Source of the DNA: Candidatus Brocadiia bacterium
GTDB taxonomy: Bacteria; Planctomycetota; Brocadiia; SM23-32
NCBI GenBank assembly: GCA_046538485.1
Contig: JBKHIT010000027.1
Span: forward strand, 1-61,090
Direction of reading: 5' to 3'
DNA length: 61,090 bases
In this document: positions 1-61,090 of the stretch, piece after piece
How positions within the stretch are numbered: the stretch's first letter is position 1
Layout: every line of letters begins with the position of its first letter
Program-made: the position numbers and the translations under genes
Notes under the pieces: model-generated
What the model saw: the letters and a program-made list of their open reading frames with translations, nothing else
Told to the model about the DNA's origin: nothing
The model's database searches: none

Positions 1-48
1 CGATTTCCGATTTCGTTGATTGTCTCTGATTAACTCCCCCTTTAAAAT

Positions 49-747
49 GGCTGCACACGCGGGGATAGTCCCCTCCTACAGAGCAAAAACTAAAAGTGAG
101 CCATTTGCGTTGATCAGAAATATTGGCACAGCTGGGACTTAGCATAGCCAGAAAAAATGTTTTACCCCAAAATTCGGCTCTGATAGCCGTTGAGAAAATG
201 GTTTAGCCGTAAGAAGCGGTTTTTCACCCCATGGCCCTCCCGCGAGCGGACTGGACTTCAGCCGGAGACTGGAGTTCAGAACGCGGACAATAAACCGGCA
301 GGTCTCGGAGAAAAACAGCAGAACGACCAACGGCAGCTCCGCCTCAGCGATGCGGACCGACAGCTACCTGGCATTTCACGGCATTTGTCCGCCTCAAGTC
401 CCCCTTCGTCCGCCTGAGCGGACTCAGCTGAACTCGAGTCTGCAGGATACGCGGTCGAGAAGCGGAGTTGCAAGCTCACAGAATGATTGACACCAGACAT
501 GAGGTTTATGTTACAACAACCTGTAAAGACTTTTCCGAAGGAAACTTGAGGGATTTGCGCCCGGCTCTGTTCGGGAGTCGGTGGCAATCTCAAGGTAGTC
601 CAGCGCTGTCAAACAGGGAAATGATCCACAGCGCAAAGTCCTCTAAAAGTGGAATACGGTTGCCCCGCACACGCGGGGATAGTCCGTTTTACTTTCATGT
701 TTCCGTTCTCCAGCTAATGGTTGCCCCGCAGTTGCGAAGATTGAACA
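49..747 (+). CRISPR. Degenerate orphan type I-E-like CRISPR mini-array (3 repeats, 2 spacers; spacer 1 interrupted by an insertion)
   Basis: 29-nt repeat GGTTGCCCCGCACACGCGGGGATAGTCCG at 658-686 has the I-E CCCCGC-N4-GCGGGG hairpin. A degenerate repeat starts at 719, giving a 61-bp period and a 32-nt spacer (687-718). A partly deleted repeat GGCTGCACACGCGGGGATAGTCCC lies at 49-72. No cas genes in the window. Confidence 0.75.
98..643. mobile_element. Non-coding composite MITE-like insertion in CRISPR spacer 1
   Basis: Flanked by duplicated CTAAAAGTG (90-98 and 643-651; ends ambiguous by 1 nt). Imperfect terminal IRs: GAGCCATTTGCG vs reverse complement GAGGACTTTGCG. Internal parts recur at 4599-5059 and 43579-43733. 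Confidence 0.7.
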
Positions 748-977
748 TCCGACAGAGCTCAAGCAGGCCCGGGGGGCGCCGGGGAGAATGCTGGAACAAA
801 AAAAGGCCCCCGATCCGACCCTTACCTCGCTTGAACCTCTACGATCCCTCTGATATATTCGGAACATGGGGCCGGATTCGCCAGGAACCTGGGTATGGCC
901 CCGTCGCGGTTTTCTGAGTTGACGGGGAAAGCCGCGAAACTCCAATCCCGTAATTCTGAGACAAAAAGGCTACTAAT

Positions 978-2342
978 ATGCAACGGAAAAAAGGCTTGCT
1001 CATCGGTTTTGTTGTTGGTTTACTGGGCGGACTGTTGTTTGCACCCGTTCTGGCGCGTCCCGGGACCAATAGCTGGGAGAAATGGAAGAATGAGTTTTTC
1101 GATCCGCTCCAGTTTGCGATTGGCCAAATTGAAGGCCGCTATGTCGAGGAGGTAAAACCTGAAGACCTGCTTATCGGTGCTTATCATGGTGTCCTGAGCC
1201 GGTTGGATCGTTATAGCAATTACATTCCGCCCGACCGGCTTGAAGAATTTCAGGGTGATACCAAAGGCAAATTTGGCGGGCTCGGGATTCAAATTCGCTT
1301 TCTGCCTCTCGAAAAAGTGCTGAAGGTTGAACAACCGATTCCCGGGACCCCTGCTTTTCGAAAAGGGGTTCTTGCTGGAGATATTATTGTCCATATCAAA
1401 GAGGAGTCCACGGGAAAGGAACATAACCCGAGCGATTTCGAAGACGTGCATGACGCTGTGCGGATTCTTCGTGGCAAGCCCAACTCAAAAGTGACTATTA
1501 CCGTTGTGCACAAGGAAAGCCGCGAACAGGAAAAAATCACGATACCCCGGGCCGTTATCAAGATCCCGGGAGTCAAAGCGTCACGGATTGTGGATGAAGG
1601 GTACAAGATCGGTTATGTGTATGTAGCCAATTTTCACGAAGACACCGCTTCGGATCTTAAAAAGAAACTCAAAGAACTCCACGAACAGGGGATGAGAGGG
1701 CTTGTCATCGATCTGCGGTTCAATCCGGGGGGGTTGCTGAAAAGCGCTATTGATGTGTCGGATCTTTTCCTGGGAGATGCCGTGGTTGTGAGCACGCACG
1801 GCCGTGCCGATCCGGAACGCATTTACAGGACACATTCTAAGGACACCCTGGGGGATGCACCGATCATTGTTTTGATGAACAGCTATAGCGCCAGCGCCTC
1901 GGAGATCGTTGCGGGCGCCATAAAAGATAACGGTCGGGGCCTGCTTGTCGGCGAAACGACTTTCGGAAAGGGAAGTGTGCAGACCATCCTGCCGCTGAGA
2001 AACAAAAAAAGCGCGTTGAAGTTGACCACCTCGAAGTACTATACGCCCAGCGGTGTCTGTATCGAGGAAAAGGGAATAAAACCGCATATCGAGGTGTCTT
2101 TTACTGACGAGCAAAATCGCAGGCTCATTCAGAATTTGGCCGAAGAGAGTGGCTATCCCGAGGATGAGAAACAGCCGGAGCAGGAGAATCCCTCTGAGTC
2201 GGACACAGAGAACGATAAGGAACAGGAGGGTGAAGACAGCGGAGAAAAAGAGGAAGAGTTCCGCGATACGCAGCTTCAAAGGGCCATTGATATTCTGAAG
2301 GGAATTATAATCGAACGAAAAATGCACCCGAAAGCGCTTTGA
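978..2342 (+). CDS. ctpA: S41 family C-terminal processing peptidase
   Basis: Signal/TM segment, LDRYS, FGGLGI PDZ start, DLRFNPGGLL, SASASEIVAGA, TFGKGSVQ, YYTPSG. Confidence 0.93.
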   Translation: MQRKKGLLIGFVVGLLGGLLFAPVLARPGTNSWEKWKNEFFDPLQFAIGQIEGRYVEEVKPEDLLIGAYHGVLSRLDRYSNYIPPDRLEEFQGDTKGKFGGLGIQIRFLPLEKVLKVEQPIPGTPAFRKGVLAGDIIVHIKEESTGKEHNPSDFEDVHDAVRILRGKPNSKVTITVVHKESREQEKITIPRAVIKIPGVKASRIVDEGYKIGYVYVANFHEDTASDLKKKLKELHEQGMRGLVIDLRFNPGGLLKSAIDVSDLFLGDAVVVSTHGRADPERIYRTHSKDTLGDAPIIVLMNSYSASASEIVAGAIKDNGRGLLVGETTFGKGSVQTILPLRNKKSALKLTTSKYYTPSGVCIEEKGIKPHIEVSFTDEQNRRLIQNLAEESGYPEDEKQPEQENPSESDTENDKEQEGEDSGEKEEEFRDTQLQRAIDILKGIIIERKMHPKAL

Positions 2343-2630
2343 GAGTCAGCGGATAAACCCCGTCGGGAAGTTGTGCTGCTTATCAAACTTGATAGTATGG
2401 CAGCATGCCCGCCTTGCTGAGGGGGAGGCGTTCCGCTTGATTGGTGGTGGGGTTCTGGCGTATGATACGGCATTAGGCGGGGAATAGAATCAGGAACGGG
2501 TCAGGAGAAGCTTGAAAATAGGACCGTTCAGCTAATACTGTATTTACTGCTCAGGTTTGTACTTTCCCTCAATAAGCTAAATGCAAGGTTGTAGAACTGG
2601 AATAAAAGGTTCGGGGGCAAGGAATTAATA

Positions 2631-4028
2631 TTGATGGTTTTTGAAAGCGAAGGCAGTCCACACAAAAGTGGGAACGAGAGCCAGCAAATAGATGAAGTGG
2701 ACAGGGAAATGAAACGCAAACACGAGGAGGCGGCGGGATTTGACGGTCCGCGTAGATGGGCGCGGGAACTGCGTGAACTGTTGGGAGTTGAGGGCGAGCC
2801 AGGAGGCCGCGCAGAAAGCGGCCAGAAAATAGAGCGCAACAATCAGGAATCTAAGGGCGCGGCTTCGCCGCTGGATAATGAGCACAACAGTTCAATCGCC
2901 CGGAGAAATATTGAGAAGAAAGGGGGGAAGGGCAGAAAACAGGAGGCGATTAAGGTTTTGCTCCGACGAAAAATCGTCAGGGGCGAGCTGCGTCCTGGCG
3001 AGCTCTTGCCGCGGCGGGTCGATTTGGCCGAGATGCTTGGAACAAGCAATGTAACGATCCAGTCTGTAATGGATGAACTTATCGAAGACGGCTTTCTACG
3101 GGCGGTTCGGGGCCAGGGAACGTTTGTGGCCGATAGAGGGCCTCACGTGTCTCGCTATGGGGTTGTTGTCCCGGGCGGGGAACGCGGGGAGAAGAGACGT
3201 TATTCACAGTTCTGGGAAGCCATCTGTGTGGCCGCGCGAGAACTGGCGGCTGCGACGGAATGCGAATTCCCGATTTTTGATACACAAGACCTTTCGTCTG
3301 AGGGCAAGTTGGATCGCGATCTGAGGAACGATCGTCTCGCGGGTTTAATTTTCGCTGATGCACCGCATGCCGAGGGAATGAGCGTTTTTCGCAAAGCGTC
3401 TCTGCCAACGGTGGCCGTTGTGGCCGAGTCGACGTCCACTGAGATGCCGGTGGTGCATCTTGACATGCGCGGTTTTATGAATCGGGCCGTCGACCATCTG
3501 GCGGATAATGGTTGTCAGAAACTTGCGCTTTTAACGGCCCGCGGCTCGCGCGGCACAAGAGAACATCTGCATCAGTGCACGCAAAAACATCAAATTGCTG
3601 TACGTCCTTATTGGGTTCTTTCAATTGATCCCTGGTCCACAGAGGCGGTCATTACGTTCGTCCAACTGCTTATGAGCAACGATAAGGACAGGCCGGATGG
3701 TATTATAATTGCGGACGACAATCTGGTTCCTCAGGCGACGACGGGATTGCGTGCGAGTGGTTTGCGGGTTGCCGAAGACGTCCAATTAATTGCCTATACG
3801 AATTATCCTTCGCCGCCGACGAGTCATACTCCAGTGACGCGTCTGGGCATCGACGCGCGTGAAGTTTTAAAAGAATGTATCCTTCAGATCGACCTGCAGA
3901 GGAAGGGGGAACCTCCTGCCCCTGCGACGTATGTGGACCCACGCTTCGAAACCGAGATCGACCCCGAAGCACAGATTCTTTCGCTGCAAAGAAACTGGGA
4001 AAATGAACCCGAAGTAGTGTCAATGTGA
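2631..4028 (+). CDS. GntR-HTH / LacI-type sugar-binding transcriptional regulator (true start may be downstream)
   Basis: GELRPGELLP...LAEMLGTSNVTIQSVMDELIEDGFL...GQGTFV GntR HTH, then a periplasmic-binding-like domain (RPDGIIIADD, GLRVAEDVQLI). Confidence 0.85.
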   Translation: MMVFESEGSPHKSGNESQQIDEVDREMKRKHEEAAGFDGPRRWARELRELLGVEGEPGGRAESGQKIERNNQESKGAASPLDNEHNSSIARRNIEKKGGKGRKQEAIKVLLRRKIVRGELRPGELLPRRVDLAEMLGTSNVTIQSVMDELIEDGFLRAVRGQGTFVADRGPHVSRYGVVVPGGERGEKRRYSQFWEAICVAARELAAATECEFPIFDTQDLSSEGKLDRDLRNDRLAGLIFADAPHAEGMSVFRKASLPTVAVVAESTSTEMPVVHLDMRGFMNRAVDHLADNGCQKLALLTARGSRGTREHLHQCTQKHQIAVRPYWVLSIDPWSTEAVITFVQLLMSNDKDRPDGIIIADDNLVPQATTGLRASGLRVAEDVQLIAYTNYPSPPTSHTPVTRLGIDAREVLKECILQIDLQRKGEPPAPATYVDPRFETEIDPEAQILSLQRNWENEPEVVSM

Positions 4029-4077
4029 GAAACGTTCATACTTTTTTGGCTGGTAGTATTAAGGGACTGAGCGAACG

Positions 4078-4566
4078 ATGTTAAACGATTCGAGAAAGAA
4101 TAGGACGGGAAAAAGAGGGGTCCGCGAAGATCGGGACAAGGGACAGCGCAAAACCTGCCCGAAATGCGGCACCGAATCTCTTATTCCGGCGGTTTTGAAA
4201 CGGTCGGGGATCGAGATTGATCGGTGCAAGGAATGCCATGGTATATGGCTTGAGGGGGGAGAACTCGAAGATCTGCTCGGGGAACTTTCCGTGGACTTTC
4301 ACGTGCCTTCCGGAGCCACATCAGGAAGTAAGATGTGTCCGGAATGCGATGACCCCCTTTATGTTGTGGGCTATCCGCATACGGGGGTCATTATCGATAT
4401 CTGCAAAAAATGCGGTGGCGTCTGGCTCGACCATGGAGAATACGGTCAAATACGGAAAGCTCTGCACATGCTGGAAGATCTCGGATGGCCCCGACGCCGC
4501 GAAAAGGACAATTTGCTGCGTCGACTGGTGAGTTACATCTCCGGTAAGCCGGTGAGCGTTTGCTGA
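4078..4566 (+). CDS. Tandem zf-TFIIB-like zinc-ribbon protein
   Basis: Two CPxC...IDxCxxCxGxWLx.GE modules. Confidence 0.85.
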   Translation: MLNDSRKNRTGKRGVREDRDKGQRKTCPKCGTESLIPAVLKRSGIEIDRCKECHGIWLEGGELEDLLGELSVDFHVPSGATSGSKMCPECDDPLYVVGYPHTGVIIDICKKCGGVWLDHGEYGQIRKALHMLEDLGWPRRREKDNLLRRLVSYISGKPVSVC

Positions 4567-4616
4567 GCAATGCTACCCACTCTCCAGGTCCCGCGGCCGA
4601 CTGGACTTCAGCCGGA

Positions 4617-4743
4617 GTACGCGTTTAGCGTGTCGAGTGCCGTTCCAGAAAAGGCCCGTAGGGCCGGAGCAGACATAGCCCCGGGCTACCTCTGCCACGC
4701 CCGCTCCGCGGGCTTACCGACAGCACCAACGCTAAACGCATAC
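4617..4743. mobile_element. 127-bp MITE with IS66-like ends
   Basis: 15-bp TIR GTACGCGTTTAGCGT / GTATGCGTTTAGCGT (1 mismatch); 8-bp TSD CAGCCGGA (4609-4616, 4744-4751); empty site visible at 259-266. Confidence 0.8.
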
Positions 4744-4765
4744 CAGCCGGAGGCTGGAGTCCAGA

Positions 4766-5059
4766 ATGCGGACCGACAGCTACCTGGCATTTCACGGCAT
4801 TTGTCCGCCTCAAGTCCCCCTTCGTCCGCCTGAGCGGACTCAGCTGAACTCGAGTCTGCAGGATACGCGGTCGAGAAGCGGAGTTGCAAGCTTACAGAAT
4901 GATTGACACCAGACATGAAGTTTATGTTACAACAACCTTTAAAGGCTTTTCCGAAGGAAACGTGAGGGATTTGCGCCCGGCTCTGTTCGGGAATCGGTGG
5001 CAATCTCAAGCCAGTCCAGCGTTGTCAAACAGGAAAATGACCCACAGCGCAAAGTCCTC
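4766..5059 (+). repeat. Second copy of the 294-bp repeat at 350-643
   Basis: Gap-free by-eye alignment to 350-643 with about 11 substitutions; both copies end at CAGCGCAAAGTCCTC. Confidence 0.95.
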
Positions 5060-5070
5060 GCCGGGGGCGC

Positions 5071-6942
5071 TCACTTGAATTTTATGGGTTTGTTGATCGC
5101 TCTTTTGAAAGCTTCCGTGCTGAGCCACCGGACATGTCCGTCAACGTATGCCGCGTTGCCGCCTCCCTTGTGGCTTTCCGGTGCGTCATGCACAAGCACC
5201 ACACTTGAAGGATTAGCAATTTCATGTATTTTTTGTCCGCCGAGTCCCTTGCGGTAGACGTACTTTTTGTTTGAAGCCGGGCAGAGAAGAATTTCGGCAT
5301 TGTTTCCAAGGTACTCTTTGACGGTTTCTGGCTTGAGGTCGGGGGGCAGTTCGCCAGCGTGATCGTTGGCGTACATCATGCAGCACATGCTGATCTGCCG
5401 CAGGTGGTTCATGCATTCAACTCTTTTAGCTGTTTTGCGTGCTTTTCGGATGGGCGCTTCAAAAGCACGGACCAGCGACTCTGGATCAAAGCGGGCGCGG
5501 GCGACGAGTTCATTTTTCTCGAAATGGAACCCTACAAGGATAGGATCTACATCAGTTTGCTGGACGAGTGGGGCCATATTGAACATGAACATTTTTGTCG
5601 CTTTTGGATGTTGTTTTGATATGGCGGTGGCAATGGAAGAGGTCTGGCCGGCAGGACGTTTAAGGAGCGTTTCGAAAATTTCGCAGCGGCTGGAACCGAC
5701 CATGACCGTATGGCCTTTCAGGGCGATACGTCCGCCTGAATCTTCCCAGACATTTGCGCCGTGGAGTGTTGTGGGGCGGACGCCTTCGCTTCTCGATATT
5801 TGATTCATAAAGGACTGAATAGTGCTGCGCGCGCTATCGGGATTGACGACCCGTCCCAGGAGCAAGAAGGCATCGGCGTCGAGTTGAGTCATGACGAATC
5901 CGATTTCCGCCAGGTTGTCAAAAATGTCTTTTTCCAGATCGAGCCCTGTCTCTTCTCGGAATTTTTCCCAGAGTTCCTGAATTTCGTCGCCGTCTCCCAC
6001 GACGGCCAGGATTTGATTCGTGGTCTGACGCGTGGCACGGGACGCTGCCTTTCGGTCTGGCAGGTTGGTCGCGGCAGCCAGCAAGGCTTTTTGCGGAATA
6101 ATTCGTGCGAGATTCGGCATGGATTTGTCGCCCTTGAGGGTGTTCAACGCGCGGCCGCCGGGTTCGAGTTCGGCTCGGAGTTCCAGAATCCTGCCGTCAA
6201 AACTTGCTCTGAGGTAGCGCCAGGAAGCCGCATCGACGAGCGACAACATGACGAGCAACTCTTCGAGTTCCATGGATTCAACGGTGAGAGCTTCGTTGAA
6301 GAGCTGCTGGCAATTGATATCTGCCTGAAACAGGACGGCTTGTTTTGATGGAACGGGTCGCGCGTTTTGAGCATCCATCAGGAACTTTTGTATGAGCAAG
6401 TGATCACGCGCGATGGCAATAACGCCCTTGGCGTGAGAGACCCATAGGCTTTCGTCCGGGTCGTCTCCAAATTGATAAACTGTTTTTCCCTGGTATTGCA
6501 ATGCCGTTCGTGGGAACGGAATGGCTTTGAGAAAAGCGTCGAGGAGATGCTTTTCGTTGGAACATCGAAACAAGAACAGGAAACGGAACGTTTCTTCATC
6601 TTCCCCGAATCCGTGCAAGCAGAAAGCTACTTGATGAATGGAACCAACCATTTCGTGAATCAGTGCCGGTTTCAATCTCAATAGTGTCGATGCGTTTTGT
6701 ATGGCTTGTTCGTAAGCCCGCCGCGGATCCTCATTCCCGTAGATTTTTTGCTGGAGTTTCGGGTGGTTCTGGAGGTTGGTACGCAGGGCGTTGAGTTCGA
6801 GCTCCGCATAAATGGGATTTTCGGGCGATGACAATTGGCGGAGGCTTATGTGTTGCTCGGGTTCGGCGGCTGGTTGAGAACCCAGGATCAGAATGATCAT
6901 TATTTTCCAGATAGCTGCCGGTCCTGCTAATGATTCTACCAT
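5071..6942 (-). CDS. Exported protein with a large N-terminal region and C-terminal DUF1559 / H-X9-DG module (start uncertain)
   Basis: ARKTAKRVECMNHLRQISMCCMMYANDH...LLCPAS...HKGGGNAAYVDGHVRW. Confidence 0.75.
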   Translation of the reverse strand: MVESLAGPAAIWKIMIILILGSQPAAEPEQHISLRQLSSPENPIYAELELNALRTNLQNHPKLQQKIYGNEDPRRAYEQAIQNASTLLRLKPALIHEMVGSIHQVAFCLHGFGEDEETFRFLFLFRCSNEKHLLDAFLKAIPFPRTALQYQGKTVYQFGDDPDESLWVSHAKGVIAIARDHLLIQKFLMDAQNARPVPSKQAVLFQADINCQQLFNEALTVESMELEELLVMLSLVDAASWRYLRASFDGRILELRAELEPGGRALNTLKGDKSMPNLARIIPQKALLAAATNLPDRKAASRATRQTTNQILAVVGDGDEIQELWEKFREETGLDLEKDIFDNLAEIGFVMTQLDADAFLLLGRVVNPDSARSTIQSFMNQISRSEGVRPTTLHGANVWEDSGGRIALKGHTVMVGSSRCEIFETLLKRPAGQTSSIATAISKQHPKATKMFMFNMAPLVQQTDVDPILVGFHFEKNELVARARFDPESLVRAFEAPIRKARKTAKRVECMNHLRQISMCCMMYANDHAGELPPDLKPETVKEYLGNNAEILLCPASNKKYVYRKGLGGQKIHEIANPSSVVLVHDAPESHKGGGNAAYVDGHVRWLSTEAFKRAINKPIKFK

Positions 6943-7159
6943 GGTGAAAGGGGCCTCTGCAGGTAAGAGAATCGTGAATTGCGGGATTTGTAGGTATTGT
7001 CTAAGCGGCCGGGGAAAAGTCAAGTGATAACGAAGATTTTTTGGAATCCAAGCCTTGATATTGAAGGCCGTAAGGGGTATATTAGTTGTGGGAGTATATC
7101 GTTCAAACTCACTTTGTTGCAGTGTAAACAACTGAATTTCAGAGCAAAGGGGTTGTTAT

Positions 7160-9052
7160 ATGTCTTATTCACATGAGCCCGGGCAGTCCGCCCAAATCCA
7201 TTCCGAAAGCGTAAAACGGGAATCTGCCAAGAATCCGATATTACGGTTTATCGACGATAGTCCATTTCTGGCTATCAGTTTGCTATTTCATGTTTTGATT
7301 ATCGCTCTGCTGGCGTTTTTCACGGTTGAAAAACCAGGAAACGTGACCCGCAAGATTGTGTTGAATGTAGAGGACATAGAAGAGAGGGAAATCAAGCACC
7401 AGACGTTGAAGAAAGAACAGGAACTTCCTACGACAGCGAGCACTTCGATGGGCGGCAGCGGGCAGGGCATGGCCGGGGAAGGGCATCAGGGAGCTGCCAG
7501 TCAGGCTTCAGATGTGGCAATAAACAATCTGGACATCCTCGGGCTCAGGTCAGCTATAAGGGGAGCTGGAGCCGGAGATTTGGGCGGCGATAACATGGGA
7601 GATTCTTTTAGCCTAGCGCCTGGTATGGGTGGCGAAAGAAATATGGATGAAGCCGTTGACCAATTCGCTGTGATAACGATCAATAGCGTTTCGCGTGGAA
7701 AAACCCTTGTGGCATTATTAATCGACCAATCCCGGAGCGTTATCTACGGTGATCTCCCGCGATTGATCCAGCGAATGGACGCGTATTTCGATTCCATCGA
7801 TAAGAATTTGCCGAGCAGCCTGAAAAAAAATGGGCGATGGGTGGTGGTGCAATATGGCCGTGAACCCAAGTTTAACTGTCATCCCAGTAATAATCTGGAA
7901 TATGTGAAATCAGCCCTTCGCAACGTGAGTGTAGATGTTTCCGGTCAGGAGAACGTTTGCGCGGCAATTCAATCCGTCCTGAATCGATTCGAAGGGCAGG
8001 ATTATGATAATCTGCTTATTGCGTCTCTAACCGACGAATCGGGAGATGACACAAAGGACACGAAAGTCCTTGAGCGAACGCTTACCAGGCTACGGAGAGC
8101 GCACGCACGATTTTATGTGTTCGGTTACGAGGCAACCTTCTGCGCCCAGAAAAAATTCGTCACAATGAAAATTGATATGGAATTGTTGCGCGGTGAAGAT
8201 CGCGCTGCCATGCGTGGATTCGAAGGGAAAACAACGTGGGGCTGGGCTGATGGAGGGCCCGAGTGCCCACGTCCGGAACTTTGGTGGGGCTCTAATTGGT
8301 GGCGGTGGAGCTATTGGGGCGGAAGCCTGAACAAAATCTCTTCCGGATTCGGGATGTATGGGTTGAATCGGCTGGTTCTTGGGAGCGGAGGAATTTATTT
8401 CCTCATTAAATCGGAATCCGATTACGATGAACAGAAGCTATACGCCAAATATAAACCCGATATTTGTAATCGATATGATTACAAAAAGCGTATTACAAAT
8501 CGGCGGCTTCGCAATCACCTCAAAACGATATGGAGCGAAATCGGGCATTTTTATCTGCGACATTATCTGCACAATCCGAAAGAAATCCAAAAGCAACTTT
8601 CCATGAGTCGACATGGACGTGATTATTGCGCGACGCGAATAAGGACTCTCAAAACAGCCCTGCGAGAATACCGTGCCGGAGAGATTCACAACGCCGACCG
8701 GTGGAGAGCCCATGCCGAGCTGACGCTCGCCGAATTGTACCGATTGAGGTTTATGCTGGGTCAGTATCACGAGGCACTTAAAGCGGGCTGGGAATCATCC
8801 GATAAAGTGATCCCGGAGAAACACAGGGGCGTAATGCATCACGGCAAGATTCCCAGTGATTATGTCGGTCCGCGACAGGCCAAGCGCGAATACAGTGAAG
8901 CCCTTCAGCACATTGATCTGGTCATCGAACGCCATAAAGATACCCCCTGGGAGACCGCTGCGGTTCGCCTTAAAAACCATATTTATCCGTGGCGTTTCTC
9001 CATCGAGAAGAAACCCGAAAGTCAACCGAGTCCGCCTTCGCTTGCGTTCTAA
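7160..9052 (+). CDS. Membrane-anchored VWA-domain protein
   Basis: ISLLFHVLIIALLAF TM anchor, Gly-rich linker, MIDAS-like LIDQSRSV, later LTDESGDD. Confidence 0.75.
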   Translation: MSYSHEPGQSAQIHSESVKRESAKNPILRFIDDSPFLAISLLFHVLIIALLAFFTVEKPGNVTRKIVLNVEDIEEREIKHQTLKKEQELPTTASTSMGGSGQGMAGEGHQGAASQASDVAINNLDILGLRSAIRGAGAGDLGGDNMGDSFSLAPGMGGERNMDEAVDQFAVITINSVSRGKTLVALLIDQSRSVIYGDLPRLIQRMDAYFDSIDKNLPSSLKKNGRWVVVQYGREPKFNCHPSNNLEYVKSALRNVSVDVSGQENVCAAIQSVLNRFEGQDYDNLLIASLTDESGDDTKDTKVLERTLTRLRRAHARFYVFGYEATFCAQKKFVTMKIDMELLRGEDRAAMRGFEGKTTWGWADGGPECPRPELWWGSNWWRWSYWGGSLNKISSGFGMYGLNRLVLGSGGIYFLIKSESDYDEQKLYAKYKPDICNRYDYKKRITNRRLRNHLKTIWSEIGHFYLRHYLHNPKEIQKQLSMSRHGRDYCATRIRTLKTALREYRAGEIHNADRWRAHAELTLAELYRLRFMLGQYHEALKAGWESSDKVIPEKHRGVMHHGKIPSDYVGPRQAKREYSEALQHIDLVIERHKDTPWETAAVRLKNHIYPWRFSIEKKPESQPSPPSLAF

Positions 9053-9059
9053 AACCGGT

Positions 9060-9300
9060 GCTTCATTCTGTCTGCTCCCCTTTTGAGAAAGCCAGGAGTT
9101 TTTCCAGTCCCTTAGTCGTTTTACAGAGTGCTGGAGTACTTTTCTGATTCCCCCACCTTTCTTGATGGCCTCCGGTTCGTACTCGAGGGTTACCCTGCCC
9201 GAAAAACCAGCACCCCATAACCTTTCCAGCCACTGTTGCGAATAGCTGGCCCCAAGCGGGATTTTCAATCCGAAGTTGAGTTCCGGGCTGTTCACGTATG
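9060..9300 (-). pseudogene. Possible 3' remnant of a sugar phosphate isomerase/epimerase (TIM barrel)
   Basis: Translation LWGAGFSGRVTLEYEP resembles the GY/FxGxxxxE motif; no credible start. Confidence 0.3.
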
Positions 9301-9525
9301 CACCTCGCGGAGACAAGGGGTTCGGGCGTAAAAACCGGCACGGATTTGCAAAACCGAGAGTTTACTATAATATCCCTCGTCTGGTTGCGCAATGCTGACA
9401 TCTCGCCTCAGTACATATTGGCTGGAAAGATGCCTCGGAATGCTGCAAAATAGTACTGAAGATCCTGCTTTTGTCGATAAGGGGAGCGGACGGAGCAGGA
9501 ATAGCACCCCTACAGCAGAAGGTGA

Positions 9526-10440
9526 ATGCAAATGAGCGATAGTGCCCCGCAGGATCAAGAACATCCAGAGATAATACATCAGTTTCTCGTTGAAGAAGAG
9601 CCCCACTACGTAACCGTGGGAGGTGAAACCGACTTTTTTAAAAGTGCTTTTGAGCAGAAAATTCCGCTTCTTCTCAAAGGGCCGACCGGTTGTGGGAAAA
9701 CCCGTTTTGTCGAACGCATGGCATACGAGATGGAACTGCCTCTGATTACCGTTTCGTGCCACGAGGATCTCTCTGCGGCGGATTTAGTGGGTCGTTTCCT
9801 TTTTAAACAAAATGAAACGGTTTGGGAAGACGGCCCCCTTACCCTTGCGGTTCGTTATGGGGGGATTTGTTATCTGGATGAAATTGTCGAGGCCCGGAAC
9901 GATACGACCGTTATTGTCCATTCTCTAACAGACCACCGCCGGTTACTGTATATCGATAAGATTCAGGAAGTGATCCGCGCCCACCCCGATTTTATGATGG
10001 TTCTCTCCTACAACCCGGGTTACCAGAATGTCAGAAAAGATTTAAAAGAAAGCACCAAACAGCGTTTTTCTGTCATTAGTTTTGATTATCCCCCGGTCGA
10101 TCTGGAAACCCGCATAGTGATGGAAGAAGCAGGAATCAAAGAAAGGTTGGCCCGCACCCTTGCCGAGATGGGGGAAAAGATCAGAAATCTCAAAGGATAC
10201 GGTTTGGAAGAGGGGGCCAGCACAAGGCTTCTTGTTTACGCGGCGAAGCTGATTGTCGGGGGTGTTGCGCCGCGTGATGCGTGCGCTGGAGCGATATCTC
10301 GCGTTCTCACCGATGACAACGAAATTATGGCGTCGGTCGAGGACATCTTAAATTTGTATTTCCCGGCGGAAAGTGAACAAGAAAATGACTCGCCACACGC
10401 TGAAAAGTCGACGGTCGAGCCATCAATCCCTGATGAATAG
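9526..10440 (+). CDS. CbbQ/NirQ/NorQ family AAA+ ATPase
   Basis: GPTGCGKT Walker A, CHEDL, CYLDEIVEAR, SYNPGYQ, KDLKESTKQRF, GLEEGASTRLLVYAA. Confidence 0.92.
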   Translation: MQMSDSAPQDQEHPEIIHQFLVEEEPHYVTVGGETDFFKSAFEQKIPLLLKGPTGCGKTRFVERMAYEMELPLITVSCHEDLSAADLVGRFLFKQNETVWEDGPLTLAVRYGGICYLDEIVEARNDTTVIVHSLTDHRRLLYIDKIQEVIRAHPDFMMVLSYNPGYQNVRKDLKESTKQRFSVISFDYPPVDLETRIVMEEAGIKERLARTLAEMGEKIRNLKGYGLEEGASTRLLVYAAKLIVGGVAPRDACAGAISRVLTDDNEIMASVEDILNLYFPAESEQENDSPHAEKSTVEPSIPDE

Positions 10441-10457
10441 AACTCTCTCCCCATTAG

Positions 10458-12905
10458 ATGTCCTCTCAAAATAACAGTCAAGAAAGTTCTTCCCCGGTTG
10501 CTGAATTGATGGAACGCATGAAATTCGACCTGCGTGACGTCACCTGGGGGTACCAGGAACTTTTTCGCGAGATCATCGTTGAACTTTTCGAAGCCGACCT
10601 TCTGGGAGAGGCGAACCAGGAGGTAACCGAGGATTTTTTTGAGATCCTCAGTCACAGCGACAAATCCGGTTTCGACATGGTTCTGAAAAGCTATTTAGCC
10701 GCTTTGAAGGGGCAATACCGATGGATTATGAGACTCCCGCGCCTCTTTGAACGCTGGAGTCGGACGGGGCTACAATTGGCGAGGGAACGGTATTTTCTTG
10801 GAGCGCGATTCTTCGAGTTCAGCGGCGAAGGGCGTCTCGGGACAAAACCGAAAGATGTCGAATTCGCGCTGGATTTGATTGTGTATCTTGAGCAAGAAGA
10901 GCCGGAATTAATCGGTCCCTTGCTTGAGGGGTACGAAGAGCTTGCGCGAGAGCTCGATCACGATGCTATGCGCCAGTACATCGCCAATGCGCTCACACTG
11001 CAGCGTCGGAACCCCGAATCGGCCCGGCGTTTTCTGGCAGGAGAACTGGATACTTCGCGGATTTATATTGAAAAACTGAGTTCTCAAGCCGCCCTCTCAG
11101 ATTGCAAGTCGGGTATGGAGCGCCTGGGTCAGGCGGTTTCCGGGCACAAAATGGAGGTCGACGACCTCGGACGCCTCGACTCCGACGATCTGCAGGAACG
11201 AGGAAGCGTGCTGGTTGCGTGCGGACACGCAATGTACCTCCCTCAAAAGATCAGTGAATTCCCGGAGCGAGAACTCAATGAACAGGTCTACAAGACCATG
11301 GTCTCTACCGCCTGCGCTTCCCAATTGGCGGATAGTTTCTCCACAAGGCATGGCCAGGATGGGCTTGAGACTTGCTGCAACCTTTTTGACAGCATGCAAA
11401 TGCCGACGACGCCCGTTTGCTCGCTTTTCTATGTTGCCGAACTCTATAGAACCATGCGGTTTTGTCACCAGCATTTCCCCGGAATGGAGCACGGGCTCCA
11501 GCAGTTGGTCGATCTTGAGTTTCAAGGGTCGCCCCCCATTTCTGCTTCTGATACGCTGATGGCTTTGTTGCTCGGTCGGGAACTCGAAGCGCCAGTTGAG
11601 CTGCGGGAACTTGCCGGCCTCGTAAAGGAGGTTGCTTCCGAAAGCGACAATTTTGAGACGACAAGGGATCTTCTGGCCGAGAGTTACCACCGCCAGCATC
11701 GGGATATACCTCGATTGAATCTGCCTCGGGCCGTGTGTTTCTTCCCCGACCCGATATTTCCCATGACGATTACGACTGCCGGGGCCGATCAGCTCACGGC
11801 GGATCTGCACCAGGCCAGCGAAAGTGAGCCTCCCGACGAAGAGGAAGCGCGGGAAGAAGAAGCCGAGAAAGAAGAAACGGCTCCGGAAGCCGAAGAAGGC
11901 GGTTCGGACGAAGGGGAAGAAGAAAAGCCGGAGGGAAAAGGGGCACGGCCCGTGGGATATTATTACGATGAGTGGAACGTCCAGGTCGGGGATTATATGC
12001 GGGATTGGTGTTGCGTGCAGGAGGTGGAACCACCGCAACGCAGCCGAGAAACGGAGCTTTCTGATTCGATCCAGCGATACGCCGACCAGGTGCGTAAGGT
12101 TTTTGAACGCTTGAAACCCGAAGAAATTAGCAAAGAAAAGCGTTTGATAGATGGAGATGCCATAGAAATCGACGATCTGATCGAATTCATCGCAGAGGGG
12201 CAGGAACGGAAAAACGCAGAGACACGATTTTACACGAAACCGCTGGTCAAACAGAGAGATCTTGCTGTCGTCATTCTGCTCGATGTCAGTGGTTCCACGG
12301 CAGAAGAGACGGGCGAAAAAGGCGGGGAAGAATCCGAGAGTCGCTCGGGCGCAGAAGTTCCCGAACTCTCGGATGACCGCGGAGCCCAGACGGTTCTTGA
12401 GGTGGAAAAGGAAGCGGCTTTTGTCCTGGGGACAGGCCTGCGAAAGCTGGGGGACAATTTTGCGGTCTACGGTTTCACAGGGAACGGGCGTGAGAATTGC
12501 CTTTTTTATAATTTTAAAGATTTCGAAGAGGATTGGGATCAGGAAACTCTGAGGGAATTGCTGTGTTCCCTGCCGGGCTCCGCCACCCGAATAGGAGCCG
12601 CGTTGCGTCATGCGGGATGGAAACTCAGCCACCGCGAGGCCAAAACGCGTCTGCTTTTGTTAATTACCGACGGCAAACCGTGTGACCAGGGCTACGATAC
12701 CGAATCACACTACGCCCAACACGATATTCGGAAAGCTTGCCAGGAAAACCGCCGGGAAAGTATTCATACTTTCTGCGTCTCTACCAGCGAAAACCGCCCG
12801 GCGGATATGGAACTGATGTTTCCTCAGGGGCGGTACTTGATTCTTGAAGATATTCGCAAATTGCCCGCGGTGCTCTCTCGCCTCTACCTCAAGATTACCT
12901 CCTGA
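10458..12905 (+). CDS. CbbO/NorD-like VWA-domain adaptor
   Basis: YYDEWN..DY..DWC, LLDVSGST MIDAS, TRIGAALRHA, LLLITDGKP; 17 bp downstream of the AAA+ gene. Confidence 0.88.
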   Translation: MSSQNNSQESSSPVAELMERMKFDLRDVTWGYQELFREIIVELFEADLLGEANQEVTEDFFEILSHSDKSGFDMVLKSYLAALKGQYRWIMRLPRLFERWSRTGLQLARERYFLGARFFEFSGEGRLGTKPKDVEFALDLIVYLEQEEPELIGPLLEGYEELARELDHDAMRQYIANALTLQRRNPESARRFLAGELDTSRIYIEKLSSQAALSDCKSGMERLGQAVSGHKMEVDDLGRLDSDDLQERGSVLVACGHAMYLPQKISEFPERELNEQVYKTMVSTACASQLADSFSTRHGQDGLETCCNLFDSMQMPTTPVCSLFYVAELYRTMRFCHQHFPGMEHGLQQLVDLEFQGSPPISASDTLMALLLGRELEAPVELRELAGLVKEVASESDNFETTRDLLAESYHRQHRDIPRLNLPRAVCFFPDPIFPMTITTAGADQLTADLHQASESEPPDEEEAREEEAEKEETAPEAEEGGSDEGEEEKPEGKGARPVGYYYDEWNVQVGDYMRDWCCVQEVEPPQRSRETELSDSIQRYADQVRKVFERLKPEEISKEKRLIDGDAIEIDDLIEFIAEGQERKNAETRFYTKPLVKQRDLAVVILLDVSGSTAEETGEKGGEESESRSGAEVPELSDDRGAQTVLEVEKEAAFVLGTGLRKLGDNFAVYGFTGNGRENCLFYNFKDFEEDWDQETLRELLCSLPGSATRIGAALRHAGWKLSHREAKTRLLLLITDGKPCDQGYDTESHYAQHDIRKACQENRRESIHTFCVSTSENRPADMELMFPQGRYLILEDIRKLPAVLSRLYLKITS

Positions 12906-13032
12906 AATCAGTTCTTGACCTTCAGGTTCAGTCTGCGCGGATCATTTGCGTATATCCTGCGTGTCTGTTAATAAGAGACCTGTTGCCAGTACCATTGTCA
13001 GAGACCTGGTAAAACTGCTCGGAGGGAGAATC

Positions 13033-14091
13033 ATGTTCGAAGCCGGAGTTGTTTACAGGAATGAAGATTCATATTGCGGGCCCATATCTATGCTTACCAA
13101 ACTCCCCGGTGGTGAATTGCTGCTGGCTTTCCGGGAAGCGAAATGGCGCGAACGCGTCACACACCGGGATCCTACAACCAGGGTTTCCCTCTTGCGATCT
13201 CGGGACGGAGGGCTGACGTGGTTCAGTCACGTCACTCCGGACGCGGCGGGAGGTAACGGTGTCGGGCTCACGCGGCTTTCAAACGGGATTGTTATTGTGA
13301 CGGCTTATCACTGGCGCTACGCGCTTTCGGATGATGCCAGGGAATTGGAAGGAATGCCGCGGCAGGGTGAAGACGGAGCTTTTGGATTGCCGTATGCGGG
13401 AGCCGGTGTTTTTCGCACATTTTCCCATACGGACGGTTACACCTGGGAGGATAGCGTCCATATTGAGGAACCTCCCGGATGGCCAGATATCGCCTGCCAC
13501 GCACAGCCGATTGAGCTCCCGGACGGCGATTTGCTGCTGCCTGTCACGGGACGTAAAGGACCTGAGGGGCAATCACACGGTATGATTTTGCGTTCGGAAG
13601 ATGAGGCTCTTACGTGGGGCGATCCGGTCTGTATGACAGATGACGCGCCCGACGATGTGAATTTTCACGAAACCCGCCTCGTGCTTTGCCCCAGTGGGAA
13701 AATCGTCGGGATGCATCGAACACCGGACGGGAATTACTGGCAAAATGTTTCGACCGACGGCGGTCATTCCTGGAGCGAGAGCATGGAAACGCCGATATGG
13801 TGTGGAGGCAGCAGTCCGCCTGATCTACGCCTTCTTGATGATGGGCGGTTGCTCTTGACGCGTGGTTACCGACGGGAACCTTTCGGCGTCCGGGCGTATC
13901 TCAGTGACGACGAGGGCGAGAGCTGGAGTGTGGACAATCCCATTGTGCTTCGGGATGACGGACTCGACCGGGATGTGGGCTATCCAAGCACGGCCCAGCG
14001 CGAAGACGGCAGTATGCTCACGGTGTATTACTGGCACGAAGAGGACCAGATCCGGCATTTGCAGCGAACCATCTGGGATTTGCCCGATTGA
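13033..14091 (+). CDS. BNR/Asp-box sialidase-like beta-propeller
   Basis: Asp boxes SRDGGLTW, STDGGHSW, SDDEGESW; DVGYPS; GGAGGG RBS before ATG 13033. Confidence 0.85.
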   Translation: MFEAGVVYRNEDSYCGPISMLTKLPGGELLLAFREAKWRERVTHRDPTTRVSLLRSRDGGLTWFSHVTPDAAGGNGVGLTRLSNGIVIVTAYHWRYALSDDARELEGMPRQGEDGAFGLPYAGAGVFRTFSHTDGYTWEDSVHIEEPPGWPDIACHAQPIELPDGDLLLPVTGRKGPEGQSHGMILRSEDEALTWGDPVCMTDDAPDDVNFHETRLVLCPSGKIVGMHRTPDGNYWQNVSTDGGHSWSESMETPIWCGGSSPPDLRLLDDGRLLLTRGYRREPFGVRAYLSDDEGESWSVDNPIVLRDDGLDRDVGYPSTAQREDGSMLTVYYWHEEDQIRHLQRTIWDLPD

Positions 14092-14148
14092 AGGCATTCA
14101 AGGGACGGATCAAAAACAGTTACAAGCGGCGCCTGCACTAATATGTTA

Positions 14149-15195
14149 TTACTCGACAATCTTGGCGACTTTTTCGCTGGTGGGGTTTTTGATCAGACCT
14201 TTTTCAGTGATAATTGTAGCGATATGCCCGGCCGGCGTAACGTCGAAAGCGGGGTTGTAGACTTCAATACCCTCCGGGGCAATCTGGCGTCCGCCCCAGC
14301 GAGTTATCTCTTCAGCGTCACGTTCTTCGATGGGGATCTCCGAACCATCGAAAAGGCTCATATCGAAAGTGCTTATGGGCGCTGCCACGTAGAATGGCAC
14401 GCCGTGTTCACGGGCATTCACGCTGAGACTGTATGTGCCGATTTTATTCGCAGTATCGCCGTTAGCAGCGATTCGATCGGCTCCTACGATGATGGCGTCG
14501 ATTCGGCCTTCTTTCATGACCTGTGCTGCCATGCTGTCGCAAATCAGTGTGACTGGAATGCCGGCCTGTTTCAATTCCCAGGTTGTCAGCCGCGCGCCCT
14601 GCAGAAGTGGTCGCGTTTCGTCGGCGAATACGGAGATTTCTTCCCCTGATTCGTGGGCGGCGAACATCACGGCGAGGGCGGTTCCGTAATCGGCAGTGGC
14701 GAGTCCCCCGGCGTTGCAGTGCGTTAATAATTTATCCCCATCGTCAATCAATTTTGCGCCGTTACGCCCGATTGCGCGACAAATTTCCTTATCTTCTTCC
14801 TGGATACTGAGTGCCTCAGCAAGGAGTCGAGGTTTGAGCTTATCTAAGGGGAGGGTTTCGTGCTCAAGGGCGGCTTTTTCCATTCGGTCCAGTGCCCAGA
14901 ACAAATTAACGGCCGTTGGCCGACTGCCCTTGAGATATTTTTTTGCTCTCCGAAGATCCTCTATGAACACCTCGAAGTTCTCTGCGTCTGAATCCCGGAT
15001 TCCCAGTACCAACCCCATCGCAGCGGCTACACCGATAGCCGGTGCCCCGCGGACACGCAGAGTTTTAATGGCTTCCCAGACTTGATCCAGGTGCTCGCAC
15101 TTTACGTACTTGAACTCAACCGGCAGCAAGGTTTGATCGATTAGCTCGACGTAACCATCGATACCGCCGATCCATCGGATTGTTTCTTGTGGCAT
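14149..15195 (-). CDS. mtnA: S-methyl-5-thioribose-1-phosphate isomerase
   Basis: VRGAPAIG, RPTAVNLFWAL, THCNAGGLAT, ETRPLLQGARLT, GADRIAANGDTANKIGTY, NPAFDVTP. Confidence 0.95.
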   Translation of the reverse strand: MPQETIRWIGGIDGYVELIDQTLLPVEFKYVKCEHLDQVWEAIKTLRVRGAPAIGVAAAMGLVLGIRDSDAENFEVFIEDLRRAKKYLKGSRPTAVNLFWALDRMEKAALEHETLPLDKLKPRLLAEALSIQEEDKEICRAIGRNGAKLIDDGDKLLTHCNAGGLATADYGTALAVMFAAHESGEEISVFADETRPLLQGARLTTWELKQAGIPVTLICDSMAAQVMKEGRIDAIIVGADRIAANGDTANKIGTYSLSVNAREHGVPFYVAAPISTFDMSLFDGSEIPIEERDAEEITRWGGRQIAPEGIEVYNPAFDVTPAGHIATIITEKGLIKNPTSEKVAKIVE

Positions 15196-15228
15196 TAGCT
15201 CCCCCTGTCATTGTTAGAACAAGAGAAC

Positions 15229-16458
15229 TCAGGCCCCGTATTTGTCGAGTAGAGCGGCATTTGCCAGCAGCAACGACATCAAATGTGTCGCATGGAAAAT
15301 GCCGAGAGGGCCATTATTGCAGGAATGTTCAGTAAATTCTTCCAGACCGGAAGGATCACATTGTGCGGAATGAATAAGAAGCGGCACAGGATGCCAGCTA
15401 TGCAGTTCCATGCAACAAGGGGTTGAATGGTCGCCGGTGATCGCAACTGCATCAGGTTCGGCATCCAGCAGCATATCAAGAGATTGATCGACTTCTTCAA
15501 TGACTCGAACTTTCTTGTCGAAATCCCCGTCTTCGCCGCCCTCATCGGTTTTTTTTACGTGAATAAAGTGGTAGTCGTAATCCTCCCGCGTATCGAGATA
15601 GGTCTGGAATTCGTCTTCGACGCTTTGGCCCGTTTCGATGAGATCCATCCCCGCGAGTTTTGCCAGCCCCCGGTACATGGGGTAGGTGGCGATAGCGCCG
15701 GAGCGCAGGCCGAACCGATCTTTCATGGAGGCGAGATCCGGTAGTTCTGCAATGCCCCGAACAAGAATCGCGTTGATCGGATCCCCACCGTCGAGAATTT
15801 CGAGGGCGCGTTCCTGGAACTTACTCACGATCCGCGCAGCTTTTTCGGCCTCCGGGCGAAGAGCCTCGGCTTCATGAAGTGGCTCTCCATTCTGGTGTGG
15901 GTCGGTGTCATGCACCCCTTCGGCAAGCCCAGGGCCGCGAAATACAACAGCAAAACGGTGTCCTTTGGCAGCTTTTATAATGACCTTAACATCTTCAATT
16001 TCGGGGATTTCTTCCTGCAACAAGCGGCAACGCTCGGCGCTGACTTCGGTCTCAGGACGTCCCGCGCGCCTGTCGATGATAACACCGTCCTGGCGTGTGC
16101 AGAAATTGCAGCGGGCCGCAATGTCTCCAATTTTGACCTTCATATCGATTCCGAGGGCTTCCATCACACCGCGGCCAATCATGATTTCTCGGGGATCAAA
16201 ACCGAACAATCCCAGGTGCGCGGGGCCGCTGCCCGGAGTGATTCCATAGTCGACCGGAATAATCCGTCCGAGACTGCTGCGCCCGGCCAGCTCATCCATG
16301 ACGGGAGTTTCCGCTTCTTCAAGGGGAGTTTGCATCCCAAAATCGGGGTGGCGAACGTCCCCAACGCCGTCCATTATGAGGAGTATCAGTGACATATCTT
16401 CGTGCGGCCACGCACTGCAATCTTTCACAAGGCTTTGAACGATGTCAGGTGTTTCCAT
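15229..16458 (-). CDS. apgM: 2,3-bisphosphoglycerate-independent phosphoglycerate mutase (ApgM type)
   Basis: MDGVGD, TPGSGPAHLGLFG, DRRAGR, HVKKTDEGGEDG, TGDHSTP, HSWHPVP. Confidence 0.9.
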   Translation of the reverse strand: METPDIVQSLVKDCSAWPHEDMSLILLIMDGVGDVRHPDFGMQTPLEEAETPVMDELAGRSSLGRIIPVDYGITPGSGPAHLGLFGFDPREIMIGRGVMEALGIDMKVKIGDIAARCNFCTRQDGVIIDRRAGRPETEVSAERCRLLQEEIPEIEDVKVIIKAAKGHRFAVVFRGPGLAEGVHDTDPHQNGEPLHEAEALRPEAEKAARIVSKFQERALEILDGGDPINAILVRGIAELPDLASMKDRFGLRSGAIATYPMYRGLAKLAGMDLIETGQSVEDEFQTYLDTREDYDYHFIHVKKTDEGGEDGDFDKKVRVIEEVDQSLDMLLDAEPDAVAITGDHSTPCCMELHSWHPVPLLIHSAQCDPSGLEEFTEHSCNNGPLGIFHATHLMSLLLANAALLDKYGA

Positions 16459-16704
16459 GGAACCTTCCTAAAATGCTGGAATCCAATCAGATAACCGGGT
16501 TGTGACAGGAAAAAACCGGCTGCGACAGTCCAGAACCAAAGTATATTAGCCGGGTATGAGACTGTCAAGACAGTTGCCTGTGGCGACAGGGATGCCCTGG
16601 TATCGCTCTAACCCGGGATTGGTACGCTTGTGTCAGGTTCGCGCTGGTGGTTTGAACGTTTTTTTGTCTTTGGCGCAATGCTGCCCCGATTTGTGGCAGA
16701 GGAT

Positions 16705-18216
16705 TCACCGCTTGATCGTGATGGCCGGACGCTCAGTGTGCCAGTCGGTCGCTTCCTGATAAGATTTTGTTGCAACGAGGAGATCTTCCTCCGCCCAGGA
16801 GGGCCCCATAAGTTGCATCCCAACGGGCAATCCCCCCTCGGTGAATCCGCATGGAACCGAGATTCCGCAGATACCCGCCAGATTACACGATATGGTGAAC
16901 ACGTCGCTCAAGTACATTTCAAGCGGATCCTCAGTTTTTTCGTCGATCTTGAAGGCTGCGGTTGGCGTTGTTGGGGCGAGAAGCAGATCGACTTCTTCCC
17001 AGACCCGGTCGAAATCCTGCTTGATAAGGCGGCGGACCCGGCCCGCTTTGAGGTAGTAGTCGTCGTAGAAACCGCTGCTCAATGCGTGAGTTCCGAGCAT
17101 GATGCGGCGTTTAACTTCATCGCCGAATCCTTCGGCACGGCTCTGGCGGTACATGTCAATCATATCCTCGGCATTTTCCGCGCGATGTCCGTAGCGAACA
17201 CCGTCGTATCGGGCCAGATTGCTGCTGGCCTCGGCCGTGCAGAGGATGTAATAGCAGGCTACCGCAAAGCTTGAAATTTGTTCATTCTCGATATCAAGGC
17301 GGCTGTGTGGCAACGAGACGTCTTTAAACTGGACCCCGAGAGTTTCAAAAAGTTTCTGTGCTTTTTCCACGCGGTCTCTTACATCTGGGTCGAGACCATT
17401 CACCGGGAAGAATTCCTTCGGGATACCGAACGTCATGCCCGTGACGGGCGCGTCGATTAGTTTTTGGTAATCGGGGACCGGAGCATCCGTGCAGGTTGAA
17501 TCGCGGTTGTCCGGCTGCGCGATTACCTGAAGCAGCGCGGCGAGGTCTTGTGCCGTGCGGGCGAATGGCCCGATCTGATCGAGCGAACTGGCGAATGCGA
17601 CCAGTCCATACCGACTGACTCGCCCGTATGTCGATTTCATACCCAATGTGCCGCAGAGCGCGGCCGGTTGTCGGACGGAACCGCCGGTATCGCTTCCCAG
17701 TGCCATGGGAGCCATGCCCGCGGCGACCGCGGCGGCGCTTCCTCCGCTTGAGCCGCCGGGTATGCGATCGGGATCCCAGGGATTATGCGTGATTTTAAAT
17801 CCGCTGTTCTCTGTGGAAGACCCCATCGCAAATTCGTCCATATTGGTCTTCCCGATGATAATGGCATCCTCATCCATAAGACGTTTCACGACGTGTGCGT
17901 TGTATGGGGGGACAAAGTCTTCGAGAATCCGTGATGCGCAGGTGGTGGGGACATCCCGGGTGCACATGTTGTCTTTGACGGCGACGGGAACTGCGGCGAG
18001 CTGCCCCAGGTTTTCACCGGCTTTGCGTTTGTCATCAAGCTCCCGCGCGCGGAAGCGAGCTTCCTTTTCGAGCACTGTCAGGAACGCGCCGACGTCTTCG
18101 TCGCGGGCGTGGATGATATCTAGTTGTTCCTCGACGATTGCGCTTGCACTGTGGCGTCCGTCTATAAAAGCGTCTCTGATTTCGAGGGCTGTGAGTTCGT
18201 CGAGAGGGGTTTCCAT
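16705..18216 (-). CDS. gatA: Asp/Glu-tRNA amidotransferase subunit A
   Basis: KTNMDEFAMGSSTE, GGSSGGSA, GSDTGGSVRQPA, SSNLARYDGVRYG, EVKRRIMLG. Confidence 0.95.
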   Translation of the reverse strand: METPLDELTALEIRDAFIDGRHSASAIVEEQLDIIHARDEDVGAFLTVLEKEARFRARELDDKRKAGENLGQLAAVPVAVKDNMCTRDVPTTCASRILEDFVPPYNAHVVKRLMDEDAIIIGKTNMDEFAMGSSTENSGFKITHNPWDPDRIPGGSSGGSAAAVAAGMAPMALGSDTGGSVRQPAALCGTLGMKSTYGRVSRYGLVAFASSLDQIGPFARTAQDLAALLQVIAQPDNRDSTCTDAPVPDYQKLIDAPVTGMTFGIPKEFFPVNGLDPDVRDRVEKAQKLFETLGVQFKDVSLPHSRLDIENEQISSFAVACYYILCTAEASSNLARYDGVRYGHRAENAEDMIDMYRQSRAEGFGDEVKRRIMLGTHALSSGFYDDYYLKAGRVRRLIKQDFDRVWEEVDLLLAPTTPTAAFKIDEKTEDPLEMYLSDVFTISCNLAGICGISVPCGFTEGGLPVGMQLMGPSWAEEDLLVATKSYQEATDWHTERPAITIKR

Positions 18217-18285
18217 ATCATTTTGGCTTTGTCTGAAGAATCGGGGAGATTTGCAGGGATGCGGTGTATGTGGAACGGGCCACGA

Positions 18286-19170
18286 TCAGTCATTGCCCAC
18301 GCAGTGATCTTTCCAGCTGTTTTCACCAAGGTTGCCACCGGTGCCGCTATCATATATTCCGTGATGCGCGCCGACATTCAGGACAAAATCATTCCGTTCG
18401 AAGTCACGTGTTGTGTGATGGAAACAGCGGATGACGGGAACGCAGGATCCGTACCCATCCGCCCCTCCCATCCCATCCATGTCGACGGCCTCCTTGTATT
18501 CCCGCCAGCTGGCCACGCCGTCGCCATTGCCTTTGTCATCGATATCGCCCGCCTGGGCGCCGGCGAAAGGGCACCGTGCGACGGTGAACTCGTAGATGTA
18601 GGAGCAGGCCGTAACGCTGTCATTGCGAAAAAGGTACGGTTCCTGGGTGACGCCTCCGAATGTGACCTGATACGCGCCGTCTCCACTGGGGTAGTTAGCT
18701 GATTCCCACGCGGCGGTGCCGCACTGGTTGGATGGAAGTTCGTCGGTTTCGGGGTACTGGACAGGGTCCCATTCGGGTTTGCTTCCTTCAGCACCTTCTG
18801 TTGTATCGGAAGGGCAAATCAACAATTCAGGATTGTCCAGGTAGTCCGGGACCATAGCCGACAGGTAAGCCGGACGAGGCCGTCCATGCATATTGTATTG
18901 CTGGAGGGCCAGAGCCGTCTGATGTAGATTGCTTCGGCATTTGCCACGCTTTGCCGCCTCGCGAGCAGCGCGTAGCGCCGGCATCAAGAGCGCCGCAAGG
19001 AGAGCTATAATGGCGATGACCACCAGCAGTTCGATGAGAGTGAAAGCGCCATTCTGCACGTGAGCCGATATGCTTCGATCAATATTCGATCCTGGGCGAC
19101 GATTGAGAGTCCTCATTCTGTCAACCCAGCGACCAAAGTTTTGATGGATTGTTGAGGATGGGCCTGCCAT
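18286..19170 (-). CDS. Prepilin-type N-terminal cleavage/methylation protein (DUF1559-like)
   Basis: [32 protein letters not shown]...CRSNLHQ; AAGGAG RBS. Confidence 0.88.
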
Positions 19171-19568
19171 CTTGTTCTCCTTTTCAGCATTAAAGCCGCG
19201 CGGATGGTTTTTTGTAAGAACATCCCGAAGCCTATGATATTCCCCCGTTTTGCCGTCCGCATTTTTTATGAGCTGCAGTCTATTAGGACGTGAGGTACTT
19301 ACTCTTCCTGAACCCCGTTATCAATAAGGCACATACTGCATGCTCAAAGAACGGATATTTATAGTTTACCAGAACCATCCTCAGCACTGCAACACTAACT
19401 GTGCCCGCAAAAACAATTTTGTCGGCAGAGGCGCGGGCAATTAAAAGCCCGTTTTCACGGGCGCAACACGTCAAGATTCGGCACGAGCCCATGGACTGTG
19501 CAGCTGAGATCAATTGTGCTTTTGCCTTCCTCGCATGTCCAGTGCTGAAGGCGCCCGGGAGATTCGGG

Positions 19569-21626
19569 TTAACCTGCGGACGCAGCTCCCACCAGCCTCG
19601 CGCAACTCAGGTATTCAATCTCAGTAACGCTGAATTCGCACACCCCGCTGTCGTAGTCGAACGGTATCTCTTCGCCTTTAGGTTCGAGCACGACTTTTTC
19701 GACATTCTCGCAGCGGACCCGGCAGGTGATATCCGTGGCTGGATCGGGTTTTTCGACAGCAGCGATGGCCGATTGACCGCCCTGGTGGCCGAGAGCGTAG
19801 TGAATGAGGTTCAGAAGAAGATCGTTTTCTTTTTGCATGAGATTGGTTTCGACCAATGCGGTTCCATCGATATCAACGGGAGTCTCGGGATCGACATATC
19901 GGATGAGCGCTTCCATAAACTGGCGCAGCCAGTGGTGGTTTGTCTGCCAGTAAATGTCGAATATTGATGCGGCGACATATACTGCTTTCCCGCCTCCGTC
20001 TTCATTAACGCTCGCGAAGGGGAACGGACTGCGTTGCCGGGAAGCTGGCGAATAACGCGAGCGGAATTCTTTTATCCCCCCCTGTCGTTCGGCCATCGGG
20101 TAGAAAAGAGCTGCCAGTTCGCGTGCGGTGGTGAGCCGTGTTTTGAACGCCTGACCGCGGACCTGAAGGGGGATATCGGCCGTTTTGCCTTTTACTTCTG
20201 CGGCGGGAGAAAAATGGCAGGTGCTGAAACTGAGGGGCTCGATGTACTGGAGGCCGAAGGTCTTTTCGAGTTCGAAAGTTTTGCCATTAATGAGCGCCTT
20301 TCCGATTGCGATCACCGTGCCGCCCTGTTTGATAAAGTCGTTCAGTTTTTCGATCGTTTCGCGGCGGTATCCTGTCGGCTCGGGCAAAATAATGGTCTGG
20401 AATCGAGACAGATCATCTGCCAGGAGGCTGTAGACGATATCGCACTGGATGTGGCTTTCAATGAGCATTTTGTGGGCACCGCGCCAGGGGCCATAATGGT
20501 GCCAGTCTCCACGACAATTGTCGCAGGCGGCTGCGTGCATCGGAAGTTCCGGATCAGGGGTTGGGAGCAGCACGGCGGTATGGGGCAGGGATTCAGCGTC
20601 TTTGAACAGGTCTTCTCGTTTTTCGACAAAACCGAACGCTTTGTCGAACATTTCGTAGACCGGTGGCTGCAGCGTGCCATCGACATTAACCTGATCTCCT
20701 GAGACGGCGGGCGCGCCATTGCCGATCATCGCAGCGAATTCAGTCGTCATCTGCGCTGCTGGTTTCAGCGTGAGGTCGCCCCAGCCCTGGTAAAATCGTA
20801 CGGACATAACCTGGACATCAACGGTATCGTTGCGAGCGGTGTGCGCCGCGAAACTGTGTCCGAGGTAATCGCCCGGGCGAGGTTGGGATTCCCAGCATCC
20901 GATTTCACAGAGATTTTTGATATTGAGGGACATCGCAGAACTGCCAACACGGTTCATGGCGACAACAAGTTCCGGATTGTGTTTGTCGATGATAGCGCGG
21001 ACCTCTTTGAGATAATCTTCGACGGTGCGCATCGTGAGACGGTTGAGCAAATCGGTCGGCATATTCGGGCTGATTTCTTTCCCCAGTTCTTGCTTCCATT
21101 TGCGCTGGCAATGGGAACAGAAGCACGGTTTTTCCCCACCCAGCGGGAGCGGTATATCGAGCCAGAAACCGTCGACAGGGTATTGGGCGATTTCCGCCAG
21201 TTGCGGCATAACCAGTTCGTCTTTATACGGGCTATTCATGCACATGCAGGCCCAGAAAGTGCCGTCTCCATATGTGTTGCCTTCGCCGTCCTTGAAGCGC
21301 CAATCGGGATTAGCGTCCCAGGCTCTTTTGTCCACACAGAGGGAGTAGTATGCGAGTGTTTTAATGTCTCTTCGGCGGCATTCAGCGGCCGCGCTTTTAA
21401 GAAAATCCTGTTCGAGCCCGGCGTGTTTATGTCCCACTTTCGTGTCATAGAAAGAATTTCCGAAATGGCATTTCGAAAACAGGGCCACCATATTTACGCG
21501 GCCGCGCTCCAGATAATCGACGAATTTTTCTGGGTCGTAGTTGACGATGGCGCCTTCAGGGAATTCAGGCATATGGAAGTCCATATGGACCTGACGCATG
21601 TGATCACGAAACCAGGGGCAATGCAT
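19569..21626 (-). CDS. Putative glycoside hydrolase (alpha-fucosidase/GHL6-like barrel plus beta-galactosidase trimerization-like domain)
   Basis: HMDFH, FSKCHFGNSFYDTKVG, CMNSPY, YPVDGFWLD, FIKQGGTVIA. Confidence 0.75.
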   Translation of the reverse strand: MHCPWFRDHMRQVHMDFHMPEFPEGAIVNYDPEKFVDYLERGRVNMVALFSKCHFGNSFYDTKVGHKHAGLEQDFLKSAAAECRRRDIKTLAYYSLCVDKRAWDANPDWRFKDGEGNTYGDGTFWACMCMNSPYKDELVMPQLAEIAQYPVDGFWLDIPLPLGGEKPCFCSHCQRKWKQELGKEISPNMPTDLLNRLTMRTVEDYLKEVRAIIDKHNPELVVAMNRVGSSAMSLNIKNLCEIGCWESQPRPGDYLGHSFAAHTARNDTVDVQVMSVRFYQGWGDLTLKPAAQMTTEFAAMIGNGAPAVSGDQVNVDGTLQPPVYEMFDKAFGFVEKREDLFKDAESLPHTAVLLPTPDPELPMHAAACDNCRGDWHHYGPWRGAHKMLIESHIQCDIVYSLLADDLSRFQTIILPEPTGYRRETIEKLNDFIKQGGTVIAIGKALINGKTFELEKTFGLQYIEPLSFSTCHFSPAAEVKGKTADIPLQVRGQAFKTRLTTARELAALFYPMAERQGGIKEFRSRYSPASRQRSPFPFASVNEDGGGKAVYVAASIFDIYWQTNHHWLRQFMEALIRYVDPETPVDIDGTALVETNLMQKENDLLLNLIHYALGHQGGQSAIAAVEKPDPATDITCRVRCENVEKVVLEPKGEEIPFDYDSGVCEFSVTEIEYLSCARLVGAASAG

Positions 21627-21674
21627 GGATCAATCTCCTTTCCGGAGGGATGAGGCGAGTTTGAAAGCGGATAG

Positions 21675-21917
21675 CCCGGATATTTCAAGCGTCGCCAGTG
21701 CCGGAGATGCGCGGAAGGCAAACGCAGGAGTGTTCTTACACTTCAAAAACAGCCTGACAGAGCAGAGACGGTGCTGGCGACGCTCCCGGAGGGTGAATCC
21801 TTTCTTTTGAGCCGAAGTACACCCTGTGCCAATGAGAAATGTCGAAAAACTGCATCTAAGTCGCTTTCATCCGTGTCGTTATAACAATTATGCCGTTGGA
21901 TTCATGAAATATCCGGG
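21675..21917. mobile_element. 243-bp IS1380-like MITE
   Basis: Perfect 13-bp TIR CCCGGATATTTCA; 4-bp TSD ATAG (21671-21674, 21918-21921); no transposase ORF. Confidence 0.75.
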
Positions 21918-22032
21918 ATAGTCTCCACGGCCTGGCGAAAAGGGTACAAAAAGTGCAGAAAAATCCAGCGTCCAGAGTCTGAATAGTAATGTTGTCTGTT
22001 CAAAGCGTCAAGGGGTCAGAAAAGTTTTCCTT

Positions 22033-22060
22033 TTGACAAGGAACAGGATGTGCCTATAAT
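22033..22060 (+). promoter_or_regulatory. Consensus sigma70-type promoter
   Basis: TTGACA-16 nt-TATAAT about 150 bp upstream of the 22208 operon. Confidence 0.75.
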
Positions 22061-22207
22061 TACGGTCCCTGCAACCTGATGCCCGACGGGTCAGGCAAAT
22101 GCGGTAAGTGGTTGTTTGATTTGGAACTGTGTGAGTATGGCGTAGCGGTTTTTATCCGGCCGCGCTGGAACCGATAAATATACCGGTCGATTTGAGAAAA
22201 AGAGGCG

Positions 22208-25200
22208 ATGAAGCGCAAATTTGACCCCGTTTTTGTTGCGATTCTGTCCACTGCGTTGGCGCTATTGGTGCCGTGCGTATCGGCCCTGGGCGCCGGCGGC
22301 ATGGAGGAGCAGGTTCTACGCGATTTTCGGGACATTAATCCGACCCGCCATATAGAACGGTTATCATCGCTACCAAGTCGTTTTACGGGGTATGCGGGAT
22401 GCAGCGAGGCGGAGAAATACGTTCATGACAGGTATGAATCGCTCGGGCTTGCTAATATTCGTCGGGAGCCCTTTCAGATAATCATTCCTGTCGATAAGGG
22501 AGTGGGGAAGATCAGGGTGCAGAGCCTTGGGGGCGAAGAGGTCGAAGCGCCTGTCTATTGTTTTCGCCCAAATTCGGTTCGATCTCCTAAAACGCCTGAG
22601 AGCGGTATTAGGGGACAACTAATCTGGGGGGGGCAGGGATATTTGCGCAATTTTAACCATAAGGACGTGATGGGCAGCATTGTCCTGATGGAGTTCAACA
22701 CGGCCAGCCGCTGGCTCAATGCGGCCAAGCTTGGTGCGAAGGCGATTGTCTTTGTTGAACCTCGTCATGCTTTTCGGAATGACGCTGAACAGAAATACAG
22801 CTCGATTCCTATACCGATTCCTCGTTACTACATTCAGCGTGAACATCTGCCAAAGATTGCCGGGGCTCTGCTCAAGCAAGAAAACAGTGAGCTTGGGTCG
22901 GCGGAGGCGTTGAAGGAATTGGCGCGGCTTGGAGAGCCGGGCGCCAAAGAGGGTTTGAGGGCAAGGGCAAGAGTTTTTGCGGACATGGTGTGGGAAGAGA
23001 AAACCGTTTACATGGTTTCGGGCGAGATCCCCGGAACCGATCCCGAATTGGCTCGGCAGACACTTGTGTGTCACTCTTACTACGATAGTACTTCTGTCGT
23101 GCCCGCTTTGAGTCCGGGTGCGGAGAGCGCGTGCGGAATTGCATCTCAAATTGAAATTGCACGTTTCCTCACGAAACATCCCCCGCGCCGGACAGTGAAG
23201 TTTCTCGCCACTCCGGGTCATTTCCAGGCTCTTGCAGGAGTCCGTCAGTACGCTTTTGAGGAAGTGTATTCGCATCGAAAAGGAATAGCAAAAACTGAAG
23301 AAGAGGCACGTGCAGGAGAGCCGCATTTCTTTATTGGACTCGATATTTCCAGCCGGCATAATTCCATGGCGGGTTTCTATAAGGGGCATTTTTACGATCA
23401 GAACGGGGAAGACAATGAAATTAAACTTCAACGCCTCTATTCTGATTACAGTGATCTTCTCCTGGATTGGGCGGGCAAGATTGCCGGGCCGGGGCGGCTT
23501 GCGCCGAACCTTGTTTTTCAGAGTGGAATTGTCCCGCAACATGGCCGACGCTGGCGTGCTCTTCTGCCGGGACTTGTTGCGTTCGACGCTGAGGTCTTGT
23601 CTCTGTGCGGTCGCCCTTCTATCACATTGGCTACAACCGGAGATCCCCGGAATGCTGTTAATACTCCGGCCGACACGTTCGAGAATATTTCACCGTTTCT
23701 CAATAATGTAAAAGATCAGGCTCAGGCAAGTGCTTTTATTATTAAGAAAACCGCCGATATTGCTTCCATTCCGCTTAATGATACATTGAAACTCGGCAGG
23801 GTCGGGAGCATCTTTGGGCGTGCTATTGAGCAAACTTTGACGGCCTATGTGCCCACCGTAAATGTGCCGGATGCCGTTATCGGGGTCCCTCTCAGTGACA
23901 ATCGCAGTATGTTAGGGGTCAGTGGCCAAACGTACGCACGCAGTGATGTCCAGGGGCTGTTTGAGGTCTTTGGCGCAAAAACGACGGCGAATATCCCGGT
24001 TGACGGATTTAAAGTTTTGCCCAGCGAAGGTTCGATCCAGGCGATTGCCAAGCGTGGTTTAGTTAAACCTTCCGCGCGAGTGCGAGACGAATGGGAGCTG
24101 CGGAAGACGGACCTGCGATTGAACTTTTTCGAATGCGCGAGCACGACCATTTTCGATCTTGTAGAACCCTTAAGATTCCAGATGATAGATGGTGCTTCTG
24201 CTCTGCGGGCCGAAGCTGATAGTGAAGTCCGGAGTGAAAAACTCGTCGTCTACACGGGGAAACCCGCCCAAAGCAGTTCATATACGCAGCCGATTGCGGT
24301 GGTATTTACGAATCTGGATAGGAAGAAGAAATTCAAGTTTTTGCTTTCGGGCAAGGGTGTCCTTTTGAACGTGCCTGTTCCGCTTGATAAGAAGCAGTCT
24401 GTTGTCAGAGGGCGGGGGCTGAGCAGCGTGCTGGGATCTGGGCTCGGAGAAGGTGAGGGGGGAACGGGTGAGAGCAGGTATACCAGCAAGGAAAACGAGG
24501 AGATTACTCCGGAAGATTTGTTTGAAGGGCAGGGGTTCAAAGCGGACCAACCCGAAAATTACATCTACTATTCAGCGCTACAAAGTGCTCTGGATATGCA
24601 TCTGCTGGATTACTTTCGCCTCTATAATCTTGAGCAGACGGCGATCAGCAAAAAGAATCTCAAAGATCTCCACGCGGAGAGTCAGAAGCATCTGAATGAA
24701 GCACTCAAGGCGAAAGAAAAAGGTCTTTACGATAAGGCTTACCGACATACTCGACTGGCACAGTCGCTGGAGTTGCGCGTTTATCCCGATGTTAAAGATA
24801 CTGCGCACGACGTTGTGAGGGGGGTCGTCTTTTATTTCGCGCTTCTCTTGCCGTTTGTCATTTTTATTGAGCGATTACTGATCAATTACGTCGATATCCG
24901 CAAGAAACTCGTGGCAATCGCAGGCTTGTTTGCCATATCGTATCTCGTCCTGCGTCTGGTGCATCCGGCGTTTCGGCTTTCCAAAACGCCGATTATTATC
25001 CTTGATGGGTTCTTTATGTTGGTGGCTTCGATCTGGACGATTGCATATTTGATTATGAAGTTTCAGACGGTTATGGAGCATATTCGGCAGCACATTGATA
25101 CTATTCACCGCGCAGATGTGGCTCGGGCAAGCGCGGCTATGGCGGCTTTTATCCTCGGCATTTCGAATATGCGCAAGCGCAAGATAAGAACGATGCTGAC

Positions 25201-27055
25201 CGCGCTGACTCTCATTCTTCTTACATTTACAATCCTGTCCTTTACCAGTTTTGAAACGATGCCGGATCGTCTGCTCCAACATGACATCGGGAAGGAAGCT
25301 CCTTATACGGGATTGCTACTGCGGCAGCTTTCGTGGTCACCTTTTTCAGAGTTTGGCGCCTACGATGCGATGAACCATTTCCTGACGGAAGGGTATATCG
25401 TTTCCCCGCGGTCCTGGTTCACAAGCCGGAAAAAAACGGAGGAATTGAAACTTGAGATAACGCGTGTTGAAAAAGATTCCGGTGGAGGATCGCAAAAGCG
25501 TGCAGAAGTCGCGGTTGCTTCAGCTATGGTGGGTATGGCTCCGCAGGAAAGGCTTTTTTCCGGAGTTGATAAGTATGTAAGGTATGGCCGGTGGTTCCCC
25601 GGGTTTGAAGAACGGACAGAAGATGTCGATTGGCCGTTCGTTTGCTTATTACCTTCCGGGATACGCGAAAACCTCCGTATTGAACCTGGTGAGATAGAAA
25701 AAGGAACGGTGAAAGTGAGTGTTCTGGGACGCCAGCTTCGTGTTATTGGCATTATCGGAACCAGGGGAAAAGTGGATGGAAAGACTTTCTTCCAGCAGGA
25801 AGATCTGGACGAAGAACCGCTCACCCCTGTGGATTTTGTCGAAAGTAGTTTTCGCCAGATGGGAGGCGGCGGCAAGGGCGGGGTCGGACCGGCATTTTCC
25901 GCAACAGGGGAGATGGAAGCCCAGGAGTTTATCTCCCGCAGTCAGAAACAAGATGAAGAAAGTATGTATGTGCATATGGATCCCGATCGCGTGCTTTTTG
26001 TCCCCCATGAGCTTTGCCTGAAGCTCGGCGGTACCATCCGCAGCATCGCAATGGGACCTGTGGCGGATGAAGAAAAAATCATCATGCGTGATTTTTCTCC
26101 CGCGATAAAGCAGTTTGCGAGCCGGACAAATATGCCTCTTTATGTCGGGATTGATGGGCGGATTCAACGGTTAGCAACCCGCCCGAGCTTGAGTATGGGC
26201 GGCTTGCAGGGATTGATTGTACCGATTATGATTGCCGCTTTGATCGTGTTCAACACGATGCTCGGCGCAGTTTACGAACGTGTGACGGAGATTAAGGTTT
26301 ACGCGGCCGTCGGGCTCGCGCCGATTCATATTGCGGCGTTATTCTTCGCGGAAAGCTGCGTTTTTGCCGTGGTAGGAGCGATGATGGGTTACTTGCTCGG
26401 ACAGGTCGTTAGTTTCGGTCTGATGAATTTTGAATGGCTTACCGAGGGGATTTCTTTGAATTATAGCAGTATCAGCGCCGTCTGGTCGGCATTGCTCGTG
26501 ATGCTGGTGGTCATTGGCTCCACCGCTTACCCGGCCCGAATGGCAGGGAAGTTGAGTGTGCCTGATGAGACCCGAAAAATGCAGATTCCCAAACCGACCA
26601 GTGACGTGTGGGAGATCCGGTTTCCGTTCACCGTCAGTTCCCGCGAGGCCATGGGGGTGATGTCATATCTCAGAGAATACTTCGCCAGTAACGACGAGGA
26701 TTCAGTCGGCGCGTTTACTGCCGACAATATCGATTTGCACGAGGAGTTGCAGCAAGACCTGCGTGTCATTGTTATGGAAGCCGATGTCTGGGTGGCTCCC
26801 CTCGATATGGGGATCAGCCAGCATGTGCGAATTGCTTCGGTGCCCGATGAGGAAGAGCCGGATATTACTTACCTGTTCTTTACGATTACGCGAAAGAGCG
26901 GCGAATTTGCGACCTGGCACCGGATGAACATTGGCTTCTTGAAAGATCTGCGTAAACAACTGCTGATCTGGCGGCTTGTGACGCCGGAGGAGAAAAAACG
27001 TCTGACCCAAGAAGGTGAAGCTCTGCTCGGGTCAGATGAAGGAAAGACCGCGTGA
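22208..27055 (+). CDS. 1615-aa fusion: degenerate M28 peptidase/PA domain + TM bundle + MacB/FtsX-type permease
   Basis: Signal peptide; SRFTGYAG, PA-like GSIVLM, SYYDS..PGAE; NMRKRKIRTMLT; NTMLGAVYERVTEIKVYAAVGL; YPARMA. Confidence 0.8.
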   Translation: MKRKFDPVFVAILSTALALLVPCVSALGAGGMEEQVLRDFRDINPTRHIERLSSLPSRFTGYAGCSEAEKYVHDRYESLGLANIRREPFQIIIPVDKGVGKIRVQSLGGEEVEAPVYCFRPNSVRSPKTPESGIRGQLIWGGQGYLRNFNHKDVMGSIVLMEFNTASRWLNAAKLGAKAIVFVEPRHAFRNDAEQKYSSIPIPIPRYYIQREHLPKIAGALLKQENSELGSAEALKELARLGEPGAKEGLRARARVFADMVWEEKTVYMVSGEIPGTDPELARQTLVCHSYYDSTSVVPALSPGAESACGIASQIEIARFLTKHPPRRTVKFLATPGHFQALAGVRQYAFEEVYSHRKGIAKTEEEARAGEPHFFIGLDISSRHNSMAGFYKGHFYDQNGEDNEIKLQRLYSDYSDLLLDWAGKIAGPGRLAPNLVFQSGIVPQHGRRWRALLPGLVAFDAEVLSLCGRPSITLATTGDPRNAVNTPADTFENISPFLNNVKDQAQASAFIIKKTADIASIPLNDTLKLGRVGSIFGRAIEQTLTAYVPTVNVPDAVIGVPLSDNRSMLGVSGQTYARSDVQGLFEVFGAKTTANIPVDGFKVLPSEGSIQAIAKRGLVKPSARVRDEWELRKTDLRLNFFECASTTIFDLVEPLRFQMIDGASALRAEADSEVRSEKLVVYTGKPAQSSSYTQPIAVVFTNLDRKKKFKFLLSGKGVLLNVPVPLDKKQSVVRGRGLSSVLGSGLGEGEGGTGESRYTSKENEEITPEDLFEGQGFKADQPENYIYYSALQSALDMHLLDYFRLYNLEQTAISKKNLKDLHAESQKHLNEALKAKEKGLYDKAYRHTRLAQSLELRVYPDVKDTAHDVVRGVVFYFALLLPFVIFIERLLINYVDIRKKLVAIAGLFAISYLVLRLVHPAFRLSKTPIIILDGFFMLVASIWTIAYLIMKFQTVMEHIRQHIDTIHRADVARASAAMAAFILGISNMRKRKIRTMLTALTLILLTFTILSFTSFETMPDRLLQHDIGKEAPYTGLLLRQLSWSPFSEFGAYDAMNHFLTEGYIVSPRSWFTSRKKTEELKLEITRVEKDSGGGSQKRAEVAVASAMVGMAPQERLFSGVDKYVRYGRWFPGFEERTEDVDWPFVCLLPSGIRENLRIEPGEIEKGTVKVSVLGRQLRVIGIIGTRGKVDGKTFFQQEDLDEEPLTPVDFVESSFRQMGGGGKGGVGPAFSATGEMEAQEFISRSQKQDEESMYVHMDPDRVLFVPHELCLKLGGTIRSIAMGPVADEEKIIMRDFSPAIKQFASRTNMPLYVGIDGRIQRLATRPSLSMGGLQGLIVPIMIAALIVFNTMLGAVYERVTEIKVYAAVGLAPIHIAALFFAESCVFAVVGAMMGYLLGQVVSFGLMNFEWLTEGISLNYSSISAVWSALLVMLVVIGSTAYPARMAGKLSVPDETRKMQIPKPTSDVWEIRFPFTVSSREAMGVMSYLREYFASNDEDSVGAFTADNIDLHEELQQDLRVIVMEADVWVAPLDMGISQHVRIASVPDEEEPDITYLFFTITRKSGEFATWHRMNIGFLKDLRKQLLIWRLVTPEEKKRLTQEGEALLGSDEGKTA

Positions 27056-27120
27056 TGGCGGGTGGAATTTCCCGTTGAAAGGACCGGTCTCCCGGTTCTC
27101 AGGAGGAAAAACGACGAGCG

Positions 27121-29076
27121 ATGGCGACTGAAGAATATCTGGAAATCAGAGCCGATCAGGAAGAACCCACGGAGTACAAAGATGGGTTCGGCCTGAAAGC
27201 CATTCTGGGCGGCTTGTTCGTCGCATTTCTGGTTGTGCCGGGCTCAATGTTCATGTTTTTGATGCTCGGCCAGCGGCTGACCCAGGCCGCCATCTGGGTC
27301 ACGCTGATTATTATGCTGGAAATCACGAAACGCTGTCGGTCCACGCTCACCCGCCAGGAAATGTTCGTTATCCATAGCGTGACCGCCGGAATGCTGGCCG
27401 CAGGGATCGGCCGTTTCTATAATTTTATCTGGATGCAGTATTTTGTCCGAAGTGATGCTGCTATCCAGTTCGGGGTGGTTGACCGGCTTCCTTTCTGGGT
27501 CGCTCCGCCGCCCGATAGTGCTGCGTATCTGCAGAGAAATTTGCTTCACCCCGACTGGTGGCCGATGATTGCACTGATGGCCATCGGGATCCTGTGGAGT
27601 CGGATCAGCTTTTTCTCTCTCGGATATGCTCTTTTCCGCATCACCAGCGACGCCGAAAAGCTTCCTTTTCCCCTCGCCCCGATCGCCGCAAAAGGAATCA
27701 CGGCTCTGGCCGAGAGCGAAGAGGAAAGCTGGCGCTGGCGATGTTTCTCTATCGGTTCCACGGTGGGTATCGCGTTCGGCTTGATATACGTGGCGATACC
27801 AACTTTGACGGGGGTGTTTCTGAAGAAACCACTGTACCTGCTCCCCGTCCCATTTTACGACTTTACAACCAAAATGCAGGAGGTGAAATGGCTCAGAGCC
27901 GTGCCTCTTGCTCTGAACACCAACCTCCACCAGATTTTCATCGGATTCGTGCTTCCTTTCTGGATGGTTGTGGCCAGTTTCGTGGCTGGCGTGCTCGGGC
28001 GTCTTGTCCTCAACCCGATCCTGTTTCGTGCGGGGGTTCTCCAACGGTGGGAACCGGGGATGGACTACATCGAGACAGGCGTGGCGAACCGGTTTGACTT
28101 CTGGCTCAGTTTCCAAATCGGGACAGCCCTGGCGATCGCTATACTCGGGTTCTATCAGGCGTTCCGCGGGATGCTTAATGCCAGAAAGGAAGGGAAAGAT
28201 AAGGGGGTAAGGCTGCTGGCGCCCCCCAAGGGCCGTGGTGACATTCCGATTTCAATTTCGCTTCTGTTCTACGTCGCTCAGACTTCCTGGACCATTCTGC
28301 TGGCCCATTGGTTGGTGCCCAAATTTCCCGTCTGGATCATGATGGTTTTCGGATTCGGCTATACTCCGATTATGTCCTACGTCCACGCGCGCCTGCTTGG
28401 ACTCACCGGACATCGGGTGGGGATTCCTTATGCGCGACAAGCAACTTTTATCCTCAGTGGTTACAAAGGAGTGGATATATGGCGCGCGCCGATTCCAATC
28501 AGCGGTGGGTCCGGTGGAGGTGCGCAACAGTTCCGCCAGATTGAACTGACGGGGACGAAGTTTACCAGTATTTATAAAGCCCAGTTCTTTGTGATCCCCG
28601 TGTCGATTGTTGTTAGTTTGTTATTCTGGTCGTTCATTTACAGGATGAGCGATGTCCCCGAGGATTACCCCTACGCAATGCGATTTTGGCCACGGGATGC
28701 GGTCATGCGGGCGTTCTGGATGACTGCGACGACAAGCGGGAATGCTTTTTTCCTGGAAGCCTTTAAGCTGCGATTCGTCGGCATGGGATTGGCCTACGGT
28801 GTGGTGGCGTATCCCATATTGCGCATATTGGGAGCACCGACGCTGTTGCTTTATGGAACTATTCGCGGATTGGCCGGCGACCCGATCGATGCTGTCCCCG
28901 AACTGACCGCGGCGCTCATTGGGCGTTTCTATATGGCTCGAATTTTTGGGAAGCGACGGTGGAACAATTTCACGCCTGTTCTCGCGGCTGGTTTTGGATG
29001 TGGTATCGGTCTGGTGGGAATGGTCTCGATGGGAATGCGCCTTATTTCCAGTGCGGTGACGATGCTGCCGTTCTAA
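27121..29076 (+). CDS. OPT-like multi-pass membrane transporter
   Basis: Many TM helices; LTRQE and EKLPFPLAPIAA motifs reminiscent of the OPT family. Confidence 0.7.
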   Translation: MATEEYLEIRADQEEPTEYKDGFGLKAILGGLFVAFLVVPGSMFMFLMLGQRLTQAAIWVTLIIMLEITKRCRSTLTRQEMFVIHSVTAGMLAAGIGRFYNFIWMQYFVRSDAAIQFGVVDRLPFWVAPPPDSAAYLQRNLLHPDWWPMIALMAIGILWSRISFFSLGYALFRITSDAEKLPFPLAPIAAKGITALAESEEESWRWRCFSIGSTVGIAFGLIYVAIPTLTGVFLKKPLYLLPVPFYDFTTKMQEVKWLRAVPLALNTNLHQIFIGFVLPFWMVVASFVAGVLGRLVLNPILFRAGVLQRWEPGMDYIETGVANRFDFWLSFQIGTALAIAILGFYQAFRGMLNARKEGKDKGVRLLAPPKGRGDIPISISLLFYVAQTSWTILLAHWLVPKFPVWIMMVFGFGYTPIMSYVHARLLGLTGHRVGIPYARQATFILSGYKGVDIWRAPIPISGGSGGGAQQFRQIELTGTKFTSIYKAQFFVIPVSIVVSLLFWSFIYRMSDVPEDYPYAMRFWPRDAVMRAFWMTATTSGNAFFLEAFKLRFVGMGLAYGVVAYPILRILGAPTLLLYGTIRGLAGDPIDAVPELTAALIGRFYMARIFGKRRWNNFTPVLAAGFGCGIGLVGMVSMGMRLISSAVTMLPF

Positions 29077-29122
29077 ATTTCCGAGGAATTTGTTTTTGTG
29101 CTAATGTGTTAAGGCCTGAAGG

Positions 29123-30748
29123 ATGAACGAAAAACCAACAGAACAGCCTTCGGATCAGCAATCCATGGATATGCCGGATGCCGAGGATCCAGAGACGCTG
29201 CGCCGAGAGGTGGAGATTGAAACAGGGGCACTTCTCCCGAAGTGGCTGTTTGTCACAATCTGGATTGTGTTCGGGGGTTGGTCTATATTCGCGCTTTCTT
29301 GGATGGGGTACTCGATTTATATACAGCGAAATACCCTGCATTTCCTTAGCTTGGTGCGGGGGCCGTGGGAAGATGAGATCCCGGAGATGGACTCCGAGGT
29401 TATCGAAAAAGGCGTTAATTTTATGATGCAAAAGCCGCGGCAAAGTCTATTATACGTGATACAGGAATTGCTCCGGGAAAAACATAAGGACCCACGAATG
29501 GAACGGGCCATCGTTCTGCGGAAAGCAATTGATTGGGGGGGGGAGTCCAAACGTCGCGCTTTGTTCAAAGTCCTGTTGGAGAACATTTCCGATGAAGGCG
29601 AATTCCCACCGAATTATGAATTGAGCGATGAAAATAAAAAGATTCTCCAGCGTCTCGTGAAAGAACGTGTGCTGGGGGCGTTTCTTAAAGATGTGGATCT
29701 GGCCCATAAGCTGCTCTATGAGCCGACGAAAGAGTGGGGCTTTTCCAGGCCGCGAATGAAGCTATTCAAAAGTCTGGTGGAAAATCTGGATCTCGATGGG
29801 GACTTTGTCGAAGGTTACGAAGTGCCTGAAGAATTGAAAGATACCCTCGCGGCTGTGCAGAAAGAAAATGCCGCACGTTATACGAAGAGCTACGAAGGCC
29901 AGAAAATCACAGAAGTTTTTCAATGGATCGCAAGAGGGCATAAAACGCGGCCGGAAGGTCCGGAAAAGAGGAGGATCCATGCACTCCTTTCAACATACGA
30001 AAAACACTTGTTCCGCGATTCAGAAAAAGAAGTGCTGCTGGAGCTTTCGGAGAAATGGGGTAATAGTAAGGAAACGCTGAAACGGGATATAGCTGCCAAT
30101 TTTAAGCGAATACTGAATGACGAGCCTGCCGTCCTGACCCGGGAGCAAGAAAAACAGTGCGAGCAGGCCGCTCAAGAATGGGAAAACTTGTATCAAAAGG
30201 GTCGGCGACGGCTTTGCGCTCTTGAACTGAAGTTCGTGCGTTATATCGAAGAACATGAGCCGGTCCAGGGGATTATGATTCTCACAGGAGAATCCCTCGA
30301 CCATCCCGAAATGTGGGATATGGTCCAGCTTCTGGATGAACCATATCCCGGTGCGCGAGAACAACTGCGTGATGCAGTGTTTCGACTGCGGAAGCATAAG
30401 TATATTTTGATCTACCTCAAGCAATTTATTCGAAAAGATTCAATCAACCCGGTGATGGCTGTGGAGACCGCCCGTATGACTCAGGACGAACATGAAGCAC
30501 TATTGCGCCGGGAGAATTACCGCCGCCGTCTCGCCTGTATTGCCGTTGTGGGAAGAATCGTCAGGGATTACTGCAAACAGCCGTTCGACATAAAAGGTGT
30601 GGATTTGAACCGGGCAGAACAAAGAAAATACTTCAAGGAACGGACAGTCAGAGCTCTCGAAAGTGTTGTTGAAGATCGCCGGGTTGGAGAAGCCGCTCAA
30701 AAAGAGCTTCAGAAGATCAAAGCTGTCTGCCCAGAAATCGTCGACTGA
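29123..30748 (+). CDS. Hypothetical single-TM, helical/charged protein
   Basis: 541-aa ORF 46 bp after the transporter; one N-terminal TM segment. Confidence 0.7.
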   Translation: MNEKPTEQPSDQQSMDMPDAEDPETLRREVEIETGALLPKWLFVTIWIVFGGWSIFALSWMGYSIYIQRNTLHFLSLVRGPWEDEIPEMDSEVIEKGVNFMMQKPRQSLLYVIQELLREKHKDPRMERAIVLRKAIDWGGESKRRALFKVLLENISDEGEFPPNYELSDENKKILQRLVKERVLGAFLKDVDLAHKLLYEPTKEWGFSRPRMKLFKSLVENLDLDGDFVEGYEVPEELKDTLAAVQKENAARYTKSYEGQKITEVFQWIARGHKTRPEGPEKRRIHALLSTYEKHLFRDSEKEVLLELSEKWGNSKETLKRDIAANFKRILNDEPAVLTREQEKQCEQAAQEWENLYQKGRRRLCALELKFVRYIEEHEPVQGIMILTGESLDHPEMWDMVQLLDEPYPGAREQLRDAVFRLRKHKYILIYLKQFIRKDSINPVMAVETARMTQDEHEALLRRENYRRRLACIAVVGRIVRDYCKQPFDIKGVDLNRAEQRKYFKERTVRALESVVEDRRVGEAAQKELQKIKAVCPEIVD

Positions 30749-30767
30749 ATTCACCCGTACAAACTTC

Positions 30768-30801
30768 AGGCCCGTTCGAAATGAGATAAACGGGCCTTTT
30801 T
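30768..30801 (+). terminator. Intrinsic terminator
   Basis: AGGCCCGTT...AACGGGCCT followed by a T-run, between convergent genes. Confidence 0.6.
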
Positions 30802-30817
30802 CTATTGCCGAACAGAC

Positions 30818-31027
30818 TCAGCCTTTCGCTACGCCGCCGGCAGCATTTTGTGCTTTTCGTATTGTCTTCAAACGTTCCCGTTCCTCACGCCTGCGTTTTT
30901 CTGCTGGTTTCTCGAAGACCGAAGCACGCTTTGTGCGATTGATTATTCCTTCTTTATCACAAATCTTCTTGAAACGCTTAAGCGCTTGCTGGATAGGCTC
31001 GTCTGGCTTGATGATGACTTTCGCCAT
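30818..31027 (-). CDS. rpsU: 30S ribosomal protein S21
   Basis: DEPIQQALKRFKK...EGII...FEKPAEKRRR. Confidence 0.9.
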   Translation of the reverse strand: MAKVIIKPDEPIQQALKRFKKICDKEGIINRTKRASVFEKPAEKRRREERERLKTIRKAQNAAGGVAKG

Positions 31028-31285
31028 TCGCTAACACTCACCTCCTGTGCATCTTTTTAGAACTGGAAACCAGAAATCACCCTTGCATATTATACCGAAT
31101 CAAAAACCAGCGTCAAACAGTTAAGGTAACTTTGCCAGGAGATGGTACCCGCCCGCGGAAAAGAATCCACGCGGAGAAATACCATTCACGAGCGCTCAGC
31201 TTTGAGGACAGCGACTGCGTGCATGCCGCCCCGCGTGGATGTTACACTGGTGGTGACAGGTTTATTACTGGAGGAGACGAACTCA

Positions 31286-31528
31286 ATGCTTGATTTTCTG
31301 GCTGCGGTGACTGATCTCTACTCGCTGGTGTTGCTGGTTCGCGTCATATTCACATGGCTGCCACCACGCCACCGCCAGAACGAATTTTACGAATTCATGC
31401 GCAGCATCACAGAACCTGTCCTGCGGCCTATCCGTCGGATTTTGCCAACCAGCCAGAGGATCGATTTCTCTCCGTTAGTGCTGCTATTGCTTCTTAGGCT
31501 GGTGGCAAATCTGCTCCGCGGGGCATGA
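31286..31528 (+). CDS. yggT: YggT family membrane protein
   Basis: ITEPVLRPIRRILP...IDFSPLV; GGAGG RBS before ATG 31286. Confidence 0.88.
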   Translation: MLDFLAAVTDLYSLVLLVRVIFTWLPPRHRQNEFYEFMRSITEPVLRPIRRILPTSQRIDFSPLVLLLLLRLVANLLRGA

Positions 31529-31560
31529 CAATGGTGTGAACACCTTAAAATTCGGCATCC

Positions 31561-32730
31561 TCAGTGCAGGAACCAGCGCATCCCGGAATGAATCATTACC
31601 ATTCCGTATTCATTGGCGGCCTCGGTGACAAGCTCATCCCGTGTGGCCCCACCGGGCTGCATTACATACTGGATATTGCTTCTGGCTGCCCGATCGATGC
31701 TATCGCGGAAGGGAAAAAAAGCATCCGAACTCATGACGGTGCCTTCGAATTCTTTCATCCAATCGGATCTTTCTTGCTCGCTGAGCGGTTTCGGTTCGGC
31801 AATGAGATGTGAGAGCGCAGCGTCTTTTTCCGGCTCACTCAATTTGTCCCAGAGCAGAAATGAATCGACGACATTAGTTTTTTCCGGACGGCCAGCCCCT
31901 TCATCGTATGGCAGTGCCAGCACACGTGGGTGTTGCTGAAGCATCCATTTATCGGCTTTATCACAGGCAAGCCTGGTGCAATGCACGCGGGACTGCTGTC
32001 CGGCGCCCATCCCGATGACCTGGCCCTGGTAAGCTATACAGACCGAATTCGACTGGGTATATTTCAGGGCCACTGTAGCGACAATCAAGCTCTGGGCTGC
32101 TTCTTCGGGGAGTTCAGTGTTGTCACTGACGATATTCTCAAGAAGTTCCGGCGTAACTTTCGCTTTGTTGCGGGTCTGTTCGAGCGTGAAACCGAAAAGA
32201 TCCCGCGATTCCATATCCGGGGGTTCATAGGAAGGATCGATCTCGAGGATGACGTAGTTCCCGCCTTTTTTCTGTTTCAATATATCGAGGGCCTCGGAAT
32301 CGTATCCTGGAGCGATAATGGCGTCGGAAACTTCCCGTGCCAGCAATTTTGCCACGTCTACGTCCGCTTCGTCGCTGAGAGCGGCGCAATCTCCGAATGA
32401 ACTCATGCGATCGGCCCCGCGGGCCCTTGCGTAAGCCGTTGCCAGCGGACTCAGATCGGTTTCCGGGATCATTTGTGATTTCCGGAAAGATTCCGGGAGG
32501 GAACCAGCGACAGCAGTTCCGGCGGGGCTGACATGTTTGAAGGACGCAGCGGCGGGCAGGCCGGTGGCGTCTTTCAATTCTTGCACGAGCTGCCATGCAC
32601 CGAGAGCGTCCAGCATATTTATGGCCCCTGGATTCCCGTTGAGGAGGCGCAGAGGCGAGACGGGTTCGTCAACGATAACACGGGCTACCGACTGGTTCGG
32701 GTTGAAACCGTATTTGAGTGGAATTTCCAT
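31561..32730 (-). CDS. purH: AICAR transformylase (PurH transformylase domain only)
   Basis: LKYGFNPNQ, ASFKHVSPAG, DRMSSFGD, KYTQSNSV, GAGQQSRVHCT, SDAFFPFRD; no N-terminal IMP cyclohydrolase domain. Confidence 0.88.
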   Translation of the reverse strand: MEIPLKYGFNPNQSVARVIVDEPVSPLRLLNGNPGAINMLDALGAWQLVQELKDATGLPAAASFKHVSPAGTAVAGSLPESFRKSQMIPETDLSPLATAYARARGADRMSSFGDCAALSDEADVDVAKLLAREVSDAIIAPGYDSEALDILKQKKGGNYVILEIDPSYEPPDMESRDLFGFTLEQTRNKAKVTPELLENIVSDNTELPEEAAQSLIVATVALKYTQSNSVCIAYQGQVIGMGAGQQSRVHCTRLACDKADKWMLQQHPRVLALPYDEGAGRPEKTNVVDSFLLWDKLSEPEKDAALSHLIAEPKPLSEQERSDWMKEFEGTVMSSDAFFPFRDSIDRAARSNIQYVMQPGGATRDELVTEAANEYGMVMIHSGMRWFLH

Positions 32731-32979
32731 CAAAATCTCCCTTGCAGGATACCGTTTCTGAGATCGGAGCTTATTCCTACCGGAACTCCGGTGCGGAAAA
32801 GCAAAAGGGTATTCGCGGAGAAAACAAACGTCAAGCGTAAACTGGTAACACCTTTCTGAACAATAATATCGGCGTAACGAGCCCAATATTCGTTTTGTGA
32901 AAATAGCGGTCCCGACTATACTTCTATGTGGTGATTTGTCGATGGAGAGCGTTCTGTTTTTTGTCACGAAAGAGATGCG

Positions 32980-34230
32980 ATGGATAGTCCGACGAAGTCC
33001 CCTGAAATTCCTGCCGACGGAGAGAAGATCGAATACGCGGACGGCAAGCTTGAAGTTCCAGACCGGCCGATTATCCCGTTCATTGAGGGAGATGGTATAG
33101 GTCCGGATATCTGGCGCGCGGCCAAAATGGTAATTGATAGTGCCGTCGAGAAAGCATACGGGGAGAAACGTCGTATCTGCTGGGCGCAGCTCTATGCCGC
33201 GGATCGTGCGCTCGAGCTGTTCGATGAATGGGTGCCTCAGGAAACGGTTGATGCTATTCGCAATTACCGCGTAGCAATAAAAGGCCCCCTCACGACTCCC
33301 GTCGGCGGCGGGCACAGGAGCGCAAACGTTTATCTCAGGCAGGTTCTCGACCTCTATGCGTGTGTCCGCCCCGTTTTCTGGGTGCCTCCCGTGCCATGTC
33401 CTGTGAAGAACCCGGAGAAACTCGATATCGTGATTTTCCGCGAGAACACAGAGGATGTGTATGCTGGGATTGAATTTCAAGCCGGTACACCTGAGGCGCG
33501 GCGACTTATCCAGTTTCTTGAAGGGGAGTTGGAATCTGAAGTTCGCCCGGATTCCGGTGTCGGAATCAAACCGATCAGCGAGGTCGGCACCAAACGGTTG
33601 ATGCGGAAAGCTATCAATTATGCGCTCGACCGAGATCGCCTCAGCATCACTATCATGCACAAAGGCAATATCATGAAGTATACGGAGGGGGCTTTCAAAG
33701 GCTGGTGCTATGAGCTTGCCGCGGAAGAATTTGGGCAAGAAACGATCAGTGAGGACGTTCTATGGAAACAATATGACGGCAAGTTGCCGGAGGACCAAAT
33801 TCTTATCAAGGATCGCATTGCTGATGCGATGTTTCAACAATTACTGCTCCGCCCGGATGAATACGACATCGTGGTAAGCCCAAATCTTAACGGCGATTAC
33901 ATCTCGGACGCTGCTGCGGCGCAGGTCGGTGGGTTGGGGATCGCGCCCGGTGGCAATATCGGTGATGGTGTTGCCCTTTTTGAAGCGACGCACGGAACGG
34001 CGCCCAAATACACCGGCCAGGACAAGGTGAATCCTTCAAGCTTAATTTTGAGCGGTCGCATGATGCTGGAATACATGGGCTGGCAAGAAGCCGGCGATCT
34101 TATACTGAAGGGATTGAAAAAAGCGGTAGCTGCTAAGACCGTGACCTACGACCTTGAGCGCCAGATGAAAGGCGCTGAACTGCTTAAATGCTCCGAATTT
34201 GGCGAGGCCATCGTTGCCAATATGCCGTGA
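32980..34230 (+). CDS. icd: Isocitrate dehydrogenase (E. coli Icd type)
   Basis: [56 protein letters not shown]. Confidence 0.95.
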
Positions 34231-34281
34231 GCTGATAGTTCAGCCAGCGCGCGCACCTTAACTTAAAATATGGAGTAACCG

Positions 34282-35091
34282 ATGATAGAACGAAAGATTG
34301 GTTTTATCGGCGCAGGCCTGATGGCTGAGTCCCTGATAAGGGGTATGCTTGAGGCCGAAGTGGCAGTGGCCAGGAATTTATTCGCAAGCGATCCATCAGA
34401 AGAACGCCGCGAACTGATGGAAAGTCTGCTCGGGCCAAATGTGTTCAGCAAAAACGGGAAAGTGCTGGCAAATGCCGAAGTCGTGGTGCTGTCGGTAAAA
34501 CCTCAAGTTCTGTCGATTGTCACCGAGGAAATTAGCCCGGATATATCGTCCGATCAATTGCTGGTTTCCATCGCCCCGGGCGTTACCTTGCGCTGGCTCG
34601 AGGAAAAGGTCGGAACCGCCAGGCTTGTGCGTGTGATGCCGAATACTCCGGCTCTGGTTAAAGACGGGGCGGCCGCTTTTTGCCGGGGCAGCCGGGCCAA
34701 TGAGGGCGATGGTCAGGTTGTGGAAGAAATGCTCTCAGCGGTCGGTTTGTGTGAAGAAGTTGATGAGAAATACATGGATGCAGTAACCGGACTCAGCGGA
34801 AGCGGGCCGGCCTACGTTTATATGATTATCGAGGCTCTCAGCGACGGGGGCGTCAAAATGGGCCTCCAGCGCAAAGTGGCCACACGACTCGCCGCTCAGA
34901 CGGTTCTCGGGGCCGCAAGGATGGTGCTTGAAAGCGGGACGCATCCTGGAGAACTGAAAGATCAGGTGACCACCCCCGGCGGGACGACGATTGAGGCGGT
35001 ACACGCGCTCGAAAAAGCCGGTCTGAGAAAGGCTCTCATTGATGCTGTGGAAGCCGCGAGCGAAAAGAGCCGGCAGCTTGGCCGCGAATGA
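34282..35091 (+). CDS. proC: Pyrroline-5-carboxylate reductase
   Basis: FIGAGLMA, VKPQ, RVMPNTP, GLSGSGPAY, VTTPGGTT. Confidence 0.95.
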   Translation: MIERKIGFIGAGLMAESLIRGMLEAEVAVARNLFASDPSEERRELMESLLGPNVFSKNGKVLANAEVVVLSVKPQVLSIVTEEISPDISSDQLLVSIAPGVTLRWLEEKVGTARLVRVMPNTPALVKDGAAAFCRGSRANEGDGQVVEEMLSAVGLCEEVDEKYMDAVTGLSGSGPAYVYMIIEALSDGGVKMGLQRKVATRLAAQTVLGAARMVLESGTHPGELKDQVTTPGGTTIEAVHALEKAGLRKALIDAVEAASEKSRQLGRE

Positions 35092-35307
35092 GGGGGGAAG
35101 ACAGGTTTCACCGCTGTACGGTTTTGGGCGTTGCGCCCGGAGGCGCCTTGGCAACATTCCCAAACCCATGTCGGATTTTATGCGCCGTTTTTTTCGTCCG
35201 GATTTTTTCCTCGAGAAGAGCTGTGAATGGTATCCGGAAAACGAATGTCGTTAAATTGACAACAATTGATCGAAATTATCCGTAAAATCCGGACTAACCT
35301 GTTCCGT

Positions 35308-35340
35308 CTGTGCCCCCGTCACAAGTTGACGGGGGCGCAG
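35308..35340. terminator. GC-rich hairpin between convergent genes
   Basis: GCCCCCGTCA-caagt-TGACGGGGGC stem; no strong U-tract. Confidence 0.5.
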
Positions 35341-35375
35341 GCCGCGTTTCGTACCTCCACAGGGCCCCAGTCGCT

Positions 35376-36383
35376 TCAGAGAATTTCGTCCATTTCCACC
35401 CATCCATCCTCTTTTGCGCTCTGAATGGCCGCAAGAGTCATTGCGAGAGACTTGATATTATCCGCTGCTGAACACTCCGGTTCCCGTTCCTCTTCGATCG
35501 ATGCGAAGAACTCGTCGAGAATCGCTTTTCCGCCCGGTGGGACATCCATAAGCTCGATATATTTGGAAACCGGTTCTTCAACCCGGTGCAGGTGGGCGTA
35601 ATGAATACCGCCGTCTTCCCAGGAGATAGACCCGCCGGGGCCTTCAATGCGCCAGTCTCCATTCCAGTCCGTGCGTTCGCCGACGGCGCATCCGACGGTG
35701 ATATGTGTGGCCCAGAGGCCTTCCGGGAATTGGAAGACAATGGCGTGGGCCGCATCGCCTTCGTGCCAGCCCCAAGGATGATTCCAGGTAATGGCATGGA
35801 CGCGCAGTGGATCTTCAGCGAGCACGTAGCGCATCATGTCGAAATGATGAACCATCATATCGTTGATCAGCATATATGGTTCAGTGACGTAATGGCTTCC
35901 GGGGGCATCGGCCCAACTCATGTAAAATCGGATATCGAGCTGCCCCGGCTGACCGATGAGGCCATCGGCAATTAAGTTCCGGGTTGTTCGGGGCTGAGGC
36001 GTGAATCTGTAATTCTGCGTAATCATGTGGCGTAGGCCAGCCTCGTTCCCCATTTCGACCATTTCTTTTGCACTTTCCGCATTGTCGCTCAGAGGCTTTT
36101 CACCGAGCAGGTGCAAACCGGCTTCGAAACTGATTTCGGCGATTTGGCGATGGATTCCGGGGGGAGTGACGTCGAGCACAAAATCGGCATCGGTTTCAGC
36201 AACAGCATCCTCGAGGTTCTCGAAGATTTGCGCCTCTGGCACGTCTTGTTGTTCGACGGCTTCACCGGCGTTTTCTGCGTCGGGTTCCACGTAGGCAACA
36301 AGTTCACAATCTGCGTGTTCACGGGCCTGTCCCAGCCAATGCCGGCCGCGGCTTCCGAGTCCAGCAAGTATACCTTTGAACAT
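35376..36383 (-). CDS. Gfo/Idh/MocA oxidoreductase
   Basis: AGLGSRG, VTPPGIH, EKPL, QNYRF, DMMVHHFD; GGAGG RBS before ATG 36383. Confidence 0.9.
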   Translation of the reverse strand: MFKGILAGLGSRGRHWLGQAREHADCELVAYVEPDAENAGEAVEQQDVPEAQIFENLEDAVAETDADFVLDVTPPGIHRQIAEISFEAGLHLLGEKPLSDNAESAKEMVEMGNEAGLRHMITQNYRFTPQPRTTRNLIADGLIGQPGQLDIRFYMSWADAPGSHYVTEPYMLINDMMVHHFDMMRYVLAEDPLRVHAITWNHPWGWHEGDAAHAIVFQFPEGLWATHITVGCAVGERTDWNGDWRIEGPGGSISWEDGGIHYAHLHRVEEPVSKYIELMDVPPGGKAILDEFFASIEEEREPECSAADNIKSLAMTLAAIQSAKEDGWVEMDEIL

Positions 36384-36620
36384 CAGGGACCTCCTCGGTG
36401 TGAAATGGTTTGGGGATTTCGGACTGTCGCAATATCGAAAGGGAAATAGTTTAACGTTGGGGCAGGTCGGGCGCAACAGTGGAATCGCATCTATCTGCAG
36501 GACGTTAAATCATATGAATCCGGGAATGCAATCGGTGATGACAATTTGACCAATGTTCCCAAGCGAGTTATGCTTACCCTTTCTTGTGAGGCAAATTCGG
36601 GACCCTAATTAGGCGCTCGG

Positions 36621-37274
36621 ATGCTGAAAGTTGAATCAGTTTACTGGTTGTTGTTGGTCTCTTTTTCCCTGTTTGTATTTGGATGCGGTGGAGAAGGGAC
36701 AACCGATGATTCCGGGCGGGGTTCCCCGCAGAAAACTCCAACCGGGAAGGAGACGGCTGTGAACGATCAGAATTCAGTAGTTGAGATCGAAACGACAAAA
36801 GGCAGTATCACCGTGCAACTCTGGGCAGATGAAGCTCCGAAAACCGTTGATAATTTTCTACAGTATGTGGACGACGCTTTTTACGATGGGACCGTTTTTC
36901 ACCGTGTAATACCGGGTTTCATGATCCAGGGCGGCGGGATGGCGGAGGATCTTAAGAAAAAACCGACTCGCGATCCGATTGCCAATGAGGCCAGCTCCGA
37001 TAAGAAAAATCAGAGAGGCACCATTGCCATGGCCCGGACAGGCGAGATCAACAGCGCGACCTCCCAGTTTTTTATTAACCTGGCCGATAATGATTTTCTG
37101 GACCACGTCGACGAGACCCCGGAAGGGTTCGGTTATGCGGCATTCGGTGAAGTCACTGACGGTATGGATGTTGTCGATGAGATCGCACAGACTGAGACGG
37201 CCTCAAAAGGTCCGCATGAGAATGTCCCGAAACAACCGATCATCATAAAGAAGATCCGCCGGGTCGAACCGTGA
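36621..37274 (+). CDS. Cyclophilin-type peptidyl-prolyl isomerase, predicted lipoprotein
   Basis: Lipobox VFGC; FHRVIPGFMIQGG, GTIAMART, SATSQFFIN. Confidence 0.93.
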   Translation: MLKVESVYWLLLVSFSLFVFGCGGEGTTDDSGRGSPQKTPTGKETAVNDQNSVVEIETTKGSITVQLWADEAPKTVDNFLQYVDDAFYDGTVFHRVIPGFMIQGGGMAEDLKKKPTRDPIANEASSDKKNQRGTIAMARTGEINSATSQFFINLADNDFLDHVDETPEGFGYAAFGEVTDGMDVVDEIAQTETASKGPHENVPKQPIIIKKIRRVEP

Positions 37275-37583
37275 ATCTTCGGTTGAGGGGCGTCCCCCGG
37301 TAGTGCACAAGTACAGCCCCACTGCAAGGTCAGTGGTAGCCTTTCTTGTCGATTGTCGACAATTTCCCCCACCGTGTTTGAAAACCGCTTTGTGCGGTCC
37401 ATCATGCAGCTTCTGTACCCCCGTATTTCCTCCCCGGAAGCCCCCTCCGATATCATTGTTGTGGCGGACCGCAAGACACTCGATACCGCATGGCCGAGGT
37501 TGTCTTTGCTAATCCATAGGGGGGCTACTTGACCCGCCAGCACCTCTCGGCTGAAAGACCCTCGCTGTTTCCTCTGGCCGCCC

Positions 37584-38597
37584 CTATTCCCGGGCTGCCT
37601 CGGCCATGGCTTCCAGATTTGCCGGGGGAACGTTTGGCAGCACGGCCTCGTGGCTCGGACTCACGATCAGGCGCGGTCCCAGTAGATCTTTGACCCGCCG
37701 CACGTCCTCTTTGACCTCTTCAGGCGTTGCATTGACCAGCAGCTCCTGCGTGTCAATTCCCCCCATAAACGCAATGCGCCCGCCGAAATCGCGAGCAAGA
37801 GTCTGGGCTGACATGTTGGCAGCGCGCGCCTGGAGGGGATGGAGGCAATCCACGCCGGCATCTATGAGACGTTCAATCACTTTGTGTATCGCCCCACAGG
37901 AATGCAATATCGCATGATAACCGTGATTGTGGGCCTGCTCGGTAAAACGCGCAAACCAGGGCATGATGAACTGATCGAACTGGTCCGGACCGCAAATTAG
38001 ATCGACCTGGGTTCCAAAATCGTTGCCGAAAAAGAAACCGTCAACCAGGTCTCCCGCCACAGCGAAGAATCGTTCGTTGGCTTCGTAGTAGAATTCACAG
38101 ACGTGGTTCGTTACGGCCGTCACAACTTCCGGATGAGTGTACATTTTCACCATGTAATCTTCCATCCCAAAAAGGTCCATCACATTGTGGTAAAAACAGG
38201 TCCAGAATCCGCTGGCCCGGTAGACGTCTCCCGCGTTGCTCAATGCTTCCAGACATGAGTCGAATGTAAGGTAATCTGGATTGGGCCAGGGGTAATCTTC
38301 GACTTCGGCGGGGTCTTCGCACTGAGCGAAAGGACCGGCCTGGCCATGTCGCTTTTTGTTGAGTCCCGCATCGAACATGCCGTGACCGGCGGGGTCCTGG
38401 TAGGCATCGGCGAAAAACTGCGGGCAAATCCAGCGAAAATCGTCTTTCAGTTTCCGCCGGAGTTCCTCCTGGGTTTCGGTTCCGAAATACGCGTGGAGCC
38501 CGGGCCAGCTGTCACTGTGAGGGTTTCCCAGCCAGAATCCGCAACGATCGGCTTCTTCGCCATCGATGATGGCCCGTATGCGTTTGCGACTTTTCAT
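37584..38597 (-). CDS. Uroporphyrinogen decarboxylase-like (UroD/MtaA family) protein
   Basis: NDFGTQ, LHSCG, GVDCLHPLQ, FMGGIDTQ, SPSH. Confidence 0.85.
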   Translation of the reverse strand: MKSRKRIRAIIDGEEADRCGFWLGNPHSDSWPGLHAYFGTETQEELRRKLKDDFRWICPQFFADAYQDPAGHGMFDAGLNKKRHGQAGPFAQCEDPAEVEDYPWPNPDYLTFDSCLEALSNAGDVYRASGFWTCFYHNVMDLFGMEDYMVKMYTHPEVVTAVTNHVCEFYYEANERFFAVAGDLVDGFFFGNDFGTQVDLICGPDQFDQFIMPWFARFTEQAHNHGYHAILHSCGAIHKVIERLIDAGVDCLHPLQARAANMSAQTLARDFGGRIAFMGGIDTQELLVNATPEEVKEDVRRVKDLLGPRLIVSPSHEAVLPNVPPANLEAMAEAARE

Positions 38598-38789
38598 CTA
38601 TTGGACCTTATTTGCGTTTAACAATTCGATAAACTCTCTGAAATCCTTGTCGATCATCATATCTCCAGGAATTGTATTCTTTTCGGATTTTCTCCAGGGC
38701 TTCCAAACGCTCTTGGTATGATTTCGATTGCCAGAACGAAAAATCACTGGGCTGATCGTCGATATTGTATTTTTCACCACTTTATCCAT
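38598..38789 (-). pseudogene. Decayed small-protein + nucleotidyltransferase two-gene module
   Basis: Adding one A to an A5 run restores MDKVVKKYNIDDQPSDFSFWQSKSYQERLEALEKIRKEYNSWRYDDRQGFQRVYRIVKRK (38608-38789). Overlapping MMIDKDFREFIELLNANKVQ-stop (38598-38660) is a truncated NTase-like N-terminus. Confidence 0.65.
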
Positions 38790-38976
38790 AGCCCCCCTGA
38801 TCTGCCGAAATCCTGTTGTCTTCACCGCTGGTTTGTGACCTGCTCCCACAGGCCACTAAGACAATGGTATCCCATGGTATACGCCAGTTCAAGCGGTCCG
38901 ACGGGGAATTTGCGCTGCGGTTTTTCGTGGTTTGGTGAGCATAAGTTTTCTCAACATTTCCACCGTCTGGCGGTTG

Positions 38977-39981
38977 CTAATGAAGCCCGAAATTCAGAAA
39001 ACGTCGGGGATTTGTCTCCGTCAACAGGCGCCATTCCGACTCGGTAAACGTGACGGAACACCACGGGATCTCGCTGGCGTACTCGCGGAACCATTTCAGG
39101 TACGTCTCCTCGGTCCAGAAACAACGGCCCATGTACCAATCCGTCCCATACAGCAGGCGGTTCTGGAAAGCGGGCGTGTTAAGCAGGCGTTTGATGTACT
39201 GAAAATAGCGTCCGGGCATATACCACATCTCGAGATTGTATGAGACGTCTATGTAAACGCGGGGATAGGTCTGCATTATTTCCTTGATGACGCTCTGCCA
39301 CGGAGAACCCAGCCGATCATTGTGCGCCAGGTTGAGCACGAGGTCAGGGAAATCTTCCAGCACAGGCCGCCAGTATTTCGGATGGGCCAGCTCGTAGTAG
39401 CCCTGCAGGCCTGGCACGCCGCCGTTCTGACAATGCGTTGTGATGGGAGTTTGGTTTTCCTCGCAATAACTCCAGAGCGGGCGGAGCCGCTTCTCGTCGG
39501 GGGTGAATCCCATGACAGGATAAATTTTCACGCCCCGAAACGGTCCCTTTTCCAGGCCTTCGCACGCGAGATCGATGGCGTTCGGGCGCCGCGGGTCGAC
39601 CGCGATGAAGGGCAGCATCCGCGGCGAATTGCTTTCGGCGTTAATTTTTTTGACGGCCGAGGCGGTTTCGGCGATCTGGTCTTCGTAGTCTTTGATTGTC
39701 CCACCGTACCCTTCGCAGTAAGCCATATCCATCATAAGCGGGACGCACGTGTCTACCCCGGCTTCGTCCATTTCGGAAAGCAGTCGGCGAGCAATCTGTT
39801 CGATACTGAGATCGGCGAGTTGCCACCACTGTTTCAATCTTGTGTCGCCGGGCATCATGCGGCTGACCTGATCGTATGCGAAACGCTGGAGATGGCTCTT
39901 CAAATCCAGCATGAACCGGCGCCGAAAATCTCCGGGGACGCATTCCAGATCGAAGATATGGCAATGGCAGTTAATGATCAT
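38977..39981 (-). CDS. Amidohydrolase family protein
   Basis: NCHCHIF, GVKIYP, LNLAH, LLYGTDW. Confidence 0.85.
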   Translation of the reverse strand: MIINCHCHIFDLECVPGDFRRRFMLDLKSHLQRFAYDQVSRMMPGDTRLKQWWQLADLSIEQIARRLLSEMDEAGVDTCVPLMMDMAYCEGYGGTIKDYEDQIAETASAVKKINAESNSPRMLPFIAVDPRRPNAIDLACEGLEKGPFRGVKIYPVMGFTPDEKRLRPLWSYCEENQTPITTHCQNGGVPGLQGYYELAHPKYWRPVLEDFPDLVLNLAHNDRLGSPWQSVIKEIMQTYPRVYIDVSYNLEMWYMPGRYFQYIKRLLNTPAFQNRLLYGTDWYMGRCFWTEETYLKWFREYASEIPWCSVTFTESEWRLLTETNPRRFLNFGLH

Positions 39982-40159
39982 AACGTCACGGCAATCTTGC
40001 AGAGTGGAAGATAAGGGAGCCGGGAGAAAAAGCAAAAACAAAAAGTGTTTCCATCAGCGAACGCAGGACGCGCGCCGGCCGGAGGAGAGGCCGATAAGAA
40101 CCGGGGGGTACTGGTCGACCGGACGGCTTTTGGGATCCCGAATGCCCTCGTCGGACATC

Positions 40160-41164
40160 TCACCGTGACCGCTTCCCGAATAATTTTTCAATGGCAGTTT
40201 CCAGAGCCTGCCCCCGCAAGCCTCGGCCCCGTATGATTCCGTTGCCGTCGATCAATATCATGTTCGGAATGCCACGCACGTTGTAGCGCCCCAGCATTTT
40301 TTCTTTGGTTTTCCCTTCCAGAAGGACCTGGGGCCAGGGCATTTTATTTTTTTTAATGAAGTCTTCCAGCTCATCCTCATCTCGATCCAGGCTCACACCA
40401 AGGACGAGGAGGCCTTTCCGGTGGTATTTTTTGTAAACTTTTTTCAGGTTTGGTATCTCGCGCCGACACGGCCCGCACCACGTCGCCCAGAAATCGAGCA
40501 GGAGGGGGCGGCCTTTGGCGCTTTTGGGTGAGACTGCGGTTCCCCCGAGTGTCTTGAGTTTAAAATTAGGAGCACGATTTCCGACGGATGAACCTCTGTC
40601 CGGTTTTTCGGTGGTGCGGTCCATTTCGCTTCCCCCGCCCCTATCTTCGGTTGGTTTGCCAAAACGCGCCGGTTTGCCGATCTTGACTGTTTTGTCCTCG
40701 CGTTTCCAGCTCATATTACTCAGAGAACAGATTTTATCGAGGGTTTTCTCGACAGATCCACGGAAATTGATGGAAATTCTGGTCCCGCCTGCCGGGATAT
40801 CCTGCTCATAGAGCCTGATGTTTGCGTCTGTTTTGGCACGAAGCGCTTTGACAACGTGACTTAAGGGGGTGTTCTGGAAGTTAAGAGCAACTGGTTTTTG
40901 CAGTGGGTCGGTGGACGGACCTTCTCTACCGAGCCTGGTGTCTGAGGCTGAGTCGCCAGCGGCTCCGTTCTCGGCGAGCTGTTTCTGGAGTTTTTTAACT
41001 CGAGTTTTGAGCAGTTTGATGTGGGCCTTCTGATACCGAACCTGTTTTTCAAGGTCGTCCACTCTTTTCTTGAGTGCGTTAAAATCTTTCTCGCTGATCG
41101 GTTCAGCGGTTGCGATTCCGGCAACGCCGAAGAGTACGAGCCAGATCCATGCGATGCGTTTCAT
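40160..41164 (-). CDS. Exported TlpA-family thioredoxin with coiled coil and STN-like domain
   Basis: Signal peptide; LNFQNTPLSHVV STN-like segment; LDFWATWCGPC; GVSLD; RGIP. Confidence 0.85.
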   Translation of the reverse strand: MKRIAWIWLVLFGVAGIATAEPISEKDFNALKKRVDDLEKQVRYQKAHIKLLKTRVKKLQKQLAENGAAGDSASDTRLGREGPSTDPLQKPVALNFQNTPLSHVVKALRAKTDANIRLYEQDIPAGGTRISINFRGSVEKTLDKICSLSNMSWKREDKTVKIGKPARFGKPTEDRGGGSEMDRTTEKPDRGSSVGNRAPNFKLKTLGGTAVSPKSAKGRPLLLDFWATWCGPCRREIPNLKKVYKKYHRKGLLVLGVSLDRDEDELEDFIKKNKMPWPQVLLEGKTKEKMLGRYNVRGIPNMILIDGNGIIRGRGLRGQALETAIEKLFGKRSR

Positions 41165-41643
41165 AGTCCTTACCTCCTGTTAGATTGCCCCGTTTGCGCA
41201 CATAGAATCTTTACACCTGACATAAGCTCAACCTGCCTGCGAGCAGGAAAATCTGTTTCTTTTCCACCTGGTTACCACTTTCGACCATAGCGAGATTTCC
41301 TTTAAGTGTCAAAGGCATTGTAGCGGCGGTGTTTGCCGATGCAACCATATAAAACGGTGTTCAATAAAGATTCCACCCTGGCCGGGTAACAATAGCTCCC
41401 GATTATCCGTAAAATACGGGCTGCGTGGGTCATCGCGAGCGGATCGTAAGATGGGCGAAGTTTATCCGCCTCGGGCGTGGGTTGTCCGCCTCAGGTTGGT
41501 TTATCCGATCTCCCGCGGGCAATCCCGTCGTTTTTTCGTCCGGCTTTTTGCTTCCTGTCGCGATCCCGTGATTGAAATCCCTCCGTAGTTTCGGTATAAG
41601 CACCACCCGTTCAGCAAGGTTCAACTCAACAGGGAGATTGGAG

Positions 41644-42945
41644 ATGACTCGGAAGACAATTGAGACGCCCGGCGACACCAGCTGGTTTACGCATGATCGG
41701 TTCGGCCTTTTTATTCACTGGGGGACCTATGCTCTTGCCGCCCGTCATGAATGGGTGAAAAACCGCGAGGAAATCGACGATGAGACGTATGTCCAGAAAT
41801 ACTTCGACCATTTCAATCCGGACCTTTACGATCCGGAGCACTGGGCCGATGTGGCCGCAAACGCGGGAATGAAATATTTCGTCATCACCACCAAACATCA
41901 CGAAGGGTTCTGTCTGTGGGACTCGAAACTGACCGATTATAAGGCCACAAACACCCCCTACGGACGCGGTTTGCTCCATCCGATGGTTGATGCGTTTCGG
42001 GACCGGGGGCTGAAAGTTGGATTTTATCATTCGCTGATCGATTGGCACCATCCGGAGTTTCCGATCGACGGAATTCATCCGATGCGCAACCATCCCGATG
42101 CCGGACAGATCAACAAAGAACGCGACGTCAGGGAATACGCGGAGTATTTGCGCGGACAAGTTGAAGAATTGCTCACCGAATTCGGCGACGTCAGTATCCT
42201 GTGGCTGGATTTTTCATACGCGGGAAGCGAATGGGCCGAAAAACCGGGTTTTGCTGGCAAAGGCCGGGATGATTGGCAGAGCGAAAAACTCTACGAGATG
42301 ATTCGCGAGCTTCAACCCAACATCGTGCTGAATGATCGACTCGACCTGGACGAAGGGTGGGATATCAAAACTCCGGAGCAGTACCAGCCGCGCGATTGGG
42401 TAGAGGTTGACGGTCAGCCTGTGGTATGGGAAGCCTGCCAGACTTTCAGCGGATCGTGGGGATACCACCGGGAAGAAGCGAGCTGGAAAAGTACCGGCCA
42501 GCTCGTGCGCATGCTCGTCGATACCGTCAGCAAGGGGGGCAATCTGTTACTCAACGTCGGCCCGACCGGCCGCGGCGAGTTTGATCATCGAGCTCTGGAT
42601 CGTCTCTCCAGCATGGGAGAATGGATGAAACGGCACAGCCGCTCGATCTACGGCTGCACCGAGGCGCCCGAAGAGTTCGAAACGCCTCAGGATTGCCGCC
42701 TGACCTGCGATCCGGAAACAAACCGGCTTTACGTGCATATCTTCGCCTGGCCGTTCAAACAGCTGTTCCTCGATGGATTCGCGGGGAAGGTCGAATACGC
42801 GCAACTTCTCAATGATGCCTCGGAAATTCCTTTTGAAGAGCCGGAGTCGCATAAGGCCGGGCCGATGGAGGATACCGTTGTTTTGAACCTCCCGGTCCCC
42901 AAACCGAACGTGACAGTTCCTGTTGTTGAACTTTTCTTGAAATAG
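41644..42945 (+). CDS. Alpha-L-fucosidase (GH29)
   Basis: RFGLFIHWG, TTKHHEGFCLW, LWLDF, GGNLLLNVGP. Confidence 0.93.
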   Translation: MTRKTIETPGDTSWFTHDRFGLFIHWGTYALAARHEWVKNREEIDDETYVQKYFDHFNPDLYDPEHWADVAANAGMKYFVITTKHHEGFCLWDSKLTDYKATNTPYGRGLLHPMVDAFRDRGLKVGFYHSLIDWHHPEFPIDGIHPMRNHPDAGQINKERDVREYAEYLRGQVEELLTEFGDVSILWLDFSYAGSEWAEKPGFAGKGRDDWQSEKLYEMIRELQPNIVLNDRLDLDEGWDIKTPEQYQPRDWVEVDGQPVVWEACQTFSGSWGYHREEASWKSTGQLVRMLVDTVSKGGNLLLNVGPTGRGEFDHRALDRLSSMGEWMKRHSRSIYGCTEAPEEFETPQDCRLTCDPETNRLYVHIFAWPFKQLFLDGFAGKVEYAQLLNDASEIPFEEPESHKAGPMEDTVVLNLPVPKPNVTVPVVELFLK

Positions 42946-42962
42946 ATTTTTCGCAAGAGGCA

Positions 42963-43472
42963 ATGGAATCACTCAAATCAGCGGATAACGTCGTTTTAAT
43001 CGGCATGCCCGCCGCGGGCAAAAGCACCATCGGTGTGATCCTCGCCAAAGCCCTTTCACTGGATTTCGTCGACACCGACGTGGTGATTCAGGCGCGGGAA
43101 GAGAGAACGCTGCAACAACTTCTCGAAGATCTGGATCCGGACGGGTTCCGCAAACTTGAGCGACGCCACATCCTTTCGCTTGATTGCCGGGGGACGGTGA
43201 TTGCGACCGGTGGGAGTGTGGTCTACAGCGACGATGCCATGTCGCATTTATCCAGCCGAGGAGTGATCGTCCACCTGGATTTGCCTCTTGAAGAGATCGA
43301 GAGACGGATTGACAATCTGGAAGTCAGAGGAGTGGTTATGGACCCGGCCGAGACGCTGTCGCAGCTCTTTGAGGAACGCCAACCCCTTTATGAGCGCTAC
43401 GCCGAAGTGACGGTCCAGTGCTTTGGATTGGGACACGAAGAGATTGTTCGGGAAATTGTTGAGAGGCTGTGA
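42963..43472 (+). CDS. aroK: Shikimate kinase
   Basis: GMPAAGKST, FVDTD, VIATGGS, ERQPLY. Confidence 0.9.
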   Translation: MESLKSADNVVLIGMPAAGKSTIGVILAKALSLDFVDTDVVIQAREERTLQQLLEDLDPDGFRKLERRHILSLDCRGTVIATGGSVVYSDDAMSHLSSRGVIVHLDLPLEEIERRIDNLEVRGVVMDPAETLSQLFEERQPLYERYAEVTVQCFGLGHEEIVREIVERL

Positions 43473-43578
43473 GTTCGGTTTCGTGCGGATCCGCGTGTGG
43501 GGCGTAGCCATTTGGTAGGTTGAGGCATAAGGGGCCTTACCCACAAGGGCGGGGTGTTTTTTTTCTCAACGAAATGGC

Positions 43579-43733
43579 GACTCGAGTTCAGCTGAGCCCA
43601 CCGCCGGCGGGCGAAGGGGGACTTGAGGCGGCCAATGTCTGGAAACTGCCAGTGTACCCGGAATCCGACCAAACTGTACCGCGTTCTGAACTCCAGCCCC
43701 ACGGGAGCGGTTCTGAAGTCCAGTCCGCTCCCG
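43579..43733 (-). repeat. Diverged third copy of the composite repeat modules at 241-440
   Basis: Reverse complement contains GAGCGGACTGGACTTCAG, CTGGAGTTCAGAACGCGG, CCGCCTCAAGTCCCCCTTCG and CTCAGCTGAACTCGAGTC. Confidence 0.85.
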
Positions 43734-43880
43734 ATACGGTATTTTGGGAGCGGCTTTATGGTGGGCCTTCAGCTCACAATATTTTCCTCCGCGCCCCTCA
43801 CCCAGGGCTCCGAAGACTTTCAGTCCTCTTCGTTCGCAGTACGGCGAACTGTTATATGCTGCCCTTTTAGAGCTCGGCGA

Positions 43881-44037
43881 CGGCAGGGCGCGCTCGGCGA
43901 TCACGCCCTACATCTACGTCGCATCCCGGATACGTGAGGCCGGGGTATATTCCGGGAAGTTTCAAATACCAAGAACTGCAGCGATTTCGGAAAATGCCCG
44001 AGAGCTGTAGGTCCGCATCGCCGAGGCGGACCTGCCG
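43881..44037. repeat. Inverted doublet of GTAG-class REP elements
   Basis: Minus 43881-43911 GTAGGGCGTGATCGCCGAGCGCGCCCTGCCG; plus 44007-44037 GTAGGTCCGCATCGCCGAGGCGGACCTGCCG; degenerate copy at 331-361. Confidence 0.75.
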
Positions 44038-44231
44038 TTTGTCGCTGGCCATTTTGTCCGGAACAGATGCTAATCCCGCATACGAGGACGGACGAAGTCA
44101 GCGTTAAGCTTTTTACCGATTCTCTTTCGGTAATAATAGTGTGTGTGTAGAATGTCGGAGTTCACAAAGTGGGCGATTCAGAACTTTCTTGAAATTATTC
44201 TGGCAATCCTGATTCGACACGGAAAACCGTA

Positions 44232-45812
44232 ATGTTTGAAGCCATCATGTCAGCGTCCGTTCTTCTGAAAGTGCTTTGCACGCTCGGGCTGATACTTCTT
44301 TTGAATACCGTCACGAAACAGCTGGCCGTATCGGTCTTCGTCGGCGCCGTCCTGCTGGGTCTGTGGACGGGGCATTCCAGCGGGGGGCTGATGGGCGTGG
44401 CCGCGGAACGGTCGTTTTCGGTCGATAACCTGTTGCTGATCGTAATCATTTTCGAGGTGATCTGGCTGAGTTCCCAGATGTCGCGAACGGGACTGATGGA
44501 AGATCTGGTGGATTCCGTTCGATCTCGCGTCTCCCGGGAGGGTGCGATGGCAGCTTTGCCAGCAGTAATTGGCTTTCTGCCAATGCCCGGGGGGGCGCTT
44601 TTTTCCGCTCCATTGGTCGACAGCTGTGATGAGGGGGAAGATGTAAGCAGGTCGTTGAAAGCCCGGGCGAACCACTGGTTCCGGCACGTCTGGGAGTACT
44701 GGTGGCCGCTGTATCCCGGCGTTTTGCTGGCGATGAGTATCATCGAGTTTGACGTCTGGCAGATGATGATTATGGGAGTTCCCCTGACTCTGGCAGCAAT
44801 AGGGGCGGGCTATTTCTTCATACTGCGTCCCATCTCACACCACGAGGAAACCGCTCGTGCTCCAGAACGTGGGGGAGAGCGTCCGTCTCTGACCGGACCA
44901 CTGATGCCCATCATTGTTGTGGTTCTCACATACGTGATGGTTCGGGCGGGCTACACCGGAATCAGATCCTGGTCAGCGGGACTTCCGCCACTGAACCGTT
45001 ATGTCCCTATGATGGCCGGCCTGGTTCTGGCGATGATCCTGCTTCAGGTGGCGAAACCGCTTGGGGCGCGAGATTGGAAGGAGATTGTCTTTTCGCGTCG
45101 CACATTGAATATGGTTGTAATTGTGCTGGCGGTGCGGATCTACGGGGCCTTCATTGAAGCCGACCTGCCGGATGGCACACCCCTGGTGGCGAAGATGCGG
45201 GCGGAAATGGATCAGTGGGGGATCCCGTTGCTGGCGATGACTATGCTTTTGCCAATGATAAGCGGTCTGGCGACAGGGGTATCGATCGGTTTCGTCGGCG
45301 CCAGTTTCCCGATTGTGCTCAAACTCTGGCCTGATGCAGCATCAAATCAATTGCTGGCCGTTGTCGCCCTGGCGTACGGTTTTGGATACATGGGAATGCT
45401 GCTCTCGCCCGTGCACGTCTGCCTGATTGTGACGTGTGAGCACTTCAAAGTCGAGGTGAGCCGGGCGATCCGGGGGATGCTCCGCCCGGCCATCCTGGTC
45501 CTTCTGTGCTCCGTGGGGCTCTACCTTTTCTGGAACTGGTTCCCCTGGCAGATGTGGGAGCGGAAAGAGGAGCCGAAGAGCAAACGAAAGATGAGATACA
45601 AAGAAGAAGTAGAATGGGGAATCGAGCAGAGTGAGGTGCAGAAGATGCCCGGCGATGAAAGTGTTGCGTGGTTCAAAACGCCGGACTCCGCCACACGCAC
45701 CGTCTCCAGGTCAGATGCTTGCAGTGCGGAAAAAACCAGTTGGCATCCGGGCTCCCCGCCTCTTATCCTGTCCCCGAAAATAAGGGAAGCGCCCCCCTGT
45801 CACCTTGCGTGA
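44232..45812 (+). CDS. DUF401-like membrane transporter
   Basis: PAVIGFLPMPGGALFSAPLV, NHWFRHVWEYWWPLYPG, LLSPVHVCL. Confidence 0.8.
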   Translation: MFEAIMSASVLLKVLCTLGLILLLNTVTKQLAVSVFVGAVLLGLWTGHSSGGLMGVAAERSFSVDNLLLIVIIFEVIWLSSQMSRTGLMEDLVDSVRSRVSREGAMAALPAVIGFLPMPGGALFSAPLVDSCDEGEDVSRSLKARANHWFRHVWEYWWPLYPGVLLAMSIIEFDVWQMMIMGVPLTLAAIGAGYFFILRPISHHEETARAPERGGERPSLTGPLMPIIVVVLTYVMVRAGYTGIRSWSAGLPPLNRYVPMMAGLVLAMILLQVAKPLGARDWKEIVFSRRTLNMVVIVLAVRIYGAFIEADLPDGTPLVAKMRAEMDQWGIPLLAMTMLLPMISGLATGVSIGFVGASFPIVLKLWPDAASNQLLAVVALAYGFGYMGMLLSPVHVCLIVTCEHFKVEVSRAIRGMLRPAILVLLCSVGLYLFWNWFPWQMWERKEEPKSKRKMRYKEEVEWGIEQSEVQKMPGDESVAWFKTPDSATRTVSRSDACSAEKTSWHPGSPPLILSPKIREAPPCHLA

Positions 45813-46044
45813 CAGGAGGCAGAGATTGAGCGGGCCGGCCACGGGAATACCACATATCCCCCGCCCCTGCCGGCTTGTCCGGCAGGTGAAGAAGATTGTC
45901 CGCGTTCCAGTTATGCGAGACATCAGGGGGCAGAATCGAGGGCCGTCGGCACCGGCATCGTGTTTGGAAGTGTACTTGTCCTTTTTCCCTGGGCCGGTTA
46001 CCCTTGAGTTTGGGAAACAAAGGCCAGAATTCGGGGAGAAACGG

Positions 46045-46401
46045 ATGAAACATGTCCATTACAGTGATGTCGAAGCACAGAATGTTGATCTGGAAGGTGC
46101 AAGCGGGGTAAGAGTGCGGTGGCTGATCGACGATAGCGATGGCGCGCCGAATTTCTACATGCGTCGGTTCGACCTGGAACCGGGTGGCATGACGCCGCAT
46201 CACGAACACGACTGGGAGCACGAAGTTTACATTCTTGAAGGGAGTGGCGTCGCCGTAACGGAAGACGGAGAACGTCCTTTTGAGCCCGGCGATGTCTTCT
46301 TTATGCCGGGGGGAGAACGCCACCGATTCCGTGCCGGAGAGGACGGCGCGGCGTTTATCTGCCTCATCCCAAAAAGCGGGAAAGGATGCGGAGCGAAATA
46401 A
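46045..46401 (+). CDS. Cupin domain protein
   Basis: TPHHEHDWEHEVYILEG...PGGERH; GGAG RBS before ATG 46045. Confidence 0.88.
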   Translation: MKHVHYSDVEAQNVDLEGASGVRVRWLIDDSDGAPNFYMRRFDLEPGGMTPHHEHDWEHEVYILEGSGVAVTEDGERPFEPGDVFFMPGGERHRFRAGEDGAAFICLIPKSGKGCGAK

Positions 46402-48629
46402 CCGAGAACGGTTCTGCGTCAAAAGTGACTTCGCTGGTCACCTGCGTGGGGTGTCTGGCGATGTTACTGGTTTTTTGCGGGACGGCTCTCCCCGAAGAAG
46501 GGGAGCAGCACCTGATCTGCAACTTTGAGCCGACGGCGGAGGTGTTCGGTCTCTGGGAGATGAGAATTAGTTTTCCAGAAGGCTTGGACTGCTTTTGTTC
46601 TTTGCCGGAGACACAGATCCACGATGCCTATGATGCCGATCGAGACGGTGTATTTATTCGGATAACGGCGGAGTTTTCTCAGCCTGACAGGCCGCCGGTT
46701 GTGGTCCCGGCTTTTGCGATGAAAGCCGGCCCGCAGAAACCGTGGAAATGGTTGGTTCGCTGGAGTCCGCGGCGTCCGGGCGAGTGGTCGGTCAAAGTCC
46801 AGTTCCATGGCCGAGCTGAGCGGGACGATGAAATTGTCACTTTTGATCAAGCCCTGCCCAACGCGGTCAATGCAACCGACCTCGAGGGAGTTGCAGGGCC
46901 GCTTGTATCGACGAGCAAGAAGCATCCTCCCGGGTATCTGCGCATGCTTCGTGCCGATGGCACCTCGGAGGCCACGTGGCTTTTCGGGGCATGTCGTGCA
47001 TGGGTGGTGAAATCTCAAGATCCCAACAATGACTGGTCTCCCCATGAGTGGTTGGACAGGGAGAAAGAACTGTTTGCCCCGATGCGCGACGGAGGTTTCA
47101 ACCTTCTCAATCAGTGGATGGCCCCCTGGGAGTACCTTATCATTCACCATGACCGGGCCGAACACTGGCGTCAGCCCGACGGCCGGTGGAAGCGAACCCC
47201 GCTGCCGGAGGGCGAGAAATGGACGTCCTACCAGTATTACGATCAGGGGAGATGTCTCGCGTTCGATCGACTGGTGAAATCGGCAGAGGGTGACGCCGAC
47301 AAAAAGACTATCTACCTGCTTCTCTCACCTCTTCCGCATCAATGCCTGCAGGTGAGAGAGCATCCCTGGGGGAGTCAGGAGAGCGGCTGGAGTCCTGAGA
47401 ACGATGCGAGCAGGCAAGCCCTGAGTCGTTTGAACGGTTTGAGTGGATTCAAGAAAAACATGTCGATCTGGGAATTTTTCGAAGCGAATCCGAAGCGGCC
47501 TTTGACTGACTGGCGGTCACGCCTTTTCGATCATCAGGCGAATTTCTTCCGGTATGTGATTGCCCGATGGGGCTACTCTCGGGCGGTGGGCGTCTGGGTG
47601 CTTGTGGATGAGCTGGACGCGGTGGGGGATACGGTCGGTGTGATGTCCAAAAAAAAGGGCTGGTGGGCCCATCCGCAGTGTCGCACCTGGCTTGCGAATA
47701 TTGTGAGACTATTTCGTGGTGAGCTGACCCGCACGGATGGATTGCGCTATGGGGGAGATCCCTTTGACCACCCGCTTCACGCGGCGACCACGAGTTTCGG
47801 CGGCCAGGCAGGCGAAGGGAGCAATCTCGAATGGCAGGGGGGCCCGAAGGATGCCCGCCCTGATTTGTTTGGCTGGCACTGGTATCCACACTGGGCCGGT
47901 TTTCCGAAATGGAATGAGATATGGCAATATACCATCAGAGGTGTGGCTCGTTACAGCAAAGCTCCCATCGGCGATGCGGCGCGGTTGATCAGCGAGTTCG
48001 GCGCACCCGATCGCCGGAACCCACAAGATACGCCATCCAGATTGTACCCCGGGTTGTTCCATTTCGCGGCCTGGTCGGCGATATTTTCCGGACAGGCCGG
48101 CATTCCGATGGACTGGGATGACGGGAAGGAGTTCGGCGAGCTCTGTCCCCGGGACCGGGAAGGGATCTTCGATGAGACACACTATCCGATCGATCATGTC
48201 GAGGAGGTGAAGGCGCTTCGGCGGTTTCTTCGGGGTTTGTCGCCGGATGATATCGTCCGAGGCTCTGAGAGCGACGGTGAGCTTCGCTGTAAAGCTGGCG
48301 GAAGCGTGGACGTTTACGCTCTATTTTTGCGGCAGAAGCGTTTAAAGGCAATTGGGTGGTTATTTTCGCCCGGGGGGAAGGGACGTTTTCAGGTTCAAGG
48401 TCTTCAGCAGGGAAAGTATGTTGTTACCTGGTATGATCCGTGGGACGGCAGGCCGGTGGCAGATCAAGGGAAGATGACTGTTTCCACGGACGGGCAGGGC
48501 CGTCTGACCGTGAATCCACAGCCGATCCTACAGAAAATCCGCCAGAAAGCCCCTCATTTCCCCGATGAATCACGCCTTCCCAGAGGGCATGATGTGGCGT
48601 TCAAGATACGGTTTGTTGAGGGCGGGTGA
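46386..48629 (+). CDS. Exported putative clan-A glycoside hydrolase with DUF5060-like N-terminus
   Basis: WLVRWSPRRPGEW, RYVIARWGYS, WVLVDELD, WHWY, LISEFG, WYDPWDG. Confidence 0.65.
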   Translation: MRSEITENGSASKVTSLVTCVGCLAMLLVFCGTALPEEGEQHLICNFEPTAEVFGLWEMRISFPEGLDCFCSLPETQIHDAYDADRDGVFIRITAEFSQPDRPPVVVPAFAMKAGPQKPWKWLVRWSPRRPGEWSVKVQFHGRAERDDEIVTFDQALPNAVNATDLEGVAGPLVSTSKKHPPGYLRMLRADGTSEATWLFGACRAWVVKSQDPNNDWSPHEWLDREKELFAPMRDGGFNLLNQWMAPWEYLIIHHDRAEHWRQPDGRWKRTPLPEGEKWTSYQYYDQGRCLAFDRLVKSAEGDADKKTIYLLLSPLPHQCLQVREHPWGSQESGWSPENDASRQALSRLNGLSGFKKNMSIWEFFEANPKRPLTDWRSRLFDHQANFFRYVIARWGYSRAVGVWVLVDELDAVGDTVGVMSKKKGWWAHPQCRTWLANIVRLFRGELTRTDGLRYGGDPFDHPLHAATTSFGGQAGEGSNLEWQGGPKDARPDLFGWHWYPHWAGFPKWNEIWQYTIRGVARYSKAPIGDAARLISEFGAPDRRNPQDTPSRLYPGLFHFAAWSAIFSGQAGIPMDWDDGKEFGELCPRDREGIFDETHYPIDHVEEVKALRRFLRGLSPDDIVRGSESDGELRCKAGGSVDVYALFLRQKRLKAIGWLFSPGGKGRFQVQGLQQGKYVVTWYDPWDGRPVADQGKMTVSTDGQGRLTVNPQPILQKIRQKAPHFPDESRLPRGHDVAFKIRFVEGG

Positions 48630-48780
48630 CCAGCTAAGAAGGGCGATCCGTGCCAGGAACGGCACTTTGCAGGGCTCGGGGTAAAGGGCAACTCCGGATT
48701 CAAGCCGTTGCAGGAGGACCGTTTTTTCGAGAGGGTGGTTGACAAAAAAGATGAGAAAAAGGTTGACAATAAGTTGACAA

Positions 48781-48918
48781 ATCGGGCAGGGCTTTGCCGA
48801 CGAAATATTCCGGGTGTTTTGTAACCGGCATCCAGACGTGAGGATTGAGTATATCGACATTGCCCCTGAGCTGGAGGTTATGATCAAACACGTGCAGGAG
48901 GATGCGGACGAGCCGTAG
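48781..48918 (+). pseudogene. 3' fragment of a DUF4325 (STAS-like) domain gene
   Basis: IGQGFADEIFRVFCNRHPDVRIEYID...MIKHV with an in-frame stop just upstream and no start. Confidence 0.55.
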
Positions 48919-48981
48919 CGTGGTTTTGTTACAGGATCTGGCTCATGAGAATCCGACGGACCGCCGAAAGAAATTGCCGGT

Positions 48982-49125
48982 TCATCGTTGCCCCTTCGCG
49001 ATTCGATAGTGTCCGGTCAGGGTGAAATCGAAGAGCCGATTTTCTTCCTTCGTGCCGCTCCCTATGTTGTGAATGACGAGAGGCACGCCCTCGGGAGCCT
49101 TCCTGTCGCTTACGATCATTATGTT
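48982..49125 (-). pseudogene. 3' fragment of a DUF1287 family gene
   Basis: IMIVSDRKAPEGVPLVIHNIGSGTKEENRLFDFTLTGHYR. Confidence 0.6.
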
Positions 49126-49379
49126 TGCCGTTAAAGCCCGGGCCGCTTTGTCTGGCAATTGGGGGCCTGCATAAAAGAGCCGACGTGCCGCCGTCATACC
49201 ACACTTCTGGTATTTGTGATAAGCAATGGCTGCCTGTTCTTTCGCTGAAAAGAACCCTCTTTTTGGTATCTGAGGGTAACACCATGAAATGCTATACATC
49301 AAGGGGCATTTGATCCATGAAGTATCATCCGATCAGATCAGCCCTTTCTGTTACCGATTCGGCTGTCACGAAACGATTT

Positions 49380-51245
49380 TCACCGATAGCGATCGGAACC
49401 TGGGTGGTCCTCGAAGATCTGATGGAGGACAGAACCGTGGCAATCTTCAGGGACGGGAGCGTCGAGCATATAGCAGAGCGTCGGCACGATGTCGACGAGC
49501 CAGGTGGTTCGTTCGAGTCGGTGACCGTGCCGGATGCCGGGGCCGCTGAAGGCCAGCAGGGACTGATTGGCGCCCATTCCGTGCCGGGCGCTGGAAAGTT
49601 GCTGGCCGTGGGTGCCACCAAAACCCTCACGGAGGGCGTAGACGACATCGCCGATTTTCTTTCCCGTAGGATCGTTCCACAGGCCGAGGATCCGCGCATC
49701 GCGTTTGCTCAGAACCAGGTTGAACGGGTGCCGGCCCGTTTCGGGATGGACTTCCCCCACGAGCGCGCTCATGATTCCTTCCTGGACCTTTTCATAGTCT
49801 TCTGGATCGACCGTTCCCTGCGGATCGCGGTCTTTGCGGTTAACGTTGACGAAATTGCTACCGCTGGGGTACGCTCTGGAGCGAGTCAGGTCAATATTAC
49901 CGTTGGCATCGAGTTTTGCAAGATCGGCTTCCGCCAGTATACGTTTCAGATCCGGTTTCGGGCCGTCGGGCATGCCGCCGTGGTCGCTGACAAGCACGAT
50001 GGTCGTATCGTCGCCGGCGATTTCCATGATCCGTCCGACCATTCGGTCGAGGCTTTTGTGCAGCTCTTCGATGATGCTGCGATAGTAGGCGGCTTCTTTT
50101 TCGCGGGGATTCGTGGCGGGATCGGCGAGGGTCAGACAGTAGTGATTGATACAATCGATGCAATGGACCTGCATCATGGTCAGATCCCAGTCCCGGGTTT
50201 CAGTAAGGTGGGCGAGGGCGTTGCTCATCCACTGGTTTTGGTAGTCGGCGAGTTCGACGAACGTTTCGGGTTCGATCCAATCTCGGTTGCGATTGTGGCC
50301 CAGGCCATCCCATCCGATATCGCAGATGTAGGGGCCGACCTCACGGTGCAGCTCGCGCCCGAGTTCTTCCGGTGAGGTATAGTGGTCGATATCGACTATG
50401 TGAGTGGAGAATAGCCGCAATTTTTCGGCGTCGGGGGAGAGTTCTTCGAGTCGGAACCGAAACGATCCGTCGCGGTGACCGTCGGTGGTCACAAAATCCT
50501 CCACGAGCCATTCGCTCCATTCGCCGGCGGCCATATCGGCGACGGCGGTCTGACGGTCTTTCTGAGGACAGACCGCTATCCGTTCGTATCTGTCGTCGGA
50601 GCCGTAGACCAGCAGGTGGTAGCGTTTGCCGTCGGGGGGAATTTTACAGACCGGGACGCCGAGGCCGACGGAGGGTTCTTTGTCGGCTTCGCTACGGCGC
50701 CCGAAAGTGATGATGGTTTCAAGAGGAGTCGGCCCCGTCTCGGGTAGATCGTCCCAGCCTTCGGCATTTTTGAGATCCAGGTGAGTTGCTCCGTTCCGTT
50801 CGACGGTGGCAAACAGATAGGCTCCATCCAGCTGGTGGGCACATGGTCTAACGTGGCATCCGCAGACCTGCAGGACGGATTCGGCGGTGGGGGGCCAGGA
50901 GGCGGGGTACTTGAGCAGGATCGATTGCTTACCGGCCCGTTCGAGGGCGTCCCAGATGAATTCCGACTCAGACTCTTCCGAGGAATATCCGCACATCCAG
51001 CGGCCGTGGAGTTCTTCGGGCTGGAAAGTCTGAAAACTCATGACCTGATGGGCGCCGTTCGCGATCGAAGTCCAGTTTTCCGGGGTGGAGGTTGGCAGCG
51101 AGGAGAACGTCTGCGGTGCGAGTGTCCCTTCGTTGAGAAAAGATTCGATATTGGGAAGTTTGTGCTCTTCAATGAGCCGTTCGACGAACGGGGTTGTGAC
51201 ACCGTCCAGACCGACGACGATCACTTTCTTCGGATACTGAGCCAT
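49380..51245 (-). CDS. Alkaline phosphatase superfamily (nucleotide pyrophosphatase/phosphodiesterase) protein
   Basis: VGLDG, TSTPENWTSI, LVSDHG, GTHG, VDIVPTL. Confidence 0.85.
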   Translation of the reverse strand: MAQYPKKVIVVGLDGVTTPFVERLIEEHKLPNIESFLNEGTLAPQTFSSLPTSTPENWTSIANGAHQVMSFQTFQPEELHGRWMCGYSSEESESEFIWDALERAGKQSILLKYPASWPPTAESVLQVCGCHVRPCAHQLDGAYLFATVERNGATHLDLKNAEGWDDLPETGPTPLETIITFGRRSEADKEPSVGLGVPVCKIPPDGKRYHLLVYGSDDRYERIAVCPQKDRQTAVADMAAGEWSEWLVEDFVTTDGHRDGSFRFRLEELSPDAEKLRLFSTHIVDIDHYTSPEELGRELHREVGPYICDIGWDGLGHNRNRDWIEPETFVELADYQNQWMSNALAHLTETRDWDLTMMQVHCIDCINHYCLTLADPATNPREKEAAYYRSIIEELHKSLDRMVGRIMEIAGDDTTIVLVSDHGGMPDGPKPDLKRILAEADLAKLDANGNIDLTRSRAYPSGSNFVNVNRKDRDPQGTVDPEDYEKVQEGIMSALVGEVHPETGRHPFNLVLSKRDARILGLWNDPTGKKIGDVVYALREGFGGTHGQQLSSARHGMGANQSLLAFSGPGIRHGHRLERTTWLVDIVPTLCYMLDAPVPEDCHGSVLHQIFEDHPGSDRYR

Positions 51246-51598
51246 TTTAGCCTCCGGTTCCTCGAAAATATAACACCACCGGCATTAACCCGAGTATAGC
51301 CCGGAACTCACACGATACTCAAGTTTTCCGTTTGATTTACGCTCCGAAGCGTCATATCTTCCTGTTTTTCAGGGAGGAGAAACTGATATGTCGCCCGCCG
51401 AAGAAGATGTGGCGGTTACCCGAGCCCCCCTGGCGTCTCTCCCTTGAAAATTCAGCTTTGAAAAATGTCTGGACCACAAAATACATTCGTGAAAACTCCT
51501 TGTGGGGTTTCTATAATAGGGGCAGTGGATTTTGCAAGGTCTATCGGCGTGTAAGAAATGCCTCCGTCTGGTAGCTATTGAAAAACAGGGAGAATACG

Positions 51599-52957
51599 AT
51601 GGCGCTCAGCACAGCGAATGAGAAAACTATGCCGGAAACCAGAAGAAGAGCCGACGAGGAGTTGTTGCCGGACATTGAGATGTACGGCGACTATGATGTG
51701 GTAGTGGCGGGGGGAGGACCGGCTGGGTTATGCGCCGGACTGGCCTCGGTGCGTCGTGGAGCGAAGACGCTTGTGGTGGAACAGTTCAACTGTCTCGGCG
51801 GAATGGCAACAACCGGGTTACATCAGCATATAGGGGTCTTTATGGGCGAGGGGGGACGCCCGGAGATTGTGGGTGGATTACCCCGGGAGATTGGGCAACG
51901 AGCGGAAGAGAACTGGGGGGCATCTTTCGGCGGGCGTTATCTTGACGTGGAAATTGAGGGTTTTAAGTGTCTTCTCGACGAGATGGCCGGGGAAGCAGGT
52001 CTTGATGTTTTGTTCTACAGCCTGGTCGTGGATGTGATTCTGGAAGAGGGCCGGGCCGCGGGCGTGGTAATGAGCAACAAATCGGGCCTTTTCCTGGCGG
52101 AGGCGGATCGCATTGTGGATTGCACGGGCGATGCGGATGTGGCTTTTCGCGCGGGGTGTCCGGTGAACTTTGGGCGTCCCGAGGACGAACGGACTCAACC
52201 CGGAACGCTCATGTTCCGTCTGGGTGGTGTTGATTGGGACAAATTGCGCGAATACCGGGAGGATGACCCGCTGCTGGAAGATTTCTGCCAACGGGCAGTA
52301 AAGGAAGATTTGATGCGACCCTGGCAGAGCCGGCTGATGGGATTCTGGTATGTGCCGAGCCGTCCGGATCAGGTGGGCGTGAATTTTACCCACATGCATT
52401 TTGATGGTACCTCGGCATCGGAACTCAGCTCCGCTGCTATGACCGGCCGACGACAGGTGCAGGAGGCGGTGCGGGCGATGAAAGCCTTGCTGCCCGGATT
52501 TGAAGACGCCTATCTGATCGATACGGCAGTGCAGATGGGGGTGCGGGAAACGCGGAGAATCGTGGGGAGTTATATACTGACCGAAGAGGATATTCGCGAA
52601 CAGAAGATTTTTGAGGATAGCATTGGACTCGGCAGTGCCTATGTGGACATTCATAATGTCGACGGGCCGGGGATGGACAAACGAGCCGGTTTTTCTCTGC
52701 CGGAAGGCGGATACTATTCGATCCCTTACAGAACTCTTGTGCCGCAGGAAGTGGACAATCTCCTGGTTGCGGGCCGGTGCCATAGCTGCACTCACGAGGC
52801 GGCCGGTTCGACACGATGGATTACACAGTGTATGGTTATGGGGCAGGCCGCGGGAATGGCCGCGGCGCTGAGCGCGCGCGAAGAAGTTTCTCCCAGAGAA
52901 CTCGATGTATCGGAACTCCAGCGTAAACTCCTAAGCGAGGGCGCGATTCTGGATTGA
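51599..52957 (+). CDS. FAD-dependent oxidoreductase
   Basis: VAGGGPAG, LGGMATTG, DCTGDADV, GVRETRRI, IPYRTL, NLLVAGRC. Confidence 0.88.
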   Translation: MALSTANEKTMPETRRRADEELLPDIEMYGDYDVVVAGGGPAGLCAGLASVRRGAKTLVVEQFNCLGGMATTGLHQHIGVFMGEGGRPEIVGGLPREIGQRAEENWGASFGGRYLDVEIEGFKCLLDEMAGEAGLDVLFYSLVVDVILEEGRAAGVVMSNKSGLFLAEADRIVDCTGDADVAFRAGCPVNFGRPEDERTQPGTLMFRLGGVDWDKLREYREDDPLLEDFCQRAVKEDLMRPWQSRLMGFWYVPSRPDQVGVNFTHMHFDGTSASELSSAAMTGRRQVQEAVRAMKALLPGFEDAYLIDTAVQMGVRETRRIVGSYILTEEDIREQKIFEDSIGLGSAYVDIHNVDGPGMDKRAGFSLPEGGYYSIPYRTLVPQEVDNLLVAGRCHSCTHEAAGSTRWITQCMVMGQAAGMAAALSAREEVSPRELDVSELQRKLLSEGAILD

Positions 52958-52981
52958 TATAATAAGAAAGGAAAACATTCC

Positions 52982-53716
52982 ATGGTACGAAGAGAAATCA
53001 CAGCAGCAATTCTGATCTTGCTGGCATGTCTTTCAATCTGGGCGGCGGGAAAAAAAGAGAAGCCGAAAGAATTTGAGAGCTGGCTGGTCTATCAAAATTC
53101 GAAGACTGATGATGTGGGCTACGTGCATATTATTCAGAAACCGAGCGAGGATAAAAAAGCCCCTTGGGTTGTGATTGTCGAAGAAAGAATCTGCAAAGGC
53201 GGGAAAAGTGTACCTGTTGACCTCATTCTGTTTGCAAAGGATAATCGCTACCTGACGCCGGCCCGATTTGTGTGCCAGGGGGGCGGAAGCGGGGGTGGTA
53301 CGTTCAGCGCGGAAGTGAACGACGGAAAAATCGAAGCGCGGGCCGGGCGAAAAAAGATAGAAATAGAAATGCCGGAGAACACGGCACCGTTTATGGCTCT
53401 TTTCCGTATTGTTGAAGATCTCCCTTTCGATAAAAACAAAGTATTCAAGTTCAGCTGCCTTCGTTCCACGAGCCTCGAGATCGGGAAAAATCAGAAAATA
53501 GAATACGAAGGGAAGAAAAAAGTAGATCTGGGTAACCGGGAAATCAAGCTTCATCAGTTTCTGTATTCCGATAAAGAAGACAAAATAGGATATTTTTGGC
53601 TTGACGATAATCACCGTTTAATAAGTGCTTTAATAGCTGGCCGAGAGACTTTCACCCGGACAACTCCCAAAAGGGCTCGCCAGGTGGTTGAAGAGTGTCT
53701 CGACGTAGCCCACTGA
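52982..53716 (+). CDS. Hypothetical exported protein
   Basis: 244-aa ORF with signal peptide and AAGGA RBS. Confidence 0.65.
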   Translation: MVRREITAAILILLACLSIWAAGKKEKPKEFESWLVYQNSKTDDVGYVHIIQKPSEDKKAPWVVIVEERICKGGKSVPVDLILFAKDNRYLTPARFVCQGGGSGGGTFSAEVNDGKIEARAGRKKIEIEMPENTAPFMALFRIVEDLPFDKNKVFKFSCLRSTSLEIGKNQKIEYEGKKKVDLGNREIKLHQFLYSDKEDKIGYFWLDDNHRLISALIAGRETFTRTTPKRARQVVEECLDVAH

Positions 53717-53784
53717 AAATTTTCTTTCCAGGTTTTTAGCATTCTGATATCTTTCTCCGCTCAGGATTTTTCTGTGACAGCGAC

Positions 53785-54129
53785 ATGGCAAAGATAACGA
53801 AGTCTATCGAAGCGATGCGAGCCCGCCGTGCATACGCTGCGACTGACCGGATTATCTGCGAGTTTTGGCTCGGGAAAGCTTTTATGGGCGAGGAATTCAG
53901 CGCGAGCGGTTGTGCCCACGCGAGGATACGTTTCGAAGGGACGGGGCGAATTAAACAGGTTATGCTTTTGCGTGATAGCGAGCCGTGGCGGGAGTGGACT
54001 CCGCACGGAACGGAGACTGACATCCAATTTGCTCTGAGTGCTGAAGATATAAAAGGACACTATTTTTACGTTCGTATGATGCAGGAGGACAGCAATCTGG
54101 CATGGTCCAGTCCGATTTGGGTGGATTGA
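53785..54129 (+). pseudogene. C-terminal fragment of a DUF3604-like protein
   Basis: EAMRARRAYAAT...FMGE...YFYVRMMQEDSNLAWSSPIWV; these motifs normally end a much longer protein. Confidence 0.6.
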
Positions 54130-54169
54130 AGTCCGAAGAACCGCTGACCAAGATCGGGGAGTACCGCAG

Positions 54170-54745
54170 ATGGTTGAATTTCGCCGATTGGACGATAAAA
54201 CGGCGGTTCTGGAGTACCGGGATATAACGCGATGTCTGGCAGGGTGGGTCCTGGGAGTGCCTTTGACCATTGCCTATGTGGGCGCGATGGCGTCTGTGAC
54301 CCTTTTTGGAATTGGGATCGCTCCGCCGGCACGATTGCTGCTTTTTTGTGTTTCGGTACTGTTATATTTTATCGTTGGGTTTCATGGATGGCACCAGTAT
54401 GGCGTACGATTTTGGAACCCGCTGTGGGCGTTCACGATGATCCGAAGGACGCGATTCAGCCGAAGTGCCGGGACGGCTCGTATGAAGCTCGGTCCGTCCG
54501 CGATCGCGATTCCCAAAAGTATCAATCTCGACGAGATTGAATCGGTGGTGTACTGCGATCAGGGGGAAGAATCCAAAACATGGAACCGTTTGGTCATCCA
54601 ATCGACGTCGGGGGATCGGTGGCTCCTTGCGATTGAAGAATCACATGGACGACGCGTGGAGGCGGTAGGCAAGGAACTCGCGGATTTTCTTGGGGTCGCT
54701 TTCCACACCGGGACGGGATCACCTCGTATGAAGGAAGAGGCGTAA
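54170..54745 (+). CDS. Hypothetical two-TM membrane protein
   Basis: 191-aa ORF, GGGAG RBS, two TM helices, C-terminal ELADFLGV. Confidence 0.65.
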   Translation: MVEFRRLDDKTAVLEYRDITRCLAGWVLGVPLTIAYVGAMASVTLFGIGIAPPARLLLFCVSVLLYFIVGFHGWHQYGVRFWNPLWAFTMIRRTRFSRSAGTARMKLGPSAIAIPKSINLDEIESVVYCDQGEESKTWNRLVIQSTSGDRWLLAIEESHGRRVEAVGKELADFLGVAFHTGTGSPRMKEEA

Positions 54746-54863
54746 TCAGGGGCTGAAGAAATACTTTACGGTGCCGGGAGAGTGTCAAGACGCAGGCGAT
54801 TTTGAAAAAAGAAAGAACCGGTGTAAAATACGGCGGCCTATTTTAAGTCGGAACGAATGAGCT

Positions 54864-56096
54864 ATGACTGCAACTGTTGATGATGAAAGATACCGGGTTC
54901 TTTCTCGAACGCGCGCGATAGATCCGCGGACGCGTAAACCCGTCCCCGCACTCGTGCTGCAATCAGAGGACGGTGTCTTTCTCGAAAAGATGTTACCACG
55001 GGGGGAAAGGCGGCGGGTGCAGATCGAAAAAGATCCGGAATTTTACCGGGCTTTTGCGGATCCTGAGCCAGCGGGAGAGTCGACGCTTGGCAACCTTTAT
55101 TTTTACGTAACTTCCAGATGTAATCTTTCCTGCCCGGTTTGTTACGAGGCAAACCGTAATGTCGGTGAGCCTTCTCTGGAGTCCATGGGGAAGGTTTTGG
55201 GGTCGATGAGCCGAATGCAGGTTCTCCTTTGTGGTGCCGAACCTACATGCCGGGACGAACTGCCGGAGATTATCTCGCTGGTGGACCGGGAAAATACGCC
55301 CTACATCATTACAAATGGTATAAAGTTGAAGGACCGAGGTTACTGCTTGCGCCTGAAAGAAGCCGGCCTGAAGTACGTTATACTCTCTTTTAACGGCCTG
55401 ACCGATGATGTCTACAGGACGATAAACGGGCGCCCACTTCTGCGGGAGAAAATGACTGCCCTGGAGAACCTGCGGGAACTCGACATGGAGGTCTTTCTAT
55501 CGACAACGATTGCGCGGGGAGTGAATGACGCGCAGATAGCTGATCTGGCCGAATTTTATCTGAAAAGACCGTTCATTCGGCAGATCCGTTTCCGCGCGAT
55601 GGCCTCTCTGGGGGCGTTTCTGCAAACCGAGCGTATTTTTATGAGCGAACTTCTCACCATGGTTTGCGACGGATTTGGCATTGACCGGGAAATGGCGATG
55701 CGCCACCTTTTGTTCATGGACAGGCTGGGCAAAACGCTGAAGAAAGACTATTTGCGGCCGCGACTTTGTTCGCTGAAGGTGGACATGAACCATTCGATGC
55801 GCCCAATTGCTTCCGAGTATGGCTTTGGTTACCATAATGAAAATGGGGATGGGCGGTTCGCTATCCTTTCACATGCAATACGGGCGTGGGGTTTGAAATA
55901 TGCTTTGCGACAGGCCTGGAACCGGGTGGGGAAGCACCGTTATGTCGGCCCCCGCAATAAATACCGCGTCAGTCTGCGTGTCTGGCCCGACCGGGACACG
56001 ATGGATCTCGGTATGGGGTCACGGTGTATGGCTGGATACTGGCGAGATGGGAGGGTGCAACCGTTTTGTCTCTGCAACGCACAGAGGGAAGCCTGA
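54864..56096 (+). CDS. Radical SAM protein resembling the Tes/MJ0619 family
   Basis: TSRCNLSCPVCY, GAEPT, TNG, GVND, C-terminal RCMAGYWRDGRVQPFCLCN. Confidence 0.8.
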   Translation: MTATVDDERYRVLSRTRAIDPRTRKPVPALVLQSEDGVFLEKMLPRGERRRVQIEKDPEFYRAFADPEPAGESTLGNLYFYVTSRCNLSCPVCYEANRNVGEPSLESMGKVLGSMSRMQVLLCGAEPTCRDELPEIISLVDRENTPYIITNGIKLKDRGYCLRLKEAGLKYVILSFNGLTDDVYRTINGRPLLREKMTALENLRELDMEVFLSTTIARGVNDAQIADLAEFYLKRPFIRQIRFRAMASLGAFLQTERIFMSELLTMVCDGFGIDREMAMRHLLFMDRLGKTLKKDYLRPRLCSLKVDMNHSMRPIASEYGFGYHNENGDGRFAILSHAIRAWGLKYALRQAWNRVGKHRYVGPRNKYRVSLRVWPDRDTMDLGMGSRCMAGYWRDGRVQPFCLCNAQREA

Positions 56097-56923
56097 ACCT
56101 TGAGAGAGGGTCAGCGGACTGCGAAAGCCGTTGTGACGGGCGGAAGCTGGCGTATTTCTTCCGGTTGATTCGTCTCGCTTCCTGGTGGGACAAGCTTTTT
56201 TTGGTCGGCGGTGCCGCAGCTTTATTGATGCTGGTTTCTCCGACGGGCCGAGATTGGGCGTTGTGGGGAGCTTTTGTTGTCCTGACCGGTTTGCTATTGA
56301 TTCATGCCTATATTTTTAATGATATCTGTGATACGCCGTACGATGCAGCAGTTGGACGCGATACAGCTGACATTTCTGAACGGGACAGGCGAATCGTTCT
56401 CGGTTTTTCGGGTGCTCTGGGTGCTCTCATTCTGGTGGTGTTTTTCCCGATTTTTGCTGCGTTGCTCCTGGGAGCCAGCTACTTTCTCATGTCTCTTTTC
56501 TACTCCGCCCCACCGTGTCGCTTGAAAGGTCGGGGGATTCTCGGGGTGGTTATTGCGGGATTTGCGCAGCGTCCCCTCCTTTTTTTGATATTTAGTTTGA
56601 CCCTGGGGCTGTACACCGTCCCAGTTCTTCTGCTTATCGTCTGGTTGTTCAGCGGCGGACTGATTGCGATGCTCGGTCATCAGGTGGGCGATTATCGTGA
56701 CGATCAAATCAACGGGATTTCCACTTTCGCTGCCCGCTGGGGCCGCTCGATCAGTCTTGTTCTCTGTGGGCTTTTTGGACTGCTCTTTCTGGTATGTTGT
56801 TTGCTGCCGCTATGGTATCTCAAAGCTCATTGCGCGCTGATTTTATTCCTGGGCATGGGCGGACTTTCCGTCATTGTCGGGTGGCAGTGTATGCGGGGGT
56901 ATCTATTGCTGCGGGCCCGATGA
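56024..56923 (+). CDS. UbiA family prenyltransferase (true start probably near 56090-56150)
   Basis: NDICDTPYD, YSAPPCRLK, HQVGDYRDDQINGISTFA; multiple TMs. Confidence 0.85.
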   Translation: MYGWILARWEGATVLSLQRTEGSLNLERGSADCESRCDGRKLAYFFRLIRLASWWDKLFLVGGAAALLMLVSPTGRDWALWGAFVVLTGLLLIHAYIFNDICDTPYDAAVGRDTADISERDRRIVLGFSGALGALILVVFFPIFAALLLGASYFLMSLFYSAPPCRLKGRGILGVVIAGFAQRPLLFLIFSLTLGLYTVPVLLLIVWLFSGGLIAMLGHQVGDYRDDQINGISTFAARWGRSISLVLCGLFGLLFLVCCLLPLWYLKAHCALILFLGMGGLSVIVGWQCMRGYLLLRAR

Positions 56924-56982
56924 GCCAGCCTGCAGTCGTTTGACCTTTCGGAGGCCGGTCCGAGGGTTTTGACGCGGGGGGG

Positions 56983-59757
56983 TCATTTGTTGTCGGCGAT
57001 AGCCAGACGCACCCAACGCCAGGTTTGGCCGATGATCAGAGGTAGTATGGCGCAGCCGATTATCACACCCCAGTCGCGCAGATCGGGCGACATTGTTTTG
57101 AGGATGTTTTTAAGAAACGGGACATAAACAGCTGCGAGCATAAGGCCGGCGCTCAGGATAATAGCTCCGATCATCCACATATTGCTGAACCAGTCTCCCA
57201 GCCGCATGGGTTCGTGCTGTTTGCGACAGTTGAAGACATGGAAAAGCTGTGCGAAAGCGATGGTAAGAAAACTAAGGGTCACGGCATCGTAATGTCCTTG
57301 GGACGGATCGTAGCCATAAGTGCGGAAACCATAGAAAAAAGCGAGCAGTGTCGCGAGGGTCATCAGAATGCCGTATCCGCCGATACTTCCGAGCATGTTG
57401 CGTTCGAGCAGTGGTTGATCCGGGTCTTTTGGTGGCCTTTCCATGACATCCGGTTCCCCGGGCTCGACCGCGAGAGCCAGCGCCGGAAAGACGTCGGTTA
57501 TGAGGTTCATCCAGAGGATTTGCAGGGGCAGGAGGGCGAGAGGTTTACCAATCAACGAGGCCCCGAGCATCGTGAGGATCTCACCCAGGTTGCAACTGAA
57601 CAGATAGGTAATGAATTTTTGAATATTGTCATAGATGATTCGGCCGCGATGCACGGCTTCACCGACCGTGCTGAACTGATCGTCCAGCAGCACCATATCG
57701 GACGTCTCTTTTGCAACGTCGGTGCCCCGGATCCCCATTGCCACGCCGATATCCGCGCTTTTGAGGGCGGCGGCATCATTGACGCCGTCTCCGAGCATCG
57801 CGCAGATTTCTCCGCGTTTTTGCAGACCATCGAGGATACGCATTTTATGTTCCGGGGAGACCCGAGCGAACACTTCGGTCCCTTCGAAATGTTCTGCCAG
57901 TTCTTCCTCATTGAGAGCCTCGATTTCGCGACCTGAGAGGACGGGACCATCCGACGGGGCGACCCCGAGTTCAGCGGCGATTGCGCGCGCCGTCATAGGT
58001 TGATCTCCCGTTATCATCACCGTCTTGATGCCGGCTTCTGTCAGTCTTTTTACGGTTTCGGCGGCTTCTTTTCGCGGTGGGTCCATGATCCCGGCCAGGC
58101 CGAGCCAGAGCAGATCCGTAAAGGCCTCCTCGCGATCTTCGGGGGGCTCATCCACGGTGCGGCAGGCAAGCCCCAGCACGCGGAGGCCTTTTTCGGCCAT
58201 ACTCTCGTTTTTGCGCTCGATTTGCTGCCTTTTATCTTCCGTCATTTCCCCGATACCTTCGGGTTCAAGGACGCGGTTGCAATGGGGAAGAACATTCGTC
58301 GGAGCGCCTTTGACGCTGAGCATTTTGCCTTTAGCTTCCGCGTAGAGTTCCCCCAAGTTCGCGTTCACGGTCCCCATTATCATCGTTTCGCTGGTGAAGG
58401 GGTATTCATGTTTTTCGGGATGATTTTCATGGAGTTCTGCGCGGCTGATCCCCGCTTTCTCTGCGGCGACCACAAGGGCTCCCTCGGTGGGGTCGCCTGT
58501 GATCTCCCAGTGGCCATCATCATTTTCGCGGAGCGTGGCGTTGTTGCAGAGCGCCCCGGCGCTGAGGGCTGCACTTATGCGAGGATCGGAACGGGGATTA
58601 ATGGTACCTCCTTCTCGCTTGAATTCTCCTTCAGGGCTGTAACCAACGCCAGAAATTTCAACATCTTCACCGGGAAGCGCCAGCAACCGCTGGGCCATCT
58701 CACTACGGGTCAGAGTCCCTGTCTTGTCGGTGCATACCGAGGTGACGGAGCCAAGGGTTTCGACGGCCGGAAGGTTTCGGATAAGCGCATTGCGGCGGGC
58801 CATTTGCTTCATCCCGACCGCAAGCGTGATGGTCGCTACGGCAGGCAATCCTTCCGGAATTGCCGCGACAGCCAGGGCAATGCCCGCTTCGATCATATGC
58901 CAGATTTGTTCCCCCTGGACGATCCCGGAGATTGCTACGACAATCGCTACCCCGAGGCAGATCCAGATCAGTCTGCGGGACATCCGTGCGAGCCTTTGTT
59001 CCAGTGGGGTTTCTTCCTCTTCGACGCCTTCCAGCATCTTGCCCACGCGTCCGATTTCTGTCGCTTCGCCCGTGGCCACGACAATTGCCCGGGCATTCCC
59101 GGTCGTGAGGTTGGTGCCGCGGTAGACCATATTTTCACGGTCTGCCAGAGGGGTCTCCGGATCTTCCAATGGGGCGGTGGATTTCGATACAGGCAGAGAT
59201 TCCCCGGTCAGCGGCGATTCATCGATTTTAAGTTTGACCGCTTCAAAAAGACGCGAATCGGCGGGCACCGACTGTCCTTCTTCGAGCAAAATGACGTCAC
59301 CGGGCACCAGTTCAGCGGCGGGGAGAGTTCTTGCGTCACCGTCACGAATCACTGAAGTTGTTGTTCGGCCGAGCTTCTGGAGGGCTTCCATGGCCCGATT
59401 GGCCCTGAGTTCGGTGATAAAGCCGATGCCCGAATTAAGCAGTATGACCACAACTATGCTAATACCCTCCGGCATATGCCCGAGCGCAAAACTGACAATT
59501 GCAGCTGCGGCCAGAAGCAATACCACAACATTCTTAAATTGATCAAAGAGAATTTCATGCCAGGGGACCGATTCTACTTTGCGCAGTTCGTTGCGACCAT
59601 ACCGCTGCTGTCTCTCATCGGCCTCCTCGGAACTCAGACCTGTGGAAAGATCGCTTCCGAGTTGCTCTGAAACCTCTTCGACCGGCATGCAGTGCCAGTC
59701 CTGTTGCAGACGGGATTGCTGTTGCTGTTTTTCCGCTGGATCGTTGTTTTGTGACAC
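56983..59757 (-). CDS. P-type cation (Ca2+-like, P2A) ATPase
   Basis: LTGES, IPEGLP, DKTGTLT, KGAP, DPPR, MITGD, GDGVND; GTG start with GAGGG RBS. Confidence 0.93.
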
Positions 59758-59970
59758 AGTTCCCTCGATCTCAAGGTGCGAGCGAAAAATCAGGATAGAG
59801 GCAAGCCGTCCCGGGTGCAACTGAGTGAGTCAGATGGGCAAGAACTAAATATCTCTGGATTGTTTCGGATATGCGCCACATAAATTTTCTCTTGACGCTT
59901 TTGTGCAGGCGTTCTAAAGTGCTAACGGTGCGGCCGTGGCCTCAGGCCAGAATAGAAAGTGGGGATTTCC

Positions 59971-60738
59971 ATGCGATATGTATTGTTGGCGTTGGCGGTC
60001 GTTTTTGCGGCGGGATGTTTGGGAACACCTGATTGGGAGCCGGTAGAATACGGTGCGATCCGTTCGACGGCCGATCGGGCAGGAGAAAACAGGTCCTGGA
60101 AGAGGCCAGATACCGTGCCGCCTGAACCCGCGCGACGAACCGGAAACGTGGTTATCAGTGTTGAGAGGCGTGTTTTTAGCGGGGCCGACCAGATTAACTT
60201 CAGTACTCTGTGGCGTTATGCCAATAATAACATCGTGGTCAAAGGTGGCCGTATTGCCCGCCGCAACGGTCTTTATGTTGGCGGTTCCACGGGCAATTTT
60301 AGAGCCGCTTTGCAGACCATAGCCCGCAAAAGCCAGAATGTAAAAAGGAGCCGGGCGCATATCGTAACCCTCAGCGGTCACAGCGCGCGCATAAAAGTGG
60401 GGCAACAGACCTATGTCGAGACTTTGCGTTTCCGCGCCCCACAGCGAAATATTGTCATGCTGGAACGCGCTTTTGTGGGGGCATCTCTGAGTGTAAGGCC
60501 GAACGTCTTGCCGCAAAATCGGTTGCGGATTGTTTTGCAACCAGTTTTTACGACCAAAAAGGGACGGAAAGTAGAAATCACGGACATGGCCACCGAGGTC
60601 ATTGTCCGACACGGCCAGCAAATGGTGATCGGCGGGCTGAATGAATCGTCCGACAGCGCAGGTTATACGTTATTTCACAGCGGGCGGGGTCGGAAGAGTC
60701 AGAAGAGGGTGCTGATACTCACGGCATTTATTCAGTGA
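59971..60738 (+). CDS. Short lipoprotein with a secretin C-terminal-like domain
   Basis: Lipobox AAGC; IVTLSGHSARIKVGQ, LSVRP, TEVIVRHGQQMVIGGL. Confidence 0.7.
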   Translation: MRYVLLALAVVFAAGCLGTPDWEPVEYGAIRSTADRAGENRSWKRPDTVPPEPARRTGNVVISVERRVFSGADQINFSTLWRYANNNIVVKGGRIARRNGLYVGGSTGNFRAALQTIARKSQNVKRSRAHIVTLSGHSARIKVGQQTYVETLRFRAPQRNIVMLERAFVGASLSVRPNVLPQNRLRIVLQPVFTTKKGRKVEITDMATEVIVRHGQQMVIGGLNESSDSAGYTLFHSGRGRKSQKRVLILTAFIQ

Positions 60739-60846
60739 AGTGCGGAGTATGATGGAGGAAAAAGGCCACAAGCGGACCCGCGATTTTCGGGTAAGTATTC
60801 AGTGAACCACGTTGACCTTTCTTCGGTACGCCGGGTCTCCTGCGGC

Positions 60847-61041
60847 CCTGTGCCGGAGGTTCTACGATTAGCCACTATGTGCGGTGGTAAAAACGCAGCC
60901 CTCCGGCGGCCCCGCGCCGGTGGAGGCAACGGATTAACAAACATTTCGGATTTGAGTTCAGCAGCCGGGTCTGGGAGTGCAAAGTTCGATAAGCGCGGCA
61001 CACGCTTCCGCTGTTCAGTACGTTGCTTCCTCCGGCACAGG
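60847..61041. repeat. 195-bp segment bounded by a perfect 13-bp inverted repeat
   Basis: CCTGTGCCGGAGG at 60847-60859 and its reverse complement at 61029-61041; no TSD seen. Confidence 0.45.
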
Positions 61042-61090
61042 ATGTTGACATATGTCATGAAAGGCGAATGATGAGCTTCTGCGGCATTCT

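Follow-up and report, generated by a model that had tools for sequence, protein, structure and literature searches.

What kind of locus leaves one intact CRISPR repeat, a degenerate one and a truncated one within the first 747 bp of a contig, with more than half a kilobase of other DNA set between the truncated repeat and the intact one? The question is posed by the window analyzed here, a stretch of 61,090 nucleotides that forms the start of contig C69 in the genome of an uncultured bacterium (assembly of 5.19 Mb in 143 contigs, 88.3% complete), whose family relatives are labelled Brocadiia/Brocadiaceae and whose reads come from microbial-mat and salt-lake metagenomes. Taken together, the observations presented below indicate that positions 1-747 of the window are very probably the trailer end, now decayed, of a type I-E array that was damaged by two independent transposition events, one into a spacer and the other into a repeat.

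All parts of the remnant are described here on the forward strand. The one intact repeat (658-686; 29 nt, with a TTG at 660-662) is predicted to fold into a hairpin of -15.6 kcal/mol and is followed by a 32-nt spacer (spacer 2; 687-718) and by a degenerate, terminal repeat 3 (719-747), which starts 61 bp after the start of the intact repeat, is identical to it at 20 of 29 bases and has lost the hairpin (-3.2 kcal/mol). Beyond it lies the trailer (748-977), which is the intergenic region ahead of a gene for a CtpA-like S41 peptidase (978-2342); a promoter-like site is seen within this trailer at 831-859. On the other side, the 19 nt at 53-71 are identical to those at 667-685 (i.e., repeat bases 10-28) and reveal the 3′ part of repeat 1 (55-72). 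This is followed by the left part of spacer 1 (73-98), the last nine bases of which (90-98) are the first copy of a target duplication, CTAAAAGTG; by a 544-bp insert (99-642); and by a stretch (643-657) composed of the second copy of CTAAAAGTG (643-651) and the final 6 nt of spacer 1 (652-657). Removal of the insert together with one copy of the duplication, 553 bp in all, joins 26 and 6 nt into a 32-nt spacer 1 and brings the register back exactly: the in-register start of repeat 1 is position 44, the distance from there to 658 is 614 bp, and 614 - 553 leaves 61 bp, the period of the array. The reconstruction yields a 32-nt spacer (or 33 + 28) whichever reading of the duplication, from 7 to 9 bp, is taken, with the period extending over only three units, one of them intact. 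A preliminary description made from the letters of the window had claimed this very arrangement, from the 29-nt repeat, the 32-nt spacer, the degenerate repeat at 719 and the 61-bp period to the two copies of the 9-mer and the 32-nt spacer obtained by deletion, and all of it is present in the sequence.

We searched the host genome and 60 relatives for the 29-mer, allowing up to three mismatches (the reversed pattern, used as the control, gave 0 matches), and recovered it in five of the 61 genomes: 103 copies in the relative G011, 34 in G003, four in G005, and one each in G002 and the host itself, with the last base being variable. The spacing is 61 bp in every relative with several copies, and four genomes of the same family hold arrays of the repeat, of up to ~100 units with this period. 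Such recurrence goes beyond what chance would produce. The window repeat differs at one or two bases from those of G011, G003, G005 and G002, and all four of these repeat-bearing relatives possess a gene for Cas7e (PF09344), which in three of them is only a few kb away from the repeat; in G003, the two are on different contigs. In G011, a leader precedes the array, and upstream of it lie cas3, cse2, cas7e, cas5e, cas6e, cas1 and an I-E-type cas2, co-oriented with the repeat; a 542-aa ORF without a Pfam hit is sited where cse1 would be expected. Because a near-identical repeat adjoins the I-E cas operon of G011, and Cas7e is encoded near the repeat in relatives, comparison of the sequences identifies the window repeat as a genuine type I-E repeat, which upholds the type assigned in the preliminary description. 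The genome search that it had proposed gave a single intact copy in the host, and arrays with I-E cas genes in relatives. The order and orientation of cas genes, leader and array in G011 further imply that the cut repeat 1 is on the leader side and the degenerate repeat 3 on the trailer side, such that the degenerate repeat occupies the leader-distal end, as in a type I-E array. That the units are instead dispersed REP-like hairpins lying 61 bp apart by accident can practically be dismissed: palindromic repeat modules are indeed abundant in this genome and only one unit is intact, but across its 29 nt the unit is within one or two bases of repeats that make up arrays of up to ~100 units beside I-E cas operons, and the 29-mer is found nowhere else in the host genome.

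An Rfam scan of positions 1-1000 with E-values up to 10 retrieved no CRISPR-DR family, with two chance-level matches as its only results. A 23-nt core of the repeat is present in 32 loci of a species-representative collection, the hosts of which include metagenome-assembled genomes labelled Brocadiia/Brocadiaceae, along with Dehalococcoidia, Chelativorans, Citreicella and Thermotogae; the repeat type is therefore widespread. As a side observation, the 23-nt core forms arrays with a 61-bp period in distant phyla, comprising several hundred repeats in Dehalococcoidia, and occurs as single copies in some Streptomyces records.

The insert in spacer 1 (99-642, +) is a non-coding, mosaic, MITE-like element: the longest ORF wholly inside its 544 bp is 105 aa, none is transposase-sized, and it is bounded by imperfect terminal inverted repeats and flanked by the 9-bp duplication. 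Its left end, (G)AGCCATTTGCG.TG, pairs imperfectly with the reverse complement of its right end, (G)AGGACTTTGCG.TG. In a BLAST search against the host genome, it yielded 347 HSPs on 85 contigs, which were grouped into 238 clusters; copies cover the ends 20-27 times and the inner palindromic modules ~140-174 times (modules: A, 99-231; B, 238/244-286; C, 371/383-441; D, ~445-564; E, ~540-642). Full-length copies with ~95-96% identity are found at C101:4408-4951 and C97:73124-73665. The ends of the family are sharp, with AGCCATTTGCGTTGATCAG in 27 left alignments and ...CACAGCGCAAA(G/T)TCCT in 20 right alignments, and those of the insert itself (left, AGCCATTTGCGTTGATCAG; right, CACAGCGCAAAGTCCT) recur at ~26 and ~19 other sites, respectively. 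Nearly all copies have a G before AGCC and a C or T after TCCT, and it is these near-constant bases beyond the ends that make the duplication readable as 7-9 bp. Among the 11 long copies with both ends, seven are flanked, no more than one base from their ends, by direct repeats of 6-9 nt (CTAAAAGTG on C69, GGTTTG on C80, GCGGGT and CAAACGA on C97, ACGCTG on C101, CGTTCGG on C102 and CTTACCCG on C114), varying in length from copy to copy, and the other four, on C3, C38, C64 and C110, have no flanking duplication. The right-end 20-mer (up to two mismatches) is present 65 times in the host genome, once each in three of 30 family relatives and in none of the remaining 27; hence, the family represents a lineage-specific expansion.

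A dispersed family with defined ends, the duplication, and the exact return to the 61-bp register together establish a transposon-type insertion into a 32-nt spacer, and the non-autonomous mobile insertion of the preliminary description is thereby borne out. The terminal inverted repeats, the target-site duplication and the many small copies without a transposase gene are the features of a MITE. A cognate autonomous IS with the same termini is missing from the host assembly, in which IS bodies are largely missing and no left/right end pair 800-4000 bp apart encloses a transposase. Could the 553-bp interval be an assembly chimera or a recombination product and not the outcome of transposition? 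The genome is rich in repeats, split into 143 contigs, and the element is multicopy; nevertheless, we consider this very improbable, as the 9-bp duplication falls exactly at the family ends, the register is exactly restored, and independent Logan contigs cross both junctions with 0 differences (26-125 and 576-1000; both from X1, the sequencing run best covering this stretch, which is possibly the sample behind the genome assembly and to that extent not independent of it).

Further right-end copies of the family are seen in the window at 4766-5059 (+), comprising modules C-E and followed by TTGAAT at offset 17, and at 38904-38917 (-). Module B is a palindrome of the form GGACTTCAG - centre - CTGGAGTTCAG, with ~171 copies genome-wide and a centre that is mostly CCGGAGG; at some loci (e.g., G000:C90:41013-41487 for module B), modules B and C alternate in tandem in a BIME-like fashion.

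A second element cuts repeat 1 itself. Contig C69 begins inside a multicopy IS, of which the window retains a 54-bp terminus (1-54, +) that runs off the contig start and ends in ...AAAATGGCTGC at 54. Five other contig ends (C15, C18, C21, C10 and C61) carry these 54 bp with 100% identity, and the shared stretch of ~55 nt resembles a k-mer overlap produced by the assembler at a repeat. The ends of a second group (C118, C11, C59, C74, C87 and an internal one on C123) share the last ~25 nt imperfectly and probably represent the opposite inverted-repeat end of this IS, with six ends of each kind. Bases 53-54 (GC) fit the CRISPR repeat too, yet they are common to all copies of the IS end. The preliminary description had proposed a damaged repeat ending at 72; this stands insofar as 53-71 matches the repeat, but bases 44-52 are the end of the IS and not mutated repeat sequence. 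Assembly breaks at IS ends can in this manner masquerade as "damaged" repeats.

The surroundings of the other copies point to how the IS selects its sites. Fifteen termini end in ...GGCTGC, and 3-4 nt further on, 14 of them display G-N-GGG (exact GCGGG in 11 of the 15); the flank beyond the IS end in the window, ACAC+GCGGGG, is like these other flanks. Two pairs of ends could be matched through complementary 3-nt flanks (CAT/ATG and TTT/AAA), and both rebuild CCCCGC-N3-G(C/T)GGGG palindromes, one of which is in a module-B repeat centre. The flanks of the termini and the rebuilt palindromes thus indicate that the IS inserts into the loops of GC-rich hairpins with a duplication of ~3 nt, its copies being consistently found in short GC-rich palindromes. 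The position of its terminus in the window places the IS in the loop of the hairpin formed by the CRISPR repeat itself (CCCCGC-ACAC-GCGGGG). We also considered module-B centres in general as the target and rejected this, since CCGGAGG is the centre of most of the ~171 copies and the genome contains just 18 occurrences of the strict hairpin motif.

As for the transposase, the interior of C123 (~320 nt) is homologous to C32:1-770 and shares its N-terminus with a 168-aa HTH ORF encoded there. Homologues of this ORF are ~600 aa long and combine HTH_32 with DDE_Tnp_1, and its comparison with the NCBIfam IS families gave none over the cut-off. From this related copy, we infer a transposase of the HTH + DDE_Tnp_1 group, the body of the IS being unassembled. 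An IS110-type (bridge-RNA) element was set aside because the two groups of ends are inverted repeats of each other and the protein encoded by related copies is of the HTH/DDE_Tnp_1 type. A search of the final 200 nt of every contig for the other (5′) half of repeat 1 was negative, and the IS terminus gave 0 matches both in 30 family genomes and in an exact scan of metagenome contigs. A promoter-like TTGTCT-17-TAAAAT is seen within the terminus at 20-48 (+), facing outward toward the CRISPR remnant. More than 12 groups of contig ends in this genome have identical termini, and its many multicopy IS/repeat families lead to assembly breaks; at least one other such group (C141_s, C33_s and C70_s) also adjoins short GC-rich hairpins.

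Does the remnant belong to a system that still works? The searches for I-E cas genes that the preliminary description had called for gave no match to Cas7e (PF09344) or Cas6e (PF08798) in the 5.19 Mb of the host genome. In tblastn searches with ORFs (≥100 aa) drawn from the cas neighborhoods of G011, G005 and G002, no cas gene was hit; the hits in the host were flanking housekeeping ORFs only, none of them on C69. The sole Cas1 of the genome belongs to a complete, apparently intact type I-C locus (G000:C38:1-9928, L062; cas3, cas5, csd1, cas7, cas4 and cas1), the array of which has at least 36 repeats, reaches the contig start and uses a repeat unrelated to that of the I-E remnant. The I-E cas genes of a functional locus are accordingly absent from the 88.3%-complete assembly. 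In all likelihood, the remnant no longer functions, with I-E cas genes undetected and the host's own type I-C system built on another repeat. Its designation as an orphan in the preliminary description is likely, though not proven, given that the contig starts inside the array and the assembly has the above degree of completeness.

The contrary view is that the array extends past the IS and is part of a larger I-E locus, possibly active and with leader and cas genes, that is unassembled or unbinned, and we regard this as improbable. The start of the contig inside the IS and the incomplete genome leave room for such a locus, as does the general tendency of arrays and IS elements to assemble badly; moreover, only two of the six IS end pairs could be matched, so many IS-flanking pieces are missing. 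Yet no I-E cas homologue is found in 5.19 Mb, the terminal repeats are decayed, and the depth of the sequencing runs speaks for a solitary remnant. In X1, the summed contig depth over 647-1000 is flat at 28, corresponding to one single-copy contig even over the intact repeat, whereas it rises at the repeat position to up to 5319 and 1718 in two other runs, X2 and X3. As the pile-up of the repeat is visible in these two, further repeats would have shown in X1, which has no additional copies.

The remnant is also seen beyond this one genome. A related strain represented in two salt-lake runs of another study has kept it from repeat 2 through spacer 2 and repeat 3 into the trailer (X3: 659-1000, with nine differences and one gap; X4: 658-832), which shows the remnant to be shared and not newly formed. 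The contigs of this strain break off at 658/659, at a repeat present in very many copies in these samples, and are uninformative on the empty site. The uninterrupted allele for which the preliminary description had suggested a search did not come to light: there is no joint skipping 99-651 among the joints listed for the contigs of four runs, and an exact scan of metagenome contigs for spacer 2 plus flank gave 0 matches. Its suggestion of a phage or plasmid target met with no success either, whether the query was spacer 2 or the first 26 nt of spacer 1. Phages gave only partial matches (E ≥ 1) and plasmids none; exact scans of IMG/VR with 22 nt of spacer 2 and with these 26 nt of spacer 1 gave 0 matches; and comparison with the host genome and the arrays of the fetched relatives produced no match beyond the locus itself.

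The position of the 544-bp element within the array raises the further question of whether its target was chosen. Across the family, a TTG starts 16-18 nt after ...TCCT at 25 of the 48 right ends with enough flank (expected, 4.6%; binomial P ~4e-21), as against a single occurrence at this offset in the outward flanks of 32 left ends. Pairs of -35/-10 hexamers scoring at least 9/12 at offsets 14-20 follow 16 of the 48 right ends; the corresponding figures are 0.46% for random positions in the genome and 1.2% for flanks after shuffling. Within 400 nt downstream of 48 of 51 right ends there is an ORF on the same strand (100 aa or longer), the random figure of 71% being a weak control. All seven copies with target duplications have the TTG at offset 16-18, so that the hexamer belongs to the target DNA on the far side of the duplication rather than to the element. 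The right-end spacing fits target choice by a -35-like motif. Dozens of loci (e.g., C31, C38:46309, C73:45313, C100:36135, C127 and C132) are seen to have the right end ...CAGCGCAAATTCCT located 16-18 nt upstream of TTGACA-N17-TAnnnT pairs. At the CRISPR copy, the TTG is that of repeat 2 (GGTTGCC), with an offset of 18 relative to the element's right end, and the sequence downstream attains a best promoter score of 7/12, which is not that of a full promoter.

These patterns tentatively raise the possibility that the element family picks a -35-like TTG(ACA) target, and that the CRISPR repeats, with their GGTTGCC and stem-loop, served as accidental decoys for both transposons. The competing explanation, that both insertions landed by chance and the likeness of the repeat to the targets of the two elements is coincidental, appears rather doubtful. 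It can appeal to the ~4.6% expectation of a TTG at 16-18 for any single site, to the low promoter score and to the principle that one site proves no targeting; it has to reckon, however, with the family-wide excess of TTG at this offset, including every duplicated copy, and with a repeat stem that matches the flank consensus of the IS exactly.

To our knowledge, no bacterial MITE family has been described as promoter-guided. A literature search worded without naming the -35 hexamer, which included the accessible text of a 2024 review (PMC10969869), also found none. Possible promoter-guided targeting is the only part of this analysis that may be new: a fixed distance from element to hexamer, with the duplication in between, would, if confirmed, provide a testable example of promoter-guided transposition in bacteria. 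This side result on the TTG offset may matter more than the CRISPR remnant itself.

Returning to the decayed type I-E array with its two insertions, the history of the locus may be envisaged as follows. The 544-bp non-autonomous element, presumably mobilized by a transposase acting in trans, entered spacer 1 and duplicated 7-9 bp of its target. In an independent event, the multicopy IS inserted into the 4-nt hairpin loop of repeat 1. The leader, further repeats and cas genes upstream of the IS point would have been deleted, or else would be part of what is unassembled. The preliminary description had the first of these insertions inactivate the spacer; the spacer is split, but the statement goes too far, as the array may already have been dead. 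The locus offers a well-resolved case of array death, with cas loss, decay of the terminal repeat and invasion by mobile elements, in an array of the kind that standard finders would miss.

Several known systems share one or the other of these features. IS6110 belongs to the IS3 family, and the array of Mycobacterium tuberculosis is of type III-A. In the DR locus of that organism, IS6110 splits a direct repeat with a 3-bp duplication, and deletions of repeats as well as of cas genes are associated with its copies (PMC7708916). The splitting of a CRISPR repeat by an IS is the point of likeness to our locus (PMC7708916); the IS seen here differs in that it apparently belongs to the HTH + DDE_Tnp_1 group and in that its duplication is evident only from 3-nt flank pairs at other sites. 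Insertion of IS elements into cas genes is likewise described as a route to the loss of immunity (PMC10359306).

Targeting of REPs or hairpins is reported for members of the IS3, IS110, IS4, IS256 and IS5 families, such as IS1397 and ISKpn1 (IS3), IS621 and ISPpu9 (IS110) and ISRm22 (IS4) (PMC1525189). The IS in repeat 1 is like these in being multicopy and sited in short GC-rich palindromes, including the palindromic centres of the mosaic family (PMC1525189); it is distinguished by a target that is the stem-loop of a CRISPR repeat and, the element being unassembled, its family membership is deduced from a related copy. Certain Tn7-like transposons recognize CRISPR repeats and enter the spacer at a fixed position (PMC11837452), and the 544-bp insertion resembles them in being in a spacer at a set distance from the repeat (PMC11837452). 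However, the Tn7-like elements are large, autonomous, TnsD-guided and specialized for arrays, unlike the short non-coding element here (PMC11837452), the family of which is normally located upstream of promoter-like sites, such that the array looks like an incidental look-alike of its usual target. With its mosaic, intergenic palindromic modules upstream of genes, this family resembles BIMEs/REPs and Correia-type MITEs (PMC2817692, PMC10969869). In known MITEs the promoters are internal (PMC10969869), whereas here the hexamers are outside the element, beyond the target duplication; the 2024 review of prokaryotic MITEs, in its accessible text, describes promoters inside MITEs rather than MITEs placed by promoters, and does not mention CRISPR (PMC10969869).

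Of all these precedents, the closest is Haloquadratum walsbyi HBSQ001, where the MITE HqIRS37 interrupts a spacer of a residual CRISPR without cas genes, and leaving out the MITE gave back the ancestral spacer (PMC3119063). The present locus differs from it in several respects: H. walsbyi is an archaeon with another CRISPR type, its remnant has kept five complete spacers and the leader, its sister strain with an intact locus and the target of its rebuilt spacer have no counterpart in our searches, and the second element that cuts a repeat is a feature of the bacterial locus (PMC3119063). Common to both are a cas-less remnant, a MITE in a spacer and an original spacer that can be recovered from around it (PMC3119063). 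The decay of CRISPR by mobile elements is already documented, and the locus presented here is a clean, fairly ordinary example of it.

Follow-up and report, generated by a model that had tools for sequence, protein, structure and literature searches.

What would a bacterium make with a radical SAM enzyme of the tetraether synthase (Tes) fold whose gene runs into that of a UbiA-family prenyltransferase? The question arises from a locus in the window, by which we mean the whole 61,090-nucleotide stretch of DNA that was analyzed, and our answer is that the two genes probably form a cassette that builds, and then remodels, a not yet described isoprenoid lipid. The argument draws on the following features.

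54864..56096, + strand: Tes-fold radical SAM gene (here rSAM), 410 aa; open reading frame, Pfam, NCBIfam, profile and fold evidence
56066..56923, + strand: orphan UbiA-family prenyltransferase gene; start uncertain
54802..54829, + strand: promoter-like site TTGAAA-16-TAAAAT (10/12), 35 nt upstream of the rSAM start; consensus match only
54894..55046, + strand: N-terminal beta domain of rSAM, residues 11-61; alignments, profile and model
55119..55142, + strand: CX3CX2C motif C86, C90, C93 for the SAM-cleaving [4Fe-4S] cluster; row counts
55767..56069, + strand: putative C-terminal auxiliary-cluster region with C302, C388, C402, D381, Y392 and R372; alignments
56318..56344, + strand: first Asp-rich motif of UbiA, NDICDTPYD (N85, D89, D93 in 285-aa numbering); N, D and D invariant in 10/10 partner UbiAs
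56678..56704, + strand: second motif of UbiA, HQxxDxxxD (H205, Q206, D209, D213); invariant in 10/10 partner UbiAs

A reading of this DNA made earlier from the sequence alone (the sequence-only reading) had placed both open reading frames correctly, with rSAM at 54864..56096 and UbiA open to 56923. It had also stated that a UbiA gene with both Asp-rich motifs overlaps or directly follows rSAM, and the overlap is real: rSAM ends with the TGA at 56094-56096, and from there to codon 56165 no ATG, GTG or TTG occurs (read by eye), so that UbiA must start inside the rSAM gene. Its longest frame opens at GTG 56024, and the start at TTG 56066 gives 285 aa, as in P0237. At the place of the conserved 4-nt overlap, where relatives carry the ATG of ATGA, the window has CTG 56093. 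The rSAM gene contains no selenocysteine codon. The region has 3 promoter-like sites where shuffled sequences give 2.6 +/- 1.5, which by itself is no evidence, and no Rfam family is found in 53600-57100, hence no riboswitch clue.

Judged from its predicted structure, rSAM, a radical SAM enzyme, has the GDGT-MAS/Tes fold as a whole. Membership in the superfamily is seen in PF04055, the only Pfam family in the protein (residues 81-231, E 4.2e-17, 63.3 bits against a gathering cut-off of 29.5), together with CX3CX2C and the GxEP and TNG SAM-binding motifs; C86, C90, C93, G124, E126, P127, T150, N151 and G152 show little or no variation in the alignments. The AF2 model (pLDDT 94.4, pTM 0.93) matches 7tol in Foldseek at E 3.2e-28 with a TMq of 0.77, compared with a TMq of 0.40 for MoaA, and VIA aligns it with GDGT-MAS at Z 37.0 and rmsd 3.3 over 392 residues (9-410), compared with Z 20.9 over 248 residues, the core only, for MoaA. 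The overall four-domain fold of 7TOL/7TOM is present in the model, the uncovered part being the N-cluster domain, and because the VIA alignment spans residues 9 to 410 the helical region in which GDGT-MAS has its lipid pockets is kept. By profile comparison, too, the likeness to GDGT-MAS is much too strong for a chance match: a profile of the near clade, the 28-row subclade in which rSAM sits, matches 7TOL at E 4.8e-45 and MoaA at 1.7e-18. The sequence-only reading had called the protein Tes-like, a description that depended on its grouping with Tes rather than with MoaA or SPASM proteins. Profile, Foldseek and VIA all favour GDGT-MAS, the MoaA model TIGR02666 reaches 68.8 bits against a cut-off of 284, and Pfam finds in rSAM neither the MoaA C-terminal domain PF06463 nor, at E <= 0.01, the SPASM domain PF13186. 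The description therefore stands for the whole fold but not for membership in the Tes equivalog, as NF045702 matches only the core (residues 74-256) with 106 bits against a curated cut-off of 450. The best NCBIfam model is TrsS (NF045646, residues 81-266), with 132.4 bits, below its cut-off of 490.

On the evidence of alignments and model, the N-terminal beta domain is homologous to the Tes rubredoxin/Zn-ribbon domain. Its columns fall one by one on the C-x2-C...C-x2-H ribbon in an alignment with Zn-ribbon relatives and the named Tes P0076, the profile stretch 8-89 matches 7TOL with an i-E of 2.2e-4, and the model places strands at 11-19, 26-34, 37-43 and 49-55 with pLDDT 96-98, although Pfam does not detect PF23545 in rSAM. 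All four rubredoxin ligands (C-x2-C-x20-C-x2-H) are replaced, by D20, T23, L44 and G47, just as the sequence-only reading had claimed for the N-terminal Cys and His residues. The first three of these columns are C in 42/42 Zn-ribbon and 5/5 Tes-like rows; in the near clade they are D in 24/28, T in 24/28 and L in 26/28 rows. The CPxxCGxC segment (C73, C77, C80 and a His in GDGT-MAS) is missing as well, and the absence of CPxxCGLC noted earlier thus corresponds to a gap of ~27-30 columns against P0071, P0073 and P0076. The parts lost are peripheral ones, since in GDGT-MAS the rubredoxin and N-cluster domains lie on the surface and it is the C-terminal cluster that adjoins both lipid pockets, where it is the proposed site of an S-C intermediate (available parts of PMC9433317).

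What is kept is the SAM motif CNLSCPVC (C86, C90, C93), with its cluster invariant in every row of the counted groups (28/28, 64/64, 42/42 and 5/5), and the C-terminal D381..C388..Y392..G396..C402, whose columns are invariant in the near clade; retention of both had been part of the sequence-only reading. All six cysteines C86, C90, C93, C302, C388 and C402 are kept in 28/28 near-clade, 64/64 other ligand-less and 5/5 Tes-like rows, and the columns of the last three are Cys in 92/92 ligand-less and again 5/5 Tes-like rows. C388 and C402 fall on cysteines of 7TOL in the profile alignment, where the C-terminal stretch has 2.2 bits alone, the residue equivalences being backed by MAFFT alignments and the structural alignment. 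We predict that the three-Cys C-terminal auxiliary [4Fe-4S] cluster is retained in rSAM. Y392 aligns with Tyr459 of GDGT-MAS in the HMM alignment and in A1, but in the large alignment A4 the column is V in 4/5 Tes-like rows. The column of Met439, a labile ligand reported to be fully conserved in 1000 archaeal homologues of GDGT-MAS, holds Arg372 in the window (R in 28/28 near-clade rows, M in 4/5 Tes-like rows); the M439A variant of GDGT-MAS is still active according to the accessible portion of PMC9433317. The additional cysteines C123 and C129, which flank the GxEP SAM motif, and C268 are invariant in the UbiA-paired subclade only. Together with the Met439 to Arg exchange, they may point to a different chemistry, for example through an H-atom donor or a new metal site.

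With two of four metal sites gone, and with CTG in place of the overlap ATG, one may ask whether rSAM is a decayed or non-functional Tes remnant. This is scarcely credible given that 21 near-clade sequences, at 41-53% identity to the window, share 72 invariant columns, all SAM-binding and cluster motifs among them, and given intact frames, a confident rSAM model, and the size and diversity of the ligand-less clade (94 rows). Rather than decay, the loss of metal ligands in rSAM is the mark of a well-supported clade, which has 94 sequence-cluster representatives among those examined; regular-expression labels for the Zn ribbon under-call, as P0150 and P0180 are labelled "no Zn" yet match PF23545, and both lie outside this clade. 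The earlier picture of a stripped-down Tes-fold enzyme was right with regard to the lost ligands and has to be widened otherwise, in that the state is not special to the window gene but common to the clade, only the window's subclade being paired with UbiA. A link of the wider ligand-less clade to UbiA was considered and rejected, as no PF01040 was found among the scanned open reading frames of L002, L003, L004, L090, L091, L093 and L095. In L093, a locus of this wider clade, a peptidase-U32 gene lies beside the rSAM homologue.

The partner is a member of the UbiA superfamily by its only Pfam family (PF01040, 66 bits against a cut-off of 34.2), two Asp-rich motifs and a matching fold. In the window the motifs read NDICDTPYD and DYRDD, and N85, D89, D93, D209 and D213 are invariant in the partners, so that the catalytic motifs are intact in this protein as in rSAM. 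The family has features of its own, an N-terminal RxR(D/E)xWDK motif and an EYSLPPxRFKERG loop. Profile comparisons weakly suggest that it is nearer to DGGGPS and chlorophyll-synthase types than to MenA/UbiA. Among solved structures, the partner-UbiA profile matches DGGGP synthase 6M31 best (E 2e-4 over almost its full length, positions 11-259) and chlorophyll synthase next (E 0.2); a single-sequence PDB search with the window UbiA gave no match at E <= 1. The PRK12875, PRK12884 and ChlG models match 10/10 partner UbiAs, all far below cut-off; the DGGGPS models NF009521 and NF009522 also stay below theirs (296 and 353 bits), the former matching 5/10 with a best E of 1.7e-6. Quinone-type MenA/UbiA models match at most 1/10 (E >= 6.5e-5, below cut-off). 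The model of the UbiA protein is structurally closest to 4tq3 (Z 21.0 over 245 residues), in a fold search that interleaves UbiA homologues (Z 17-21) with soluble trans-prenyl synthases (Z 16-18) and does not separate subfamilies. A homologue search with the window UbiA returned 4 relatives only, and the ESM Atlas generic UbiA clusters only. The sequence-only reading had staked its case on the UbiA not being a plain MenA/UbiA quinone enzyme, which is upheld by the scarcity of quinone-type matches among the partners and by the separate MenA-like UbiA (L110) in the genome.

These same data bear on the view that the cassette serves head-group or cofactor chemistry, in which UbiA would prenylate a small aromatic or polar (quinone-, pterin- or tetrapyrrole-like) molecule and rSAM would act on the head group, not on the tail; methylation, ring formation and hydroxyl-independent tailoring are examples of what it might do there. 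UbiA enzymes often belong to quinone and tetrapyrrole pathways, and chlorophyll-synthase models match all ten partners, if weakly. Members of the U32 family take part in anaerobic quinone hydroxylation, and such a gene adjoins rSAM in L093; moreover, C123, C129 and C268 allow for chemistry unlike that of Tes. Nevertheless, we consider this view unlikely, as quinone-type models match no more than one partner in ten, no further cofactor-pathway gene is conserved beside the pair, and the whole Tes fold is kept together with its helical lipid-pocket region. For GDGT-MAS itself, a pterin-methylase annotation was rejected on the grounds that the active site is a narrow hydrophobic tunnel (PMC9433317, in the sections available).

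Pairing of the two genes, whose conservation the sequence-only reading had named as a check, is conserved: UbiA lies directly downstream in 10/11 near-clade loci (9 by tblastn and L088 by reading frame), and the eleventh, L087, breaks off within the rSAM gene. In 6/6 loci measured, the start of UbiA and the stop of rSAM share 4 nt, and adjacency and overlap hold across hosts of different phyla. All partner UbiAs belong to one orthologous family, in which 33 columns, both Mg-binding motifs included, are invariant among 10 sequences. No other neighbours, nor any cofactor-pathway genes, are conserved beside the pair. As candidates for further parts of the module we rejected the upstream open reading frames 52982-53716, 53785-54129 and 54170-54745, for which Pfam and NCBIfam yield no family and tblastn no match in any of 109 loci, and the FAD oxidoreductase PF12831 (51578-52957), which is not conserved beside the pair. 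A transposase adjoins the cassette in L085. The complex prediction for rSAM and UbiA scored 0.00 (mark 0.32) and speaks neither for nor against.

The strict adjacency and the 4-nt overlap with one orthologous UbiA family across phyla argue against rSAM being a bacterial Tes homologue for ordinary fatty-acyl or alkyl glycerolipids (brGDGT- or diabolic-acid-type coupling) with UbiA as a functionally separate neighbour. It is true that bacterial Tes homologues, some of them in Planctomycetota, have been proposed as brGDGT enzymes (PMC8941075; bioRxiv 10.1101/2024.06.25.600576; both in the parts available), and that GDGT-MAS as isolated carried E. coli phospholipids in its pockets (PMC9433317, in part). 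However, the threshold given in those portions of the two bacterial studies is E < 1e-50 to a Tes, which rSAM fails to reach, as the named Tes P0076 matches it only at E 1.6e-10, and we give coupling of such glycerolipids little chance.

The cassette was found in 0/400 sampled genomes of the same phylum and in 0/200 of another host's class, a rarity that indicates an accessory trait and not the core membrane pathway of a lineage. Rarity and patchiness would also suit a specialized terpenoid, for which the UbiA-fold protein would work on polyprenyl diphosphate either as a terpene cyclase of the membrane or as an enzyme that elongates prenyl chains, and rSAM would tailor the hydrocarbon, be it by cyclization, by rearrangement or by forming a C-S bond with sulfur drawn from the auxiliary cluster. 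UbiA-type terpene cyclases exist, a transposase stands beside one copy of the cassette (L085), and an S-C intermediate belongs to GDGT-MAS chemistry (PMC9433317, as far as available). Nothing in the data tells cyclase from transferase, but the N..D..D core that is typical of transferases is invariant in the partner UbiAs, the first Asp of NDxxD being lost in 3/10, and a terpenoid product seems to us distinctly improbable. A housekeeping role is not filled by the cassette either, since the host genome encodes elsewhere MenA-like, DPPR-synthase-like and EboC-like UbiAs as well as a separate MoaA (L117, 259 bits). Neither of the two host genomes examined (G000, 88.3% complete, and G401) has PcrB/GGGPS, nor has either a geranylgeranyl reductase over cut-off, and the lack of GGGPS leaves an archaeal-type ether-lipid route unsupported. 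The sequence-only reading had proposed a module for a prenylated or ether lipid or cofactor; the Tes fold, the non-quinone UbiA and the kept pairing speak for it, and only a strict archaeal-type ether route lacks support in these two genomes.

To our knowledge, Tes/GDGT-MAS is the only enzyme of this fold whose chemistry is known, namely C(sp3)-C(sp3) coupling of inert lipid tails via a cluster-bound intermediate. Its substrates are the saturated (phytanyl) chains of archaeal glycerol diethers, of which it joins the termini of two. We lean towards prenyl transfer followed by action of rSAM on the isoprenoid part, with the two genes forming a self-contained and translationally coupled cassette whose product would be a modified isoprenoid lipid. 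UbiA, an integral membrane protein, would take a polyprenyl diphosphate as donor and pass its polyprenyl chain on to a common membrane-associated acceptor, possibly by O-prenylation, as the nearest kin, DGGGP synthase and chlorophyll synthase, suggest. The peripheral rSAM would then take the UbiA product as its substrate and draw the isoprenoid tail into its hydrophobic tunnel, where reductive cleavage of SAM at the CX3CX2C cluster would yield a 5'-deoxyadenosyl radical able to abstract H from an unactivated tail carbon. With neither rubredoxin iron nor N-terminal cluster in place, cellular flavodoxin or ferredoxin would have to reduce the SAM cluster directly. By analogy with GDGT-MAS, the substrate radical might be parked on the three-Cys C-terminal [4Fe-4S] cluster, and a second turnover would close a C-C bond, the coupled tails giving a macrocyclic or two-headed lipid. 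Taken by itself, true Tes-like coupling of tails is, in our judgement, conceivable though doubtful. Equally tentative is the thought of a portable minimal bacterial route to membrane-spanning or macrocyclic isoprenoid lipids, in which a two-cluster Tes-fold enzyme would weld UbiA-attached prenyl tails independently of archaeal GGGPS/DGGGPS; if true, it would be a two-gene bacterial source of "archaeal-looking" biphytane-type biomarkers.

Without the rubredoxin iron and the N-terminal cluster, and with the SAM and C-terminal clusters kept, rSAM likely represents the catalytic minimum of the fold and offers a smaller enzyme for mechanistic work. Its strict coupling to one orphan UbiA family makes a directly testable two-gene system for an isoprenoid lipid, and should that lipid turn out to be a coupled or macrocyclic isoprenoid, lipids that are at present taken for archaeal biomarkers could also come from bacteria. 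In the limited collection of full-text literature searched, we found no description of an operon of a Tes-type enzyme with UbiA, and the ligand-less clade is unstudied, having been missed by the thresholds of published screens for bacterial Tes homologues (PMC8941075, in the parts available).

Compared with known systems, rSAM shares with MoaA (GTP 3',8-cyclase; 1TV7) the radical SAM core and differs from it in lacking the MoaA C-terminal domain and in occurring beside a genome's own MoaA. TrsS, a radical SAM (seleno)protein, is likewise matched in the core only, far under its cut-off, and rSAM has no selenocysteine codon; TrsS is listed in a table row of PMC13188914, and we found no function for it. 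The radical enzyme Mss of Thermotoga and Thermoanaerobacter couples two lipid tails under anoxic conditions (PMC13159169, in part) and may, by analogy, work in a similar manner. It is nonetheless a different protein from Tes, since the available parts of the same study report no Tes homologues in genomes with Mss. The partner UbiA has the NxxxDxxxD and DxxxD motifs of DGGGP synthase 6M31 and of the A. fulgidus UbiA homologue 4TQ3, and stands apart from DGGGPS by scores far under the curated cut-offs, by hosts without PcrB and by its own two sequence features. The closest relation is that of rSAM to GDGT-MAS/Tes (MJ0619; 7TOL, 7TOM; NF045702). Unlike it, rSAM is ~100 residues shorter, without rubredoxin ligands and with the N-terminal [4Fe-4S] domain deleted, has Arg for Met439 and three extra cysteines, and is operonic with UbiA in bacterial hosts without GGGPS. 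The two nevertheless have in common the whole-chain fold (392/410 residues aligned), CX3CX2C, the three C-terminal Cys, a conserved Asp, the N-terminal beta domain as a fold and possibly, in Y392, the equivalent of Tyr459.

In this analysis, we show that the radical SAM gene of the window (rSAM) overlaps a gene for a UbiA-family prenyltransferase, as follows.

54864..56096, plus strand: rSAM gene, a 410-aa ORF.
56024..56923, plus strand: UbiA gene, an open frame from GTG 56024 that overlaps the rSAM ORF.
56983..59820, minus strand: convergent P-type ATPase gene, which ends the unit on the downstream side.

The sole Pfam match of rSAM is Radical_SAM (residues 81-231, 63.3 bits) and that of the UbiA ORF is UbiA (66 bits; cut-off 34.2). 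At 56093-56096 the window reads CTGA where relatives carry ATGA, the UbiA start over the rSAM stop, so that translation of UbiA must begin here at a TTG or GTG further upstream or else use CTG, a rare start; the nearest usual start, TTG 56066, gives 285 aa, as in the 97%-identical database protein P0237. No family was found in Pfam or NCBIfam for the ORFs upstream of rSAM, and the remaining genes of the window are mixed housekeeping and glycan-degrading genes that offer no lipid context. Further upstream lie a 1615-aa ORF (22208-27055) whose only domain is an FtsX-like permease near the C-terminus (residues 1339-1450) and, after it, two large ORFs of no family (27121-29076 and 29123-30748).

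The sequence-only reading had placed rSAM with the archaeal tetraether synthase (Tes, or GDGT-MAS) rather than with MoaA/SPASM enzymes, and the profile and structural evidence agrees: rSAM has the Tes fold and is neither MoaA nor SPASM. A profile of 21 sequences from the near clade, the 28-row subclade of the window, matched GDGT-MAS (7TOL) at E 4.8e-45 versus 1.7e-18 for MoaA, with a separate significant stretch in the N-terminal domain of the 7TOL match (positions 8-89, i-E 2.2e-4). The AF2 model, built with 148 sequences, is confident (pLDDT 94.4, pTM 0.93). Foldseek ranked 7tol and 7tom top (E 3.2e-28, TMq 0.77), all other radical SAM enzymes reaching a TMq of about 0.4, and VIA-align superposed model residues 9-410 on GDGT-MAS over 392 residues (Z 37.0, rmsd 3.3), versus 248 residues for MoaA (Z 20.9). 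In NCBIfam, the TrsS model scored 132 bits and the Tes model 106 bits, under cut-offs of 490 and 450, with each of these top matches confined to the radical SAM core; MoaA came next (68.8 bits). Surveys of bacterial Tes homologues, as the excerpted text of one source describes them, used a threshold of E < 1e-50 to a Tes (PMC8941075); the match between P0076, a protein named Tes by UniRef, and rSAM reaches only E 1.6e-10.

Four metal sites are described for GDGT-MAS in excerpts of Lloyd et al. 2022 (PMC9433317). Two lie at the protein surface, a rubredoxin iron (C9, C12, C33, H36) and an N-terminal [4Fe-4S] cluster (C73, C77, C80 and a His). The third is the SAM cluster. The fourth, a C-terminal [4Fe-4S] cluster with a labile Met439, adjoins both lipid pockets, and a sulfur-carbon intermediate is proposed to reside there; M439A retains activity, and Tyr459 is conserved. 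When rSAM was aligned with carriers of the Pfam Zn-ribbon PF23545 and with P0076, its N-terminus matched the ribbon column for column, with D20, T23, L44, and G47 in the ligand columns, and the whole CPxxCGxC segment was missing. The earlier claims that every ribbon ligand is replaced and that the CPxxCGLC motif is absent were therefore correct. Column counts were made in a 148-row alignment (A4), 139 rows of which were grouped as near-clade (28), other ligand-less (64), Zn-ribbon (42), and Tes-like (5). The first three ligand columns hold Cys in 42/42 Zn-ribbon and 5/5 Tes-like rows and the fourth holds His in 36/42 and 4/5, respectively; the near clade carries D (24/28), T (24/28), L (26/28), and G (27/28). 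The SAM motif (C86, C90, C93) is retained in all grouped rows, as had also been claimed. The C-terminal cysteines C302, C388, and C402 are retained in 28/28 near-clade, 64/64 other ligand-less, and 5/5 Tes-like rows.

We infer that the native and chain numberings of GDGT-MAS differ by 20, because C9 and C12 then fall on the two ribbon cysteines and Met439 and Tyr459 on a chain M and Y. With this offset the HMM alignment pairs Met439 with R372, Asp448 with D381, Cys455 with C388, Tyr459 with Y392, and Cys470 with C402; its C-terminal stretch alone scores only 2.2 bits, so these pairs also rest on MAFFT and structural alignments, and the Tyr459 column is unmatched in A4. Column 372 is Arg/Lys in 63/64 other ligand-less rows and Met in 4/5 Tes-like rows. 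In sum, the sequence suggests that rSAM retains both clusters that perform chemistry and has lost both peripheral sites. Three further cysteines, C123 (28/28), C129 (28/28), and C268 (27/28), are invariant in the near clade only and could donate an H atom or bind a metal at a new site. C123 and C129 (window 55230-55250) lie either side of the GxEP SAM motif, and C268 is encoded at 55665-55667; outside the near clade, C129 occurs in 39/64 other ligand-less rows and in no Zn-ribbon or Tes-like row.

The missing ligands might be read as decay of the enzyme, which is highly improbable in view of the supported clade that the ligand-less relatives form and of the 72 invariant columns of the near clade, whose members are 41-53% identical to the window. 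A FastTree phylogeny of 208 rows (one per 50%- or 90%-identity cluster, rooted on five MoaA rows, after removal of 28 rows that were fragmentary or lacked a recognisable motif) places every ligand-less relative of the window in a single clade of 94 rows (support 99), with the window in the 28-row subclade (support 99). The sister group comprises 55 rows, 53 of them with the ribbon (support 100), and full Tes-type rows, with ribbon and N cluster, branch close to the base. IQ-TREE, run on 78 rows hand-picked across the groups, again recovered the window's subclade (12 rows, SH-aLRT 100) and the ligand-less clade (39 rows, 98). The ligand-less state is a clade trait.

The search yielded 11 loci of the near clade, 41-45% identical to the window: one (L001) belongs to a genome with the label Candidatus Aminicenantes and ten (L080-L089) to metagenome contigs. 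The predicted pairing proved to be conserved: tblastn with the window UbiA found a match directly 3' of rSAM in 9/11 of these loci and in 0/98 other loci. In L088, the 255 nt that remain past rSAM code for the N-terminal part of UbiA, up to and including its first Asp-rich motif, and the L087 contig stops within rSAM. Because L080/L081, L082/L083, and L088/L089 are near-duplicates, about seven distinct versions are represented. In all six loci with an rSAM end, a start codon (four ATG, one GTG, one TTG) begins 3 nt ahead of the final rSAM base, a classic 4-nt overlap. No further neighbour is shared between loci. P0028, a 606-aa database protein with rSAM and then UbiA motifs in a garbled frame, is most likely a fusion of both overlapping genes through an assembly frameshift. 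A full-text literature search found no description of an operon that joins UbiA to a Tes-type enzyme; 'tetraether synthase' and 'UbiA' occurred together, in the text available to it, only in a review of archaeal lipid synthesis.

Wider ligand-less members (L002-L004, L090, L091, L093, L095) are not UbiA-linked. L002-L004 neighbour several B12-binding radical SAM genes, CMAS-like methyltransferases, GT2 and TPR genes, and a radical SAM gene whose DUF3463 match is sub-threshold; next to the other four lie further radical SAM genes, peptidase U32, a TPP enzyme, or a PMT_2-type transferase. The clusters with ligand-less Tes-fold paralogues are dense in L002 (about 3400-11060, with two such genes in tandem at 5989-7242 and 7325-8590), L003 (about 800-8870), and L004 (about 2600-11930), from genomes labelled Syntrophaceae, Smithella, and Ignavibacteriae. 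At two unrelated loci, L003 (3292-4902) and L091 (1882-3594), an acetolactate-synthase-like thiamine-diphosphate enzyme with three TPP domains starts exactly at the end of the ligand-less rSAM, an arrangement that resembles a second conserved pairing.

The ten partner UbiAs belong to a single family, in which 33 columns are invariant, among them N85, D89, D93, Y146, S147, P150, R152, K154, R156, H205, Q206, D209, D213, and the family-specific motif RxR(D/E)xWDK; the Asp-rich motifs are thus intact, as had been noted. Every NCBIfam match is far under its cut-off, with PRK12875, PRK12884, and ChlG matching 10/10, the DGGGPS model PRK12882 5/10, and MenA, UbiA, and MqnP at most 1/10. The partner is not a plain MenA/UbiA quinone enzyme, in line with the sequence-only reading, and a MenA-like gene lies elsewhere in the genome. 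The family profile best matched DGGGP synthase 6M31 among solved structures (E 2e-4; next chlorophyll synthase, 0.2), and the predicted structure (pLDDT 82.8) adopts the UbiA fold, although the fold search does not separate subfamilies.

The window's genome (5.19 Mb, 88.3% complete) encodes a separate MoaA, no second Tes-fold gene in that sequence, and five further UbiA-family genes: one MenA-like, one DPPR-synthase-like (252.7 bits, above the cut-off of 234), one EboC/SCO3242-like, an orphan, and a gene whose UbiA part follows IspH in a fusion. The last, a 609-aa ORF (L115, contig C3, about 40753-42579), combines a full IspH (TIGR00216, 283.6 bits) with a UbiA-like domain at the C-terminus (PF01040, 59 bits; NCBIfam prenyltransferase models match weakly at residues 396-565), and would, from its domains, be the last MEP-pathway enzyme fused to a prenyltransferase. 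Neither the window's genome nor that of L001 has PcrB/GGGPS (control positive in 7/14 reference genomes) or a geranylgeranyl reductase above cut-off. The closest relative of rSAM (94%) is labelled Planctomycetes. A near-clade rSAM at E <= 1e-40 was found in 0/400 other genomes sampled from the window's phylum (401 searched, 243 of high quality) and in 0/200 others from the class of the L001 genome, so the cassette is rare, patchy, and probably mobile; a Y2-type transposase (L085:391-1047) and a PIN-domain gene (L080:34-480) flanking it on two metagenome contigs are consistent with mobility.

If the two-gene unit functions in unrelated hosts, its substrates must be widely available. UbiA may transfer a polyprenyl chain onto a common membrane acceptor, and the Tes-fold enzyme, produced in concert with it, would carry out radical chemistry on the tail through its SAM and C-terminal clusters; tail-to-tail C-C coupling is the precedent. 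What the analysis demonstrates is the anatomy of the two proteins and their linkage; as to substrate and bond type, we infer, with some preference, that prenyl transfer comes first and that rSAM then acts on the isoprenoid portion. True Tes-like coupling to a macrocyclic or two-headed lipid is unlikely, as is chemistry on a head-group or cofactor; action on acyl lipids and a specialised terpenoid as the product are each improbable. rSAM is built on the Tes scaffold but scores below the curated Tes cut-off and has no rubredoxin site, no N cluster, and no Met439; on these four Tes-defining points, annotation as Tes is unwarranted.
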